From an uncultured Candidatus Rokubacteria bacterium (GTDB taxonomy: Bacteria; Methylomirabilota; Methylomirabilia; Rokubacteriales; CSP1-6): a stretch of 64,000 bases of DNA. Where the stretch lies: positions 288,001 to 352,000 of the forward strand of contig CAVYTA010000005.1 in NCBI GenBank assembly GCA_963771355.1. The letters are read 5' to 3'. The translations under genes were made by a program, and so were the position numbers. This document shows positions 1 to 64,000 of the stretch, piece by piece; within the stretch, counting starts at the first letter, position 1; each line of letters begins with the position of its first letter. Below the pieces are notes generated by a model. It was not told where the DNA came from. It ran no database searches and saw only the letters and a list, made by a program, of their open reading frames with translations.

Positions 1-360
1 ATGCGCACATCTCCCACGTCCTCCCTCCTCTGGGCCATGGTGCTGACGCAGGGCGTGCTCGGCTACGGCATGGCCTCGGTGTTCGCTGCCATTCCGGCCG
101 AGCTCTTCCAGGGGCGGCACTACGGCAGTGTCTTCGGCACGCTCTCCCTCGCCATCGGCTTCGGGTCGGGCGCGGGCCCCTGGGTGACGGGGTGGCTGCA
201 CGACCGCACCGGCGACTACGTGCTGGCCTTCGAGGTGGGGATTGCCGCCAGCCTGATCTCGGCGGTCGCGATATGGCTCGCGGCTCCACGCAAGGTCCGG
301 CTGGTGGCGGGACGTGTTCCGCGCGCGGGCGCCGCGGCAGGGAAGTCGGCCGGCGCCTGA
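1..360 (+). CDS. MFS transporter, C-terminal part (5' truncated by window edge)
   Basis: Hydrophobic helices; MFS C-terminal pattern 'PAELFQGRHYGSVFG...GPWVTGWLHDRTGDY'. Confidence 0.8.
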   Translation: MRTSPTSSLLWAMVLTQGVLGYGMASVFAAIPAELFQGRHYGSVFGTLSLAIGFGSGAGPWVTGWLHDRTGDYVLAFEVGIAASLISAVAIWLAAPRKVRLVAGRVPRAGAAAGKSAGA

Positions 361-622
361 CCGCTCCGCGCGGCGCTCACGCAGCGTATACTGCGGGCGT
401 CTGGAGGACGACACCCTGATGACGAAGCATGGCGTGATGCCGGGCGGTTGCGCGGGCCCACCATTTGGCTGGAGAACGCGTCGCACTGCTCCGGCGCCGC
501 CGACCGGTGGCGAGCCCCGTCCCGCTCCGCTCTGGAAGCGTGTCCTGATCGCGTGCCGGCTCAGCGCGCCGGCATCGCCGCCGCCCCGCCCGCCGAGTCG
601 CTCCTAACCTTCCGCCCAGGCC

Positions 623-1156
623 GTGGCCGACCCGAGCCCGCCCGTCCCGCGATCCCCCCTCCCGCGGTCGATCGACGAGTGGGCACAGCATCCGCGCGAG
701 GCGCGGCTGGCGCGGCTCGCGCGCACCGCCGACGACCTGGAGGCGACCGTGCGCGGCCGCGACGTGCCCACGCTGACGCGCCGGCCCGATGCGGCGAACT
801 GGGCGCCCATCGAGGTGCTCTGCCATCTCCGCGACGCCGAGGAGTCCTTTCTCGACCGCCTCCGCCAGATCATGGCCACCGACGAGCCGCGCTTTCCCTC
901 CGTGAACCCCAATCGCGTGGCCGAGGAGCGGGAGTATCTTCGGCAGCAGTCGGACGACGCCCTCGCGGCGTTCCGCCGCCATCGCGAGGGCTCCCTCGCC
1001 TTCTTCGGCGCGCTCCGAGGGAACGACTGGACCCGCGCCGGCCATCAGATGGACTCGCGGGGACGACGCACGCTCGACGATTTCCTCTCCCTGATGGCCT
1101 GGCACGACGAGAATCATCTGGCCCAGCTTGCGCGCGCGCTGCGGGGCGAGCCGTGA
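623..1156 (+). CDS. DinB/DinB_2 family protein
   Basis: 'WAPIEVLCHLRD' and 'AWHDENHLAQL' His motifs typical of the DinB superfamily. Confidence 0.85.
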   Translation: MADPSPPVPRSPLPRSIDEWAQHPREARLARLARTADDLEATVRGRDVPTLTRRPDAANWAPIEVLCHLRDAEESFLDRLRQIMATDEPRFPSVNPNRVAEEREYLRQQSDDALAAFRRHREGSLAFFGALRGNDWTRAGHQMDSRGRRTLDDFLSLMAWHDENHLAQLARALRGEP

Positions 1157-1166
1157 GGGCGAGGGC

Positions 1167-2328
1167 GTGACGGCCGGTGCCCTGGCCGACGAGCCGCTGC
1201 CCCCGGAGCTCGAGGCGCTCCGGGCTCGGGCCCGCGCCTTCGCCGCGGACGTGCTGCTGCCCGCCGAGCGGGAGGCGCGCGTGGGCGAGGAGGGACAGGC
1301 CGCGCCGGAGCTGCGCCGGCTGATCCGGTCTCGCGCGGAGGCGGCGGGGCTCTTTCGCCTCGCCCAGCCGGTGGAGCTGGGCAGGCGGTGGACTCGGGCC
1401 GCTCGGCCAGGTGGCGTTGCACGAGGCGCTGGCCGCGACCGGGGCGGTCCTGGCCGGGCTCGTGGTGGGAGGCTCGGGCGGGCTCTTGCGCCATGGCAAT
1501 GCCGAGCAGCGCGAGCGCTTTCTCCTGCCCGTGCTCCGCGGCGAGCTGGCGACGTCCTTCGCCTTCACCGACGCGCGCGAGGGACCGCGCACCACCGCCA
1601 CGCGCGAGGATGACCGCTTCCGGGTGAGCGGCGTGAAGTCTTTTGTCACCGACGGCCCGGCCGCCGATCTGCTCCTCACGGTCGCGCGCGTGGTGGATAA
1701 CGCGGGCGCGTCCCAGGGCACCGCGGTGTTCGTGATCCCGCGCGCGGCCGCCGGCGTGACGCTCCGTCGCACCCTGGCCACGCTGGACGGCGCGTTGCAC
1801 GGCGAGTTCGAGCTGCGCGACGTGCGCGTTCCGGCCGCGGACATGATCGGCGAGGTGGGGCAGGGGCTCCCCCGCGCCCTCGAGGACATCGCGGCCACCC
1901 GGCTGCGCCTGTCCGCCACCGCCTGCGGCGCCGCGCGCTGGACGCTCGACTGGGTGCTCGGGCAGGTGGACCGTCCGCATCGCAGCGGCACGCCGCTGGC
2001 CGAGCGCGAGCAAGTCCAGGCCATGCTCGCCGAGAGCGCTCTGGATCTCTTCGCCGCGCGCTCGGCGGTCTATTCAGTAGCGCGCCTCGTCGCATCGGAC
2101 GAGCCGGCGGACGTGGAGACCGCCATGGCCAAGGCGCTCGCCACCGAGGCGGTGGCCCGCGTGGTGGATCGCGCGATCCAGCTCACCGGCGGCGCCGCGG
2201 TGGTGGCGGGTCATCCGCTGGAGCGGCTCTACCGCCGCATCCGCTCGTGGCGCATCGCCGAGGGAACCACCGAGGTGCTCCGCCTCACCATCGCGCGCGG
2301 CCTCCTCGCGCGCCGCCGCGGCCCCTAG
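1167..2328 (+). CDS. Acyl-CoA dehydrogenase family protein, with a +1 frameshift near 1383
   Basis: N-terminal part in ORF 1128..1613 (…QPVELG), remainder in ORF 1411..2328 (GVKSFVT, AIQLTGG, IAEGTTEV). Removing the A at 1383 restores ELGGGGLGPLGQVALHE. Confidence 0.85.
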
Positions 2329-2377
2329 CGCGTCGCCGCGCCCGGAAAACTTGCTCACCCTCGTCAAGGAGCCCGTC

Positions 2378-3172
2378 ATGCGCCCCAACCGACTCCGTGA
2401 ACTGCTGCGCGCCGGTCAGCCCACCTTCGGCACTCACCTCCACACCGTGTGGCCGGCGGTGGCGGAGCTGGTGGGTCACTCCGGTGCCTTCGACTACATC
2501 GAGTTCGTGGGTGAGTACGCCCCCTATGACCTCTTCGCCCTGGAGAACTTCGCGCGGGCGGTGGACACCTTCCCCCACATGTCGGCGATGATGAAGATCG
2601 AGCAGCAGCCGCGGACCTACCTGGCCGTGCGCGCCATCGGCGCCGGCATCCAGAATCTGCTCTTCGCCGACCCGCGCACGGTGGACGACGTGCGCGAGTG
2701 CGTGCGCGCAGTGCGGGCGGAGTCGCCGGCCACCGGCGGCATCCACGGCGTCGGCATGCGCCGCGACGTGGGCTACGTGGTGGACGTGGGCTCGCCCGCC
2801 TTCGTCCAGGCGCTGGAGGACGCGGTGGTGGCGGTGATGATCGAGAAAGCGTCCGCGGTGGAGAGCGTGGAGGCGATGCTCTCGGTGAAGGGCGTGGACA
2901 TGGTGCAGTTCGGCCCCGCGGACTACTCCATGAGCATCGGGCTGGCGGGGCAGTGGGATCACCCGCGGGTGCAGGAGGCGGAGGCGCACGTGATCAAGAC
3001 CGCGCTGCGCCTGGGCGTGGCCCCGCGCGTGGAGATCGATCACCCCGATCAGGCGCGGCGCTACCTGGACATGGGCGTGCGGCATTTCTGCATGGGCTGG
3101 GACGTCGGCATTCTCTTCGACTGGTTCAAGACCCAGGGCGCGGCCATCCGCGCTATGGTAAAGGCCGGCTGA
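2378..3172 (+). CDS. HpcH/HpaI aldolase family protein
   Basis: 'VMIEKASAV', 'GVDMVQFGPADYSMSIG'; ATG 2378 preceded by AAGGAG. Confidence 0.85.
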   Translation: MRPNRLRELLRAGQPTFGTHLHTVWPAVAELVGHSGAFDYIEFVGEYAPYDLFALENFARAVDTFPHMSAMMKIEQQPRTYLAVRAIGAGIQNLLFADPRTVDDVRECVRAVRAESPATGGIHGVGMRRDVGYVVDVGSPAFVQALEDAVVAVMIEKASAVESVEAMLSVKGVDMVQFGPADYSMSIGLAGQWDHPRVQEAEAHVIKTALRLGVAPRVEIDHPDQARRYLDMGVRHFCMGWDVGILFDWFKTQGAAIRAMVKAG

Positions 3173-3199
3173 AGGGCCCCGACCCCAAGGAGGAGTGGG

Positions 3200-4612
3200 A
3201 TGGCGACGGCGAACGGCATGGCCCGCGAGGCGCTGGGCTATCTGGACGGGCATCTCGGCGACTGGAAGCGGGTCCTGGTGAACCTCTGCCGCATCCCGAG
3301 CATGTCGGCGTCGGGGTTCCCGGTGGAGCAGGTCCGTCGCTCCGCCCAGGCGGTGGCGCAGGCCCTGACCGACGCCGGCGTCGAGAACGTCCAGGTGCTC
3401 ACCATTCCCGGCGTGCATCCGTATGTGTACGGGGACTGGCTGCACCGGCCGGACGCGCCCACCGTGCTCCTCTACGGGCATCACGACGTCCAGCCGCCGG
3501 GCCGCGAGGACAAATGGCTCTCGCCCGCCTTCGAGCCCACCGAGCGTGACGGCCGCCTCTACGGCCGGGGGACCGCCGACGACAAGGGCGGCGTCATGGC
3601 GCACGTGGCCGCGGTGGGGTCGTATCTCCGCTCGGCGGGGACCTTGCCGGTGAACGTGAAGTTCATCATCGAGGGCGAGGAGGAGATCGGCTCGATGAAC
3701 CTGGGCCGCTTCCTCGAGCAGTACAAGAAGAGCGTGGCGGCGGACTTCATCGTGCTCACCGACACCGGCAACTACGACGTCGGGCATCCCGCGCTCACGT
3801 ATCAGCTCCGCGGCCTCTGCGAGCTCGACGTGGAAGTGCAGGCGCTGCGCCAGCCCCTGCACAGCGGCTACAGCGGCCCGGTGCCGGATCCGGTGCAGAT
3901 CCTCTGCGCGCTCATCGCCGACCTGCGCACCCGGGACGGGGCGCTGAATGTCCCCGGCCTCTACAAGAAGGTCGCCCGGCCCAGCGCCAAGCAGCTCGCG
4001 CGCATCCGCTCCTTGCCTCTCAGCGAGGCCAAGTTCAAGAAGGAGTCCGGCATGCTGCCGGGCGTGCAGCTCTGGGGCGAGAAGAAGTTCTCGCTGCTGG
4101 AACAGATGTGGACGCGCCCCGCGCTCACCGTCATCGCGCTGGAGGCGCGGCCGTTCCTCGGCTCCTCCAACCAGATCATCGAGGCGGCGCGCGCCCGGCT
4201 CTCACTGCGCACGGTGCCCGGCATGGATGCGCGCGAGGCCGGCCGCCTCATCGTCAAGAAGCTGACCCGCAAGCCGCCCTTCGGCGCCAAGGTCACCGCC
4301 AAGGTCAATGGGACCACGCCGTGGTGGACCACTGATCCCGAGGGCCCCGCCTTCGAGGCGGCGCGGCGCGCGCTCCGGTCGGGCTTCGGGAAGGCCACCG
4401 CGATGGTCGGGTCCGGCGGCACCATCGGATTCGTCCAGCCCTTCGCCGATCTGCTCAAGGGCGCGCCCTGCATCCTCATGGGCGTCATCGATCCCTATAC
4501 CCAGGCGCATTCCGAGAACGAGAGCCTGCACCTGGGCGACTGGGTCAAGGCCATGCGCTCCACCATCCACCTCTACGACGAGCTGGCGCAGGTGCCGGCG
4601 GGAAAGCGCTGA
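3200..4612 (+). CDS. M20/M25/M40 family metallopeptidase (dipeptidase-like)
   Basis: YGHHDVQP, GRGTADDKG, EGEEE, AHSENE metal-binding motifs; SD AAGGAGG. Confidence 0.9.
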   Translation: MATANGMAREALGYLDGHLGDWKRVLVNLCRIPSMSASGFPVEQVRRSAQAVAQALTDAGVENVQVLTIPGVHPYVYGDWLHRPDAPTVLLYGHHDVQPPGREDKWLSPAFEPTERDGRLYGRGTADDKGGVMAHVAAVGSYLRSAGTLPVNVKFIIEGEEEIGSMNLGRFLEQYKKSVAADFIVLTDTGNYDVGHPALTYQLRGLCELDVEVQALRQPLHSGYSGPVPDPVQILCALIADLRTRDGALNVPGLYKKVARPSAKQLARIRSLPLSEAKFKKESGMLPGVQLWGEKKFSLLEQMWTRPALTVIALEARPFLGSSNQIIEAARARLSLRTVPGMDAREAGRLIVKKLTRKPPFGAKVTAKVNGTTPWWTTDPEGPAFEAARRALRSGFGKATAMVGSGGTIGFVQPFADLLKGAPCILMGVIDPYTQAHSENESLHLGDWVKAMRSTIHLYDELAQVPAGKR

Positions 4613-4619
4613 GGACGGC

Positions 4620-4676
4620 ATGGTTCGGATACTCCAGTGTTCCTGGTGGCGGCCGCCGGTATCGGCGGCCCCCTAG
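4620..4676 (+). CDS. Trp leader peptide (MVRILQCSWWRPPVSAAP) upstream of trpS
   Basis: ATG 4620 after GAGGA, tandem TGG TGG at 4644-4649, TAG 4674-4676; directly upstream of trpS. Confidence 0.75.
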   Translation: MVRILQCSWWRPPVSAAP

Positions 4677-4687
4677 CTCATCGCTGA

Positions 4688-5791
<1,104 letters not shown>

Positions 5792-5803
5792 GGGGGGCCG
5801 GGC

Positions 5804-6769
5804 TCAGCGCTGATGGCAGCCCACGCAGGCGAAGCGTGAGGCCACCATGATGCGTGGGGCGCCGGGCGCGGGATTGGCGGCGCGGAACGCCGCCACGTTG
5901 GCGTCGGCGTCGCGGAGGCGGGCTTCCAGCACGCCGCGATAGGACCAGGTCGTGTAGTCGCGGGCAAGGGCGGCGTTCCGGTACATGATGCGGGCCGTGG
6001 CCACCTGGCCGCTCTTCACGAGCATGTCCCCGAAGTTGAGGAAGAAGCCCTCGAAGTTGTGCGGGGCGATCTCGCCGTTCCAGCACACACGCTTGGGCCC
6101 CTCCCGCGTCTCCAGACGCATGTAGCGCGCGTAATCCGGATTCGCGCGGTCCACGCGCTCGCCGACGCAGACCTCGATGTTGCGCCACATGTTCTCCAGC
6201 GCCTCGCGATAGGTGTCGCTGTCCCAGGCCTGGCCGGACATGGTGTAGCCCGCGGTGAAGAGATTGAACTCCGGGAAGGCGCGGACGGAATCCTGGAGGG
6301 TGAAGAAGCCTCGGCGGGTGACCTTCTCGTCCTTGTGGATACTGCCCTCGGCGAGGAGCGCGGACGCGTAGAAGCCGAGATAGCGCGCCTCCCCGGGACG
6401 GAGGCGCACCGCCTCCTCGAAGTACTTCCGCGAGAGCAGCGCGTGGTCGGTGATGCCCGGCGGCGCGGGATCGAGCCGCGCGCGCTCGGCGAGCCGCCAG
6501 ATGTGCAGCCAGCCGACATGCGCGGCGGTGACCGGGTCGCGCGGGTCCGCCAGATAGGCCGCGGTGAGGGCGGTGAGGGCGCGCGGGATTCCCTCGTAGT
6601 CCCCCGCGTGGAGCGTCGACCAGAAGAGCGCGTCGGCGCGCTCCGCCGCCTCCGTGCGCGTGGCGCTCGCGGTCTTCTCGGGCGCGGCCCAGACGGCGAG
6701 GCCGGCGCAGCCCGCGGCCAGTGCGGCCACCACCGCCAGGGCGAGCGCGAAGGGGGTTTGCCGCTTCAC
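5804..6769 (-). CDS. Hypothetical lipoprotein, helical/TPR-like, with C-terminal CxxCH
   Basis: Lipobox-like LAAGC; ends ...FACVGCHQR; start overlaps the stop of the upstream LLM gene. Confidence 0.7.
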   Translation of the reverse strand: MKRQTPFALALAVVAALAAGCAGLAVWAAPEKTASATRTEAAERADALFWSTLHAGDYEGIPRALTALTAAYLADPRDPVTAAHVGWLHIWRLAERARLDPAPPGITDHALLSRKYFEEAVRLRPGEARYLGFYASALLAEGSIHKDEKVTRRGFFTLQDSVRAFPEFNLFTAGYTMSGQAWDSDTYREALENMWRNIEVCVGERVDRANPDYARYMRLETREGPKRVCWNGEIAPHNFEGFFLNFGDMLVKSGQVATARIMYRNAALARDYTTWSYRGVLEARLRDADANVAAFRAANPAPGAPRIMVASRFACVGCHQR

Positions 6770-7776
6770 CGGAAGGCCGGGATGATCTCCGCCCCGCAGG
6801 ACTCGATGAAGGCGGAGCCGGGCATATTGGGCTGCAGGATCACGTGACGCATCCAGGGGAAGCGGTCCACCAGCAGCTCGAGCTGATGCCGCACGTCCGC
6901 CCCCGAGCCCATGAGGCAGAAGCGCCGCGCCACCGACAGCGGGATGGCTTCGACGTGCTTCGCGGCCAGGGCCATGTCGAAGGCGTGGTGGAAGTCGGGG
7001 CGGACCTCCTTGAGGATGTCCTCGATGGGCGCGCAGGGCCAGCGCAGGCCCAGATGCGCCCAGGTCCCCCGGTTCACCTCGTAGTAGCCCGCCGCCATCA
7101 CGCGGCCGCGCGCCTCGGCCAGCTCCGCGTCGTCGCTGATGACGGTGTGGAAGTGGCCGGCCACCCAGAGCGACGCGGGATCACGGCCCGCCTCCCGCGC
7201 GCCCGCGCAGAACTCGTCGTACCCCCACTGGACCAGCGCGGGGTCGGCGCCGATGCGGATCACCACGCCGTCGGCCGCTCGCCCCGCCATCCGGAGGGTT
7301 CGGGGCCCGCTGCCGGCGACGATGACCGGGACCGGGCGCGGATGCTGCAGGCGGGACGGCGCGGTCCAGCCCAGCGAGAGGCTCTCGCCGGCGAGGAGGC
7401 CGCGTATGGTCCGCACCGCCGCCTCCTGGTCCGCGAGGCGGGCCGGGCGCAGCCCCACCTGGAATACGGAGGTGTCGCCCGCGCCGATGCCGAGGAGGAC
7501 GCGGCCCGGCGCGTACAGATCCACGGTGGCGATGCTGGAGGCGAGCACGGTGGGATGGCGCGTGACCGGGTTGACGAGGAGCGTGCCGACCCGGGCGCGC
7601 TCGGTGCTGCGGGCGGCGGTGAGCAGGTTGAGGAAGACGTCGCCGGTGCGGAGCTGGCTGTCGGGGAACCAGAGATGGGTGAACCCGGCCGCCTCGGCCT
7701 CGCGGCAGGTCTCGGCCAGCCGCGTGGGATCGGGGAAGCCGAAGCGATTGGTGCCGAAGGTGAGCGGCGCGGTCAC
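6766..7776 (-). CDS. LLM class flavin-dependent oxidoreductase
   Basis: 'LWFPDSQL', 'VNPVTRHPTVLAS', 'GRVLLGIGAGD', 'AGSGPRTLRMAGRAADG'; GTG 7776 chosen as start. Confidence 0.88.
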   Translation of the reverse strand: MTAPLTFGTNRFGFPDPTRLAETCREAEAAGFTHLWFPDSQLRTGDVFLNLLTAARSTERARVGTLLVNPVTRHPTVLASSIATVDLYAPGRVLLGIGAGDTSVFQVGLRPARLADQEAAVRTIRGLLAGESLSLGWTAPSRLQHPRPVPVIVAGSGPRTLRMAGRAADGVVIRIGADPALVQWGYDEFCAGAREAGRDPASLWVAGHFHTVISDDAELAEARGRVMAAGYYEVNRGTWAHLGLRWPCAPIEDILKEVRPDFHHAFDMALAAKHVEAIPLSVARRFCLMGSGADVRHQLELLVDRFPWMRHVILQPNMPGSAFIESCGAEIIPAFR

Positions 7777-7786
7777 GCGGGCCGGG

Positions 7787-9301
7787 TCAGACGGGATACT
7801 GTGGGCGCTTCGAATCCGGCCAGTCCAGGTGGAAGAACTTCCCGCGGGGCGCATCCACGCGCTCGTAGGTGTGGGCGCCGAAGTAGTCCCGCTGCGCCTG
7901 GAGGAGATTGGCGGGGAGCCGCGCCGAGCGGTAGCCGTCGAAGTAGGCCAGCGCGCTGCTGAAGGCGGGGGCGGGGATGCCGTGCCGCACCGCGAGCGCC
8001 ACCACCTCGCGCCAGGCGTCCTGCCGGTCGGCGAGCGCCTTCTTGAAGTAGGGATCCAGCATGAGGTTCACGAGCTTCGGGTCGCGGCGATAGGCCTCGG
8101 TGATCTTCTGCAGGAAGCGCGCGCGGATGATGCAGCCGCCGCGCCAGATGGCGGCGATGGTGCCGAAGTCGAGCGTCCAGCGGTACTCCTTCTGCGCCTC
8201 CCGCATGAGCTGGAAGCCCTGGGCATAGGCGCAGATCTTGGAGGAGTAGAGCGCGCGGCGCACCGCATCGACGAGCTTGGCCTTCGATCCGCGATACGGC
8301 GCCCTGGGTCCCTTGAGGACCTTGGACGCGGCCACCCGCTCCTCCTTCAGCGCGGAGAGGCAGCGCGCGAAGACCGCCTCCGCGATGGCATTGGCGGGAA
8401 TGCCCATGTCCAGCGCGTTCACGCTGGTCCACTTGCCGGTCCCCTTCTGGCCCGCGGTGTCCAGCACCGCGTCCACGAAGAAGCGGCGGGGGTTGGCCGG
8501 ATCGCGCTGCTTGAGGATGTCGGCGGTGATCTCGATGAGGTAGGAGCTGAGCTCCTGCTGGTTCCAGTCGGTGAAGACCTCGGCCAGCGCGTCGGGCTTC
8601 AGCCCGCCCAGCGCGGTGAGGAGGTGATAGGCCTCCGAGATGAGCTGCATGTCGATGTACTCGATCCCGTTGTGCACCATCTTCACGTAGTGCCCGGCGC
8701 CGTTGGGGCCGATGTAGGCGGTGCAGGGCTCGCCGCCCTGCACGGGCTTGCCCGGCGCATAGTCCTCCAGGGGCTGGCCCGTCTTGGGATCCACCTTGGC
8801 GGCGACGGCCTCCCAGATGGGGCGGAGATGCTCCCAGGACTCCGGGTGACCGCCGGGCATCAGCGAGGGGCCGAAGCGCGCGCCGATCTCGCCGCCGCTC
8901 ACGCCGGAGCCGAAGAAGCGGCAGCGGGCCTCGTACTGCTTCTCGCGCCTGATGGTGTCGGTCCAGAGGCTGTTGCCGCAGTCCACCACGATGTCGTCCG
9001 TCTCGACGCCCGCGCCGAGGAGCTGCTCCACCACCGCGTCGACCGGCGGCCCCGCCTTGACGAGGATGAGGATCTTGCGTGGCTTCCGGAGCGCGGCCAC
9101 GAAGTCCGGCAGCGTGGCCGCCCCCACCAGGCCGCCCGGCGTGTCCGGGTGCCCGGCCACGAACTTCTCCATGACCGAGGTGGTCCGGTTGTAGACGGCC
9201 ATGCGGTAGCCGTGGTCGGCGATGTTGAGCGCGAGGTTCTCGCCCATCACGGCGAGCCCGATCAGACCGACGTCAGCGCTGGCGCGGGTGGGGGTTGTCA
9301 T
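7787..9301 (-). CDS. gnd: NADP-dependent 6-phosphogluconate dehydrogenase (decarboxylating)
   Basis: [48 protein letters not shown]. Confidence 0.97.
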
Positions 9302-9341
9302 GACCGTACTCTACTCCTACCCTTCCGCCAGGGGGAGGGGG

Positions 9342-10250
9342 CTAGCCGATGCGCGGATCGAGGGCGTCGCGGAGGCGGTCGCCCACCAGGTTGATGGCGA
9401 GCACGGTCAGGAGAATGGCGAGGCCGGGGAAGGTGGGCAGCCACCAGGCCACGCTGACGAAGTCGCGCCCGAGCGCGATCATCTGGCCCCAGGTGGGATA
9501 GGCGCTGCCCGTGCCCACCCCGAGGAATGAAAGCGCCGCCTCCTGCAGGATGGCCTGCGCCACCTGCAGCGTGGACATGACGATGATGGACGAGAAGGTG
9601 TTGGGCAGCACGTGGCGAAGCACCATCCGGGCCGACGAGGCGCCCATGGCGCGCGCGGCCTCCATGAAGTCCTTCTCGCGCAGCGCCAGCACCTCCGCCC
9701 GCACCACGCGGGTGTAGCGCTCCCAGCCGGTGAGGCCCAGCACCACGATGATGGTGGTGACGCTCGGGCCCAGCGCGGCCACGAAGGCCAGCGCGAGGAG
9801 CAGCGGCGGGAAGGAGAGCGTCACGTCCACCACGGTCATGATCACCGTGTCCACGCGACCCTGGAGGAAGCCGGAGAGGAGACCGAGGGTGACGCCGACC
9901 GTCATGCTCACCGCCACCGCGGCGATTCCCACCAGGAGGGAGATGCGCGCGCCGTGGATGATGCGGCTCAGGATGTCACGTCCGACCTGGTCGGTGCCGA
10001 GCACGTGGGCGGCCTTGCCCGCCTCCGCCCAGACCGGTGGGGTGAAGCGCCGGATCAAGCTCTGGCGCGCGGGCTCGTGAGGCGCGATCCAGGGCGCGAA
10101 GACGGCGGCGCCCACGACGACGAAGAGGATGAGCGCACCGGCGATGGCGGCCGGGTTGCGGGCGAACTTGCGCCAGGTCCGTGAGCGCTCCGTGGCCCGC
10201 TCGGCGCCGGCGGGCACGCCCAGGGGCGGGGCGAGAGTGCCGATGGCCAT
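9342..10250 (-). CDS. Peptide/nickel ABC transporter permease (DppC/OppC-like)
   Basis: LGTDQVGRD, EAARAMG (EAA loop), NLVGDRLRDALDPR. Confidence 0.93.
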   Translation of the reverse strand: MAIGTLAPPLGVPAGAERATERSRTWRKFARNPAAIAGALILFVVVGAAVFAPWIAPHEPARQSLIRRFTPPVWAEAGKAAHVLGTDQVGRDILSRIIHGARISLLVGIAAVAVSMTVGVTLGLLSGFLQGRVDTVIMTVVDVTLSFPPLLLALAFVAALGPSVTTIIVVLGLTGWERYTRVVRAEVLALREKDFMEAARAMGASSARMVLRHVLPNTFSSIIVMSTLQVAQAILQEAALSFLGVGTGSAYPTWGQMIALGRDFVSVAWWLPTFPGLAILLTVLAINLVGDRLRDALDPRIG

Positions 10251-10256
10251 GGCCGT

Positions 10257-11171
10257 TCAGCGTACCCGGATCTGAGGGTTCAGGTAGACGTAGAGCATGT
10301 CCACCGCGAAGTTCACGAGGACCACGACGAGGGCCAGGACGAAGACGCCGGCCTGGACGATGGGGAAGTCGAGCTGGCGGATGGCGCCCACGACGAGCCG
10401 GCCCAGTCCGGGCACCGCGAAGACGGTCTCGGTCACGATGGCCCCGCCCAGCAGCAGCCCGAACTGGAGGCCGGCGACCGTGACGAGCGGGAGCGCGGCG
10501 TTGATGAGGGCGTGGCGGCAGATGACGAACCACTCGGAGACGCCCTTGGCCCGCGCCGTGCGCACGTAGTCGAGGTTGATCACCTCCAGCATGCTGGAGC
10601 GGACGATGCGGAGCAGGAGCGGGGTCGAGAAGGTGGCCAGCGTGAACCCGGGCAGGATGAGGGCCGCCCAGCTGTCCCAGCCGGAGACGGGAAGGACGCG
10701 GAACTGGACCGCGAAGAGGAGGATGAGCATGATGCCGGTCCAGAACACCGGCATGGAGGTGCCGAGGAAGACGACGAACGTCGCCGCGTGGTCGAAGAGC
10801 GAGTTGCGGCGGACCGCGCTGAAGATGCCAATGGGCACGGCGAGGGCGAGGGAAAGCCCCATGGCGAGCACGGTGAGGAGCATCGTGGTCGGCATGCGCT
10901 CGAGGACCAGCGGTAGCGCCGGCTTGCGGTGGAAGAAGGACTGACCGAAGTCGCCCTGCGCGATGTTCCCCACGAAGCGCACAAACTGGATCGCCAGGGG
11001 GTCGTTGAAGCCCATGTTCTGGCGGAGCACCGCCCGGTCGGATTCGGGCGCCTCGGGCATCATCAACGCCACCGGGTCGCCGCTCGCCTGAAGGATCGCG
11101 AACGTGACGAGGGACACGCCCACGAGCACTACCACGAGGCGGACGACCCGGCGTACCAGCAGGGTCAGCAC
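10257..11171 (-). CDS. Peptide/nickel ABC transporter permease (DppB/OppB-like)
   Basis: GDFGQSF, YVRTARAKG, ETVFAVPGLG, YVYLNPQIR. Confidence 0.93.
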   Translation of the reverse strand: MLTLLVRRVVRLVVVLVGVSLVTFAILQASGDPVALMMPEAPESDRAVLRQNMGFNDPLAIQFVRFVGNIAQGDFGQSFFHRKPALPLVLERMPTTMLLTVLAMGLSLALAVPIGIFSAVRRNSLFDHAATFVVFLGTSMPVFWTGIMLILLFAVQFRVLPVSGWDSWAALILPGFTLATFSTPLLLRIVRSSMLEVINLDYVRTARAKGVSEWFVICRHALINAALPLVTVAGLQFGLLLGGAIVTETVFAVPGLGRLVVGAIRQLDFPIVQAGVFVLALVVVLVNFAVDMLYVYLNPQIRVR

Positions 11172-11212
11172 GGCAACGGGATCACCGGAGCGAGATCACC
11201 GCTCGTCCCGCC

Positions 11213-12739
11213 CTACCGGGCCGCGGGCTTGGCGTCGAAGAGCCAGAGCCACTCGTCCGGACGGGCGGCGTACTGCACCTTCTTCGAGATGGCGAGGGTG
11301 TCGTACTGAGTCCACAGGAATACGCTGGGCGCCTCCTCGCGGATCATCTGCTGGATCTGCGTGTAGGTCCGCTTCCGCCGCGGCTGATCCACAGAGGACC
11401 GCGCCTCGTCGATGAGCCGATCGAGCCCCTCCACGCGCGTGTACCACTTGCCGTACCAGCCTCCGGGCTCGGAGTGGTAGAGCGGGTGGAGCACCGCGTC
11501 GGCGTCGAAGACCGAGTAGTTGCCCCAGGTGCCGTAGATGCCGTGCGTGCCCTTGCCCTCGGTCTGGGAGAACTTGTTCCAGGCCGGACCCGGGTCCCAC
11601 ATCTTGGGCGTGGCGCGGATGCCGACCTCGGTGAGCATCTCGCACAGGGCCTCGAACTGCGGGCGGTTGGCGACGGACGAGCTATGGAGGGTGATGTCCA
11701 CCCCGTTCGGGAAGCCGGCCTGGGCGAGCAGCTCCTTGGCCTTCTTCTTGTCGAACGGGTAAGGCTTGATGTCCGCGTCGAAGCCGAAGGCCAGCGGCTG
11801 CACCACCGTCGCGACCTGGCGACCGAGCCCGGCCATGAGCTTCTGGATGATCGTTTGCTTGTCGATCGCGTAGTTGGCGGCCTGTCGCACCGCCTTCTTG
11901 TCGAAGGGCGGGACGCGCATGTCGAGCTCGATCTGGTGGACGCGCAGGATGGGCGTCGAGGAGATATAGGCCAGCGGGTGGGTCTTGAGCTCGGGCTGGA
12001 TATCGGGGGAGACCTCCCGGATCAGGTCCACTCCGCCCGTCTTGATCTCGGCCACCATGGTCGCGACTTCGGGCACGGCCCGGAAGATCAAGGTCTTGAA
12101 GGCCGGCTTACCCCGCCAGTGCTGGTCGAAGGCCTCGAGCCGGATGAGCTGGTCGCGCTTCCACTCCACGAACTTCCAGGGTCCCGTGCCCACCGGCGAG
12201 GTGGCCCCGAAGGCCTGATCTCCCACCGTCTCGACGTGCTTCTTCGGGACGATGGGGAAGAAGACCAGGCGCTCGAGGAGGAGTGGGAAGGGCTTGTCGG
12301 TGATGATGTGGACGGTCTCCGGGTTCACCACGCGGACTTCCTTGATGGCGCGGATGTTCCCATACTGCGGGGATTTCTTCGTCTGGTCGATCACCCGGTC
12401 GAACGAATACTTCACGTCGTCGGGCGTGAGCGTCTCGCCATTGTGAAACTTCACGCCCTTTCGGATCTTGAACTCCCACTGAGTGTCGGTCAGCGCCTTC
12501 CACGAGGTCGCGATGGAGGGCTCGAACTCGAGCTTGGGGTTCCGGTGCAGGAGCGAGTCGAACATGTTGATGTTGACGAGGATGCCCACGCGCTCGAAGT
12601 GCATGTGGGGGTCCAGCGTCGGGGCATGCGAGACGAGGGCGACCGTGAGGGTGTCCTTCGCCTGCGCCTGGGCGGCAGTGGGGATCGCGGCGAGCGCCGC
12701 GACGGTGAGCACGATTGCCAGCAGGGTCCATCGCTTCAT
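11213..12739 (-). CDS. Peptide ABC transporter substrate-binding protein (family 5)
   Basis: Signal peptide MKRWTLL…AQA; GVKFHNG…DVKYSF, VGTGPWKF; SD GAGGAGG. Confidence 0.93.
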   Translation of the reverse strand: MKRWTLLAIVLTVAALAAIPTAAQAQAKDTLTVALVSHAPTLDPHMHFERVGILVNINMFDSLLHRNPKLEFEPSIATSWKALTDTQWEFKIRKGVKFHNGETLTPDDVKYSFDRVIDQTKKSPQYGNIRAIKEVRVVNPETVHIITDKPFPLLLERLVFFPIVPKKHVETVGDQAFGATSPVGTGPWKFVEWKRDQLIRLEAFDQHWRGKPAFKTLIFRAVPEVATMVAEIKTGGVDLIREVSPDIQPELKTHPLAYISSTPILRVHQIELDMRVPPFDKKAVRQAANYAIDKQTIIQKLMAGLGRQVATVVQPLAFGFDADIKPYPFDKKKAKELLAQAGFPNGVDITLHSSSVANRPQFEALCEMLTEVGIRATPKMWDPGPAWNKFSQTEGKGTHGIYGTWGNYSVFDADAVLHPLYHSEPGGWYGKWYTRVEGLDRLIDEARSSVDQPRRKRTYTQIQQMIREEAPSVFLWTQYDTLAISKKVQYAARPDEWLWLFDAKPAAR

Positions 12740-12872
12740 GGGGGTACCTCCTCGGTCACGGATCCGGTCGTAAGTAGGAGAGGGCGACGATGACCTCAGA
12801 GCCTGCCTGCGTATACCACAGGCCGGCGCGTCCGCACAATAGGAGGGGGGAGCCCATGCTAGAGTCCCGCCC

Positions 12873-13928
12873 ATGGCCAAGACCCCCCTCTCCGGCAAGG
12901 CGCAAACGGTGCTCGGGCCCGTGGACGGCGACACGATGGGCATCACGCTGCCCCACGAGCATCTCCTCATCGACTTCAAGGTGATGTTCAAGGAGCCGGA
13001 GGCGGCGGCCGACAAGGGCCGCGCCCTGGCGCCGGTCACCATGGCCAACCTCGGCTGGGTGCGTCAGAACTTCTCGTCCAGCCTGGACAACCTCCGCCTT
13101 CTCGACGAGGACGTGGCCCGCGACGAGGCGCTCCTCTTCAAGCAGGCGGGCGGCCAGACCATGGTCGATCCCACCAATGGGGGGCTCGCGCGGGATCCCG
13201 CCGCGCTGGCGCGGATCGCGCGGGCCACCGGGCTCCACATCGTGATGGGCGCGGGCTACTACGTGCAGGCCGCCCATCCGCCGGCACTCTCCAGGAGGAG
13301 CGTGGACGACATCGCGCGCGAGATCGTGGCCGACCTCACCGTGGGGGTGGGTGACACCGGCGTGCGCGCCGGCCTCATCGGCGAGATCGGCTGCACCTGG
13401 CCGTGGACGGATGACGAGAAGAAGGTGGTGCGCGCGGCGGTGGCGGCCCAGCGGGAGACCGGCGCGCCGCTGATGATCCACCCGGGGCGCAACCCGCGCG
13501 CGCCCATGCAGATCCTGGAGCTGGTGGGGAAGGAAGGCGGCAACCTCAAGCGAACCATCATGTGCCACATCGACCGGACCATCGCCGACCGGAAGCACCT
13601 CATGGAGCTCGCCCAGACCGGCTGCTATCTCGAATACGACCTCTTCGGGCTCGAGACGTCCTACTATCCCTACAATCCCGACTTCGACATGCCCAATGAC
13701 GGCGGGCGCATGGCGCAGATCCTTCGCCTCATCGAGGACGGGCACACGCGCCAGGTGCTCATGTCGCACGACATCGCCTACAAGCATCTGCTGACAAAGT
13801 GGGGCGGCTGCGGCTATCACCACCTGCTGGTCAACGTGGTGCCGCGGCTGCGGCGGAAGGGGCTGGACGACCGCGCGATCCGCGGCCTCCTCGTGGACAA
13901 TCCGCGCCGCGCCTTCGTCTTCGCCTAG
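12873..13928 (+). CDS. Phosphotriesterase/aryldialkylphosphatase family amidohydrolase
   Basis: TLPHEHL, GEIG, MIHPG, MCHIDR, MSHDI. Confidence 0.92.
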   Translation: MAKTPLSGKAQTVLGPVDGDTMGITLPHEHLLIDFKVMFKEPEAAADKGRALAPVTMANLGWVRQNFSSSLDNLRLLDEDVARDEALLFKQAGGQTMVDPTNGGLARDPAALARIARATGLHIVMGAGYYVQAAHPPALSRRSVDDIAREIVADLTVGVGDTGVRAGLIGEIGCTWPWTDDEKKVVRAAVAAQRETGAPLMIHPGRNPRAPMQILELVGKEGGNLKRTIMCHIDRTIADRKHLMELAQTGCYLEYDLFGLETSYYPYNPDFDMPNDGGRMAQILRLIEDGHTRQVLMSHDIAYKHLLTKWGGCGYHHLLVNVVPRLRRKGLDDRAIRGLLVDNPRRAFVFA

Positions 13929-16900
13929 CGCGGTCCCTGGAGAGCGGCGCGGGCGTCCTCGATCCAGCCCGTCGCGCCCATCTCTTCGAACAAGCCGAGG
14001 GCGCGCTCGATCAGCGCCCGACCGGCAGCCGCATCGTCACGAACTCGGAAACGGCCATACGCCAGCAGGGTCTGTCCGAGCTCGGGGCGGGACTGGATGG
14101 CCTCGAGTAGCTCCAGGCTCTGACGGAACGCGGTGTCGGCCGCGTCACGGTCAGCGAGGGCCTCGCACGTCCGTCCGAGTACGCGCAGTGCCGCTCCGTG
14201 CTCCATCCGTAAGTGGCTCTGTCCGGCATCGTGCGCCGCACGATGCGCCGCGGTGAGCGCCGCCGTCCTGTCCCCGAGGGCGACGGAAAGCTCGGCCAGC
14301 GCCATCTGGAGCCACACCATCATCCATACCTGGGACGATCCCTGGGCCTCGCATTCCGGCAAGGCGCGGTCCAGGAGCCTCTTGGCGTGTTCGAGGCGGC
14401 CGAGCCTCACGTAAGCTATCGCGGCCCACGCCGAGATCCAGAAGAGGGGCGACCACTCTCGGATCACCCAGCAATGGGGAAGGCCTTCCTCGGCGATGCG
14501 CACCACGTCCTCCCACTGGCCCTTGTACATGTACGGCTCGACTTCCATGGCCAGCCACGCCCTGAGCTTGGGATCGTCCAGGCTATCTCCTAGATGCCGA
14601 GCCCGCGCCGCGTAGTCGAGTGACTCCGGAATCCGTCCGGCGCGCGCGAAGTAGCACCGTCCACTGGATGCCATCTCCCACGCCTGATCGAGCGTTCGAC
14701 CCAGGGTCCCCAGGAGATCGATACCCTGGCGAATGTGGCTCAGCGCGGCCTCATACCTGGCAACTTGACCGAGATGCCCACCGTAATGCAACGTCGCATA
14801 GGCACGAGCGGAGTCGTCGCCGGAGGCTTCGGCCCTCTCCAGCGCCCGCCGCAGACTCGCCTCGTCCTGCCGGTGCCAGGCGCGGACGGCCTCTACCCTC
14901 GCCATGAGGGGCTCATTGTCGAGCTCAGCGACCGCCGTCAGGGCCCGATCGAGGTGCTCGAAGCCGGCCGTCCGCTCCCGGTCATTGCGTCGCCAGCCCG
15001 GGAGGTCCACGAGCGAGAGCACGGCGTCGATGCGCAGACGATTCCGTTCCGCGGTGACCGGCAGCCGGTCCAGGAGCTCGAGCGCTTGCCAGTAGTGCGC
15101 GATGGCCTCGGGACGCGCGTAGAGCTTCATCGCCCGATCGGCGGCCTCGAGCGAGTAGGTCAACGCCTTCTCCCACTCCTCGGCCCTTTGCCAGTGGTGG
15201 GCGAGCAGCGGCGCCCGATCCGAGGCCGGTGTCGCTTCCTGCTCGAGAAAGGTCGCCAGCCGCCGGTGGAGCTCCCGGCGCTGATCGAGAAGGATGCTCG
15301 CGTAGGCGGCTTCCTGGGTGAGCGCGTGCTTGAATAGGTACTCGCGCTCGGGGACGTGGGCCCACTCACGAATCAGCTCGGCGCGCAAGAGATGGGCGAG
15401 CGACCGATCGAGCTCTCCGTCGCCCTCGTGAAGCGCGCGGAGCGCGCGATAGCTCAGGAACCGTCCGATCACGGAGGCGCGCTGTAGCGTGGCCTTGGCG
15501 GCGGGGGGCAGGCGGTCGATCCGGGCCGCGATCAAGCCTCGCAGCGTGGCGGGCATCGCGAGGCGACTCACGTCGCCCGCCGCGATCCATCGACTCCCTT
15601 CCCGACGAAGCACCCCTTCCTCGATCAGCGTACGGAGTATCTCCTCGACGAAGAATGGATTGCCCTCGGACTGCGCGAGGATTCGTTTGCGGATCGCCTC
15701 GGGCAGCTCGGCAACGTGCAGCAGGTTCTCGACCAGACGCTCGGACGCATCGGCCGGAAGCGGGGCCAGCGTGAGCTCGGTGAGGCGGTGCGGATAGTTT
15801 CGCTGGGCGTGGAATCGGAAATCCCAGGACCCGCCCTCCGGATCGGGTCGGGATGTCACCAGGATCATGAGCGGCAGGAGATCGGTCAGCTCGCTGAGAA
15901 CGGTGAGGACCTCGATGGTGGCCGGATCGGCCCAGTGCAGATCCTCGACGGTCAGGATGACCGGTTCCCGGGTCGCGAGCGCCTCCACGATCGAACGCAG
16001 CGCGAGCACGAGCTGGGATTGCAGGGCCCGGGGGTCCATGGCGGGAGGAAGGGGCTGTCCGGGCTCGCCTTGCATGCCGAGGAGGTGGGCCACCGCGAGG
16101 TGCACCTGCTCGTATTTGCTGCCGACGAGCGAGCGGAGCGTCACCCTCAGCTTCGTCCGCGCCACTTGCTGGCTCTCCGTCCCGGTGAGCTGGAGCACCG
16201 CTCTCAGGATCTGGACGAGCGGCGCATAGCTCGACGTCTGGGTGAAGGCCTGACAGCGACCCTCGAGCCACCGCACGTTCGGCGGGGGATTCTCCCGGAG
16301 CTCGTTCTTGAGGCGCGATTTGCCGATCCCGGCCTCGCCGGTGATGGAGACGATCTGTCCGCGACCCCCGCCCAGCTCCTTGGCGCAGCGCTCGAGGGCC
16401 GTCGCTTCGCCCTCACGACCGACCAGCGGCGAGGAGAGTCCGGGAACTCCGCGCGGCTCGGGGATCGAGCGAAGGCCCGTGACGATATGCGCGTTGACGG
16501 GCGCCGGGAAGCCCTTGAGCGAGAGCGGCCCTACCGATTCCGACTCGATCAGGGACCGTACAAGACGAAGCGTCTCCGGGCACACCACAATTCCGTGGGC
16601 GGCCGACTGGAGCCGCGCCGCGAGATTCGTGACCTCACCGGTGACCATGAGCTCCCGGGCGGGATCGGTCACCGCCACCGCCTCGCCGGTGGCGATGCCG
16701 ACGCGCAGGTCGAGGCGAGCGCCGTACTCCTGCTCGAACATGGGGTTCAGCTGGACGAGGCTTTCCCGCATGGCGAGGGCCGCCCGCACCGCCCGCTCCG
16801 CGTCGTCCTCGTGCACTTGCGGGACGCCGAAGACGGCCATGATCGCGTCGCCCGCGTACTTCTCCACGACGCCGCCGAAGGCGCGGATCTGGTGCGTCAT

Positions 16901-17026
16901 CTCGTCGAAGAATGCGGACAGGAGCGCGCGGAGCTGCTCGGGATCTTGCCGCACCGCGAGCTCGGTCGAGCCGACGAGATCGGCGAAGAGCACCGTGACC
17001 AGCTTGCGTTCTTCAGAAGGTGGCAT
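13925..17026 (-). CDS. Class III adenylate/guanylate cyclase + AAA ATPase + TPR-like protein
   Basis: LFADLVGST, EKYAGDA, NLAARLQ; Walker A GEAGIGKS; EDLHWAD, GNPFF, FKHALTQ. Confidence 0.92.
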   Translation of the reverse strand: MPPSEERKLVTVLFADLVGSTELAVRQDPEQLRALLSAFFDEMTHQIRAFGGVVEKYAGDAIMAVFGVPQVHEDDAERAVRAALAMRESLVQLNPMFEQEYGARLDLRVGIATGEAVAVTDPARELMVTGEVTNLAARLQSAAHGIVVCPETLRLVRSLIESESVGPLSLKGFPAPVNAHIVTGLRSIPEPRGVPGLSSPLVGREGEATALERCAKELGGGRGQIVSITGEAGIGKSRLKNELRENPPPNVRWLEGRCQAFTQTSSYAPLVQILRAVLQLTGTESQQVARTKLRVTLRSLVGSKYEQVHLAVAHLLGMQGEPGQPLPPAMDPRALQSQLVLALRSIVEALATREPVILTVEDLHWADPATIEVLTVLSELTDLLPLMILVTSRPDPEGGSWDFRFHAQRNYPHRLTELTLAPLPADASERLVENLLHVAELPEAIRKRILAQSEGNPFFVEEILRTLIEEGVLRREGSRWIAAGDVSRLAMPATLRGLIAARIDRLPPAAKATLQRASVIGRFLSYRALRALHEGDGELDRSLAHLLRAELIREWAHVPEREYLFKHALTQEAAYASILLDQRRELHRRLATFLEQEATPASDRAPLLAHHWQRAEEWEKALTYSLEAADRAMKLYARPEAIAHYWQALELLDRLPVTAERNRLRIDAVLSLVDLPGWRRNDRERTAGFEHLDRALTAVAELDNEPLMARVEAVRAWHRQDEASLRRALERAEASGDDSARAYATLHYGGHLGQVARYEAALSHIRQGIDLLGTLGRTLDQAWEMASSGRCYFARAGRIPESLDYAARARHLGDSLDDPKLRAWLAMEVEPYMYKGQWEDVVRIAEEGLPHCWVIREWSPLFWISAWAAIAYVRLGRLEHAKRLLDRALPECEAQGSSQVWMMVWLQMALAELSVALGDRTAALTAAHRAAHDAGQSHLRMEHGAALRVLGRTCEALADRDAADTAFRQSLELLEAIQSRPELGQTLLAYGRFRVRDDAAAGRALIERALGLFEEMGATGWIEDARAALQGPR

Positions 17027-17108
17027 CGAGCTCTCGTGACGAGGGAAACGGCTTCCTGTTCACGCGGACGCCTATCGTACGCCAATCTGCCGTCGGCGAC
17101 CGGCTAAG

Positions 17109-18509
17109 TTACCAGCTCTCTACGGCGTCGATGTAATTCTCGCCGAAGCGGATCCTCCGCACGCGCCCGTCGGGGCCGAGCTCGAACACCACCGTCTCGC
17201 CATGCGAGCCGTAGCTGTCCTTCTCCTCGGCGCGAAAGGTGTGCTCCCGCCCCTCGATGGGATGCAGGCGCGTGGCCATGGCGAGCGGATCGGGCAGGCC
17301 CGGCTCGATGAAGAGGAGGCCGTCGTCTACAAGGAGGACCTGCACGTCGCTCCACCGGTTGCGATACCGGCCGGCATAGCGCTGCCAGGCCGGATCGGGC
17401 GCGCGCCCGTCGTCGCGCGCCGTCGCCTTGGCGATGGGCGGGCCCACGTACTGCTGCGCGCGGTCCACGAACTGCTCGGGATTGCCGTCGTCGGCATTGG
17501 TCATCACAATCACCGCGAGCTTGTCGGCGGGCCAGATACGGAGCAGGGTGCGGTACCCCGGCAGCGAGCCGCCATGGCCAAAGCTGGTCTTGCCGCCCGC
17601 GCGCTGGATGCGGAAGCCGAGCCCCCAGCCCGCCTGCCAGTCCGGCTCCAGCCAGTGAACTCTCTGCATCTCCCGGATGGTGCTGCCGCGGAGGATCTGC
17701 GCGCCGCCCGCGGGTCCGTCGCGGAGCTGCAGCATCGCGAAGCGCGCGAGATCGGTCACGGAGGTGGTCATGTTGGCGGCGGCGGTGATGCCGCGCGTGT
17801 CCACGTAGGGAGCCGGCGCACGGCTGCCGTCGGGCATGCGGCGGCCATAGGGGCGGGCCAGGCGCCGGTCGGCGGGGTCGGGCGAGGACACGGAGGTGTC
17901 CTTCATCCCCAGCGGCTCCAGGATGTGGCGCGTCACGTAAGCGGCATAGGGCTCGCCGGACACGGCCTCCACCACGTCGCCGGCCAGGGCGAGGGCGAGG
18001 TTCGAGTACTTCCACTGGGTCTCGGTGGCGATGACACCTGCCTGGCGGGCGAGGCCCTCGCGGAGGCGCTCCACCGTCGGAAAGTCGAAGTCGGTCCAGT
18101 AGGGGAAGGCGGCCTCGCGCGGTAGCCCGGACGTATGGGTGAGCAGATGGCGAATGGTGACGGGCGGCGCCTCCGCGGACTTGCTCGGGACGGCGAACCA
18201 CGGCAAGTGGCGGGTCAGCGGATCGTCGAGCTGGAGCCGGCCCGCGTCGCGGAGCTGGAGGATGGCGGTGGCGGTGAAGGTCTTGGTGATGGAGGCGATG
18301 CGGTAGAGAGTGTCGGCGGTCGCCGGGACCCGGCGCTCCACGTCGGCCCAGCCGAAGCCCTGCGCCCAGACGAGGGACTGATCGTGCACGAGGCCGATGG
18401 AGACCCCCGGCAGGCCGCTGTACGCGCGCTGGTTCTCGATCCACGCGGCGACCACGGAGATGGCGGCGGTGACGTCGGGGCGCTCGGACAGTGCCGGGTC
18501 GGCAGTCAT
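17109..18509 (-). CDS. Serine hydrolase, beta-lactamase family
   Basis: SITK (SxxK), LLTHTSGL, YSN, HGG; ATG 18509 with SD GGAG. Confidence 0.9.
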   Translation of the reverse strand: MTADPALSERPDVTAAISVVAAWIENQRAYSGLPGVSIGLVHDQSLVWAQGFGWADVERRVPATADTLYRIASITKTFTATAILQLRDAGRLQLDDPLTRHLPWFAVPSKSAEAPPVTIRHLLTHTSGLPREAAFPYWTDFDFPTVERLREGLARQAGVIATETQWKYSNLALALAGDVVEAVSGEPYAAYVTRHILEPLGMKDTSVSSPDPADRRLARPYGRRMPDGSRAPAPYVDTRGITAAANMTTSVTDLARFAMLQLRDGPAGGAQILRGSTIREMQRVHWLEPDWQAGWGLGFRIQRAGGKTSFGHGGSLPGYRTLLRIWPADKLAVIVMTNADDGNPEQFVDRAQQYVGPPIAKATARDDGRAPDPAWQRYAGRYRNRWSDVQVLLVDDGLLFIEPGLPDPLAMATRLHPIEGREHTFRAEEKDSYGSHGETVVFELGPDGRVRRIRFGENYIDAVESW

Positions 18510-18597
18510 GACGGCTCCAGAGTCTAATCGCGTCGCGGCCAATTGGACAGCCCGGTGTATACTCGCGGCCAATGCAGAGTTCCGCGATACCCCGGCC

Positions 18598-20022
18598 ATG
18601 AGCCGGCCCAAGGCCAAGCGCACCCCGACACGGCGGCCCCCCGCTCGCTCCACCCGCCGCCCCGCCGTAGCCGCCGCGCCGCCCGCGCCCACCACGCCGC
18701 CCGCCCCGCCGGAAGCCCTGGTCCCGCCCCCGGCGGCGGTGCCGGAGCCCATCGCCATCTCGGCCCCGGAGCTGGTATTTGCCGCGCGCCGCCCGGAGAC
18801 GGCTCATCCGCGCCCGCTGCCCGTGGTCCGGCGCGGGATCTTCTTCGACGTCGAGAACTCGAGCCGTCCGGAGCACGTGGCGGCGGTGCTGGAGCATCTC
18901 AACATCGACCGCGGCCATCACCTCACCGACCTGCTGGCGGTGGGGAACTGGAAGGTGGCCAGCCCGGAGACGGCGCGCTATCTCGCCCAGCGCGGCGCGC
19001 AGCTCATCCACAGCGCGCCGTCCACCGGGGTGAAGGACTGGAGCGACCTCCGCATCGCGGTGGCGGCGGGCGTGTGGCTCGCGGGCGCGCGGCCGGGCGA
19101 CGCCATCGAGATCATCACCGACGATCAGGCCTTCGACGCGGTGGGAGACGTGGCGGCGGGCCTGGGCGTGCACTATCAGCGCCTCTCCTTCCGTGGGCTG
19201 GCGGGGATGGGCGTGCTCCCGGTGGTGTCTTCCTCGGTCTCCGCGGAGTCGCGGGGCGGACGGGGGGGCCGGCGGCGCGGCCGGCGCGGCGGACGTGGTG
19301 GGGACCGCCACGGGCCGCCCCGCTCCGAGTCACGCGTGGAGGCGCGCCCGTCACACCCTGCGCCCCACCGGGAGCCGGCGGCGCCGTCGCACCGCGCCGC
19401 CCCGGCAGCGGTCACCGGTGCGGCCCATACCGCGCCGGCCGAGGAGATTCGCGCGGTGGTGGACGAGCTGCTCCGCACCTCGCCCATCGGCATCACGCTC
19501 GACACCCTCTCGAACGCCCTGAAATCGCGCGGTTTTCGCCGGACGCCCGGCTCGCCGCGGCTCATTACGCGGCTGCGCAACCTCAAGGGCATCGAGGTGA
19601 CCCGCGCCGGAATCGTGCGGCTTCTCGAGCCGGGGGGGAGCGAGCGGGCCGAGGCGCCGCGGGCCGAGCGGGCCGAGGCTCCACGGGCCGAGCCGCCGCG
19701 GAACGAGCCGCCTCCGTTGCGCGCCGTGTCCCAGCTCGCGGGCATGCCGGAGATCGTCGCCTCGAATTTCGCGTCCTTGGGGCCCAGGAGCGAGCCGGAA
19801 CCCGAGACCGAGAGTGACTCGGAGGATGAGCCCGGGCCCGGGAACGAGGCGGAGCCCGGCAATCGCGGGGAGCCGGGACAGCCATCGGAGCCGGGGACGG
19901 GGCGGCGCCGGCGCCGTGGCGGGCGTCGTCGCCGGGGGCGGCGTGGCGGTGGCGGGTCGGGGGGGCCGGGCGCCGGGGTGGGGCCGGTGAAGGCGCCCGC
20001 ACCCCAGAGCGAGAGCGCCTAG
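18598..20022 (+). CDS. NYN (PIN-like) domain protein with a putative HTH/LOTUS-like domain and Arg/Gly-rich tails
   Basis: IFFDVEN…KDWSDLRIA…IITDDQAF resembles the NYN acidic motifs; low-complexity RG-rich segments. Confidence 0.65.
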   Translation: MSRPKAKRTPTRRPPARSTRRPAVAAAPPAPTTPPAPPEALVPPPAAVPEPIAISAPELVFAARRPETAHPRPLPVVRRGIFFDVENSSRPEHVAAVLEHLNIDRGHHLTDLLAVGNWKVASPETARYLAQRGAQLIHSAPSTGVKDWSDLRIAVAAGVWLAGARPGDAIEIITDDQAFDAVGDVAAGLGVHYQRLSFRGLAGMGVLPVVSSSVSAESRGGRGGRRRGRRGGRGGDRHGPPRSESRVEARPSHPAPHREPAAPSHRAAPAAVTGAAHTAPAEEIRAVVDELLRTSPIGITLDTLSNALKSRGFRRTPGSPRLITRLRNLKGIEVTRAGIVRLLEPGGSERAEAPRAERAEAPRAEPPRNEPPPLRAVSQLAGMPEIVASNFASLGPRSEPEPETESDSEDEPGPGNEAEPGNRGEPGQPSEPGTGRRRRRGGRRRRGRRGGGGSGGPGAGVGPVKAPAPQSESA

Positions 20023-20053
20023 GGGAAAGAAAAGAGCGCCTAGCAGGCGATTG

Positions 20054-20083
20054 TTGACGATCCCGCTCAAAAGGGACCATAAT
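20054..20083 (+). promoter_or_regulatory. Putative sigma70 promoter of the gsp operon
   Basis: TTGACG-18 nt-CATAAT; implies the gspE start lies downstream of the ORF-track start at 20051. Confidence 0.5.
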
Positions 20084-20092
20084 CTCAGTACC

Positions 20093-21796
20093 TTGCAAAC
20101 TGCATTTCCGGGGCAACGCTCCCTGGGCCAAATCCTCGTAAGGGCTGACATTATCACCCCTGAGACCCTTGAGGAGGCCCTCGCGCAGGCAGGTCAAGAC
20201 CAGCGGCGTCTCGGGGAGGTGCTGATCGCCCTGGGCGCCGCCACCGCTACCGATGTGTTGCGGGCACTGGCGGAGCAGCAGGGGTTGCCCTTCCTTTCGG
20301 GAGAGGAGCTGCCCTCGACCCCCCTGGCGCTCAAGGACCTCTCCCCCAAGTACCTGCGCCAGTACGTGGCCTGTCCAATCGCCATGGAGGGCTCGGTGCT
20401 GATGGTGGCCACGGCCGAGCCGACCAATCCCCAGTTGCTGGACGATCTGCAGCAGAGCCTCGGGGTGACGGTCAAGCTGTATGTAGCCCCCGCCCCGGCC
20501 ATTCTGGAGGCGATCGAGCGGGCGTACGGGGCCAACACCGCGCTGCAGAAGATCGTCGAGGGCATGGGGCCAGCCGGCGGCGAGCGCGACGGCGAGTTCG
20601 AGGAAGACGTGAACCACCTCCGGGACATGGCGTTCGAGCCGCCGGTCGTGCGGCTGGTCAATATCCTCATCGACGGGGCGCTGGCCGCCGATGCCTCCGA
20701 CATCCACATCGAGCCCTTCGAGGACAGCCTGCACGTCCGCTACCGCATCGATGGGTTGCTGTACGATCAGGAGGCTCCCCCTCGCCGACTCCGGGCCGCG
20801 CTCACCTCGCGTATCAAGATCATGGCCGAGATGAATATCGCCGAGCGCCGCCTGCCCCAGGACGGACGTATCCGGGTCACCGCGCACGGCCGGCGCGTGG
20901 ACATCCGCGTCTCCACTGTTCCGACCATCCACGGCGAGTCCATCGTGATGCGGCTGCTCGACCGATCCTCGGTCTTCCTGCCCTTCGATCGCCTCGGCTT
21001 CTCGCGCGGCACCGCGGAGACCTTCGAGGGGCTGATCCGGCGGCCGCACGGCATCCTCCTCGTCACCGGCCCCACGGGCTCCGGCAAGACGACCACGCTC
21101 TACGCGGCGCTCGACAAGATCAATCGCCCCGACCTCAAGATCATCACCGTCGAGGACCCGGTGGAGTACCAGCTCAAGGGGGTGAATCAGATCCCGGTCA
21201 AGCCCAAGATCGGGCTCAGCTTCGCCGCCGGGCTCCGCCACATCGTGCGGCAGGACCCCGATGTGATCATGGTCGGCGAGATCCGGGACCTCGAGACGGC
21301 AGAGATCTCCATCCAGGCGGCGCTCACCGGACACCTCGTCTTCTCCACCCTGCACACCAACGACGCGCCCGGCGCGATCACGCGGCTGCAGGACATGGGG
21401 TGCGAGCCGTACCTGTTCTCGTCGGTCCTGAACGGGGTGCTGGCCCAGCGTCTGGTCCGGCGCATCTGTGAGGTCTGCCGGGCCCCCAAGGTGGCCGAGC
21501 CCTCCGAGCTGGCCGCCCTGGGCGTCGCCGCCACCGGGGCGGAGGAGCTGTTCCACGGCAAGGGCTGCGACGAGTGTCGGGGCACCGGCTACCGCGGCCG
21601 CACCGGCATCTACGAGCTCCTCAGGATCAACGAGGAGGTGCGCAGCCTGATCGTGCGGAAGGCGTCCGGCGGCGAGCTCCGGCGCCACGCCGTCGCGCAC
21701 GGGATGCTCACGCTGCGGGAGGACGGCTGGGCCAAGGCGTGCGCGGGAGTGACGACAGTGGCGGAGATCCTGCGGGTCACCCAGGAAGAGACCTAG
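20093..21796 (+). CDS. gspE: Type II secretion ATPase GspE with MshEN-like N-terminus (start uncertain, 20051-20093)
   Basis: ASDIHIEP, GPTGSGKTTT, RQDPDVIMVGEIRD, TGHLVFSTLHTN, two CxxC motifs. Confidence 0.93.
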   Translation: MQTAFPGQRSLGQILVRADIITPETLEEALAQAGQDQRRLGEVLIALGAATATDVLRALAEQQGLPFLSGEELPSTPLALKDLSPKYLRQYVACPIAMEGSVLMVATAEPTNPQLLDDLQQSLGVTVKLYVAPAPAILEAIERAYGANTALQKIVEGMGPAGGERDGEFEEDVNHLRDMAFEPPVVRLVNILIDGALAADASDIHIEPFEDSLHVRYRIDGLLYDQEAPPRRLRAALTSRIKIMAEMNIAERRLPQDGRIRVTAHGRRVDIRVSTVPTIHGESIVMRLLDRSSVFLPFDRLGFSRGTAETFEGLIRRPHGILLVTGPTGSGKTTTLYAALDKINRPDLKIITVEDPVEYQLKGVNQIPVKPKIGLSFAAGLRHIVRQDPDVIMVGEIRDLETAEISIQAALTGHLVFSTLHTNDAPGAITRLQDMGCEPYLFSSVLNGVLAQRLVRRICEVCRAPKVAEPSELAALGVAATGAEELFHGKGCDECRGTGYRGRTGIYELLRINEEVRSLIVRKASGGELRRHAVAHGMLTLREDGWAKACAGVTTVAEILRVTQEET

Positions 21797-21797
21797 C

Positions 21798-23021
21798 GTG
21801 ACGATCTTCGCGTACCGGGCCGCGGACCGGAGCGGCCAGAGCATCGACGGAGTCATGGAAGCGCCCGACGCCCGGACGGTCGTCGATCGGCTGCAGCGCG
21901 ACGCATACTTCCCGATCACGATCGTCCCCCAGGGTGGGCGGCGTCGCGTGCTGGGTCTCGCGTGGCCGGACCTGGGCCTCGGGCGTGTCGCCCGCCGTGA
22001 CCTCCTGGCCCTCACCCAGCAGCTCGCGACACTGCTCGAGGCCGGCATGCCGCTCGATCGCGCGCTGACGATCCAGGTCGAGCTGGCGCCGAACGCCCGG
22101 GTCCGCTCGATCATGGGCGATGTGCTGCGCAGTGTGCGCGCCGGTTCCTCGCTGGCCGATGCGCTCGCCAAGCATCATCCCCGGCCGTTCTCCCGGCTCT
22201 ACGTGAACATGGTGCGGGCGGGGGAGAAGGGGGGCGTGCTCGAGTCCACCCTCCGGCGGCTGGCCGAGTTCCTGGAGGAGTCCCAAGAGTTCCGAGACGC
22301 AATGGTCTCGGCGCTGATCTATCCGGCGCTGCTCGTCGGCGTGGGCTCGGCAGCAGTGATCTTCCTGTTGACGTTCGTCGTCCCGCGCTTCGCCGCCATC
22401 TTCGGTGACCTGGACGCGACCCTCCCGCTCCCCACGTTGCTCCTTCTCCGCTTGAGCGAGGGGATGCAGCAGCACGCGTGGCTGCTGGGCCTGGGCGCTC
22501 TGGCCGCCCTGGTGGCGATCCGGATGGTGCTGGCGACGGCGGCGGGCCGACTCCGGGCGGATCGCCTGCTCCTCGGCCTTCCCATCGTCGGCGACGTCAT
22601 CGTCAAGATCGAGGTCGCGCGCTTCACCCGCATCCTGGGCACGCTGCTCCGGAGCGGCGTGGCCCTGGTCAGCGCCCTCGCCGTGGTCACCGAGCTGCTG
22701 GCGAACCGCGCGCTGGCTCGCGCGGTCGAGGGCCTGGGGGATGGTGTTCGGCGCGGTGCCGGTCTCGCCCAGCCGATCGCCGATGCGGGCGTCTTCCCGC
22801 GTCTGGCCGTCCACATGGTGCGCGTGGGCGAGGAGACGGGCCGGCTCGAAGAGATGCTCCTGCGGATCGCCACGGCGTACGAGGCCGAGAGCCGCAAGCT
22901 CGTCAAGCGGCTGATCGCGCTCGCCGAGCCCTCCGTCATCCTGGTCATGGGCTTGGTGGTGGGCTTCATCGTCGTGGCCATGCTCCTGGCCATCCTCTCC
23001 GTCACCGACATTCCGATCTAG
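21798..23021 (+). CDS. gspF: Type II secretion inner-membrane protein GspF
   Basis: QQLATLLEAGMPL, MVRAGEKGG, GEETGRL; three TM segments. Confidence 0.93.
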   Translation: MTIFAYRAADRSGQSIDGVMEAPDARTVVDRLQRDAYFPITIVPQGGRRRVLGLAWPDLGLGRVARRDLLALTQQLATLLEAGMPLDRALTIQVELAPNARVRSIMGDVLRSVRAGSSLADALAKHHPRPFSRLYVNMVRAGEKGGVLESTLRRLAEFLEESQEFRDAMVSALIYPALLVGVGSAAVIFLLTFVVPRFAAIFGDLDATLPLPTLLLLRLSEGMQQHAWLLGLGALAALVAIRMVLATAAGRLRADRLLLGLPIVGDVIVKIEVARFTRILGTLLRSGVALVSALAVVTELLANRALARAVEGLGDGVRRGAGLAQPIADAGVFPRLAVHMVRVGEETGRLEEMLLRIATAYEAESRKLVKRLIALAEPSVILVMGLVVGFIVVAMLLAILSVTDIPI

Positions 23022-23043
23022 GTTGCCCAACCGAGGACGTACC

Positions 23044-23499
23044 GTGACGTCAGTGTCCACCGTGCTCGATGAACCGGCATCCAACGGCCAGCGGGGGTTC
23101 TCGCTGGTCGAGCTGCTGGTCGTCATCATCATCCTGGGCCTGCTCGCCGGACTGGTCGGGCCGCGGCTCTTCGGCCGGGTCGGGCAGAGCAAGCAAGCGA
23201 CGGCCCGGGCCCAGATCGAGCTGTTCGGCGCCGCGCTCGACCAGTATCGTCTCGACGTCGGCGCGTATCCGCCCGCGGGCGTCGGCCTGTCGGCGCTGAT
23301 CCAGAGCCCCAACGCGGCGAACTGGAACGGTCCCTATCTCAAGAAGAACTTCGTGCCCCTCGATCCGTGGGGCAAGCCCTATCAGTACAAGTGCTGCCCG
23401 GGGGACCGGGGCGACTACGACATCTGGACCTACGGGGCGGACGGAGCCGCGGGCGGCGAGGGCGAAAACGCCGACGTCACGTCGTGGGACGCGCGGTGA
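23044..23499 (+). CDS. gspG: Major pseudopilin GspG (start 23023-23061)
   Basis: G|FSLVELLVV prepilin site; WNGPYL, DPWG, YGADG. Confidence 0.95.
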   Translation: MTSVSTVLDEPASNGQRGFSLVELLVVIIILGLLAGLVGPRLFGRVGQSKQATARAQIELFGAALDQYRLDVGAYPPAGVGLSALIQSPNAANWNGPYLKKNFVPLDPWGKPYQYKCCPGDRGDYDIWTYGADGAAGGEGENADVTSWDAR

Positions 23500-23963
23500 G
23501 ACGCGCCGGGCACCGCGGCGGCTACACCCTGATCGAGGTGGTGATGGTCCTGGCCGTGCTCGCCGTGGCCTGCGCGGTGATGACCCCCGCGGTGGGCCGG
23601 ACGATCGACGGGGTGAAGGTGCGGACGGAGGTGGCGGGGGTCGCGTCGTTCCTGCGCCGGGCCCGCGAGCAGGCGGTCACGCGTGGAGAGCCGTACGAGG
23701 TGGCGCTCGATTCCGGGGCGCGCACGCTGCTGTTCCGCCGCGCCGGCGGCGAGTCGAGGGCGGGCGTCGAGGCGCGCCGCGTCCTCTCGCCCTTGCTCCA
23801 CGTCACCGCCGCGCCGGGCCACGTCCCGACGCGGATCACCTTCATGCCCCAGGGCCGGTCGAGCGGCGGAATCCTGCGGATCGAGGCGGTGGGGCCGCGG
23901 GTGTACCTCATCACCGTGGATCCGCTGACGGGGCGCGTGACGACACAGCGGGTGGACGCATGA
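23496..23963 (+). CDS. gspH: Minor pseudopilin GspH
   Basis: G|YTLIEVV; 'ITFMPQGRSSGG'; GTGA overlap with gspG. Confidence 0.85.
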   Translation: MRRAGHRGGYTLIEVVMVLAVLAVACAVMTPAVGRTIDGVKVRTEVAGVASFLRRAREQAVTRGEPYEVALDSGARTLLFRRAGGESRAGVEARRVLSPLLHVTAAPGHVPTRITFMPQGRSSGGILRIEAVGPRVYLITVDPLTGRVTTQRVDA

Positions 23964-24358
23964 GCCGCGGATTCACTCTGCTCGAGGTCCTCGTGGCCAT
24001 GACCATCCTGGCGCTGGCCCTCGTGGCCCTGCTGCAGCTGTCCGCCCAGGGCCTGCGCCTGCTGCGCCTGTCGGAAGATTACCAGGAGGCGGTGCGCCTG
24101 GCTGACCATCTCGCGGGCGGCATCGAGCCCGCGCAGGAGCGCGTGGAGGCGGGGCAGCAGGGGGTCCTTCGCTGGGAGCGCCGGACCACGCTGGTGCCCG
24201 TGCCGGAGGAGCTGACTCCCGCCGCGGGACCGCCGTCCCGCATGTATGCGGTGTCGGTGGCGGTGCGCTGGGGGCGCAATCGCACGCTGGAGCTGGTGAG
24301 CCTCCGCACGGTGGTAGGGGCGCCGGATGGCACGACGTCCGAGCGCGCAATCCGATGA
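23960..24358 (+). CDS. gspI: Minor pseudopilin GspI
   Basis: G|FTLLEVLVA; operon position; ATGA overlap. Confidence 0.85.
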   Translation: MSRGFTLLEVLVAMTILALALVALLQLSAQGLRLLRLSEDYQEAVRLADHLAGGIEPAQERVEAGQQGVLRWERRTTLVPVPEELTPAAGPPSRMYAVSVAVRWGRNRTLELVSLRTVVGAPDGTTSERAIR

Positions 24359-24957
24359 CCGACCGTCGCGCTCGCGGCTTCACGCTCATCGAGATGCTGC
24401 TGGCGCTGAGCATCGGGGCGGCCCTGCTCGTCGCCATGTTCGGGGGCGTCCGGGTGGGGCTGGCCGCGTGGAGCCGGGGCGAAGCGCGGGCGATGACCCT
24501 CGAGCACGGTCGCACCCTCGCCCAGGTCCTCGGACGGGCCGTGGCGGGGACGTATCCCTATCGGGGCGCGCCGGTCGTGGGTGCGCCCGTGCGTATCATC
24601 TTCGAAGGCCAGCCGGACCGATTTACCTTCGTCACCCTCGCGCCTTCCATCCCGGCGCTGGCCCCAATCACCTTCACCGCGGTGAGCCTGTCCCGGGACG
24701 AGCAGGGGCTCGCGGTGCGCCAGCTCCCCCTGCCCAACCTCGAGCCGGTCGATCGTGTCGCGCCCGTCCTGGTGGATCCGACCGTCATCGCGGTGCGCTT
24801 CCGCTACCTCGGTGAGGAAGACTGGAAGGACCGGTGGGACATGACCAAGGAGGACAGCTTGCCTCGCGCGGTGGAGATCGTGCTGACCACCGCCGTCGGC
24901 AATCGCGCCGTGGAGCAGCCTCCGCTCCTCGTGCCCATCAGGGCCTTCACGCCATGA
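24355..24957 (+). CDS. gspJ: Minor pseudopilin GspJ
   Basis: G|FTLIEML; C-terminal 'W…W…LPRAVEI'. Confidence 0.85.
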   Translation: MTDRRARGFTLIEMLLALSIGAALLVAMFGGVRVGLAAWSRGEARAMTLEHGRTLAQVLGRAVAGTYPYRGAPVVGAPVRIIFEGQPDRFTFVTLAPSIPALAPITFTAVSLSRDEQGLAVRQLPLPNLEPVDRVAPVLVDPTVIAVRFRYLGEEDWKDRWDMTKEDSLPRAVEIVLTTAVGNRAVEQPPLLVPIRAFTP

Positions 24958-25895
24958 AGACCGAGCGCGGCTTCGTCCTGATCTCCGTCCTGCTGGCGCT
25001 GACTCTCCTCGCGGTAGTGGTCACCGAGTTCGTCTTTTCCATGCGGCTCGAGGCGTCGATGGTCCGTTCGTATCGGGACAGCGTGCTGGCCGCGCACCTG
25101 GCCGAAGGCGGGGTGCAGCAGGCCATTCGCGAGGTCCTGAGCCAGGCCCAGATCACCGCACTGGACGAGGACGGGCAGCTGGTCTTCTACCGAGCCCTCC
25201 CGGGGCAGACCACCCCCGAGCGTTTGCCGCCCCTGCCGCGCACCCGCGTGCCCCTGGGACGGGGAGAGTTCTCCTATCGGATCACCGACGAAGCGGCACG
25301 GCTCGACATCAACACGAGCACCCCCGCGCGGCTGGACCGCCTGCTCGCCGCCCTGGACGTCGAGCGGCGACAGCGCGACATCATCAACGACTCGCTCCAG
25401 GACTGGCGCGACCGTGACGAGGTGCACCGGCTCAACGGCGCCGAGAGCGAGGACGTCTATCTCCGGCTGCCGGTTCCGTACCGCTCGCGGAACGGCAATC
25501 TCCAGGATGCGGCGGAGCTACGCCAGATCCGGGGCGTGAGCCACGAGCTCTACGTGGGGACGGGTGACCGCCCCGGACTCGGCGACCTGGTCACCGCCGT
25601 CGCGGTCGGTCGCGTCAACCTGAACACTGCCCCCGCGCCGGTCCTCAAGGCTCTCGGCTTCGCGGATGCCGAAGTCTCCGACGTCCTTCAGACGCGCGTC
25701 CGAACTCCCTACCTCACGGTGCCGGGCCAATTCGCGGCTCGCGGCCTGGTGGTCGGCAGCGCCATCTTCCGGATCGAGGCCGAGGGCCGCATACCCGGCT
25801 CACCGCCGAGCCGCGTCCTCGCCATCGTTCAACGAGGTGGGCAGACCGGTGCGGTGGGGGTGACGTTCCGCCTGTGGCGCCCGGAGATCGACTGA
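24954..25895 (+). CDS. gspK: Minor pseudopilin GspK
   Basis: G|FVLISVL lacking Glu5; DEAARLDIN, DWRD, GAE, VNLNTA. Confidence 0.9.
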   Translation: MKTERGFVLISVLLALTLLAVVVTEFVFSMRLEASMVRSYRDSVLAAHLAEGGVQQAIREVLSQAQITALDEDGQLVFYRALPGQTTPERLPPLPRTRVPLGRGEFSYRITDEAARLDINTSTPARLDRLLAALDVERRQRDIINDSLQDWRDRDEVHRLNGAESEDVYLRLPVPYRSRNGNLQDAAELRQIRGVSHELYVGTGDRPGLGDLVTAVAVGRVNLNTAPAPVLKALGFADAEVSDVLQTRVRTPYLTVPGQFAARGLVVGSAIFRIEAEGRIPGSPPSRVLAIVQRGGQTGAVGVTFRLWRPEID

Positions 25896-27253
25896 TGATT
25901 CGCGACTCCATCGGGCTCTCGCTCGAAGACGGCCGGCTCACCGTCGTCGCCGTCGGGGGCCACGATCGCTTGACGTACTTCGTGGTCGAGGGTGTCGAGG
26001 ACCCCGCCCGCGCGCTCGATGTCGAGCTCCGGGCCCGAAAGATCCGAGCCCGCCGCATTCACGTCGGTCTGGATCGGCGATCAGTGGTGGTGAAGGCGTT
26101 CGAGCTGCCCCGAGCGAGCAGCGGTGATCTCGGGCAGATGGTGGGATTCGAGCTGGAGCGGCATGTGCCCTTTCCGCCCGAGGAAGCGCGGTTCAGCTGG
26201 ATCGAGCTGCCGAGCGGCGCCGACGAGTCGCGCCGCCTGCTCGTGGTTGCGGGCGGGCGGCGGGCCGTGGAGCGGCCTCTGGGCCTCCTGGCCGGGGTCA
26301 AGCGCCGGCCCGCCGCCATCACGGTGGCCTGCCACGAGCTGCCGGCGCTCCTGCCCCGTGCGCTCCCGGCCCGGCGCGCGGTCTGGGCTCACCGGCACGG
26401 CACCCGTACCGACGTGCTCTTGCTCATCGGCCGCACCCTCCTCATGAGCCGCTCGGTCGCGATCACCGATCCCGCGGGGCTCGCGCAGGAGATCCAGCGG
26501 AGTCTGCCGCTGGTGGGCTGGAGCGACTGCGAGGCGGTGTGGATCTCGGGCGACGAGGCCCCCGGCTGGATCGCCGCTCCCGAGCTCGCGGCCGTTCTCG
26601 ACGCGCCGGTCTCCGCTCCGCCCTACTCCGCACGCGGCGGAGCCCTCGTCGCGTCCCTGCCGCCCGAGGCCGGCGGTGCGGCCCTGCTCGCGCTCGGACT
26701 GGCCCTCGGCTCCCGGCGGCCTGCGCTCGACTTGCTGCCGGCGGAGCTGCGGCCCTGGACGCTGTCGCGCGCCCAGCTCGTGACGGCCGGAATCGCTTCA
26801 GTCACGGCGCTGCTGGGCCTGGCGCTGGCCTTCGCCCACGTCCAGAGAACCGAGCGCTACCTCGGACGTCTGACCGAGGAGATCCGTCGCCTCGATCCCG
26901 AGGTCAGTGCCGTCGATGCGCAGGCGGCCGAGCGGATCCGGAGCCGGCGCGTCCTGGCCGGACTGGAGTCGGTACAGCGCACGAGCCTTCCGGCGCTGCC
27001 GCTCCTGCGGGAGCTCACGGAAGCGCTGCCGGACACTGCCTGGCTCCAGGTCTTGAACATGGACCGCGAAGGCGTCGAGCTCACCGGGCAAGCCGATGCT
27101 GCCAGCCAGCTCATCCCGCTGCTCGAAGCCTCACGCTGGCTCGAGCGCGTCGAGTTCACCTCACCGGTGACCAAGCTGCAGGGCAAGGAGCAGTTCCGCC
27201 TCCGGGCGGCTTGGGAAACCCCGCGGGCGTTGCCGCCCGCCCCGGTGCGCTAG
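25895..27253 (+). CDS. gspL: GspL/PilN-domain protein
   Basis: FELERHVPF cytoplasmic region, one TM, PilN-like LPDTAWL…LTGQA; operon position. Confidence 0.8.
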   Translation: MIRDSIGLSLEDGRLTVVAVGGHDRLTYFVVEGVEDPARALDVELRARKIRARRIHVGLDRRSVVVKAFELPRASSGDLGQMVGFELERHVPFPPEEARFSWIELPSGADESRRLLVVAGGRRAVERPLGLLAGVKRRPAAITVACHELPALLPRALPARRAVWAHRHGTRTDVLLLIGRTLLMSRSVAITDPAGLAQEIQRSLPLVGWSDCEAVWISGDEAPGWIAAPELAAVLDAPVSAPPYSARGGALVASLPPEAGGAALLALGLALGSRRPALDLLPAELRPWTLSRAQLVTAGIASVTALLGLALAFAHVQRTERYLGRLTEEIRRLDPEVSAVDAQAAERIRSRRVLAGLESVQRTSLPALPLLRELTEALPDTAWLQVLNMDREGVELTGQADAASQLIPLLEASRWLERVEFTSPVTKLQGKEQFRLRAAWETPRALPPAPVR

Positions 27254-27254
27254 C

Positions 27255-27854
27255 ATGACGACCCTCAGCCGCCGCGAACGCACGCTGATCGGGCTCGGCA
27301 TGGGCACGGTGCTGGTGATCGGCCTCTACCTCTTCGTGGTCGAGCCGCTGGTGGATCGGGTCCGAGAGGCGAAGGGCCGAACGGTGACGCGCGAGGCTGC
27401 CCTCGAGCGGCGGCGGCTCCTGATCGCCCAGGGCCCGCGCATCGCCGAGGAGCTCCAGAGCGTCACCAGGCGCCTCGAGTCCGAGTCCGCGCGGCTCCTG
27501 CGCGGTCCGACGGCGCCGCTGGCCGCCTCGGAGCTCCAGAAGCTGGTCAAGGACGTGGCCGCCAGCAGCAACATGGAGGTCCGGAGCGAGCGCGTGCTGC
27601 CGGCGACGGATCGCGAAGGGCTCCAGGAGGTCCCCATCGAGATCATCGTCGCCGGCAGTATCCGCGATACGATGACCGCGCTCTACCGGCTCGAGCATGC
27701 CGACCGCCTGTTGATGATCAAGGACCTCAAGTTCCGAACGGTGTCGGTTGGACAGCCGCGTGAGCTGATGACCACGCTCACCGTGGCCGGTTATGTCATG
27801 CCGGACGCGGGGTCGCGGCCCGAAGTCAAGCCCGCGGTCAGGAAGGACGGCTAG
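27255..27854 (+). CDS. gspM: GspM/PilO-like protein
   Basis: LSRRER + TM + coiled coil; follows gspL. Confidence 0.8.
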   Translation: MTTLSRRERTLIGLGMGTVLVIGLYLFVVEPLVDRVREAKGRTVTREAALERRRLLIAQGPRIAEELQSVTRRLESESARLLRGPTAPLAASELQKLVKDVAASSNMEVRSERVLPATDREGLQEVPIEIIVAGSIRDTMTALYRLEHADRLLMIKDLKFRTVSVGQPRELMTTLTVAGYVMPDAGSRPEVKPAVRKDG

Positions 27855-27856
27855 AC

Positions 27857-28441
27857 GTGTCGAGACGGTTGTTCATCGTGAATGTACTCGTGGGCGCGCT
27901 CGGTTGCCTGTTCGCGGCCGGCCTGATCCGCGAGGTGAGCACCGGGCACCCGTTGCCGCCGGTTCCCGCTCCCCGCGCCAGCCAGACCGCCCCCGAGGCC
28001 GGGGGAGCCCCCACCAGCCAGCCGGAACCGATCGTCGCCTATCAAACTATCGCGACCAAGAACCTCTTCAACCCGGCGCGCTCCGAGGTGACCGTGGCGA
28101 GCGTCGCAGCGTCGGGCCCCAAGCCCGTTCTCCACGGCGTCATGCTCGACGGCGACAAGAGCCGCGCGTATCTGGAGGAGCCACCGGCCAAGCGGGTCTT
28201 CGGCTACGCGGTTGGCGACACCATCGCGGGGGGCCGGCTGGACTCGATTCGTTCCGACCGCGTGGTGATCGCGCGGCCCGAGGGTCCGGTGGAGGTGCTG
28301 CTGCACGACCCGTCGAAGCCCAAGCCGGTGGCGCCCGCGGCAGCCGGCCCAGCCACGCAGCGAGTACTGCCCGAGCCAGCGCGCTCGCCCGGCCCCGGCG
28401 CCGTGCAGTCCCAGCCGCCAAGACAGGCCCTGCCCCGATGA
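27857..28441 (+). CDS. GspC-like protein (no PDZ domain)
   Basis: N-terminal TM, KNLFNPAR, VLHGVM…YAVGDTI…SIRSDRVVI HR-like domain; lies between gspM and gspD. Confidence 0.65.
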   Translation: MSRRLFIVNVLVGALGCLFAAGLIREVSTGHPLPPVPAPRASQTAPEAGGAPTSQPEPIVAYQTIATKNLFNPARSEVTVASVAASGPKPVLHGVMLDGDKSRAYLEEPPAKRVFGYAVGDTIAGGRLDSIRSDRVVIARPEGPVEVLLHDPSKPKPVAPAAAGPATQRVLPEPARSPGPGAVQSQPPRQALPR

Positions 28442-31353
28442 GTCGCGCCCGATTCGCGCGGTGGCTGTTGGTGATATGGGCCTTGACCGGCTGTGCCTCG
28501 GCTGCCGCACCGCCCGGCGGCCAGACGGGCCCCACCGTCACGCCGGCTGACCCGCCCCGGCCCAGGGTGGAAGTGACCACAGAAGCTGAACCCGTGCCGA
28601 GCGCGCCGGCTGGGCCGGTGGGACCAGAACCGGTAGCGCCCGCCGGTCCCCTCTCGTCGCTCTCGGTAGGCCCGGCCCAGCCCGCGGAGCCATCCCCCGT
28701 GGCGCCGCCCGCGCTGACGGCGCCCGGGGCGCCTTCACCCAAGGTGGCCCAACCCCCGGTCCCTGCTCCTAAGGTTGCCGCCGGACAGAGCGCTGTGCAG
28801 CTCAAGCACGTACAGGTGGAACAGCAGGCCGACTCCGTCACCGTGAAGCTCTGGACCACGGGGATTCCGAGCTATTCGGCCTCGTTGATCGACGCCCCCA
28901 CTCGACTCGTGATCGACCTCACAGGCACCGCCTACGCCTGGGACAAGTCCCGCGTGAATCCGGACGTGGCCCCGATCCGGGAGATCCGGGGCAGCCAGTG
29001 GAAGGTGGGCACGGCCCGCATCGTCCTCGAGCTGACCCGCAAGGTCGGCTACCGCATCGAGCCGAGTGCCGAGGGTCTGTCGATCATCTTCGATTCCTCC
29101 GCTACCGCCGTCAGGGCGGATGCGCCCAAGCCAACCGCGAGCAAGCCGGCGCCGAAGGCCGTCGCCGTGGTGGCCAAGGCAGAGACCTCCCCGGCCGCCG
29201 AGACGCCCAAGACGGAAACCCCCACAGTCACGCCTGCCGGGCCCCCCTCGGCTGCGGCAGCCCCCGCCCGGCGGCAGATCGTGTTCAACTTCGACAACGC
29301 CGACGTCGAGCTGGTGATACAGGCGGCGGCCGAGATTGTGGGCTTCAACTACGTGCTGGCCCCTGGAGTTCGCGGGCGCACCGTGACCGTGAAGACCCTG
29401 GGCAAGATCTCGGCCGACGAGGTCTTCGGGGTCCTGCTCACTATCCTCGATGTCAACGGTCTGGCCGCCGTCCGGACGGGCAACCTGTACCGGATCATCC
29501 CGCGTGAAGGCGCGCCCCAGACATCGATCAAGACGGTCGTGGGTCGCGACGTGGATCCGGCGCAGCCGGCCGACGAAATCGTTACCCAGGTGGTGCCGCT
29601 GGGATTTCTCGGAGCCTCGGATGCGGTGACGCTGCTCCGCCCACTCGTGCCCCCGGGGGGCACCCTCGGCGCGCATCCAGAGAGCAACCTGCTGATCGTC
29701 ACGGACACGGTTGCGAACATCCGCCGACTCCTCGACATCGTGAGGTTGGTCGACGTGGAGGGTGCCCACAGCGAGCTGCGGATCATCCCGCTCATGCACG
29801 CGGACGCCCAGGAGCTGGCCCAGCTCCTCACGCAGGTCTTCGCCAGCGGTCGCCTGAGCACGGGACTCTCGGGTGTGGGGGCCGGCGTGCCCGCCCCGGC
29901 TCCGCCGCCGCCGCCCGCGCCCGGAGCGCCCGGAGCGCCGCCGGCGGCCCCGCGGCCGCCGCCTGCCGGCGCGGGAACTCCACTGGGGAGCGAGGCGCCC
30001 TTGATTCTGCCCGAACCCCGCTCCAACTCCCTCGTGGTCCATGCGCGGAGAAGGGACATCGAGACCATCCGCCGGCTGGTCGAGAAGCTCGACGTGGACA
30101 TCTACGGCGGCCGGCGCGTCTTCATCTACTTCGTCGAGAACACCAAGGCCAAGGACCTCGCCACGACCCTCGACGCCATCTACGGCTCCGATCGGGGCCC
30201 CTCCATCACCGGCGTCCAGCCGACATTGCGGTCGCCCAGCATCTCCAGCCCGTACGGCACGCCCACCACCACCGCTCCCGGCGCGCCGTTGGCTCCGTCC
30301 CTGTCACCCCTGTCGTCGCCCCTGTCGTCGTCCCTGTCGGCTCAGGGGCCGGGCGGGCGGCTGCCCATCGGCAGCTTCCCGGGTCTGGCCGGCGGCGAGG
30401 GCGGGCCTCCCGTGGCCGAGGTCCGGATCATCGCCGACGAGGTCACCAACTCGATCATCGTGCCCACCTACCCGCGGCTCTGGAGGGAGATCGAGGAGAC
30501 CATCAAGAAGCTCGACAAGATGCCGCGCCAGGTACTCATCGAGGTCCTCGCCGCCGAGGTCACGCTGAACGACGATATGAAGCTCGGCATGGAATGGGCG
30601 ATCCGCTCCGGCAGGTTCACCGCGATCTCCTCGCCGTCCGGCACGCTTCCCGGGCGGCCCGATCGCGCCCTCATCCCCCTCGGGGGTATCGTCCCCCATG
30701 GATTCAGCGCCTTCGCCTTCGCCGCCGACAAGTTCCTCGCCGCGCTCAACGCCCTCGCCAGCGAGAACAAGGTCAACGTGCTGTCCAACCCGTCCATCAT
30801 GACCGCGGAGAACAAGAAGGCCGTCATCAATGTCTCGACCTCGGTGCCCATCGTCACGTCTCAGCAGGTGCCGGTGGCCACCGGCGGGATCACCGGCAAT
30901 TCCATCACGCAGGCCGTGGAGTACAAGGACGCCGGCATCATCCTCAGCGTCACCCCGCGCATCGGGGAGCAGGGGACGGTGTCCCTCGACGTCAAGCAGG
31001 AGTTCAACCAGGTAGGCGAAAACGAGCCCCCGCCCATCAACTCGCCTCGCTTCACCAAGCGGGAGGTCGAGACCTCCGTCGTGCTGCTCAACAACCAAAC
31101 GCTCGTCCTGGGCGGACTCATCCAGAACCGGCGCTCGCGGGTCCACTCTGGCATTCCCTTGCTGAGCCGCATTCCGGTCCTGGGCTATCTCTTCGGCTCG
31201 GTCGAGCAGAGGCTCGAGCGGACGGAGCTGCTGATCCTGATCACCCCCCGCGCGGTGGGCACCGCGCTCGACGCCGCGCGCATCACCGACGAGATGCGGC
31301 GTATCACGCCCGAGATGGAGCAGTCCATCCGCCAGGCGCCGCGCCAGCCCTAG
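28438..31353 (+). CDS. gspD: Secretin GspD, lipoprotein with N-terminal AMIN domain
   Basis: Lipobox LTGC; 'PTRLVIDL…IREIRGSQ…ARIVLEL' (AMIN); FNFDNAD (N0); QVLIEV, LGGLI, IPVLGYLF, LITPR. Confidence 0.92.
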   Translation: MSRARFARWLLVIWALTGCASAAAPPGGQTGPTVTPADPPRPRVEVTTEAEPVPSAPAGPVGPEPVAPAGPLSSLSVGPAQPAEPSPVAPPALTAPGAPSPKVAQPPVPAPKVAAGQSAVQLKHVQVEQQADSVTVKLWTTGIPSYSASLIDAPTRLVIDLTGTAYAWDKSRVNPDVAPIREIRGSQWKVGTARIVLELTRKVGYRIEPSAEGLSIIFDSSATAVRADAPKPTASKPAPKAVAVVAKAETSPAAETPKTETPTVTPAGPPSAAAAPARRQIVFNFDNADVELVIQAAAEIVGFNYVLAPGVRGRTVTVKTLGKISADEVFGVLLTILDVNGLAAVRTGNLYRIIPREGAPQTSIKTVVGRDVDPAQPADEIVTQVVPLGFLGASDAVTLLRPLVPPGGTLGAHPESNLLIVTDTVANIRRLLDIVRLVDVEGAHSELRIIPLMHADAQELAQLLTQVFASGRLSTGLSGVGAGVPAPAPPPPPAPGAPGAPPAAPRPPPAGAGTPLGSEAPLILPEPRSNSLVVHARRRDIETIRRLVEKLDVDIYGGRRVFIYFVENTKAKDLATTLDAIYGSDRGPSITGVQPTLRSPSISSPYGTPTTTAPGAPLAPSLSPLSSPLSSSLSAQGPGGRLPIGSFPGLAGGEGGPPVAEVRIIADEVTNSIIVPTYPRLWREIEETIKKLDKMPRQVLIEVLAAEVTLNDDMKLGMEWAIRSGRFTAISSPSGTLPGRPDRALIPLGGIVPHGFSAFAFAADKFLAALNALASENKVNVLSNPSIMTAENKKAVINVSTSVPIVTSQQVPVATGGITGNSITQAVEYKDAGIILSVTPRIGEQGTVSLDVKQEFNQVGENEPPPINSPRFTKREVETSVVLLNNQTLVLGGLIQNRRSRVHSGIPLLSRIPVLGYLFGSVEQRLERTELLILITPRAVGTALDAARITDEMRRITPEMEQSIRQAPRQP

Positions 31354-31356
31354 CCG
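31252..31356 (+). repeat. gspD 3' end, copy 1 of a ~105-bp direct repeat
   Basis: Aligns with 35240-35345. Confidence 0.8.
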
Positions 31357-31417
31357 GCCGCGGACACGCTTCTGGGCGGGGACAATGAAGGTCCCCGCCC
31401 AGGTGCCTTCGCCGCCG

Positions 31418-34400
31418 TTACTTCCTGATCTCGAGAAGGATGTACATCACCGGCGACGTACCGTTGCCGAAGGGTGACACGCGAATCGTCAACGGCTTTC
31501 CCGCTCCCCACGTGGAGTTATTCGGGATGGCGAGGTTGTACATGTACTTGCTGTCGACCTCGCGCATTACTCCCGTCGTGTCGGCATTCGACACGGAAAG
31601 CGTGTCGATGTAGTTGCTCGCCGATTCGGTGCCCGCACTGCTGACAAAGTCACCGTTGAGCAACTGGATCGCCGGCGCCAAGCCGCTCCGGTGTCCGCCG
31701 CAGCCGAAGTTGATCTTGACCGGCACGACCCGGCCCTTCTGGACGAGGTTGGACGTCCCCTCTCTCAGCGGCTCGAGGAAGTTACCGTTCCAGACGGTCA
31801 CTGCAGTCGAGGGGAAGGATGTGGAGACCCCACCATCCTTGTCCTTCGCCAGTGCGGCGACGGTGTAGGAGCCGCACACCCCGTAAGACGTCGCGAAGGT
31901 GTTTGTGTGAGGTTCACCGAACGTCACGCCACCGTTCCACGACCACCGCAATCCCGCCGCCATGTCTGCGCTCGAGGGATCGGTCGCCGTCCCCGTGAAG
32001 GTTACGGTCTCCCCCACGAGGACGCTCGTCGGGCTCGGCGTCACCGCAGTGATCGTCGGCGCCACATTCGTCACGTTGATCGTCTTGCTGTCGTTCCCGA
32101 CGCCCCCGTCCTTGTCCGTCGCCGACAGCTCACCACATAGGTCCCGTTATCGTCCGGCGTGAAGCTGAAGCCCGCGTCACTCCCCGTCGACCCGAAGGGA
32201 GCCCCGTTCTTCGTCACGCTCCAGCTCCGCGTGAACCCAGCGGCGGTGTCCTGCGAGCTCGGGTCCGTCACGGTGCTTCCCAGATTGATCGCGGTGCCCT
32301 CGGGGCTGCTCGCCGGTGCCCCCGTGATGGCTGCCGTCGGCGGCACGTTGGTCACGGTGATCGTCTTGCTGTCGTTCCCGACGCCGCCATCCTTGTCCGT
32401 CGCCGACAGGCTCACCACATAGGTTCCGTTGTCGTCCGGCGTGAAGCTGAGGCCCGCCCCGATTGCCCGATGCAAACGGGCTCCCATTCTTTGTCACGCT
32501 CCAGGCAAACGTGAACCCGGCGGCGGTGTCGGCCGAGCTCGGGTCCGTTACGGTGCTTCCCAGAGTGATCGTCGTGCCCTCGGGGCTGCTCGCCGGTGCC
32601 CCCGTGATGGCCGCCGTCGGCGGCACGTTGGTCACGGTGATCGTCTTGCTGTCGTTCCCGACGCCGCCATCCTTGTCCGTCGCCGACAGGCTCACCACAT
32701 AGGTTCCGTTGTCGTCCGGCGTGAAGCTGAGGCCCGCCCCGATGCCCGATGCAAACGGGCTCCCATTCTTTGTGACGCTCCAGGCAAACGTGAACCCGGC
32801 GGCGGTGTCTGCCGAGCTCGGGTCCGTTACGCTGCTTCCCAGATTGATCGCGGTGCCCTCGGGGCTGCTCGCCGGTGCCCCCGTGATGGCTGCCGTCGGC
32901 GGCACGTTGGTCACGGTGATCGTCTTGCTGTCGTTCCCGACGCCGCCATCCTTGTCTGTCGCCGACAGGCTCACCACATAGGTTCCGTTGTCGTCCGGCG
33001 TGAAGCTGAGGCCCGCCCCGATGCCCGATGCAAACGGGCTCCCATTCTTTGTGACGCTCCAGGCAAACGTGAACCCGGCGGCGGTGTCGGCCGAGCTCGG
33101 GTCCGTTACGGTGCTTCCCAGAGTGATCGTCGCGCCCTCGGCGCTGCTCGCCGGTGCCCCCATGATGGCTGCCGTCGGCGGCACGTTGCTGACCGTGAGG
33201 GAGAACGTGGTCGTCGCGGTCCCGCCATTACCGTCGTTGGCGGTGATCGTCACGGTTTGACTCTGAGCCGGACCGTCGGTCGTGGCGAACGACCAGCTCC
33301 AGGTGCCGGCCGCATTGGTCCCGGACTTGCTGACTGACCCGACGGAGGCGGATAGCGCGACCGTGTCGCCCGCGTTCGCGTCCGACCAGGTCCCGGAGTT
33401 GGAAGCCGTCGCACCCTCGTTCACAGCCACTGATCCGTTGTTACGTGCGATGGTCGGCGGGGTGTTGTCCGGCACGAGGGCAAAGTTCTTGCGCCGTGAC
33501 CGGCGTGGTATTGGTGATCGCGAACGAGGGGTGAGGTCTTGCGTCACGTATCCGTGATTTCGAAGCGGTGATCGAGATCGTGGCATTGAATTGCCAGCAA
33601 ACTGAACGGTTAGCGTAGTAGTTTCCCGTCGCGTCGGCGCTCGTCGTGGTGTTGAGGTCCCATTGCAGCCATTGGCCGCGGGTGGCAGCTGAGCTGCTGC
33701 CCGCGATGCGGAGCATTGCGTGCTGGCGTGCCCTTCACAGTGCCGCTCACCGTTTGATTCGCGTCCGCCCGGTACGGCCCCACGAACGGCCCGCCCTCGG
33801 CCAGGGGGTCGGCGCCGGCGGGCTGGATGGACTCGGTCGCCGTCGAGGCGAGGGCGCGGGCCATATTGATGCGCCCGTTGCCGGTCTGGATCTGGGTGCC
33901 GGCGGGGTCGGCGGTGCTGGCGATGCGGAAGACGATGACGCCATTCGAGAGCGTCGGGTCGACGGCCTTCATGAACGCGGCAAGACCCGCGACGTGGGCG
34001 GCCGCGGCCGAGGTGCCGTTGATCACCGCGTAGGCGTCACCGGAGCTCGTCGTCGGGATGTCGGTGCCGGGGGCGGCGATGAAGACCGCCTGACCCTCGT
34101 TGCTGAAGGCGGCTTGCGCGTCGTTCTGGTCGGTGGCGGCCACGCCCATCACGCCGCGGTCTCCGGCCGGGAACGCCGGAGTGCTCAAGGCGCTGTTGCC
34201 GGCCGAGGCCACGAGTACGACGCCACGCGACCACGCGTAGTCGATTGCCTCCTGGAGCGCGGGGCTGAAGCCCGGGTTGCTGAACGCCATCAGGATGACG
34301 TGGGCGCCGTGGTCGACTGCCCATATCACGCCTGCGATCACGTCGCTGTCGAGGCCCTCGCCGTTCGCGTTGAGCACGGTCACCGGCATGATCCGCACGC

Positions 34401-34998
34401 CGTCGTAGGCGACACCGGCGATGCCGTCGGGCGACGTGCCGCCGGTCTGGGCGGCGATGATGCCCGCCAGCCACGTGCCGTGGCCGCTCGGATCCGTCAT
34501 CCCGTTGGAGCCATCCAGGATCGAGGTCCCGGGGACGACCACGCCGGCCAGCTCGGGATGGAGGGCGTCGACGCCGGTGTCGAGGATGGCAACTTTGGCA
34601 ATACCGGTCGGAGTCACCGTTCCGAACACCTGGTCCCAGGCGATCTTCGGCAGGGCCCACTGGTCCGGGTAGAGGGGATCGCCAGGAACGGACTCGGAAA
34701 GACGGACCTTGTTCTCTTCGGCGCGTTCCACTCGAGGGTCGGCCTGGTAGCGGGCGAGGGTGTCGGCGAGCTCGGCGGCCGGGACACCGATCACGTAGAG
34801 GCGAAGGGCGGGGATGGACGATCTGAGGATGCCGCCGTTGCTTGCGATTACGTCGACCTGCGCTTGATCCGTGAGGCCGGCGACCAGCTTCATGATGATC
34901 GACGCTGGCGGCGCCGATTGCGCCGACGCCAAAGCCGGCAGAAAGAGACCACCGACCAGGCCGATCAAGGCCACGAGCACCGCGAATCGCTTCAACAT
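31418..34998 (-). CDS. Secreted S8 subtilisin-like peptidase with tandem PKD/Ig-like repeats and a PxKF-like C-terminal domain (multiple frameshifts)
   Basis: Signal peptide from ATG 34998; ILDTG/HGT/SAGN/GTS motifs; continues through ORFs 33441-33716, 32177-33586, 32071-32487 and 31418-32074 (GRVVPVK). Confidence 0.85.
32071..33190 (-). repeat. About 4 tandem 279-bp coding repeats (93 aa, PKD/Ig-like)
   Basis: Near-identical unit NVPPTAAITGAPASSPEG…FTPDDNGTYVVSLSATDKDGG; period 32709 to 32988. Confidence 0.9.
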
Positions 34999-35061
34999 GT
35001 TGTCCCCCGTTTGCGCTTTTCGATCGTTCGACAGACCACCCGCGTCACCTATAGAACATAG

Positions 35062-35117
35062 GCATGACCCGTGCCATCCACCGAGCGTGCCGAGGACAAC
35101 GTAATAACAGCCACTTA
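35062..35117 (-). promoter_or_regulatory. Sigma54 -24/-12 promoter plus IHF-like site for the S8 peptidase gene
   Basis: Minus strand TGGCACGGGTCATGC (GG-N10-GC, 35076-35062); TAACAGCCACTTA at 35105-35117 has one mismatch to WATCARNNNNTTR. Confidence 0.6.
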
Positions 35118-35239
35118 CGGAGCGATTCACTGGGAGGAACAAAATGGTGTAAAAGAAGTCGACGGATTTCGGCCGAAGGGCCCTCCAAAAGGGAGGCTCG
35201 AGCAGACGATCAGGCGGACGAGCGCCGCGGTGCTGTTAG

Positions 35240-35345
35240 GCGGTGGGTACTGCGATCGACGCCGCGGGCGTCACCCTCAGATGCGGGCGTATCACGAGAG
35301 CGGGAGGAGGAGTCCATCCGGCAGGCGCCGCGCCGGCCCGAGCCG
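35240..35345 (+). repeat. Degenerate duplicate of the gspD 3' end (copy 2)
   Basis: Translates GTAIDAA…/EESIRQAPRRP versus GspD GTALDAA…/EQSIRQAPRQP. Confidence 0.8.
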
Positions 35346-35367
35346 CGCGGCGCCTGCCGGAGCCCTT

Positions 35368-36114
35368 CTATTCGCTGGTGGTGTCGGGCAGGCCAACCTG
35401 TCGAAGCAACGCCGAGCGCTGCGTCTTGAGGGCTGGATTCTCCGGAGCCTGATCGATCAGGTCGTTCAGCGCCGTCATTGCGTCGTACCAGAGGCCGGCT
35501 TCGGCGTACAGGGCGGGCAGGTCCGCCTTCGGTGTCCCCGAGGCCTTGGTGGCCAGCCCGTCAGGCAGGGCGACCCGCTCGACGGACCCGCCGGCCAGGA
35601 TGTCCTTCGACCGGCGTCCGGTGTCGGGCATGACGGCGACGTACCAGTGGTAGGCGACCCCGGGCGCCAGCCGGACGCCGTGGTCGGCCAGCCGGACGCT
35701 ATGGACGCCCGCCTTGACCGGCGGCTCGATGCGCAGCTCGACGAGGGGGTCGCTCTTCTGCGGATCGACGAGGGTAAGCTCGACCGGGTGTGAGCTGGGG
35801 CTGGAGATGAACCAGTACAGCACCGGCTGCTCGCTGGACGTCAGCCCCGTGTGGGCCGGCGCCAGGACCGAGAGGATGAACGCCTCACGGCCCGTTCCGC
35901 GGGTGCCGCCACCGACCCGGCCGCCGGGGGCCCCCCGCAAGGGCGGCTTGTAGACCGGCGCCGACGCGGTGGCCTTGGCGTCGGGGGTCGCAGCCGCCGG
36001 CGGTTTCTGCTGCGCATGGCCCGGGGCCACGGGGACAAGGACCGTGAGGGAACACAGGGCGATGGATGCGATCGCGATGCGCTCCAGGGCCAAAAACCTC
36101 GACGCTGCGCTCAT
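35368..36114 (-). CDS. DUF928 family exported protein
   Basis: Signal peptide; YKPPLRGAPGGRVGGGTRG, GLTSSEQPVLYW, YAEAGLWYDA, LLRQVGL. Confidence 0.85.
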   Translation of the reverse strand: MSAASRFLALERIAIASIALCSLTVLVPVAPGHAQQKPPAAATPDAKATASAPVYKPPLRGAPGGRVGGGTRGTGREAFILSVLAPAHTGLTSSEQPVLYWFISSPSSHPVELTLVDPQKSDPLVELRIEPPVKAGVHSVRLADHGVRLAPGVAYHWYVAVMPDTGRRSKDILAGGSVERVALPDGLATKASGTPKADLPALYAEAGLWYDAMTALNDLIDQAPENPALKTQRSALLRQVGLPDTTSE

Positions 36115-38171
36115 TGCTGTGCCTCCCGCGGCAGCCCGGTTCCGGCGACGCGTGACGTCGCGCGGGGAGGGTCTCCCGCCTGTAACGGTCGCGACCCGGC
36201 GAGGGACTCGGCCGAGCTCTGGACCGGCTCCGGCTTCCGCTCGCCTAGCACTCGATAGATCGTGACCAGCTGCTGTTTCCCTTTGAGTCGCTCCTCGGCG
36301 ACCCACTCGGTGTCGAACACGTCAGCCACGTACGCATGCGTGGAGTCCCCGATGAGGGTCCGGCATGGTCGGGTGAGAGGATCGGGCGGGTGCACGTCCT
36401 TGTCGAAGCTCTCCAGTCTCGAGGCGGTGTTCAGGGTGTCGCCCACCACAACGTACTCCCAACGATCGGTGCTGCCAAGGGTGCCCGAAACGGCCTCTCC
36501 GGTGACGATCCCGACCCGCATGCCGGTGACCGGCCTCCCGGCCGCCAGCCAGACCTGGTTGAGCTCGAGCAACCGGCGCTCCAGCGCCAGGGCACACCGT
36601 ACGGCGTTGACCGCATCGCGGGCGATCTCGGCCTCGGTACGCCGGGGTACCGGCACGCCGAAAAGGGCCACGATCGAGTCGCCGGCATACTGTCGGATGA
36701 CACCGCCGTGACCGCTGATCTCCGGCGCCAACGCGCCCATGTATTCGTTGAGCCAATCCATGAGCGACTCCGGGCCGACACGCTCGGAAACGGTCGTGAA
36801 TCCGGTCAGGTCCGTGAACAACGCGGTCACCACGAGGCGCTGGGGGCGGGGCCGGCCGCCGCCGGCGAACTGTTCCCGGTCGCGCCAGATGGCTTCTGCC
36901 ACTTCCTTGGACACATGCTGCGAGAAGAGACGCATCAGCATACCGCGTTCCGCGCTCTCTCGATAGGAACGATATGCGACCACAAAGCCGGTCGCGCCGA
37001 GCCAGGCGAGCCCCGGCGGCACCACCGGCCACCACCACCCTTTGACAAAGGCGACGTAGGCGGTCCCCGCGATCAGGATGAGACCCACGGCGACGGCCAC
37101 GGTCAGGCTGAACGCGTTGAGCGTCCGGACGCCGAGGAATGCTCCCAGGCCGGCCCAGAGGAGGACCCACAGCCAGCCAAGCCACAGGGGAGGGCTCCAG
37201 AGCGGACGCTCGCCCTTGAGCGCGGTGCGGAGGAGCTGGCTGACGAGGTGAGCGTGGATCTCGACGCCCGGAACTTGCTGTTTCGGACGCAGCCCGGCGC
37301 TGAGCGGGGTGTAGAAGTCGTCCTTGACGCTCTCGGCGGTCACTCCGATCAGGACGACGCGGCCTCGTACCAGCTCGGGAGGCACTTCGCCCCGCAGGAC
37401 GGCGCCGAGCGAGACCCGCTGGAACGGCCCGGGGCCGGCGAGATAGTCGACCAGGAACTGGTAACCACCGGCGTCCAGGCCGACATACGGCCCATCGTTC
37501 GGCCCGAGGGGGCGGATCGCGGTCGGACCGAGCTTGACGAGGGACGCGTCGGCGGCATCGGCGCCGAGCCCCAGTCCCTCCGGCTCCAGATAGTGCAGGG
37601 CCAGGCGAAGGGCGAACGCGTACAGCGCCGTCTCGCCGTCGTCCAGGAAGAGAAGGCCTCGCCGCACGATGCCGCCCGAGTCGACGACGATGTCGTTGAA
37701 GCCCACCTTCTCCGTGCCTTTCACCACCCGGGGCGGCGCCACCCCGGCCGAGGAGCCGTCGGCGAACTTCGTCACCACCACGACCGGCTGCGGCCCGCGA
37801 AGAATGAAATCGAGCTCGAGGGAGCCCGGCGCCACCGGCACGTCTCGATAGATGTCCAGCCCGATTGCCCGGGGGCCGAGGGCGAGCAGCGCGTCGAGCG
37901 TCTGCGCCAGCACCGCGTCGGTGAGCGGCCAGGTGCCCAGCTCCTGGATGTCGCGCTCGCTGATGGTCACCACGACGATGCGGGGGTCGGGCATCGCGTC
38001 CGGCCCCGGCGCCCGGATCCGGAGGAAGCGGTCGTAATGAGCGAGCTCCGCCGGCTCGAGGAGCCGCAACCCGCGCAGGCCCAGCACGATCGCGGCGACG
38101 GCGAGGGCGACCACGATGGGGACGACCCAACCGGGAAGGGAGGTGGGCAGCACGAGTCGGAGTCGGCGCAT
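36111..38171 (-). CDS. CHASE2 sensor - class III nucleotide cyclase
   Basis: TM, CHASE2 (WPLTD…AIGLDIYRD…PGVEIHA), three TMs, cyclase FTDLTGFT…AGDS…GDTLNTASRLE. Confidence 0.9.
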   Translation of the reverse strand: MRRLRLVLPTSLPGWVVPIVVALAVAAIVLGLRGLRLLEPAELAHYDRFLRIRAPGPDAMPDPRIVVVTISERDIQELGTWPLTDAVLAQTLDALLALGPRAIGLDIYRDVPVAPGSLELDFILRGPQPVVVVTKFADGSSAGVAPPRVVKGTEKVGFNDIVVDSGGIVRRGLLFLDDGETALYAFALRLALHYLEPEGLGLGADAADASLVKLGPTAIRPLGPNDGPYVGLDAGGYQFLVDYLAGPGPFQRVSLGAVLRGEVPPELVRGRVVLIGVTAESVKDDFYTPLSAGLRPKQQVPGVEIHAHLVSQLLRTALKGERPLWSPPLWLGWLWVLLWAGLGAFLGVRTLNAFSLTVAVAVGLILIAGTAYVAFVKGWWWPVVPPGLAWLGATGFVVAYRSYRESAERGMLMRLFSQHVSKEVAEAIWRDREQFAGGGRPRPQRLVVTALFTDLTGFTTVSERVGPESLMDWLNEYMGALAPEISGHGGVIRQYAGDSIVALFGVPVPRRTEAEIARDAVNAVRCALALERRLLELNQVWLAAGRPVTGMRVGIVTGEAVSGTLGSTDRWEYVVVGDTLNTASRLESFDKDVHPPDPLTRPCRTLIGDSTHAYVADVFDTEWVAEERLKGKQQLVTIYRVLGERKPEPVQSSAESLAGSRPLQAGDPPRATSRVAGTGLPREAQQ

Positions 38172-38172
38172 C

Positions 38173-39918
38173 TCAGAACGCCGCCAGCAAGAACTGGAAG
38201 TGCACGCCGGCCTGCCCCTTCTCCCCGTGGCGATCCTTGGTGACGATAACGTCCTGGAACGTGTCGGGGCTGCCGATGATCCTGACATCCCGCAGCCGGT
38301 ATCCGAAATATATCTCGAACTGAGGCTTCACCGACACGACGCCCGGGAAGGTGAGGGCCCACCGGAGGCCAATCCCCACACTGGAGATGTCGATGGGATC
38401 CGGCGTCTCCCCCACCGCGCTCCACCCGCGGCCGTAGTCGAAGAAGGGGGCGAGCTCCAGGTAGTCCGCCCACCGCGTATTGCGGACCAGGGGCACCCGC
38501 AGCTCGACCGAGGCCAGCAAGGCATTGTCCCGAACGAGCGTGTTTTCCCGGTAGCCACGGACGGTGAAGCGGCCACCGATCGACACCTGCTCGAGCGTGA
38601 GGAGCGGATCGGGGGTGAGCTGCACGTCGGCCCGGACGATCAGCTGGCTGTCCAGGACCGGGAGGCGACTCGCCCACTGGACCTGCCCCAGCCAGGAGAA
38701 GAATCTCCCGTCGGGCACGTCAGGATCGGAATTCACAGTGGCCCCCAGCGCGTCGATGCCGAACGAGAAGCGCGACCGCAGGGCGATGGCCTGGCGCTGC
38801 GTCCGGTGGACGAATTCCTGGGCCACGCGCAACGCGCTCACGACGGTCTCCCCGTCGTCCGTGGAGCCCGGCAAGAGCGGAAACCCCTTGCCGAGGAGCG
38901 ACGTGGTCTCCTTGAGCCGCTCGCCGATCAGCTCGACCGCCACCGCGGTCTGGGGCGTGCGATACACAGGCTGTCGGATTCCCGCAGTGAAGATCTCCGA
39001 CTCGCTCTTGATGTCCAGCTCCCTGAACTGCTCGTCGACGATGCTGAACGCATTCCGCCGGTACTGAAAGCTCGCCGTCGTGTCCCAGGCGTTGAGGGGA
39101 ACGGCGTACCGGAAGTCCAGCAGCGGATCCAGCCCGTCCGAGCGTCCGTATCGGAGGGTGAGGATGTCTCCCCAGCCGAGCAGATTGACGTTCTCGAGCG
39201 TGACGATGCCGCGCTCCGCGCCGACCGAGGTCGACTGGTGGTTGTTGAAGTCCAGCAGGAGGCGGAAGGGCTGGCGATCCTCGACCTGCACGTCGAGCAC
39301 GCTCTCACCGGGCCGGAGGCCGGGCTTGAGGTCCACCCGGAGGCGCTGGATCCGCGGATCGTCGAGGAGCAGCTGGATCTGGCGCTGGAGCTCGTTGACG
39401 TTGAGGGGGGCGGTGAACGCAAGCCGGCGGCGGAGGTAGCCGGTCCGGAACCACCGGTTCCCGCTGATGTTGAGCTCGCTCACGCCCCCCTCGATCACCT
39501 GATAGGTGACCTGGCCATCCTGGATGGTCTGGTCGGGAAGGATCACGCCCGAGTTCACGAAGCCCGCATCCGCGTACAGCCGCGACAGCTCGAGTCGGAG
39601 CGCCTGGAGATCTTCCTGGGTGAGATACCGGTTCTCGTAGCGCTCGGTGATCTTCGCCAGGGCTTCGGGGGGAAAGACGGTGCTGCCCACCACGTTCACG
39701 CGCTGGACGAACACGCGCAGACGCAGTGGCACTCCGATCTCGGGCTGCCGCGGAGGCGCCAGCGGCGGCAGGACTCCCTCGGGCTCGGCCGGGGGGACCT
39801 GGGCCCTCGCCGAGGCCGGTTGGAGCACGAGGAGGAGGAGGAAGACGATCGAGATGACACTCCCTGCGCGGCGGGAAAGCCGTGCTGCGCAGGCGAGTCG
39901 GTCGCTGCTTACCGTCAC
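38173..39918 (-). CDS. TpsB (ShlB/FhaC/HecB family) outer-membrane transporter
   Basis: POTRA region, GGRFTVRGY (VRGY motif), terminal Phe; GTGA overlap with the TpsA stop. Confidence 0.9.
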   Translation of the reverse strand: MTVSSDRLACAARLSRRAGSVISIVFLLLLVLQPASARAQVPPAEPEGVLPPLAPPRQPEIGVPLRLRVFVQRVNVVGSTVFPPEALAKITERYENRYLTQEDLQALRLELSRLYADAGFVNSGVILPDQTIQDGQVTYQVIEGGVSELNISGNRWFRTGYLRRRLAFTAPLNVNELQRQIQLLLDDPRIQRLRVDLKPGLRPGESVLDVQVEDRQPFRLLLDFNNHQSTSVGAERGIVTLENVNLLGWGDILTLRYGRSDGLDPLLDFRYAVPLNAWDTTASFQYRRNAFSIVDEQFRELDIKSESEIFTAGIRQPVYRTPQTAVAVELIGERLKETTSLLGKGFPLLPGSTDDGETVVSALRVAQEFVHRTQRQAIALRSRFSFGIDALGATVNSDPDVPDGRFFSWLGQVQWASRLPVLDSQLIVRADVQLTPDPLLTLEQVSIGGRFTVRGYRENTLVRDNALLASVELRVPLVRNTRWADYLELAPFFDYGRGWSAVGETPDPIDISSVGIGLRWALTFPGVVSVKPQFEIYFGYRLRDVRIIGSPDTFQDVIVTKDRHGEKGQAGVHFQFLLAAF

Positions 39919-42900
39919 CGGCCACACGCCGCGTCCAGATACGACCGGCGGAGCCCGGGCCACTCACTGGCGAGAAACGGCCCCGCGCCCCCGGCCACTC
40001 CGGCGGGTCGGAGCTCCCTCAGCGCGCTCGGCAGGAGGCCGCCGGGCTCGAGGGGCAGCCCCTCGCGGCCGGCGACGACCAGGCTGCTCGTCTTCCCCTC
40101 GGCCAGGCGGGCGGCACAGGAGGCGCGCAGGAGCGCGGCCGCTTCCAGCACCTCGGTCGACAGCTCGGCGAGGCTCCCGCTCACGTCGGTGACCACCGCA
40201 TTGATGTTGACCGTGCCGGGCGCGCTCAGCGCCGACGACGCCGTCACCGCCGTCGCGATGGGCGTGGAGCTGAGCATCACGTTCGCAAAGATGCTGACAT
40301 TGCCGCCCGGACCGCCGAAGGCATCGGCGTGGATGCCCGAGTTGTCCAGCACGATGAAGTCGAGCGGGTGTCCGCTCGATCCGAGGGTAATGTTGCCGCC
40401 CCCGCCGACACCGCTCCGGACGCTCGTGGTGATCTGGCTGTCGATCATGTGCAGCAGCGAGCCGGTGGAGGTGATGGTGATGTTGCCGCCGTCGGCCTGT
40501 ACCGAGTCGGTCGAAATCGACGCGTGATCCATCTCGAACAGGCCGCCGAAGATGATGTTGATGCTCCCCGCGGTGGCGCTGGGGCCGCCGGTGCTCGACG
40601 CCGAGATGGTGCCGCCGTCGGCCAGCCGGATCTGCGGCGCGGCCAGCGTGATGTTCCCGCCGGGCCCCGTGCCGGCGGTGGTGCTGAAGAGGCCGCTCGC
40701 GCCGGTCGGCGACGCCCCGGTGATCGTGATCGACTCGCTGGCGGTCACGTCGATGTTCCCGGCCGGCCCGCTCGCCGGGAGCAGACTGGTGCTCGACGCC
40801 GAGATGGTGCCGCCGTCGGCCAGCTGGATCTGCGGCGCGGCCAGCGTGATGTTCCCGCCGGGCGCCGTGCCGGCGGTCGTGCTGAAGAGGCCGCTCGCGC
40901 CGGTCGGCGATGCCCCGGTGATCGTCATCGATCCGCTGGCGGCCACGTTGATGTCCCGGCCGGCCCGCTCGCCGGCAGCAGACTGGTGCTCGATGCAGAT
41001 ATGCTGCCGCTCGCGCCGGTCGGCGACGCCCCGGTGATCGTCATCGATCCGCTGGCGGCCACGTTGATGTCCCCGGCCGGCCCGCTCGCCGGGAGCAGGC
41101 TGGTGCTCGACGCCGAGATGGTGCCGCCGTCGGCCAGCCGGATCTGCGGCGCGCTCAGCGTGATGTCCCCGCCGGGCCCCGTGCCGGCGGTCGTGGTGAA
41201 GACGCCGGTCGGCGACGCCCCGGTGACGGTGATCGAGTCGCTGGCGGTCACGTTGATGTGCCCGGCCGGCCCGCTCGCCAGGATCACGCCGGTGCTCGAC
41301 GCCGAGATGGTGCCGCCGTCGGCCAGCTGGATCTGCGGCGCGGCCAGCGTGATGTTCCCGCCGGGCGCCGTGCCGGCGGTCGTGCTGAAGAGGCCGCTCG
41401 CGCCGGTCGGCGACGCCCCGGTGATCGTGATCGATCCGCTGGCGGCCACGTTGATGTCCCCGGCCGGCCCGCTCGCCGGGAGCAGGCTGGTGCTCGACGC
41501 CGAGATGGTGCCGCCGTCGGCCAGCTGGATCTGCGGCGCGCTCAGCGTGATGTCCCCGCCGGGCCCCGTGCCGGCGGTCGTGGTGAAGACGCCGCTCGGG
41601 CCGGGAAGCCCCGATGCGCCGGTCGGCGACGCCCCGGTGACGGTGATCGAGTCGCTGGCGGTCACGTTGATGTGCCCGGCCGGCCCGCTCGCCAGAGATC
41701 ACGCCGGTGCTCGACGCCGAGATGGTGCCGCCGTCGGCCAGCTGGATCTGCGGCGCGGCCAGCGTGATGTTCCCGCCGGGCGCCGTGCCGGCGGTCGTGC
41801 TGAAGAGGCCGCTCGCGCCGGTCGGCGACGCCCCGGTGATCGTGATCGATCCGCTGGCGGCCACGTTGATGTCCCCGGCCGGCTCGCTCGCCGGGAGCAG
41901 GCTGGTGCTCGACGCCGAGATGGTGCCGCCGTCGGCCAGCCGGATCTGCGGCGCGCTCAGCGTGATGTCCCCGCCGGGCCCCGTGCCGGCGGTCGTGCTG
42001 AAGATGCCGCTCGGGACGGGAAGCACCGACTCGCCGGACGGCGACGCCCCGGTGATCGTGATCGAGTCGCTGGCGGTCACGTTGATGTGCCCGGCCGGCC
42101 CGCTCGCCAGGATCACGCCGGTGCTCGACGCCGAGATGGTGCCGCCGTCGAAGAGCTGGATCTGGGCGGACCGGATGGTGATGTTCCCGCCGGGCGCCAT
42201 GCCGGCGGTCGTGCTGAAGATCCCGCTCCGGGCGTCGTTGACGAAGCCCCCGAACGGGGCGGGAAGCACCGACTCGCCGGTCGGCGACGCCCCGGCGATC
42301 GTGATCGACTCGCTGGCAGTGACGTCTATTTGCCCGGCCGGCCCGGTCGCAAAGAGCACGCTGCTGCTCGCGACTTGACCGCCCCCGGTGAGCAGCAGCG
42401 TCCCGACGTTGAGCACGATGGCACCCGCCCGCCCGGTCTCCAGGGTGCTCGAGTTGATGAACCCCCCATCGATCACGACCGTTGGCGCCGAGAGGGTCAC
42501 GCTGCCGACGTCCTGGCGGAAGGTCTGGCTCGAGATCCCCGCCCGATCGGTGATGCTGACCGGGCCGTGGGCCGTAACGGTGATGCCGCCCCCCTGCGCC
42601 GTGACGTCGCCGCTCTGGATCACTGCCTGACTGCGGAGGTCGAGGCTGCCCACGTCGAGGGTGATGCGCCCGGCAGGCGTCGGATCTCCCAGCGGCGTCG
42701 TGCCCGAGCTGCTGCTGGTGAAGATGCCGGTCGGGCTCGTCGTGCTGCCCGCCCCCGAGATCAGGGCGGGTCCCGTCACCGTCACCGTCACGTTGCCGCC
42801 GGGCAAGGCGCTGGCCGCGTTGTGGCTGCCGATTGTGCTGCCCGCCATCAGATTGAAGGACCCCGCGTTGACCGAGATGTCGCCCGCCCGCCCGTCGTCC

Positions 42901-44398
42901 GACGTCTGCGAGACGACCGTCGCGCCAGCGTCGACCGTTACGGTCCGCGCCGAGAGCGAGAGCCCGCCGCCGTCGCCGGCAAAGATCGTAATGCTGCTGA
43001 CGCGGCTCGGGCTTCCGAACACGTCGCGGCCGGAGATGGTGATCGTGTCGGCCGAGATCGCGACGTTGCCCCCTGGTCCCGTGAAGCCGAGGTTCACGCT
43101 CTCGAGGGCGCCGGCCGTCTGCCAGCGTCACCGTTCCACCGGTCGCGGTGACGGTGAGCGATCCCGCGCCCGTTCCCAGCACGCATTGTCGCCGAGGAAA
43201 CTCAGCGTGCTCACGACGGCGCCGTCGGCGATCTCGATGGATCCGCTGACCCCGTCCGCGGGCCGGCCCACGGTGATCCGTATGTTGCCGCCCTGGCCGC
43301 CCCCGGACTGCGTGACGCTGTTGATCGAGGCGCCGCTCGTGACCCGAAGGGTGTCCGCCGTCACGTCGACGTTGCCTCCGCGGCCGGCACCCGAGGTCGC
43401 CGCCGTCACCGACGAAAATCCCGAGACCTCCACGGCGGGCGCCGCCAACCGAATATCGCCCCCTCGGCCGCCCGCGAACGTCTCCGTCACGACCGTCGAC
43501 GAGTTGATGATCTCTAGCCTCTGAGTAGCTCCCAGGTCGATCCCGACCTCGGACGTATTGTTGAACTCGCCGAAGCTTTGCGCGCTGATGAATGCGCCGT
43601 CTATAGTGACCTGGCCCCCGCGGATGACGACCGAGCCGTGCGGGTCGCCGTTCGCGTCGAGAACGCTGCCCGAGATCCCGACCTGGCCTAGGCTCGCCGT
43701 GGTGCCCTGGAGCGTCGCGATGGAGACCTCGCCGCCCGTCACGCTCGCCACCTGCAGGCGGCCGCTGGACGCCTGCAGGTACGCCCCCCGGCGATGGTCA
43801 CGGCTCCGCCCACGATCCCGAGCGTCTGTTCGGGGGGGACCTGCAGGAAGCCGCCATCGACGATGATGGGCCCGCGCGGTCCCAGGAATCCGAAGCTCGC
43901 GGGGTCGGCCACCGAGAGCACGTTCGCCTGCTGGTTCGGACACGTCGACACACAGAACGTGCTGCCGTCGACGAAGCGGATGTAGTCGGCGCTGCTGACG
44001 TGAAACGACCCGCCGACGTTGAGCGTCGCGCCGGCACCGAAGATCACGCCGGCGGGGTTGATCAGGAAGAGGTTGGCGCCCGGGTACGTGAGGCTGTCGA
44101 TGGTCCCGTAGATGCTCGACATCTCGCCCCCCGTAACGCGGCTCAGGATGTTGCGCGTGACCAGGTTCGGCGTCGTGTTCTTGAACTGGGCGGTGTCGAA
44201 GGACCCGACGCTGAACTGGCCGAAGCTGTGAAACAGGTTCTGGCCGCCGCGGGTACCCGCCCGTGATCTCGTATGTCCCGCCCGAGAGGGTGTGACCGTG
44301 GTCCCCAGCCCGCTCGAGGTGATCGCCGTGGGCCCCTGGGCGCGGGCCGGCGCCGCGCCCAGGAGGAGGGCTAACATGACGAGGAAGACGATACCCAT
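39915..44398 (-). CDS. TpsA filamentous haemagglutinin-family exoprotein (about 7 frameshifts)
   Basis: Signal peptide; TPS domain NLFHSF, NILSRVTGG, NLFLINPAG; GGNITI beta-helix repeats split over several ORFs. Confidence 0.85.
40590..42340 (-). repeat. About 8 tandem 189-216-bp coding repeats plus one truncated unit in TpsA
   Basis: Anchor CCGAGATGGTGCCGCCGTC recurs near 40601, 40799, 41113, 41302, 41500, 41717, 41915 and 42131. Confidence 0.9.
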
Positions 44399-44488
44399 AC
44401 GCTCCTCTAACGTCTACCTTATTCCTGCCAGCCGGTCTGCCTGCCGGCAACGGGTCCGCTCGCAGGCCGGCTGCTTCACACTGACTCC

Positions 44489-46309
44489 TCACTGGGAGAA
44501 GAGGAAGATGGTGTCGCCGGGGCCGACCGGCTCCAGGTTGTAGAGCAGCTCAAACTTCCAGGCCGCCTCGCGGTCATGAGGGGGAAGCTGGTCACCGGCA
44601 TCTCGGTGCGCAGCTGGCAGTCGGGCTGCACGGGCACGTTCTCCGCCTTCGTGAAGGTCTCGCCGGGACCATCGCCCCAGATGAACGAGGGTCCGGCGGG
44701 ATCGCCGTTGGCATCCAGCGGGGTGACCCGCATCGTGAACTCGTCTGAGACCCGGGAAGTCGCACTTCAGGTCCTCCCCGAAGATCGGCGGTCGGCTTCC
44801 GGTTTGCCCGAACGGTCGTCTTGAACGCGCCGATGGTGAAGCTGTTGAGCTCGACCTCCTGGTCCACCGTGGGGTGGTGGTGGTAAGGATGACCGAGATC
44901 GCCCGAAGGTCGGCCCCCGCATATTGGGACGGCATTGACTTGAAACTCGTGATCGTGCCGTTGGGAAGCAGGACGTTATTGGAGTTCACAAGGTTCGCCC
45001 CGCTCGCCCCGCTCGAATCGCAGCCCAGGGGAATCTTGATCACCTCAAACGCGCCGTTCGAAATCGTCGCTAGCTGGAGCTCGACGAACAAAGTGTTCGG
45101 GTTCGGGCAGTCGCGGTCTGCCACGCGTAGTCCACCTTGAGGGAGGTGAGGTCCCGGGGCTGGACTGACCCGGGGGTCGGCACCCAGCTTTGGTAGGCCC
45201 CGTCGTCGAAGAGATCGGTGTTGTTGAAGAGGTCCGAGCGGAGCACCGTGGGCGTGCCCGGGTCAATCGTCGGGGTGAAGGTCACCTTCTCGAGGTTCCA
45301 CCACAGGGGCAACTTGCCCGACTGCTGGAGCTTCGGGAAAAGTCCCTGGTTCTGCTCGAGAAACGCGCGAAGCGTGGGTTGCTGAGTGTAGTCAACGACC
45401 GTGTTGACGTCTGCCGTGAACTCGGGCGCGGCCACGTCGACGGAGGTGTCGATCACCCCATGCGTCATGACGCTGTTGTTCGACCCGCCGACGGCGGCGC
45501 CGCCCACCACCCTCAGCGTCTCGGTGGCCCCCTTGTAGATCGCCGTGAGCTCGCCCTTCAGCGACGGCTTGCAGCTCGACGCCACGCCGACGGTGCCGCA
45601 AGGGATGCTCTTGGTCTCGGACGGGTGCGTCGGCGGCCCGAACGCGCCCCCGGTGGTGAGGTTGTGCACGTTGACCGTCGCCACCGCATTGTCACCGAAC
45701 TGGTTGACCGTGACGTTGTTGGCGAGGAGCTTGAGCGTCAGGCAATGCGGCGGCGTCGTACTGTGGAGGCGCAGGCGCTCGCGGCCAGCCCCGGTCGACT
45801 TGAAGAAGGTGCCGCTCATCGCCGCCGTGTACGCGTAGAGGTTGCCAGTGAGCGCCGGTACTCGTGGTCCGGTCAAGGCGGAGGCATAGGTGATCTTGAG
45901 CGTCACCGCCGGAGTCGACGCGTGGTGCCAGCGCCGGAGAGTGGCGAGCAGCCCGGCCAGGTTCAGGATGTCGCTCGACAGCCCGTCGACGCGGTAGACG
46001 CGGGCCCGGTTCGCGGTGGAGATGTCCCGGATCGTCACCGTCGCGTGTTGGCGACCTGAGATCGTTTCGCGAGCAGGCGGCGTGGTGCGCGGGTGGCAGT
46101 TCGGGCCCCGGCGGACGTTGCTCGTGCACGCGAGCGCCACCGCTGATTGCCTGCGCTGTCCGTGAAGGTGGCCCGGTGGGCAGTGTCCGGGACCGCGGTG
46201 CAATTCGGCCCACCCGCGTCGCCGTGATCGATACCGTGGGGAACGCCTCCGCCGCGCCCGGCGCGGCCAGCATGAAAAGGGCAAGAATCCATAGCAGAGT
46301 GGTCTTCAT
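44489..46309 (-). CDS. Hypothetical secreted Thr/Gly-rich protein (heavily frameshifted)
   Basis: SD AAGGAG; signal peptide MKTTLLWILALFMLAAPGAAEA; protein-like segments across ORFs 45692-46309, 45070-46284, 44489-45124, 44592-44867 and 44476-44733. Confidence 0.6.
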
Positions 46310-46361
46310 TTGTCACTCCTTCCGCGAGCCCTCAAGCTCGCACGTACCGTTCGTCATCGCG

Positions 46362-48683
46362 TTACAGCCAGTTGTTGATGAGTAGAAACGGCGACCAGAA
46401 TCCGGGATGTTCGTAGCGTGGATCACTCAGCAGCTTCACCTGCGCGCGCTGGAGGGCCACCCCTCGTGAGACCGAGGGGCTCTTCAGCTCACGGTAAAAA
46501 TCCGCAATCAGTCCGGCGGAGGCCTCGTCATTGACGCTCCACAGCGTGGCCACCGCGCTCCGGGCGCCGGCCTTGACGGCGACGCCGGCCAGCCCCAGCG
46601 CCGCCCGATCGTCACCCTCGGCGGTGTCGCACGCGCTCAGGGTCAGGAGCTCGAGGGGCTCGTCCCGGTACTTGAGCACCCCGATCAGCTGATCGAGGCG
46701 GTCCATCGTCACCTTGCCGTCGAAGGCGAGGAGGAAGGTCTTGTCCACGTCGCCGCCGAACTCGCCATGCGAGGCGACGTGGAGAATCGAGTAGGTGCCC
46801 GTCTTCAGCTCGCGCTCGAGGCTGGCGACGGAGAACTGCGCGTTGAGGAGGGTGGTCCCGCCGAAGACCTCCCGCACGTTGGCGATCTCCGTCTCGACCT
46901 CGGGCAGCGGCGCGAACCCCTGGACCGCCTCGGTCACTCCCACCGCCAGGATCCGGGGGTTCTTGCGATCGAGCGGGCGCGGGTCGGTGAGCTTGAGGCC
47001 GGGGGTGATGGCCAGCGCGTATTTTGCTATCAAGAACTGCTTACCGTCGTGGAGCGCCGCCATCGGAATCGTACGGAGCGGGCCATCCGGCACGAACACC
47101 AGGGTGTCGATCTTGGCGGCGGCCAGCTCGGCCTCCAGCGGGCGGATCAGCCACTCGTGGAGCTGTTGAGCGGGGCGCAGGTACTGGCGGGTGGTTCGAC
47201 GCTCGAGCAGGTTCCGGAACCGCCGGACCTCCTGCGTGAGCCTGGCCTCCCCGATCGGCACCACGAAGCGCCGGAGCCCGGACGGGAGCGTGACCAGCAG
47301 CTCGATTCGATCGGCCAGCACGATCGGGTACACGACGGCGGCGGTCGGCGACACGACGTCGAGCTGGGTCATCCGCGACAGCGCGATGTCCACGCAGTCG
47401 TCGCGGAAGTAGTCGCGCAGCTCCGCGACCTTGAAGGACTCTACCACCTCACGCGCTTCGGTGAGGAGGGTCAGGCGCTCCCGGTCCAGCGTGGTCCCTC
47501 CGGCCGCTCCCGACGGGGCTGCCTGGCCATCGCCCGCCCGGCGGAGGAGCAGGTCGACGAGCTCGAAGTAGAGCGGTCCGATGGACTCGCGAAACGAATC
47601 CGCGGACGCGTCGTAGCGCACCGACAGCTCCGGTCGCACCGCGGCCACGTGCTGGGCGGCGGCGCGATAGGCGGTGAGGGCCTCATCCATCGCGCCCATC
47701 TTCCGGTGCAGCCGCGCCACCTGCCACTGCCACCGGTACAGCGCCTCCGGCGCGTGCGCCTGCTGCGCGGCGAAGATCGCCTCGCGCGTCAGCTGTAGCG
47801 CCTCGGGGTACCGGCGCTCGTCCTCGTACAGGGCTCCGAGGTAGCCCCTCGCATAGGACGTGGTCCGCCGGTCGCCGAGCTGCTCCGCGATTTCGCTCGC
47901 CCGGCTGAAAGCCCGGGCGGCGCGCAGGATCAGCTCGCCCCGGGGGTCCGGACCCGTCCCGCGCAGCTCGCGATAGCCGACGCCAATGCTCACGAGGAGG
48001 AATGACGCCTCTCGGGAGGGGCTGGACTGCTCCGCCGAAGCGAGCGCGTCGTCGAGGGCCTCCCGGGCCGCCCGGGCGTCCCCGGCCTCCCGCAGGGCTC
48101 GGGCCAGGTTGACTCGGGCCCGCGTTCGTTGGGACATGTCGCCGGTTCGCTCCGCGAGCGCGGCGCTCTCGCGATAGACGGCGACGGCCTCGGGCGCCTT
48201 CCTCCGTGTGGCCAGGAAATTCCCGAGGTCATTCAGCACGGCGGCGGTGAGCGCCGTGTCCCCGCCCTCCCGTGCCATGTCGAGAGCCCGCCTCAGCGTG
48301 ATCTCGGCGGCGTCGGGGGGGCCGGTCGCGATGAGGACATTTCCCAGTCGGGACAGGATCCACGGGACGTGCGCGCGCTCCTCGGAGCCTTCCGCCAGCT
48401 TCAACGCCCGATCGAGGACTCCGACGGCCTGCCGGTACCGTCCGAGCGCGGCGTATGCCTCGCTCGCGTGCACCAGCGCCAGGATCTGGCCCGCTCGATC
48501 GCCCGCCTGCTCCGACGCGCTCGCGGCGAGCATCCAGCTTTCGATCGCGCGATCGAAGGCGCCTCGCTCGAAGGCGGCGCGCCCCGTCGCCAGGTGCGCT
48601 TGGACGTCGGGTGACGGGGCTGCAGACGCGGGTGAGCAGAGGAAGGCCGTCAGGAGGACAAGGACGAGCAAGACGTAAGGCAC
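46362..48683 (-). CDS. Exported TPR-CHAT (caspase-like) protease; start approximate
   Basis: Hydrophobic signal …SPASA; TPRs; VPDGPL, HVASHG (His), LSACDT (Cys), ATLWSV, HPGFWSPF. Confidence 0.9.
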   Translation of the reverse strand: MPYVLLVLVLLTAFLCSPASAAPSPDVQAHLATGRAAFERGAFDRAIESWMLAASASEQAGDRAGQILALVHASEAYAALGRYRQAVGVLDRALKLAEGSEERAHVPWILSRLGNVLIATGPPDAAEITLRRALDMAREGGDTALTAAVLNDLGNFLATRRKAPEAVAVYRESAALAERTGDMSQRTRARVNLARALREAGDARAAREALDDALASAEQSSPSREASFLLVSIGVGYRELRGTGPDPRGELILRAARAFSRASEIAEQLGDRRTTSYARGYLGALYEDERRYPEALQLTREAIFAAQQAHAPEALYRWQWQVARLHRKMGAMDEALTAYRAAAQHVAAVRPELSVRYDASADSFRESIGPLYFELVDLLLRRAGDGQAAPSGAAGGTTLDRERLTLLTEAREVVESFKVAELRDYFRDDCVDIALSRMTQLDVVSPTAAVVYPIVLADRIELLVTLPSGLRRFVVPIGEARLTQEVRRFRNLLERRTTRQYLRPAQQLHEWLIRPLEAELAAAKIDTLVFVPDGPLRTIPMAALHDGKQFLIAKYALAITPGLKLTDPRPLDRKNPRILAVGVTEAVQGFAPLPEVETEIANVREVFGGTTLLNAQFSVASLERELKTGTYSILHVASHGEFGGDVDKTFLLAFDGKVTMDRLDQLIGVLKYRDEPLELLTLSACDTAEGDDRAALGLAGVAVKAGARSAVATLWSVNDEASAGLIADFYRELKSPSVSRGVALQRAQVKLLSDPRYEHPGFWSPFLLINNWL

Positions 48684-48820
48684 GAGCGAAGCTCCTATGC
48701 GTGGGAGAGGGTCTTGGAACACATACACTAATGGAGGAAGGATTGTCAAGACCGACAAGTACTTACCAGATTTGCGAGGCGCGGACTGGTGCAGCCCATA
48801 CCGTAAGCGCACAAACTGAT

Positions 48821-48847
48821 GACAACGCGATAACAGCCACTTAAGGA
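48821..48847. promoter_or_regulatory. 27-bp motif shared with 35095-35121 (IHF-like core)
   Basis: 24/27 identical bases. Confidence 0.6.
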
Positions 48848-48862
48848 CCGGCGCGCCGGGAG

Positions 48863-49906
48863 CTACACGGGCTCGAGCGGCGCGCTCAGCCGTGCGCCGG
48901 GCAGGACGATGCCCCCGCGGTCGCCGATCTCCACTCCGCCGTAGCGATCCGCGAAAGCGGGCGGCAGCGGCCGGCCGTCGGGGGGGCACAGCCAGAGTCG
49001 AAGCAGGTGACGCTTGAGCGAAGGCTCCGGCCAATCCTCGTACTCGGTGCGGTCGTGCAGCACCTGGTGGTTGTGCACGAGCTGGATGTCGCCGGGCTCG
49101 AAGGCCATGTTGAGCACGAGGGCGGGGTCCTCCACCGTCGCGTCGAACACGTCGAGCGCCTCGATCTGCCGCGGGGTCAGGCGGGGCACCTCGGGGAAGC
49201 GCTGGGCCGACTCGATGTACCGCCGCACGAAGATGGTGGACAGGAGCCCCGCGTGCCAGTTGAAGACGGGCACCGCGAACCACGGGCGCTTCCCTTCGGG
49301 CACCTCGCCTCGCCGGTCGGTGTGGAAGGGCTCGAAGAGGGTCGGCAGGACGTCCGGCCGCCGGGCGTGTATCGCGTTGAAGACGGTCACCGAGCTCACC
49401 AGGCTCGAGAGCCCGCCGGCCTTCGCCTTGCGCACGCAGAGGAGGCCCACGAGGTCCACGGAGTCGGTGTGGTAGTTCTGCCGTTTCGTCGTCTGGTAGA
49501 CGCGGACGCTGGGATCGTGCACGTCGTAGCCCAGGTCGCGCACGTGGCCGAGGAGATGTCCCTTGCCGTTCTGGGAGCGGGGGCGACCGAACCAGGCGCC
49601 CATCCCCCAGTAGAGCGCGGCGAGGTCGGCGAGGTCATGGCGCTGGGCGGGGAGCCCGCGCAGCAGCGCGAAGCCGCGACCGTGAAGGAGCTCCGCGCGG
49701 AGCGCCTCGAGGCGGGGCCCCAGCGCGGGCAGGGGGAAGTCCGCCTTCCGGATGTCCTCCAGGGCGAGGCCACGGCGGCGCACCGCCGCCAGCGCCGCCT
49801 CCAGCTCGGCCACGTCCGCGGCGGAGAGCCGGACCATCCACTCCTCCGAGCGGGCAAGCTCCGCGCCGCGCCACGCCGACGGCCCCGTGATGGGACCCGG
49901 CGGCAT
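48863..49906 (-). CDS. TauD/TfdA family Fe(II)/2-oxoglutarate dioxygenase
   Basis: YHTDS (HxD), HNHQVLHDRT, RHLLRLWL. Confidence 0.9.
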   Translation of the reverse strand: MPPGPITGPSAWRGAELARSEEWMVRLSAADVAELEAALAAVRRRGLALEDIRKADFPLPALGPRLEALRAELLHGRGFALLRGLPAQRHDLADLAALYWGMGAWFGRPRSQNGKGHLLGHVRDLGYDVHDPSVRVYQTTKRQNYHTDSVDLVGLLCVRKAKAGGLSSLVSSVTVFNAIHARRPDVLPTLFEPFHTDRRGEVPEGKRPWFAVPVFNWHAGLLSTIFVRRYIESAQRFPEVPRLTPRQIEALDVFDATVEDPALVLNMAFEPGDIQLVHNHQVLHDRTEYEDWPEPSLKRHLLRLWLCPPDGRPLPPAFADRYGGVEIGDRGGIVLPGARLSAPLEPV

Positions 49907-49926
49907 GGGCGGCGCGGTGGCGGCGC

Positions 49927-50763
49927 TCAGCGAATGAACTTGGCCCACTGGTCGAGCAGCGGCAGCACGACGTCCCGACCGTCGGAGGGCAGGCGAAGGA
50001 TGGCGCGGGTCACGCCGGCCTGCGCGAGCTGGTCGAGACCGGCCTCCTCGGGGCGGGCGCCGAACACCGAGACCGAGATCGTCTTCATGTCGCGCCCCTT
50101 CTTGGCCGCGCGCGCCTTGAGGTCGGCCAGCCCGGAGAGGATGATCTCGGGCGCCCGCCCGCGCGGGAACCAGCCCTCGCAGAAGTCCACCACGCGCTGC
50201 AGCGTGTGGCCGCTCTCGCCCCCCATGAGCACGGGCGGGTTCGGCTTCTGGGCGGGCTTGGGCCAGGACCAGATCTTGTCGAAGTTCACGAACTGGCCGT
50301 GGTACTCCGCCTCGTCCTTGCTCCAGATCTCCTTCATGGCCAGGATCTGCTCGGTCATCTTCTTGAAGCGCGTCTTGAACTCGGTGCCGTGATTCTCCAT
50401 CTCCTCCGCGTTCCAGCCCGCGCCCACGCCGAGCTCGAAGCGCCCGCCGGACAGCACGTCCAGGCTCGCCACTTCCTTGGCGGTGACGATGGTGTCGCGC
50501 TCGATGATCAGGCAGATGCCGGTGCCGATCCGGATCTTCTTGGTCACGGCGGCGGCGGCCATGAGGGACACGAAGGGGTCGAAGGTGTGCGAGTACTCCT
50601 TGGGCAGCGGGCCGCCGGCGGGGAAGGGCGTGCGCCGGCTCACCGGGATGTGGGTGTGCTCGGGCACGAACAGCGACTCGAAGCCGCGGTCCTCGGCGGC
50701 CCGGGCCAGCTCGTCGATGCGGATGGCATAGTCGGTCGCGAACATGCAGACGCCGATCTTCAT
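49927..50763 (-). CDS. LLM class (probably F420-dependent) oxidoreductase
   Basis: VPEHTHIP, DPFVSL, SGGRFELGVGAGWNAEE. Confidence 0.9.
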   Translation of the reverse strand: MKIGVCMFATDYAIRIDELARAAEDRGFESLFVPEHTHIPVSRRTPFPAGGPLPKEYSHTFDPFVSLMAAAAVTKKIRIGTGICLIIERDTIVTAKEVASLDVLSGGRFELGVGAGWNAEEMENHGTEFKTRFKKMTEQILAMKEIWSKDEAEYHGQFVNFDKIWSWPKPAQKPNPPVLMGGESGHTLQRVVDFCEGWFPRGRAPEIILSGLADLKARAAKKGRDMKTISVSVFGARPEEAGLDQLAQAGVTRAILRLPSDGRDVVLPLLDQWAKFIR

Positions 50764-50775
50764 GGTGCCTCCCGG

Positions 50776-51921
50776 TCAGTGAGTGATGAAGCCGTAGAGC
50801 CGGCCCGCGTTCTCGCAGATCACCTGGCGGCGCGTCGCCTCGGGGAGATGGCCGAGCTCCCGGGCGATGAACTCCTGCGAGTCGGGCCAGATGCCGTCGG
50901 GATGGGGGAAGTCCGAGCCCCACATGATGGTCTCGGGCCCGAGCTCTTCGATGAGGGCGATGCCGATGCGGTCGGTCTGGTAGGTGGCCTTGCACTGCCG
51001 CCGCCAGTAGTCGCTCGGCCGCATCGAGAGCCCGAGATCCTTGAACTGGTCCTCCCACTCGAGGTCCATGCGGTCGAGGATGTAGGGGATCCAGCCGATG
51101 CCGCTCTCGCCGATGACGATCTTGAGCTGGGGATAGCGCTCCAGCACCCCGCCGAAGATCACGCCCATGAGGACATTGGCCATGCCCAGCTGGAATCCGG
51201 TGATGTGGGTGGCGAAGGCGGCGCGGGCCACGCGCGGCGGCAGGCTCGACCAGTCGGGACGCTTGCCGCCGATGGTGTGGAAGTGAACGGGCAGGCCCGC
51301 GGCGTGGGCGGCTCCCCACAGCGGCTCCCAGACCGGATCGTAGAGCGCGGGCATGTCGTGGGAATTGGCCACCTCGATGCCGCGCGCTCCGCCGCGCTTG
51401 GCCACCCGCTCGATCTCGGCTACCGCCGCCTCGACGGAGAGGCTCGGGATGCAGGCCAGCCCCGCGTAGCGCTCGGGATGTGCCCCGCAGAAGTCGGCGA
51501 GCCACTCGTTGTAGATGCGCATCACCTCCGCGGCCGCCTCGGGATCTTGAAGTCGATCGCTGGTGCCGAGAATGCCGTAGAGCACTTCCGCCTGCACTCC
51601 GTCGCGCTCCTGGTCCTTGAGGCGCAGGTGCGGGTCGGTGAGCCGGCGCACCCCGCGGCGCCCGTCGTCGTAGAGCCCGGTGGAGGCCATGCGGTCGGAG
51701 CGGTGGATCTGTCCCGGCACGTACTCGCGGCCGGCCGAGCCCATGCCGTTGACCAGCCCGAACTGCGCGCCCTTCTTCGAGACCCAGATCGGGCCCTTGG
51801 GCCCGTCGGTCACATAGGGCATCCGGTCCCGCATGGCCGCCGACGCGTTCGTGGTGAAGAGATCGGGCGGCAGCCAGATCAGATCGAGATGGCAGTCGGC
51901 GGAGATGACGCGGTAGTCCAT
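50776..51921 (-). CDS. Amidohydrolase_2 family protein
   Basis: ISADCH, VHFH, ESGIGWIP, WGSDFPHPD. Confidence 0.9.
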   Translation of the reverse strand: MDYRVISADCHLDLIWLPPDLFTTNASAAMRDRMPYVTDGPKGPIWVSKKGAQFGLVNGMGSAGREYVPGQIHRSDRMASTGLYDDGRRGVRRLTDPHLRLKDQERDGVQAEVLYGILGTSDRLQDPEAAAEVMRIYNEWLADFCGAHPERYAGLACIPSLSVEAAVAEIERVAKRGGARGIEVANSHDMPALYDPVWEPLWGAAHAAGLPVHFHTIGGKRPDWSSLPPRVARAAFATHITGFQLGMANVLMGVIFGGVLERYPQLKIVIGESGIGWIPYILDRMDLEWEDQFKDLGLSMRPSDYWRRQCKATYQTDRIGIALIEELGPETIMWGSDFPHPDGIWPDSQEFIARELGHLPEATRRQVICENAGRLYGFITH

Positions 51922-51932
51922 GTCGGGTCTCC

Positions 51933-52292
51933 TCACCCTCCGGCGAGCTTGACAGTGTAGGCGCGCGCGCGGAGCCACTCCGCCACGCGCTCGCGATGGT
52001 CGCCCTGGACCTCGATGCGGCCGTCCTTGACGGTGCCGCCGGCGCCGCAGAGGCGCTTGAGCTCCCCGGCGAGGCGCTCGAGCGCGGGCCCCCGCTCGCG
52101 CAGCCCGCGAACGACCGTCACCACCTTGCCCCCCCGCTGACTCCGGTCACGGAAAAGGCGCACCACGCCGTCATCGGGAACGATCGGAGACGACGGCGCC
52201 GACGGCGGGGTGAATCGCGGTGGAGGGGCCGGCGTCCGCGCCGGCCGGGCGCGTCCTCCGTCGGTGGAGTAGACGAGGCGGCTCCGCGTCAT
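51933..52292 (-). CDS. yciH: Translation initiation factor SUI1 homolog YciH
   Basis: LVYSTD, RGGKVVT, LKRLCGAGGTVKDG, EVQGDH. Confidence 0.92.
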   Translation of the reverse strand: MTRSRLVYSTDGGRARPARTPAPPPRFTPPSAPSSPIVPDDGVVRLFRDRSQRGGKVVTVVRGLRERGPALERLAGELKRLCGAGGTVKDGRIEVQGDHRERVAEWLRARAYTVKLAGG

Positions 52293-52354
52293 GGGCGGTA
52301 GTCTAGCAGTATTCTGGTGTAACCTGGGGCCCGGGGAGGAGGGGGACCGCCGAC

Positions 52355-53464
52355 ATGAAAATCAGCGACGTCACGCTCACGCTGTTCTCCTGGGAGGGAA
52401 TTCCGGCCACCCAGTACGGCCGCCACACCGGCACCTTCTCGGGGAAGAGCGAGCTGGGCCTTCTCGCGATCCGCACCGATGATGGGGTGGTGGGCCACGC
52501 CTTCCTGGGCTCCGCGATGCGCGGCGCGCGCTTCGACGGCGAGTCGCTGATCCACTACCTCAAGCCGGTGGTGATGGGGCAGGATCCTCTCGAGCGCGAG
52601 CGGCTCTGGCAAGCGCTCTGGCAGAAGAATCGGAACACCACCCTGCGCGCCATCGGCGCGGTGGACATCGCGCTCTGGGATATTGCCGGAAAAGTAGCCG
52701 GCCTGCCCATTCACCGGCTGCTCGGCTCCTACCGCGACCAGATTCCCGCCTACGCGAGCTCCGCGGTGCTGGCCTCGCCCGAGGCGTATGCGGAGGAGGC
52801 CGCCCACTTCAAGGCGACAGGCTGGCGCGCCTACAAGATCCATCCGCCCACCGACCCCGTCAAGGACATCGCCGTCTGCCGCGCGGTGCGGAAGGCGGTG
52901 GGCGACGATTTCACCGTGATGCTCGACTCGACCTGGGCCTACCAGTACCCGGAGGCCCTGCGAGTGGGGAAGGCCATCGAGGAGCTGGGCTTTCACTGGT
53001 ACGAGGATCCCCTCGCGGACGACGACCTCTACAACTATGTGAAGCTCAAGCAGCAGCTCACCATCCCCATCCTCGCCACCGAATACGCCCCGGGCGGCTT
53101 CACCGCGCTCGTGCCCTGGCTCACCGAGCGGGCCACCGACTATCTGCGCGGCGACCCCGCGGTGAAGGGCGGGATCACCCCGCTGGTCAAGACCGCCCAC
53201 CTCGCGGAGGCGTTCCACATGAACTTCGAGGTGCATCACGGCGGCAACTCGCTCAACAACGTGGCCAACCTTCACGTGATCATGGCCATCCGCAATACCG
53301 AGTTCTTCGAGGTGCTGCTGCCGGCGGGCGCGCAGAAGTTCGGATTGGTGGACGACATCGAGGTGGACGGGAACGGGCTGGTGCACGCGCTGAACGCCCC
53401 CGGCCTCGGCGCCACCATCGACTTCGCCCGCATCGACCGGCAGAAAATCGCAGTGCTGGGCTAG
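52355..53464 (+). CDS. Mandelate racemase/muconate lactonizing enzyme family protein
   Basis: [25 protein letters not shown]. Confidence 0.9.
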
Positions 53465-53493
53465 CAGTGCCGAGCTAGAGGAGGAGAGCGACC

Positions 53494-54369
53494 ATGCGCG
53501 GAGGCAACTTCGACCGGAGCGCCCAGGACGTCGGCAATATCGTCTTTCTCGAGCACGTCAACGTGCGCGTGCCCGACCAGGTGATCGCCACCCGCTTCTA
53601 CATCGCGGGGCTCGGCCTCACGCGCGATCCCTACCTCATGGTGAGCACGGAGAACATGTGGGCCAATGCCGGGCAGTCGCAGTTCCACCTGCCCACCGGC
53701 GCGCCCAACGTGCTGCCGGGTCACGTGGAGCTGGTGGTGCCGGACCTGGGCGCCCTGCGCGAGCGGCTGGAGGAGGTCCGCAGCAAGCTGGCCGGCACCG
53801 AGTTCGCCTTCGCGAACGAGGACAAGCACGTCCGCGTCACCTGCCCGTGGGGCAATACGTTCCGCTGCTTCGCCCCCGCGCCCGAGTTCGGCGACGTCAC
53901 CCTCGGCCTGGCCCGGGTGGAAGTGCCGGTGCGTCCCGGCACCGCTGCCGGCATCGCCCGCTTCTACCAAACGGTTTTCTCCGCCCCCGGGGCGGTCACC
54001 GGCAACGGCGGCAGCGCCGCGGCTCGTATCCGCATCGGCCAGCTCCGCCAGGAGCTGGTGTTCCGCGAGACGGCGGGGGACATCCGCCCCTTCGATGGCC
54101 ATCACATCGCCGTGTACATCGCCGACTTCTCGGGGCCGCACGGCCGCCTCAAGGAGCGCGGGCTCGTCTCCGAGGAGAGCAGCGACATCCAGTATCGCTT
54201 CCAGGAGATCGTGGATCTGGACTCCGGCGCCCCGCTCGCCACTCTCGAGCACGAGGTGCGCTGCCTCACCCATCCGATGTATTTCCGACCGCTGATCAAC
54301 CGCAATCCCGGCCAGCGCCAGCCCACCTATGCCCGGGGCCGCGACGCCTTCTATCCCGGGTTGAGCTGA
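53494..54369 (+). CDS. Hypothetical VOC/glyoxalase-like protein
   Basis: LEHVN…FY…GLGL, QFHLP, CPWGN; SD GAGGAG. Confidence 0.7.
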
Positions 54370-54398
54370 GCGTTCCAAGAAAGGACCAGAAAAGACCC

Positions 54399-55079
54399 AT
54401 GATGCGTATCGTTCTCACCTGCGCGCTGGCCCTCGTGCTCGCCCTGCCGACGGGCGCGCGCGCCGCCGCGCCCGAGCTGAAGACCGAGGAGCAGAAGACC
54501 CTCTATACCCTGGGACTCCTGATCAGCCGCAGCCTGGGCGCCTTCAGCTTGAGCGAGGCCGAGCTGGCGCTGGTCCAGGCGGGGGTGGCGGATGGGGTGC
54601 TGAAGAAAGAGCAGAAGCTGGACGTCCAGGTCTATGGTCCCAAGGTGAAGGAGCTGCAGGAGGCGCGCCTCGCCGCATCGTCCGTGACCGAGAAGAAGGT
54701 GGGGCAGACGTATCTCGACAAGGCGGCGGCGGAGAAGGGTGCCGTCCGCACTCCCTCCGGCCTCATCGTCACCACCGTCAAGCCGGGCACGGGCGCGTCC
54801 CCGAAGCCCACCGATACCGTGAAGGTGCACTATCACGGCACCCTCACCGACGGCACCGTGTTCGACAGCAGCGTGCAACGCAAGGAGCCCGCCTCGTTCC
54901 CGCTGAATCAGGTGATCCCGTGCTGGACCGAGGGCGTGCAGACCATGAAGGTGGGCGGCAAGAGCCGGTTCGTCTGCCCGTCCACCATCGCCTACGGCGA
55001 CCGCGGCGCCCCGCCCACGATCAAGCCCGGCGCCACCCTCGTCTTCGAGGTGGAGCTGCTCGAGATCGTCAAGCCCTAG
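54399..55079 (+). CDS. FKBP-type peptidyl-prolyl isomerase (FkpA/Mip-like)
   Basis: Signal peptide; [32 protein letters not shown]. Confidence 0.93.
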
Positions 55080-55104
55080 TGCCGGGCGGCAGGGCAAGCG
55101 CGTA

Positions 55105-55944
55105 GTGCCCGAGCTGCCCGAGGTGGAGGCGGCCCGCGCGCTCATCCAGCGTGTGGCCCGCGGCCGCCGCATCACGTCGGTGCAATGCGCGCCCGACCCC
55201 ATCGTCTTCGAGGGCGTGAGCCCGGCGCGCTTCGCCCGCGCGCTGCGGGGGCGGCGCGTGACGGCGGTGCGGCGGCACGGCAAGCACCTCTGGCTCGAGC
55301 TGGACCGCCGGCCCTGGCCCATCTTCCACTTCGGGATGACGGGCGGCTTCCATGCTCCCGCCGGCGGCGGTGTGCGCCTGATCGCCCACGGACGCCGCGA
55401 CCCCGCCGCGCAGTGGCCGCCGCGCTTCACCAAGCTGCATCTCACCTTCGAGGGCGGCGGCGAGCTCGCCCTGGCCGACGGCCGGCGGCTGGGGCGCATC
55501 CGCCTGCGCGAGGATCCGCGCGCGGAGTCGCCCATCAGCCTGCTCGGCTGGGACGCCCACCGGGAGCTTCCGCCGCCGGCGAAGTTCCGGGCCATGCTCC
55601 GCGCGCGGCGCGCGCCCATCAAGGCGGTGCTGCTCGATCAGGGATTCGCGGCGGGGGTGGGGAACTGGATCGCCGATGAGGTGCTCTACCAGGCGCGCAT
55701 CGCCCCGTCGCGGCGCGCCCATACCCTGACCGCCGCCGAGGCCGGGCGCGTGCGCGCGTCCTTGCGATCAATCGTCGCCACCGCGGTGGCGGCGCGCTCG
55801 GACCACGCGCGCTTTCCGCGCGGCTGGCTCTTCCATCACCGCTGGGGACGGAACGCCGAGGCCCGCACCGCGCGCGGCGAGAGGATCCGGCACATCACCG
55901 TGGGCGGGCGCACCACCGCCTGGGTACCTACCGTGCAGCGCTGA
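55105..55944 (+). CDS. Fpg/Nei family DNA glycosylase lacking the Cys4 zinc finger
   Basis: PELPEV, HFGMTG, LLDQ…AGVGNWIADE, GGRTT; no C-terminal Cys. Confidence 0.9.
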   Translation: MPELPEVEAARALIQRVARGRRITSVQCAPDPIVFEGVSPARFARALRGRRVTAVRRHGKHLWLELDRRPWPIFHFGMTGGFHAPAGGGVRLIAHGRRDPAAQWPPRFTKLHLTFEGGGELALADGRRLGRIRLREDPRAESPISLLGWDAHRELPPPAKFRAMLRARRAPIKAVLLDQGFAAGVGNWIADEVLYQARIAPSRRAHTLTAAEAGRVRASLRSIVATAVAARSDHARFPRGWLFHHRWGRNAEARTARGERIRHITVGGRTTAWVPTVQR

Positions 55945-57183
55945 ATGTTCTTCGGCTGGGTGGTCGTCCTCGTCGCGTTCGCGATCGCCACCTTCGGCTG
56001 GGGGCTCGGCTTCTACGGCCTCGGGATCTACCTCGTCGAGCTGCACCGGCAGCACGGCTGGCCCATCGCCTTCATCTCCTCCGCCATCACCGGCTACTAC
56101 ATCGTGGGCGGCGTGCTGGTGATGTACCTGAGCGACTTCTTCGCGCGCTGGGGTCCGCGGCGCACCGTGCTCGTCGCGGTGGGCGCGATGGGGGTGGGCG
56201 TGCTCGGCGTGGCGGCCGCGACCCGTCCCTGGCAGCTCTACCTCGCGCTGGGCGCGATGGCGGTGGGCTGGGCGGGGATGAGCGGCGCCGCCGTCAACGC
56301 CATCGTCGCGCCCTGGTTCGAGCGCAAGCGCGGGATGGCGGTGAGCCTGGCCATGAACGGCGCCAGCGCGGGTGGGGTGCTGCTGGTGCCGCTCTGGACC
56401 GTGCTCATCGCCCGCCTGGGCTTCGCCCACGCGGCGCTCGTGGTGGTGGGCCTGATGCTGGCGCTGCTGTGGCCCTTTGTCGCGGTGTGCCTGCACCGGG
56501 GGCCGGAGGCCATCGGGCTCGGCCCGGATGGGATCGCCGCTTCCGCCGGGCGCGCCGGGAGCGGCGCACCCGCTCCTCGCGCCGCGATGGCGCCGCTTTC
56601 ACGCGCCGCGCTGCTGCGCTCCCTTCACTTCTGGTCGGTGTCGGGGACGTTTGCCTTCGCCCTGCTCGCGCAGGTGGGCTTTCTCACTCATCAGCTCACC
56701 TTCCTCAACCCGGCGCTGGGCCTGGAGCGGGCCGCGCTCGCGGTGAGCTTGACCACCATCGCGGCCATCGTGGGCCGGGTGGGCACCGGCTTCTTCATCG
56801 ATCGAATCGATCGCCGCGTCGCCACCGCGTGCAATCTCGCCGTCCAGGCGGCGGCGCTGGCGCTGATGCTGGTGTGGCCGTCGCCGGCCATGCTCTTCAT
56901 CGGCAGCGCGCTCTACGGCCTCGGGGTGGGCAACATGGTGACCTTCCCCTCGCTGATCGTGCAGGTGGAGTTTCCGCGGGAGTCCTTCAACCAGGTGGTG
57001 GGGCTGGTGCTCGCCGTCAACCAGTTCACCTTCGCCTTCGGACCCGGGATCCTCGGCTGGGCGCGGGACCGCTGGGGCTCCTACGATGCGGCGCTGCTCA
57101 TCTGCATCGCCTGGGAGCTGGCCGCCGCGGCGGTGGTGTTGCTGGGCATGCGCGGGGCGCGGCGGGCGGCGTCCTACTGCTGA
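55945..57183 (+). CDS. MFS transporter
   Basis: About 12 TM segments; WFERKRGMA, IDRIDRR. Confidence 0.88.
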   Translation: MFFGWVVVLVAFAIATFGWGLGFYGLGIYLVELHRQHGWPIAFISSAITGYYIVGGVLVMYLSDFFARWGPRRTVLVAVGAMGVGVLGVAAATRPWQLYLALGAMAVGWAGMSGAAVNAIVAPWFERKRGMAVSLAMNGASAGGVLLVPLWTVLIARLGFAHAALVVVGLMLALLWPFVAVCLHRGPEAIGLGPDGIAASAGRAGSGAPAPRAAMAPLSRAALLRSLHFWSVSGTFAFALLAQVGFLTHQLTFLNPALGLERAALAVSLTTIAAIVGRVGTGFFIDRIDRRVATACNLAVQAAALALMLVWPSPAMLFIGSALYGLGVGNMVTFPSLIVQVEFPRESFNQVVGLVLAVNQFTFAFGPGILGWARDRWGSYDAALLICIAWELAAAAVVLLGMRGARRAASYC

Positions 57184-58102
57184 TGCGCGAGCGGGGCGCC
57201 CGCCACCGGACACCGCGCGTGGAGCACGTAATCCTTCCGCACGCTGCCGATGTAGAGATCGCGAAGATCGGGCCCGCCCCAGGTGACGTTCGTCGGCCAG
57301 TCCATCAGGTCGCCGGTGGGATCGTGGATGATGACCTCGACCTTGCCCGCGGGTGTGATGGCGATGACCTTGTTGGCCATCACCAGGGTTACCCAGAGAT
57401 TGCCCTCCTGGTCGAAGCCGCAGCCGTCGGTGGCCCCGAAGGTGGCGCGCTGCTCGAGAGTGGGATCGGGGATGGCGCGCTCGCCGAGCAAGGGCCCGTA
57501 GCGCTCGCGCACTCCCAGCGTGCCGTCGCGGCGGATGGGGAGCCGCACCACGTCCTGGCCCATGGTCTGGCAGACGTAGAGGTGCGACTCGTCGGGGTCC
57601 ATGGCGAGGCCATTGGTGAAGTGAAAGCCCTCGGCCACGAGCTGCGCGCGGCCGTCGGGGCTCACGCGATAGACGAAGCCGTCGCCCGAGCCCGCCGCGG
57701 CCCCCGCGCGGTCCCAGGTGGAGTGGCTGCACCAGACATTGCCCGCTCGGTCGACGAGGGGATAGTTCGAGGCCTTGAGCGGGCGGCCGTTCAGCTCACC
57801 GCAGAGCGCCTCGATCGCGCCAGTGTGGGGATCCAGGCGCTGGAGTCCTCCGGGGTCGGGCGTATCGAGGGCGAAGTTGGCGATGAGGATTCGGCCCTCG
57901 ACGATCCATGTTGATGCCGTTGGGGCGGCCGCCCGCCTTGCCCACGCGACGGAGGGTGCCGTCGGCGAGGATCTCGGCGCAGGCGCTCGCCTCGTCCGAA
58001 GCCCAGACGTGCCCGTCGCGGCTCACCACCACGTCCTCGGGACGCTTGAGGCCCACGCCTCGCTTCGTCAAGGCGGAGAGGGGGATCGGTCGTCAGCGGC
58101 AT
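57174..58102 (-). CDS. SMP-30/gluconolactonase/LRE family protein (frameshifts near 58090 and 57900)
   Basis: RPED, RPNG, FTNGLA, TDGCGFDQEGNLWV, PTNVTWGG across three frames. Confidence 0.8.
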
Positions 58103-58103
58103 G

Positions 58104-59435
58104 TCATCGGCCCTCGTAGACTTCGCGCCGCGCCATGCCGCGCTGAAGCTCCAGATAGCCTTCGCGGGTGAGCGGGCGCTTCGCGTTCCCGAGCACCTCG
58201 CGCGCGCCGGCGGCGCCGTCGGCGAGCATGTCCACCACCATGCCGGCGAGCGCCTTGGCCTGGCCCACATAGGCGAGGTCCGGATCCGCGATGCGGTAGT
58301 CCACCGCGTGGCCGTGACCCGAGGCCCCGCCCATGTAGGGATGCAGGCAGGGGATGACCTGGCTCAGATCGCCCATGTCGGTGGAGCCGGTGCGATGCCC
58401 CAGCTCGATGACATTCGACTCGCCCCACAGCGCCACCGCGGAGTCGCGGAAGTAGCGCGCCATGGTCGGGTCGCAGTCGAGCGGCAGATAGCCGGGGAAG
58501 GTCTCGATCTCCACGGTGGCGCCCAGCGCGAGCGCGCCCGCGCGCAGCGCGCGGTCCACCTTGGCGTTGGCCTCGATGATGGCGGGCAGGGTGCGTCCGC
58601 GCACATAGGTCTCGATGCGCGCCTCCGCCGGGATCACGTTCACCTGGGAGCCGCCCGCGGTGAGGATGGGATGGACGCGAATGGTGTCCTCGTCACGGAA
58701 CGTCTCGCGTAGCGCGTTGATGGCCATGAGGCCGATATTGGCGGCATAGAGCGCGTTGATCCCCAGGTGCGGCGCCCCGCCGGCGTGCGCGGCGCGGCCG
58801 ATATAGCGCGCCAGCTTGCCGACCCGGCCGTTGTTCGACAGGGGCACGCTGGCCTTGCCGTCCTCCGCGCGCGGGGTGAGGTGGATCATCATGGCCAGGT
58901 CCACGTCGTCGAAGTGACCGAGCCGCAGCAGCTCCGCCTTGCCGCCCAGCAGCTCGAGGCGTCCCGCCTTGACCTGGCTCACGCGCCACTCGAGATCGCC
59001 GCCTTCCTCCGCGGGCACGGCGAAGAAGGTAGCGCGCCCGGCGAGATGCTCGAACGCCTTGGCATCGAGCAGGCCCATGGCCGCGCCCAGCATCGCGGCT
59101 ACCTGCGCGTTGTGGCCGCAGGCATGGGCCGCGCCGGTCTGAGGATCGGCGTCGGGATGGCCCGGCACGCGGAGCCCGTCCAGCTCGCCCAGCACCGCGA
59201 AGGTGGGCCCCGGTCCCTGGGCGCCGGACACGTCCGCGCGCACCCCGGTGAAGGCCAGGCCCGTGCGCGGAGACAATCCGAGGCCGCGCATCGTGTCCTC
59301 GACGAGCCGCGCGGTCTTGACTTCCTTGAAGCCCAGCTCGGGATTCGTCCGGATGCGCTCGCCGATGGCGATGATCTCGGGCGCGCGACGGTCGATGGCC
59401 TCGAGGATGCGGGCCTTGAGCTGGTCGCGGGTCAT
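58104..59435 (-). CDS. M20 family amidohydrolase
   Basis: PELGFKE, ELDGL, HACGHN, PAEE, GSTDMGD. Confidence 0.9.
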   Translation of the reverse strand: MTRDQLKARILEAIDRRAPEIIAIGERIRTNPELGFKEVKTARLVEDTMRGLGLSPRTGLAFTGVRADVSGAQGPGPTFAVLGELDGLRVPGHPDADPQTGAAHACGHNAQVAAMLGAAMGLLDAKAFEHLAGRATFFAVPAEEGGDLEWRVSQVKAGRLELLGGKAELLRLGHFDDVDLAMMIHLTPRAEDGKASVPLSNNGRVGKLARYIGRAAHAGGAPHLGINALYAANIGLMAINALRETFRDEDTIRVHPILTAGGSQVNVIPAEARIETYVRGRTLPAIIEANAKVDRALRAGALALGATVEIETFPGYLPLDCDPTMARYFRDSAVALWGESNVIELGHRTGSTDMGDLSQVIPCLHPYMGGASGHGHAVDYRIADPDLAYVGQAKALAGMVVDMLADGAAGAREVLGNAKRPLTREGYLELQRGMARREVYEGR

Positions 59436-59458
59436 GGGATCTCCGTGCTCACCGGCGT

Positions 59459-59499
59459 GTTATAGCACGCTTGACGCGCGCGCGCGGGACCGCTACTGT
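59459..59499. promoter_or_regulatory. Divergent sigma70-type promoters
   Basis: Plus strand TTGACG-17-TACTGT (59471-59499); minus strand TGcTATAAC (59467-59459). Confidence 0.5.
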
Positions 59500-59553
59500 C
59501 GCTCCGTCATTGCCTCGTGACCGCGTCGCCCACCTTCACCCGAGGAGCCACCC

Positions 59554-60456
59554 ATGGCCGACTCGAAGCTGCCGACTCAGGACCGCGTCGAAGCCTATTT
59601 CAAGGAGCTGAACAACTGGGGCCGCTGGGGACATGACGACCAGAAGGGCACGGTGAATCTGATCACGCCCGCCAAGCAGGCGCAGGCCCAGACCCTCATC
59701 AAGAAGGGCCGTACGGTGTCGCTCGCGCGGGACATCGGGCCCCAGCCCGTCCTCATGTATCACGCGACCTTCCCCTCGAAGCGCGAGCGCGTGGACGTGG
59801 TGCTGGACCGCTTCGACCTCGTCTATCACGGCTTCACCATCACCCACATCGACGCGCTCTGTCACGTGGCCTGGGACGGCGAGCTCTACAATGGGCGGCC
59901 TTTCGGGGACAGCCTGAGCGCGGCCGGCGCCACCTGGTGCCCCATCGACCCGCTCTTCGACGGCATCACCACCCGCGGCGTCTTTCTCGACGTGGCGGCG
60001 GGACGCAAGGAAGGCTATGTGAAGGCCGGCGAGCCGGTGACGCCGAAGGAGCTGGACGCGGTGGCCGCGCGCGCGGGAGTGAAGGTGCAGCCGGGGGACG
60101 TGGTGGTGGTGCGCAGCGGCAACGAGGCGTTTCTCACGGCGCATCCGAACTTCGTGTTCCGCGTGGACCCGCATCCGGGGCTGCACCTGTCCTGCCTCGA
60201 GTGGTTTCGTGAGAAGGATATTGCGGCTATCTCGTGGGACATGATGGACGAGCGCCCCAGCGGCTATGGCGGCTTCGGCATGAGCACGCATCTGGCCATC
60301 CCCTTCCTGGGGCTGGCCCTGGTGGACAATACCTATCCCGAGCGGCTCGCCAAGGTCTGCGCGGAGGAGGGACGGAACGAGTTCCTCTTCACCGCCACGC
60401 CGCTGCGGCTCATGGGCAGCACGGGCGCGCCCGCGCATCCCATCGCCATCTTCTGA
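59554..60456 (+). CDS. Cyclase family (kynurenine formamidase-like) metal hydrolase
   Basis: NNWGRWG…GTVN, YHGFTITHIDALCH. Confidence 0.9.
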   Translation: MADSKLPTQDRVEAYFKELNNWGRWGHDDQKGTVNLITPAKQAQAQTLIKKGRTVSLARDIGPQPVLMYHATFPSKRERVDVVLDRFDLVYHGFTITHIDALCHVAWDGELYNGRPFGDSLSAAGATWCPIDPLFDGITTRGVFLDVAAGRKEGYVKAGEPVTPKELDAVAARAGVKVQPGDVVVVRSGNEAFLTAHPNFVFRVDPHPGLHLSCLEWFREKDIAAISWDMMDERPSGYGGFGMSTHLAIPFLGLALVDNTYPERLAKVCAEEGRNEFLFTATPLRLMGSTGAPAHPIAIF

Positions 60457-60467
60457 GGAGACCGAGC

Positions 60468-61185
60468 ATGGACCGCAGCAAGAGCGTGGTGACGCCGGAG
60501 CGCTTCAAGTCCGGCCGGACCTTCGAGCAATACCTCGCCTACATCGGCACGCCGGAGAATCTCGCGCGCGAGGGCACCGGCGGCTCGAAGCGCCCGGACC
60601 ACTCGGCGGTGATGCGGGAGTGGTACGAGGGCAGCCGCCTCACCGACGCCCAGGCGGCGGCGTGGAAGTGGCTGGCCGCCCAGCCGGGCGGGCCGGCCAA
60701 GATCCTCGTGCTGTCGGAGGACTGGTCGTCCGATTGCCGGCGCGACGTGCCCATGCTGGCGCGGGTGGCCGAGGCCAGCGGCATGGAGCTGCGCATCTTC
60801 GACCGCGACGGGCAGAAGTTCGGCAAGACGGCCGATCCCCTGAGCGAGCCCGATCACGGGAAGAACGCGGACATCATGGCGGAGTTCATGAACGAGAAGA
60901 ACGGCGGCCGCTGGCAGTCCATCCCGGTGGTCGTGTTCTACGACAAGGATCAGCGGTACCTCTACCACTACACGGAGCTCCCGGCGATCTATCACAAGGA
61001 CCGCGTGGTGACGGAGAAGATCCGTGCCCCGCGCCCCGGCGAGACGCCCGGCGCAGACCGCGGAGCGCGCGGGGCGGGAGTTCGGCGCCTTCCAGAAGGC
61101 GCCCTTCTTCCGCCTGTGGGCGGGAGCGGGAATCGACGAGATGGCGAGCGCATTACACGAACGTCTGGTCATGGGGAGCCGATGA
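60468..61185 (+). CDS. Thioredoxin-fold protein with an SxxC motif (frameshift near 61050)
   Basis: EDWSSDC, QSIPVVVF; alternate frame continues AQTAERAGREFGAFQKAPFFRLW…LVMGSR to TGA 61183-61185. Confidence 0.7.
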
Positions 61186-61586
61186 TGCCCGAGAGCGAAG
61201 CCTACAAGAAGGGGCGCGAGATGCGGCGGAAGCTGCTCGGCGACGCCTATGTCGAGCGCGTGAACAAGAACACCTACGGCGACCAGATGATGACCCAGTT
61301 CATCGACCTCGCCCAGGAGAGCGTGTTCGGCACCATCTGGACACGCCCGGGGCTGGACCTGAAGACCCGGACCCTCGTCACCGTGGTGTCCGACGCCGCC
61401 ACCGGGCGCGAGCCCGAGCTCGCCATTCACCTGCGGATGGCGCTGCGCCAGGGCTGGACGGAGACCGAGCTGACCGAGACGCTCCTGCACCTGATGGGCT
61501 ACGTGGGCGCCCCGCTGGTGCGGGACGCCATGCTCGTGGCCCGCCAGACCTTCGCCGAGGTGAAGAAGGAAGCGGCGGGCGGCTAG
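61182..61586 (+). CDS. Carboxymuconolactone decarboxylase family protein
   Basis: GREMRRKLLG, FGTIWTRPGL, ELAIHL, YVGAP. Confidence 0.88.
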   Translation: MMPESEAYKKGREMRRKLLGDAYVERVNKNTYGDQMMTQFIDLAQESVFGTIWTRPGLDLKTRTLVTVVSDAATGREPELAIHLRMALRQGWTETELTETLLHLMGYVGAPLVRDAMLVARQTFAEVKKEAAGG

Positions 61587-61594
61587 GGGGAGCG

Positions 61595-62023
61595 GTGGCG
61601 CTCACCCGTCTGACGCCCATGCTCCACGTGGCCGACGTGGCGCGGAGCTGGGCGTTCTATCGCGATGCCCTGGGCTTCACGCTGGTGTCGCCGGAGTCCG
61701 CGGTGACGGACTGGGGCTGGGCGCACATCCGCCGCGACGGCGTGGATCTCATGCTGGCCGGTGGGCTGGAGGGGGGCCCCATCCGGCGGCCGGGCGCTAC
61801 TTCCGCGGATTGGCCGGTGATGTTCTACTTCTACCCCGACGACGTCGAGTCGCTGCATCGCGCCCTCGGATCGCGCGGGGTAGAAGTGGGAACCCTGTGC
61901 GTCACCTTCTACCGGATGAAGGAGTTCTCGCTCCTCGATCCCGACGGCCACATGCTGACCTTCGGCCAGAACACTGACGAGCCGCCGACGCCCGAAGAGG
62001 ACGAGGCGCCGCCTAGCCCTTAG
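61595..62023 (+). CDS. VOC/glyoxalase/bleomycin-resistance family protein
   Basis: LTPMLHVADV…FYRDALGF, MKEFSLLDPDGH. Confidence 0.88.
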   Translation: MALTRLTPMLHVADVARSWAFYRDALGFTLVSPESAVTDWGWAHIRRDGVDLMLAGGLEGGPIRRPGATSADWPVMFYFYPDDVESLHRALGSRGVEVGTLCVTFYRMKEFSLLDPDGHMLTFGQNTDEPPTPEEDEAPPSP

Positions 62024-62592
62024 GCTCGCCGCCGCACCGCCATCGTGACCAGACCGAGCCCGAGCAGCACGAGCGTGGCCGGCAGCGGCACCGAGTTGAC
62101 GGTCGGCACCGGGACTACATCCTCCTCGGGACGGTCCTCCACCGTGAGGGTCAGGGTCGCGCCCCCGAAGAAGAAGTCGCCGGTGTCGGCCCCGAGGGTG
62201 ACGAGAAGGAGGTTATCGCTCAGTGCGTCCAGATCGGCCAGCGAGATCACGATGTCGTTCTGCACGTCTCCGTTCACCAGAATATCGTCGACGTCGAGCA
62301 CGAGGTCGATCTTCTCGCTTCCATCCGACCGTCCGAAGTCGTCCCAGACATCGAGCGTCAGCGTGGCGGCGGTGATGATCTCGTCCGCGCCCGGGACACC
62401 CGGGAAATCGAAGCTGAAGGCGTAGGCGGTAAGCGATGCCCCACCCTCGTTGCACGGCGCCGGCGCGTTGGCGCTCAGGCAAATCGGCGCGCCGGGCAGG
62501 GTATATGTAATGGTCGTCGCGCCCGCTCCGGCGGGAATCATCCCGGCCAGGCCGGCGAGCACGACCAGCATTCGACGAAGCACTTTTTGCAT
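62020..62592 (-). CDS. VPLPA-CTERM (PEP-CTERM-like) exosortase-sorted acidic surface protein
   Basis: Signal peptide; C-terminus VPLPA + TM + RRRA. Confidence 0.85.
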   Translation of the reverse strand: MQKVLRRMLVVLAGLAGMIPAGAGATTITYTLPGAPICLSANAPAPCNEGGASLTAYAFSFDFPGVPGADEIITAATLTLDVWDDFGRSDGSEKIDLVLDVDDILVNGDVQNDIVISLADLDALSDNLLLVTLGADTGDFFFGGATLTLTVEDRPEEDVVPVPTVNSVPLPATLVLLGLGLVTMAVRRRA

Positions 62593-62639
62593 GACGTCTC
62601 CCCTTTTTCTTTGGTGGTGACAACTGGCCTGGTAGAGAG

Positions 62640-62695
62640 GCAAGGGCGGTGCCAGAAGCAGGCCGGCGCGAAGCGACTGGCGGAATAGCTACTTG
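62640..62695 (-). promoter_or_regulatory. Sigma54 promoter plus weak IHF-like site
   Basis: Minus strand TGGCAC-CGCCC-TTGC (62654-62640), exact consensus; GAATAGCTACTTG at 62683-62695. Confidence 0.7.
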
Positions 62696-62785
62696 CCGGC
62701 CACGAAAGTCTTGCGCTGAGCTAACCGTCGGAGAGGCCGACAGGGCGGCGCCGTCGGCCCTACCAAGCGTGGAGGGTCGGTCGGC

Positions 62786-63000
62786 TCAGCCGGCGTTGAA
62801 GTCGCGCGCCAGCGCGATCATGCGCGGATCGTCCAGCGAGGGCGCGAACGACGGGTAGAGCTGGGTGCGGTCGTAGAGCCCCGCATACCGCCGCAGGCGG
62901 TGCGCGTCCGGGGATCGAGCAGATCGCGGACAGCGTCGGCGACCAGGTTGAGGGCCAGCACCATCACGAAGATCGCGAAGCCCGGCAGCCCCCGCGGTGG
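62786..63000 (-). pseudogene. Chimeric remnant: ABC permease C-terminus joined to an oxidoreductase C-terminus
   Basis: LPGFAIFVMVLALNLVADAVRDLLDPR, then YAGLYDRTQLYPSFAPSLDDPRM, which is paralogous to 63835-63940. Confidence 0.7.
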
Positions 63001-63094
63001 TGAGGATCTTGGCGCCGACATCCAGACTGAATGCCACCACGACGGGCGAGAGCAAGTGGGGTGATTGAGTGAGTCGCGGACGGCTGCCCAGCGT

Positions 63095-63838
63095 TCAGGC
63101 GCGCGGCTGGGTTGCGAGGAGCCGGCCCCAGCCCGCCACGCGCTCGCCCGCGCCGGCCGCGCGGAGGAGCCACCAGAGCGAGGCGCTCTGGCTCGTGACC
63201 ACCGGCTTGCCCAGGGCGCGCTCCAGCGGCTCGATGGCGTCGGCGGTCGGCAGGCCGGTCCCGCTGATGAGGACGGCCTCGGCGCCGGGCGCGTCAGCGG
63301 CTCGGCCGAGCGCGATCACGCGCTCGGTGGTCTCCTCGTAGATGTTCGCGACGCCGTCCATCCGGCGGTGGTCCACGATCTCGAGCCCCGCCGCCTCCCA
63401 GTAGGCGCGCCCCGCGGTGGCGATCACGTCGGGGTAGGGTGTCCCGAGGGCGACCCGGCGCACGCCGAGGTGCGCGAGCGCGGCCAGGATGGCGCGCGCC
63501 GCGGTGGTGGCGGGGGCGCGGGCCAGGTCGTGGAGCTGCCGGAGCAGCGGGTCCTCCCGCGCGTAGCCGGTGAGATAGCTCACCCCCGTGTGGGCAAGGA
63601 CGAGCGCGGCGAGCCCGACGTCAGCCAGCGTGCGCGCGGCGGCCGGCACGGAGTCGAGATAGCCGAGCGTGCGCTGCTCCATGCCGGCGGGCGCGCCGGG
63701 CGGGCCGTCGCCCACCGACGCCATCCGCGCGAAATGCAGGGTCACCGTTGGCGGCGCCATCCGGTAGAGCTCGGGCTCCACCGTCGGGTTGCCTGAGGGC
63801 ACGAGCACGCCCAGCCGCGCGGCCACGATGCGGCTCAC
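63095..63838 (-). CDS. Asp/Glu racemase / maleate isomerase / arylmalonate decarboxylase family protein, Cys-free
   Basis: LGVLVPSGNPTVEPE, TPY, LERALGKPVVTS; GTGA overlap with the upstream gene. Confidence 0.85.
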   Translation of the reverse strand: MSRIVAARLGVLVPSGNPTVEPELYRMAPPTVTLHFARMASVGDGPPGAPAGMEQRTLGYLDSVPAAARTLADVGLAALVLAHTGVSYLTGYAREDPLLRQLHDLARAPATTAARAILAALAHLGVRRVALGTPYPDVIATAGRAYWEAAGLEIVDHRRMDGVANIYEETTERVIALGRAADAPGAEAVLISGTGLPTADAIEPLERALGKPVVTSQSASLWWLLRAAGAGERVAGWGRLLATQPRA

Positions 63839-64000
63839 CCGTTGAACTCCCGCGCGAGGCGTTGCATCCGCGGGTCGTCCAGGGACGGCGCGAAGGACGG
63901 ATAGAGCTGGGTGCGGTCGTAGAGCCCGGCGAAGCGCTCCCGGATGCGGGCGCCGATCTCCGCCCACGAGCCGATCACCGCAAAGTCCTCGAGCATGGTG
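63835..64000 (-). CDS. C-terminus of a probable LLM/F420-dependent oxidoreductase (truncated by window edge)
   Basis: MLEDFAVIGSWAEIGARIRERFAGLYDRTQLY…NG-stop. Confidence 0.55.
   Translation of the reverse strand, partial: TMLEDFAVIGSWAEIGARIRERFAGLYDRTQLYPSFAPSLDDPRMQRLAREFNG

Follow-up and report, generated by a model that had tools for sequence, protein, structure and literature searches.

On its minus strand, the window (the whole stretch of DNA analysed here, 64,000 nucleotides in length) carries, in this order, genes for a TPR-CHAT protease, an unassigned product (gene frame-broken), a two-partner-secretion (TPS) passenger, an outer-membrane transporter (fhaC), a CHASE2 cyclase and a DUF928 protein (Table 1). 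The ORFs of the TPS passenger span 43739-44398, 43128-44492 and 39915-43097, and reads over the frame breaks are sparse. In the case of the CHAT protease, the His and Cys motifs (HxASHG and LSAC) are kept in the window and in 15 locus ORFs. The longest-start ORF of the cyclase (36111-38288, minus strand) encodes 725 amino acids. Because CHASE2-cyclase homologs of 684-686 amino acids have their N-terminus at the second Met of the window ORF and because the fhaC stop codon lies 1 bp upstream of this position, the gene was taken to run from 38171 to 36111, which gives a protein of 686 amino acids; residue numbers refer to the 725-residue translation (P0001), and numbers for the 686-residue protein are obtained by subtracting 39. 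The nearest named locus, L001 from Candidatus Rokubacteria, encodes a cyclase with 96% identity. Sequencing runs containing the stretch are mainly soil and rhizosphere metagenomes, and the cyclase and DUF928 genes are each covered in part by contigs from RNA runs, which is not proof of transcription.

Table 1. Genes, domains and pocket residues at the CHASE2 cyclase locus (positions in the window).
Feature	Position	Strand	Evidence or remark
DUF928 gene, hydrophobic N-terminus (predicted exported)	35368..36114	-	Pfam PF06051; ATG overlaps cyclase stop (ATGA)
Gene for class III nucleotidyl cyclase with CHASE2 domain and membrane helices	36111..38171	-	686 aa (P0001 residues 40-725)
CHASE2 extracytoplasmic sensor domain, residues 65-383	37140..38096	-	Pfam PF05226, 207 bits
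Cyclase catalytic domain, residues 477-687	36228..36860	-	Alignments to solved structures, Pfam, AlphaFold2 model
Asp493, first metal-binding Asp (FTD)	36810..36812	-	121/121
Gln533 (CAG), Lys(ATP)/Glu(GTP) column	36690..36692	-	Structure alignments; 121/121
Ala535 and Val540, pocket positions -2 and +3 from second metal Asp	36669..36686	-	Ile and Met in Lys/Thr relatives
Asp537, second metal-binding Asp (RQYAGD)	36678..36680	-	121/121
Glu611-Tyr-Val613-Val-Val615 strand	36444..36458	-	Glu611 as in Lys/Thr relatives; Val615 instead of Ile
Val613 (GTT), Asp/Thr(ATP)/Cys/Gly(GTP) column	36450..36452	-	Structure alignments; 120/121
Asn620 and Arg624, transition-state pair (NTASR)	36417..36431	-	121/121 each; Ser623 is Tyr in Cya2
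ShlB/FhaC-type outer-membrane transporter	38173..39963	-	Pfam PF03865, PF08479; stop 1 bp before cyclase start
TPS (filamentous haemagglutinin-like) passenger, three frames in assembly	39915..44398	-	Pfam PF05860, TIGR01901
TPR-CHAT (caspase-like) protease, hydrophobic N-terminus, start uncertain	46362..48842	-	Pfam PF12770

Pfam recognises only CHASE2 and a cyclase domain (Guanylate_cyc, PF00211, residues 487-628) in the protein, without an ATPase/LuxR fusion, and a hydropathy scan places an N-terminal hydrophobic segment before the CHASE2 domain and further hydrophobic segments after it. A sequence search for a relative of the CHASE2 domain with a solved structure found none. The AlphaFold2 model of the catalytic domain has a mean pLDDT of 96.2 and represents a monomer without ligand, and statements on pocket size below are drawn from residue identity only. 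The closest folds are CyaB from Pseudomonas (Z 27.0, rmsd 1.6, 192 residues aligned), CyaC from Spirulina (Z 26.2) and Cya2 from Synechocystis (Z 25.4, rmsd 1.9, 191 aligned), which are tied within about 1.6 Z, and Cya2 (2W01) is the top PDB sequence match (E 2e-25). The CHASE2-cyclase family differs from CyaB and CyaC by an additional loop (FDK...CRxLI) that follows the NxxxR helix. The fold, two metal-binding Asp residues, the transition-state Asn and Arg, and a phosphate-binding Arg and Lys mark the domain as a class III cyclase.

The two base-selecting columns were located in HMMER alignments to solved structures. Gln533 is aligned with the Glu of Cya2 (2W01), with the Lys of its variant E488K (6FHT) and with the Lys of CyaB (3R5G) and CyaC (1WC0), and Val613 is aligned with the Gly of Cya2 and the Thr of CyaB and CyaC. 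The column of Gln533 can be regarded as base-selecting because E488K, in the same column, is reported to switch Cya2 from GTP- to ATP-specific (PMC5995499). The original prediction, made by eye, had placed the Gln of RQYAGD at the position of the ATP-selecting Lys and the Val of EYVVVGD at the Asp/Thr position, and both placements hold. It had also allowed that a proper alignment might uncover canonical residues; this was not borne out, and misalignment as the source of Gln and Val is ruled out, since five PDB alignments are free of gaps around both columns. The enzyme thus has Gln533/Val613 in place of both the canonical adenylate pair (Lys with Asp or Thr) and the canonical guanylate pair (Glu with Cys or Ser, as defined in PMC6005667).

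Conservation was assessed in a set consisting of the query and the best 120 of 884 homolog matches (n = 121, 62-99% identity). Gln533 belongs to the 39 of 209 columns that are wholly invariant in this set, and the lone exception at Val613 is an Ala. The metal-binding Asp residues (FTD, AGD) and the transition-state Asn and Arg (NTASR) are retained without exception, as had been predicted, and so is the phosphate-binding Arg591 (121/121), with the phosphate-binding Lys669 present in 117/121; with its catalytic columns invariant, decay to a pseudo-enzyme is unlikely. At nine RQYAGD loci, the window included, Gln is encoded by CAG in seven cases and by CAA in two, and the codon for Val613 is GTT, GTC or GTG. 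Both codons are covered by contigs from four runs, three of DNA and one of RNA, and among the 40 of 56 differences listed for these contigs there is no change at either codon. Conservation in the homologs, proposed earlier as a check, therefore came out in favour of the two residues, and a read error, the refutation then envisaged, is ruled out by this conservation, the synonymous codon variation and the agreement of the run contigs. Because the Gln533/Val613 pair is fixed over 62-99% identity while its codons change synonymously, we regard it as real and, judging from these sequences, as being under purifying selection.

The pair is accompanied by further changes. In the clade with Gln and Val (Q/V, written as first/second base-selecting residue), only seven of 209 columns hold a residue that at least 90% of the members share and that occurs in at most 15% of 78 K/T relatives, namely Ser525, Arg532, Gln533, Ala535 (Ile in the relatives), Val540 (Met), Val613 (Thr) and Val615 (Ile), and six of the seven fall in two loops of the base pocket. 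At positions 535, 540 and 615, the side chain is smaller than in the K/T relatives, suggesting that the pocket is likely to be roomier than theirs.

Base-selecting residues vary throughout the family while the catalytic residues are nearly fixed. Among the 150 best representatives at 50% identity (two extra P0237 domains were dropped), the pairs are K/T in 78, D/T in 25, R/T in 10, Q/A in 5, R/N in 4, E/A in 3 and K/S in 3 cases, followed by Q/V, N/T, S/T and Q/N (2 each) and 14 singletons. Thr is retained in only 1 of 12 representatives with Gln, compared to 120 of 138 others, and 11 of the 12 have a residue other than Ile two positions before the second metal Asp. Glu at position -2 from the second column, which in the Q/V clade is Glu611 (present in 98%), occurs in 10 of the 12 and is also usual in Lys proteins. 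In raw counts, Lys occupies this position in 34/34 representatives with Asp, Glu or Asn as opposed to 0/116 others, Arg fills the first column in 15/150, and Lys stands three positions after the metal Asp in 22 of 28 Asp-type proteins. In a metagenome sample drawn by a motif outside both base columns (three partial rows dropped, kin not independent), Lys is absent from the first column in 11/25 domains of the family (L020-L044) as against 1/54 more distant cyclases of the same sample (L045-L099). Cyanobacterial members at 30 loci have K/G (22) or K/T (8), with 41/301 genomes matched, and the class of genome G042, with 9/401 genomes matched, contributes K/T 6, D/T 2, R/N 1 and Q/V 1. Where a genome has several copies, these differ in their pair of base-selecting residues in 6/8 cases.

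In a FastTree phylogeny of 184 rows and 196 columns from which ten pocket columns had been removed, the Q/V clade forms a single branch (support 1.0) nested among K/T proteins, with loci from Rokubacteria, Methylomirabilota, Burkholderiales and Gammaproteobacteria. All six matched genomes of the window's own genus are Q/V and a genome of the same family (G024) is K/T, 8/41 relatives being matched. On a full-length tree of 95 proteins, likewise without pocket columns, the Gln state changes nine times. Among eight independent pairs, placed on well-supported branches of a FastTree tree with 40/92 inner branches open, Thr loss goes with Gln in 6.1, the opposite occurs in 0 and there is no difference in 1.9, which gives a borderline result (median sign-test p 0.031, range 0.016-0.125). 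An AU test (LG+G4; 10 rows vs 24) rejects a single Gln clade with p of about 1e-56, the 34 rows having been selected after inspection of the 95-protein tree. The nine changes, the pair test and the AU rejection together indicate that Gln with a small non-polar second residue was reached several times in the CHASE2-cyclase family. The trees also place within it the origin of an E/A group that resembles Cya2 and has Lys at -2. For Asp, Glu or Asn with Lys at -2, the association is not significant once kinship is taken into account (three independent pairs, p 0.25), and neither is that of Arg with His, for which raw counts are strong and 1/6 pairs agrees (p 1).

The original prediction had used the other cyclase of the window, a cyclase-AAA fusion at 13925-17026, as a Lys-bearing comparator. 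The Lys is indeed kept, but the pair is K/M, a call made less sure by a shorter loop in that alignment, and with Met instead of Thr or Asp in the second column this protein is not a canonical control. The rarity implied for the Gln was also overstated. An HMM search of the genome returned 40 cyclase domain rows, 33 of them with both base columns filled, and in these the first column holds Gln in 21, Lys in 7, Arg in 3 and Glu in 2 cases, Q/T (12) and Q/S (6) being the commonest pairs; two further CHASE2 cyclases, Q/T and K/T, are encoded on other contigs among unrelated genes. Exceptions have moreover been published, as the GTP user Cya2 is described with Glu/Gly (PMC6005667), the GTP cyclase XC_0250 from Xanthomonas with Ala as second residue (PMC3770947), and a Gln-Asn pair is reported to confer both activities on a mycobacterial cyclase, there attached to Rv2488c (bioRxiv 2024.03.06.583649). 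A full-text search of mainly open-access papers returned no paper on a Gln/Val cyclase and none on the TPS/FhaC/CHAT/CHASE2/DUF928 cassette, and DUF928 occurs in one of the papers covered; alignments published elsewhere may already list Gln/Val or Gln/Ala cyclases. Gln alone is therefore unsurprising, and what lends itself to testing is the retuning across the family.

At 11 GTDB loci, several of which lie on short contigs, DUF928 follows the cyclase in 9/11, a CHAT gene is nearby in 7/11 and TPS or FhaC genes in 7/11. The same cassette occurs with Q/V (L001, L003, L005, L006, L020), K/T (L007, L008, L026, L033), E/T (L027, L028), D/T (L030) and R/T (L043) cyclases, and the pairs found in cyclases of the recurring cassette are K/T, D/T, R/T, R/N, E/A, K/G and Q/x. 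Nearly all loci have one cyclase gene per cassette, with two in tandem at L044. Since neither the His nor the Cys motif of the CHAT protease has been lost and the N-termini of CHAT and DUF928 proteins are hydrophobic, the input of the cyclase is likely generated in the envelope. No cNMP-binding (cGMP receptor) or effector gene and no CNBD or TIR domain was found among 78 further ORFs at 18 loci that passed a codon-bias filter. CNBD matches in the genome number 12, all of them on contigs other than that of the window; their phosphate-binding motifs gave no useful pointer, and a cognate receptor for the product was found neither in the neighbouring ORFs nor among these matches. Atlas matches of DUF928 consist of DUF928 clusters only.

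We favour, with modest confidence, the view that the enzyme is a self-sufficient, likely homodimeric purine cyclase that has lost the adenine-specific readout and uses GTP to form cGMP, probably with some cAMP too; by its pocket residues, it likely makes cGMP, either in addition to cAMP or in its place. The amide of Gln533 could serve as a donor to adenine N1 or as an acceptor from guanine N1-H/N2-H, Val613 would remove the side-chain acceptor for adenine N6, and the replacements at 535 (Ile to Ala) and 540 (Met to Val) may make space for the guanine 2-amino group. A pyrimidine substrate is less in line with the pocket than a purine (GTP), because the residues at -2 and +3 from the second metal Asp became smaller, which would leave room for such a group. 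The original suggestion of a promiscuous enzyme or one making a different cyclic nucleotide thus gains indirect support: both adenine readers are gone, selection has kept the exchange in place, the neighbouring pocket is changed, and the combination of Gln with Thr loss is repeated.

It is rather unlikely, yet deserves serious weight, that the protein is still an adenylate cyclase in practice, with Gln533 held by Glu611 as a donor to N1, a backbone carbonyl near Val613 reading N6, and the pocket changes tuning rate or dimer set-point and not the base. The Gln may stand in for the Lys, since most Gln proteins share with Lys proteins the Glu at -2; in addition, Gln is paired with Thr or Ser in 18/33 cyclases of the genome, the Q/V clade is nested among K/T proteins, and, according to titles in a reference list, specificity residues have a part in dimerisation. 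The Ma1120 double mutant K101E/D157G is reported to retain an ATP bias of about seven-fold (kcat/Km 1.92 vs 0.29; PMC4215837) and human GC-1 C541G to have lost GTP specificity rather than gained any (PMC6885636), so that residue codes predict poorly. The absence of Glu in the first column, the Glu at -2 and these mutants keep an adenylate cyclase in consideration. However, Gln goes with loss of Thr in 11/12 representatives and with a residue other than Ile at -2 of the metal Asp in 11/12, changes for which a Lys mimic would have no need. That the product is a cyclic pyrimidine nucleotide or another uncommon cyclic nucleotide (cCMP, cUMP or cIMP), Pycsar-like but for envelope signalling, appears improbable. 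The changed positions (-4, -2 and +3 from the second metal Asp) do correspond to those described as pyrimidine-selecting in EaPycC and AnPycC, and in sister groups the first column is occupied by Arg or position +3 by Lys. Residues of Pycsar enzymes are bulky or polar, though, whereas Gln, Ala and Val of the Q/V clade are smaller than their counterparts in K/T relatives; PADLOC PycC models score 69 bits, compared with 70 bits for the Lys-bearing cyclase of the window, and neither a CNBD-TIR nor a TM effector adjoins. Improbable too, finally, is a weak or regulatory subunit whose base-reading residues are supplied by a heterodimer partner, the need for which had been raised in the original prediction. 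The other two CHASE2 cyclases of the genome could in principle pair with it, but their separate contigs and unrelated neighbourhoods argue against this, as does the single cyclase gene of nearly all cassettes, the window's included; a single chain carries both half-sites, complete and invariant in 121/121, unlike the degenerate halves described for known heterodimers (PMC6005667).

Among characterised proteins, Cya2 shares the layout of CHASE2, membrane segment and class III cyclase (PMC5995499, PMC6005667), a non-Lys first residue, a second residue that is not an acceptor, and a complete homodimer-type site. It differs in having Glu/Gly with a supporting Lys, its position being deduced from the alignment, and a Tyr, where the window enzyme has Gln/Val, Glu611 and Ser623. 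In known GTP users, the second residue is small and cannot act as an acceptor (reported as Gly in Cya2 and Ala in XC_0250) and the E/A group within the family resembles Cya2, observations that count for GTP reading; against it count the lack of the Glu hallmark and likewise of the Gly, the Tyr and the Lys at -2 of Cya2. CyaB and CyaC have the closest folds and the same catalytic residues, but their Lys and Thr are replaced in the window enzyme. A dual cyclase of the Rv0386 type resembles it in Gln-based reading with both activities in one mycobacterial enzyme; its Gln presumably occupies the Gln533 column, and Rv0386 is reportedly the enzyme that Castro tested for Gln/Asn dual activity in 2005. 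Its second residue is a polar Asn instead of Val, and it is described as a cytoplasmic cyclase-ATPase-LuxR fusion, in contrast to a CHASE2 membrane receptor.

The nearest functional analogy for the window cassette, likened by description, is provided by the CHASE2 cyclases CyaD1, CyaD2 and CyaK from Sinorhizobium, which are reported to be fed a protein signal via the outer-membrane beta-barrel NsrA (PMC13001267); those make cAMP for Clr, and here an FhaC-type barrel, a TPS passenger, a CHAT protease and DUF928 are present. By gene order, the input of the window cyclase would be an envelope signal handled by these co-encoded proteins, and its output would be passed to a receptor encoded elsewhere. 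In the class III family of Pycsar and Pucsar systems, too, the base pocket has been varied to yield different cNMPs (PMC11224242; bioRxiv 10.64898/2026.08.12.744502), but these enzymes are soluble, have bulky or polar pocket residues and work with a cNMP-gated killing effector, features not observed here. AnPycC is reported to select its base with bulky K104 and F109 around D106 and EaPycC with R142 and Q144 before D146 (PMC11224242); Gln533, Ala535 and Val540 were compared with these residues by offset from the Asp. Membership in Pycsar is ruled out by the neighbours (fhaC, DUF928) and the pocket residues; no Pycsar chain is among the 50 fold matches listed, which excludes nothing. The available part of the Pucsar preprint, on base-pocket diversification in anti-phage cyclases, mentions no CHASE2 receptors (bioRxiv 10.64898/2026.08.12.744502).

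A broader reading, which we put forward tentatively, is that the cassette is a system for envelope signalling that exchanges its messenger again and again, with K/T cyclases making cAMP, E/A cyclases and the recurrently arisen Q/V and Q/A cyclases making cGMP by way of a Gln-based code, and R/N, R/T and D/T (with Lys) cyclases others, possibly cyclic pyrimidines. If true, this would be a Pycsar-like diversification of messengers, but in a family of membrane receptors that does not belong to anti-phage defence, and where a genome holds dozens of cyclases each cassette would have a channel of its own. Bacterial sources of cGMP are few and are recognised by Glu. Bacterial cyclases with Gln in the first column run into the thousands, and their annotation as adenylate cyclases is presumptive. 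Even if the window enzyme were an ordinary adenylate cyclase, the Lys/Thr rule would still be retired as a requirement. The CHASE2-cyclase family constitutes a natural experiment, since it combines one scaffold, one cassette and fixed catalytic residues with base-pocket patterns of which six or more recur. The products of each pocket type would give a code for predicting the output of bacterial class III cyclases, and the same comparison would show whether messengers other than cAMP are routine in envelope signalling.

In the genus of the window (the window itself and the loci L001, L003, and L004), the type II secretion gene cluster and the CHASE2 cyclase cassette are arranged tail to tail. 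The subtilase and Ig/PKD-like repeat sequences lying between them in the window apparently constitute a single frame-broken gene, and in L001, L002, and L004 gspD follows DUF928 with no such gene in between. Although the record of L002 is labelled Actinomycetota, its cyclase domain is 93% identical to that of the window cyclase and it has the same gspD neighbour; it is likely a misbinned contig. Tandem pairs were also observed, of DUF928 genes in L057 and of family cyclases in L044.

The TPS passenger gene and the gene upstream of it are both split across several frames, and their counterparts in L001 and L003 are likewise frame-broken. Comparison of the TPS region with short-read contigs reveals single-base indels, suggesting that the frame breaks in both genes are assembly errors, although short-read coverage is thin here and sequence divergence is much greater in this region than in the cyclase.

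Features of the window, of its genome and of the CHASE2 cyclase family (pairs denote the residues in the first and second base-reading columns)
Feature	Location or members	Strand	Remark
Cyclase-AAA ATPase fusion	13925-17026	-	Lys first base column, Met second
Type II secretion gene cluster	24834-31353	+	window
Subtilase, then Ig/PKD-like repeats	31418-35142	-	between DUF928 and type II secretion cluster
TPS passenger	39915-44492	-	
Gene upstream of TPS passenger	44489-46309	-	
Further CHASE2 cyclase of the genome	L149:5770-7878		Q/T
Further CHASE2 cyclase of the genome	L150:5970-7708		K/T
DUF928 tandem pair	L057:288-2052		
R/N and R/T subgroups	P0132, P0146, P0153, P0219; L032, L131		
D/T subgroup	P0133, P0143, P0193 and others; L030, L034, L042, L137, L139		
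Cyanobacterial loci	L100-L129, L140-L148		

Of the 33 class III cyclase domains that could be scored across the whole genome of the window, 21 carry Gln where Lys is expected. Many of these 21 belong to a paralog group with the motif TVNQVMGDG, and in several of the 21 the catalytic Asn is also replaced by His. The QYAGD motif is also present in the Q/T CHASE2 cyclase of this genome, and the gene for its K/T CHASE2 cyclase is broken across frames in the present assembly.

Within the family, 22 of 30 cyanobacterial loci display a K/G pair with the motif KFTGD, such that Lys is retained, the Thr of the second column is gone and a Thr is present two residues before the second metal-binding Asp. 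The R/N and R/T cyclases carry His two residues after the second column (EYNxHGD), and their Arg shares the offset of R142 in the cytidylate cyclase EaPycC (PMC11224242). In the family alignment, all 28 D/T members possess Lys two residues before the second column and 22 of them also Lys three residues after the metal Asp, with Phe or Tyr frequent two residues before it. Judged from these residues, the D/T pocket is a candidate either for reading a different nucleotide or for a relocation of the adenine-reading Lys.
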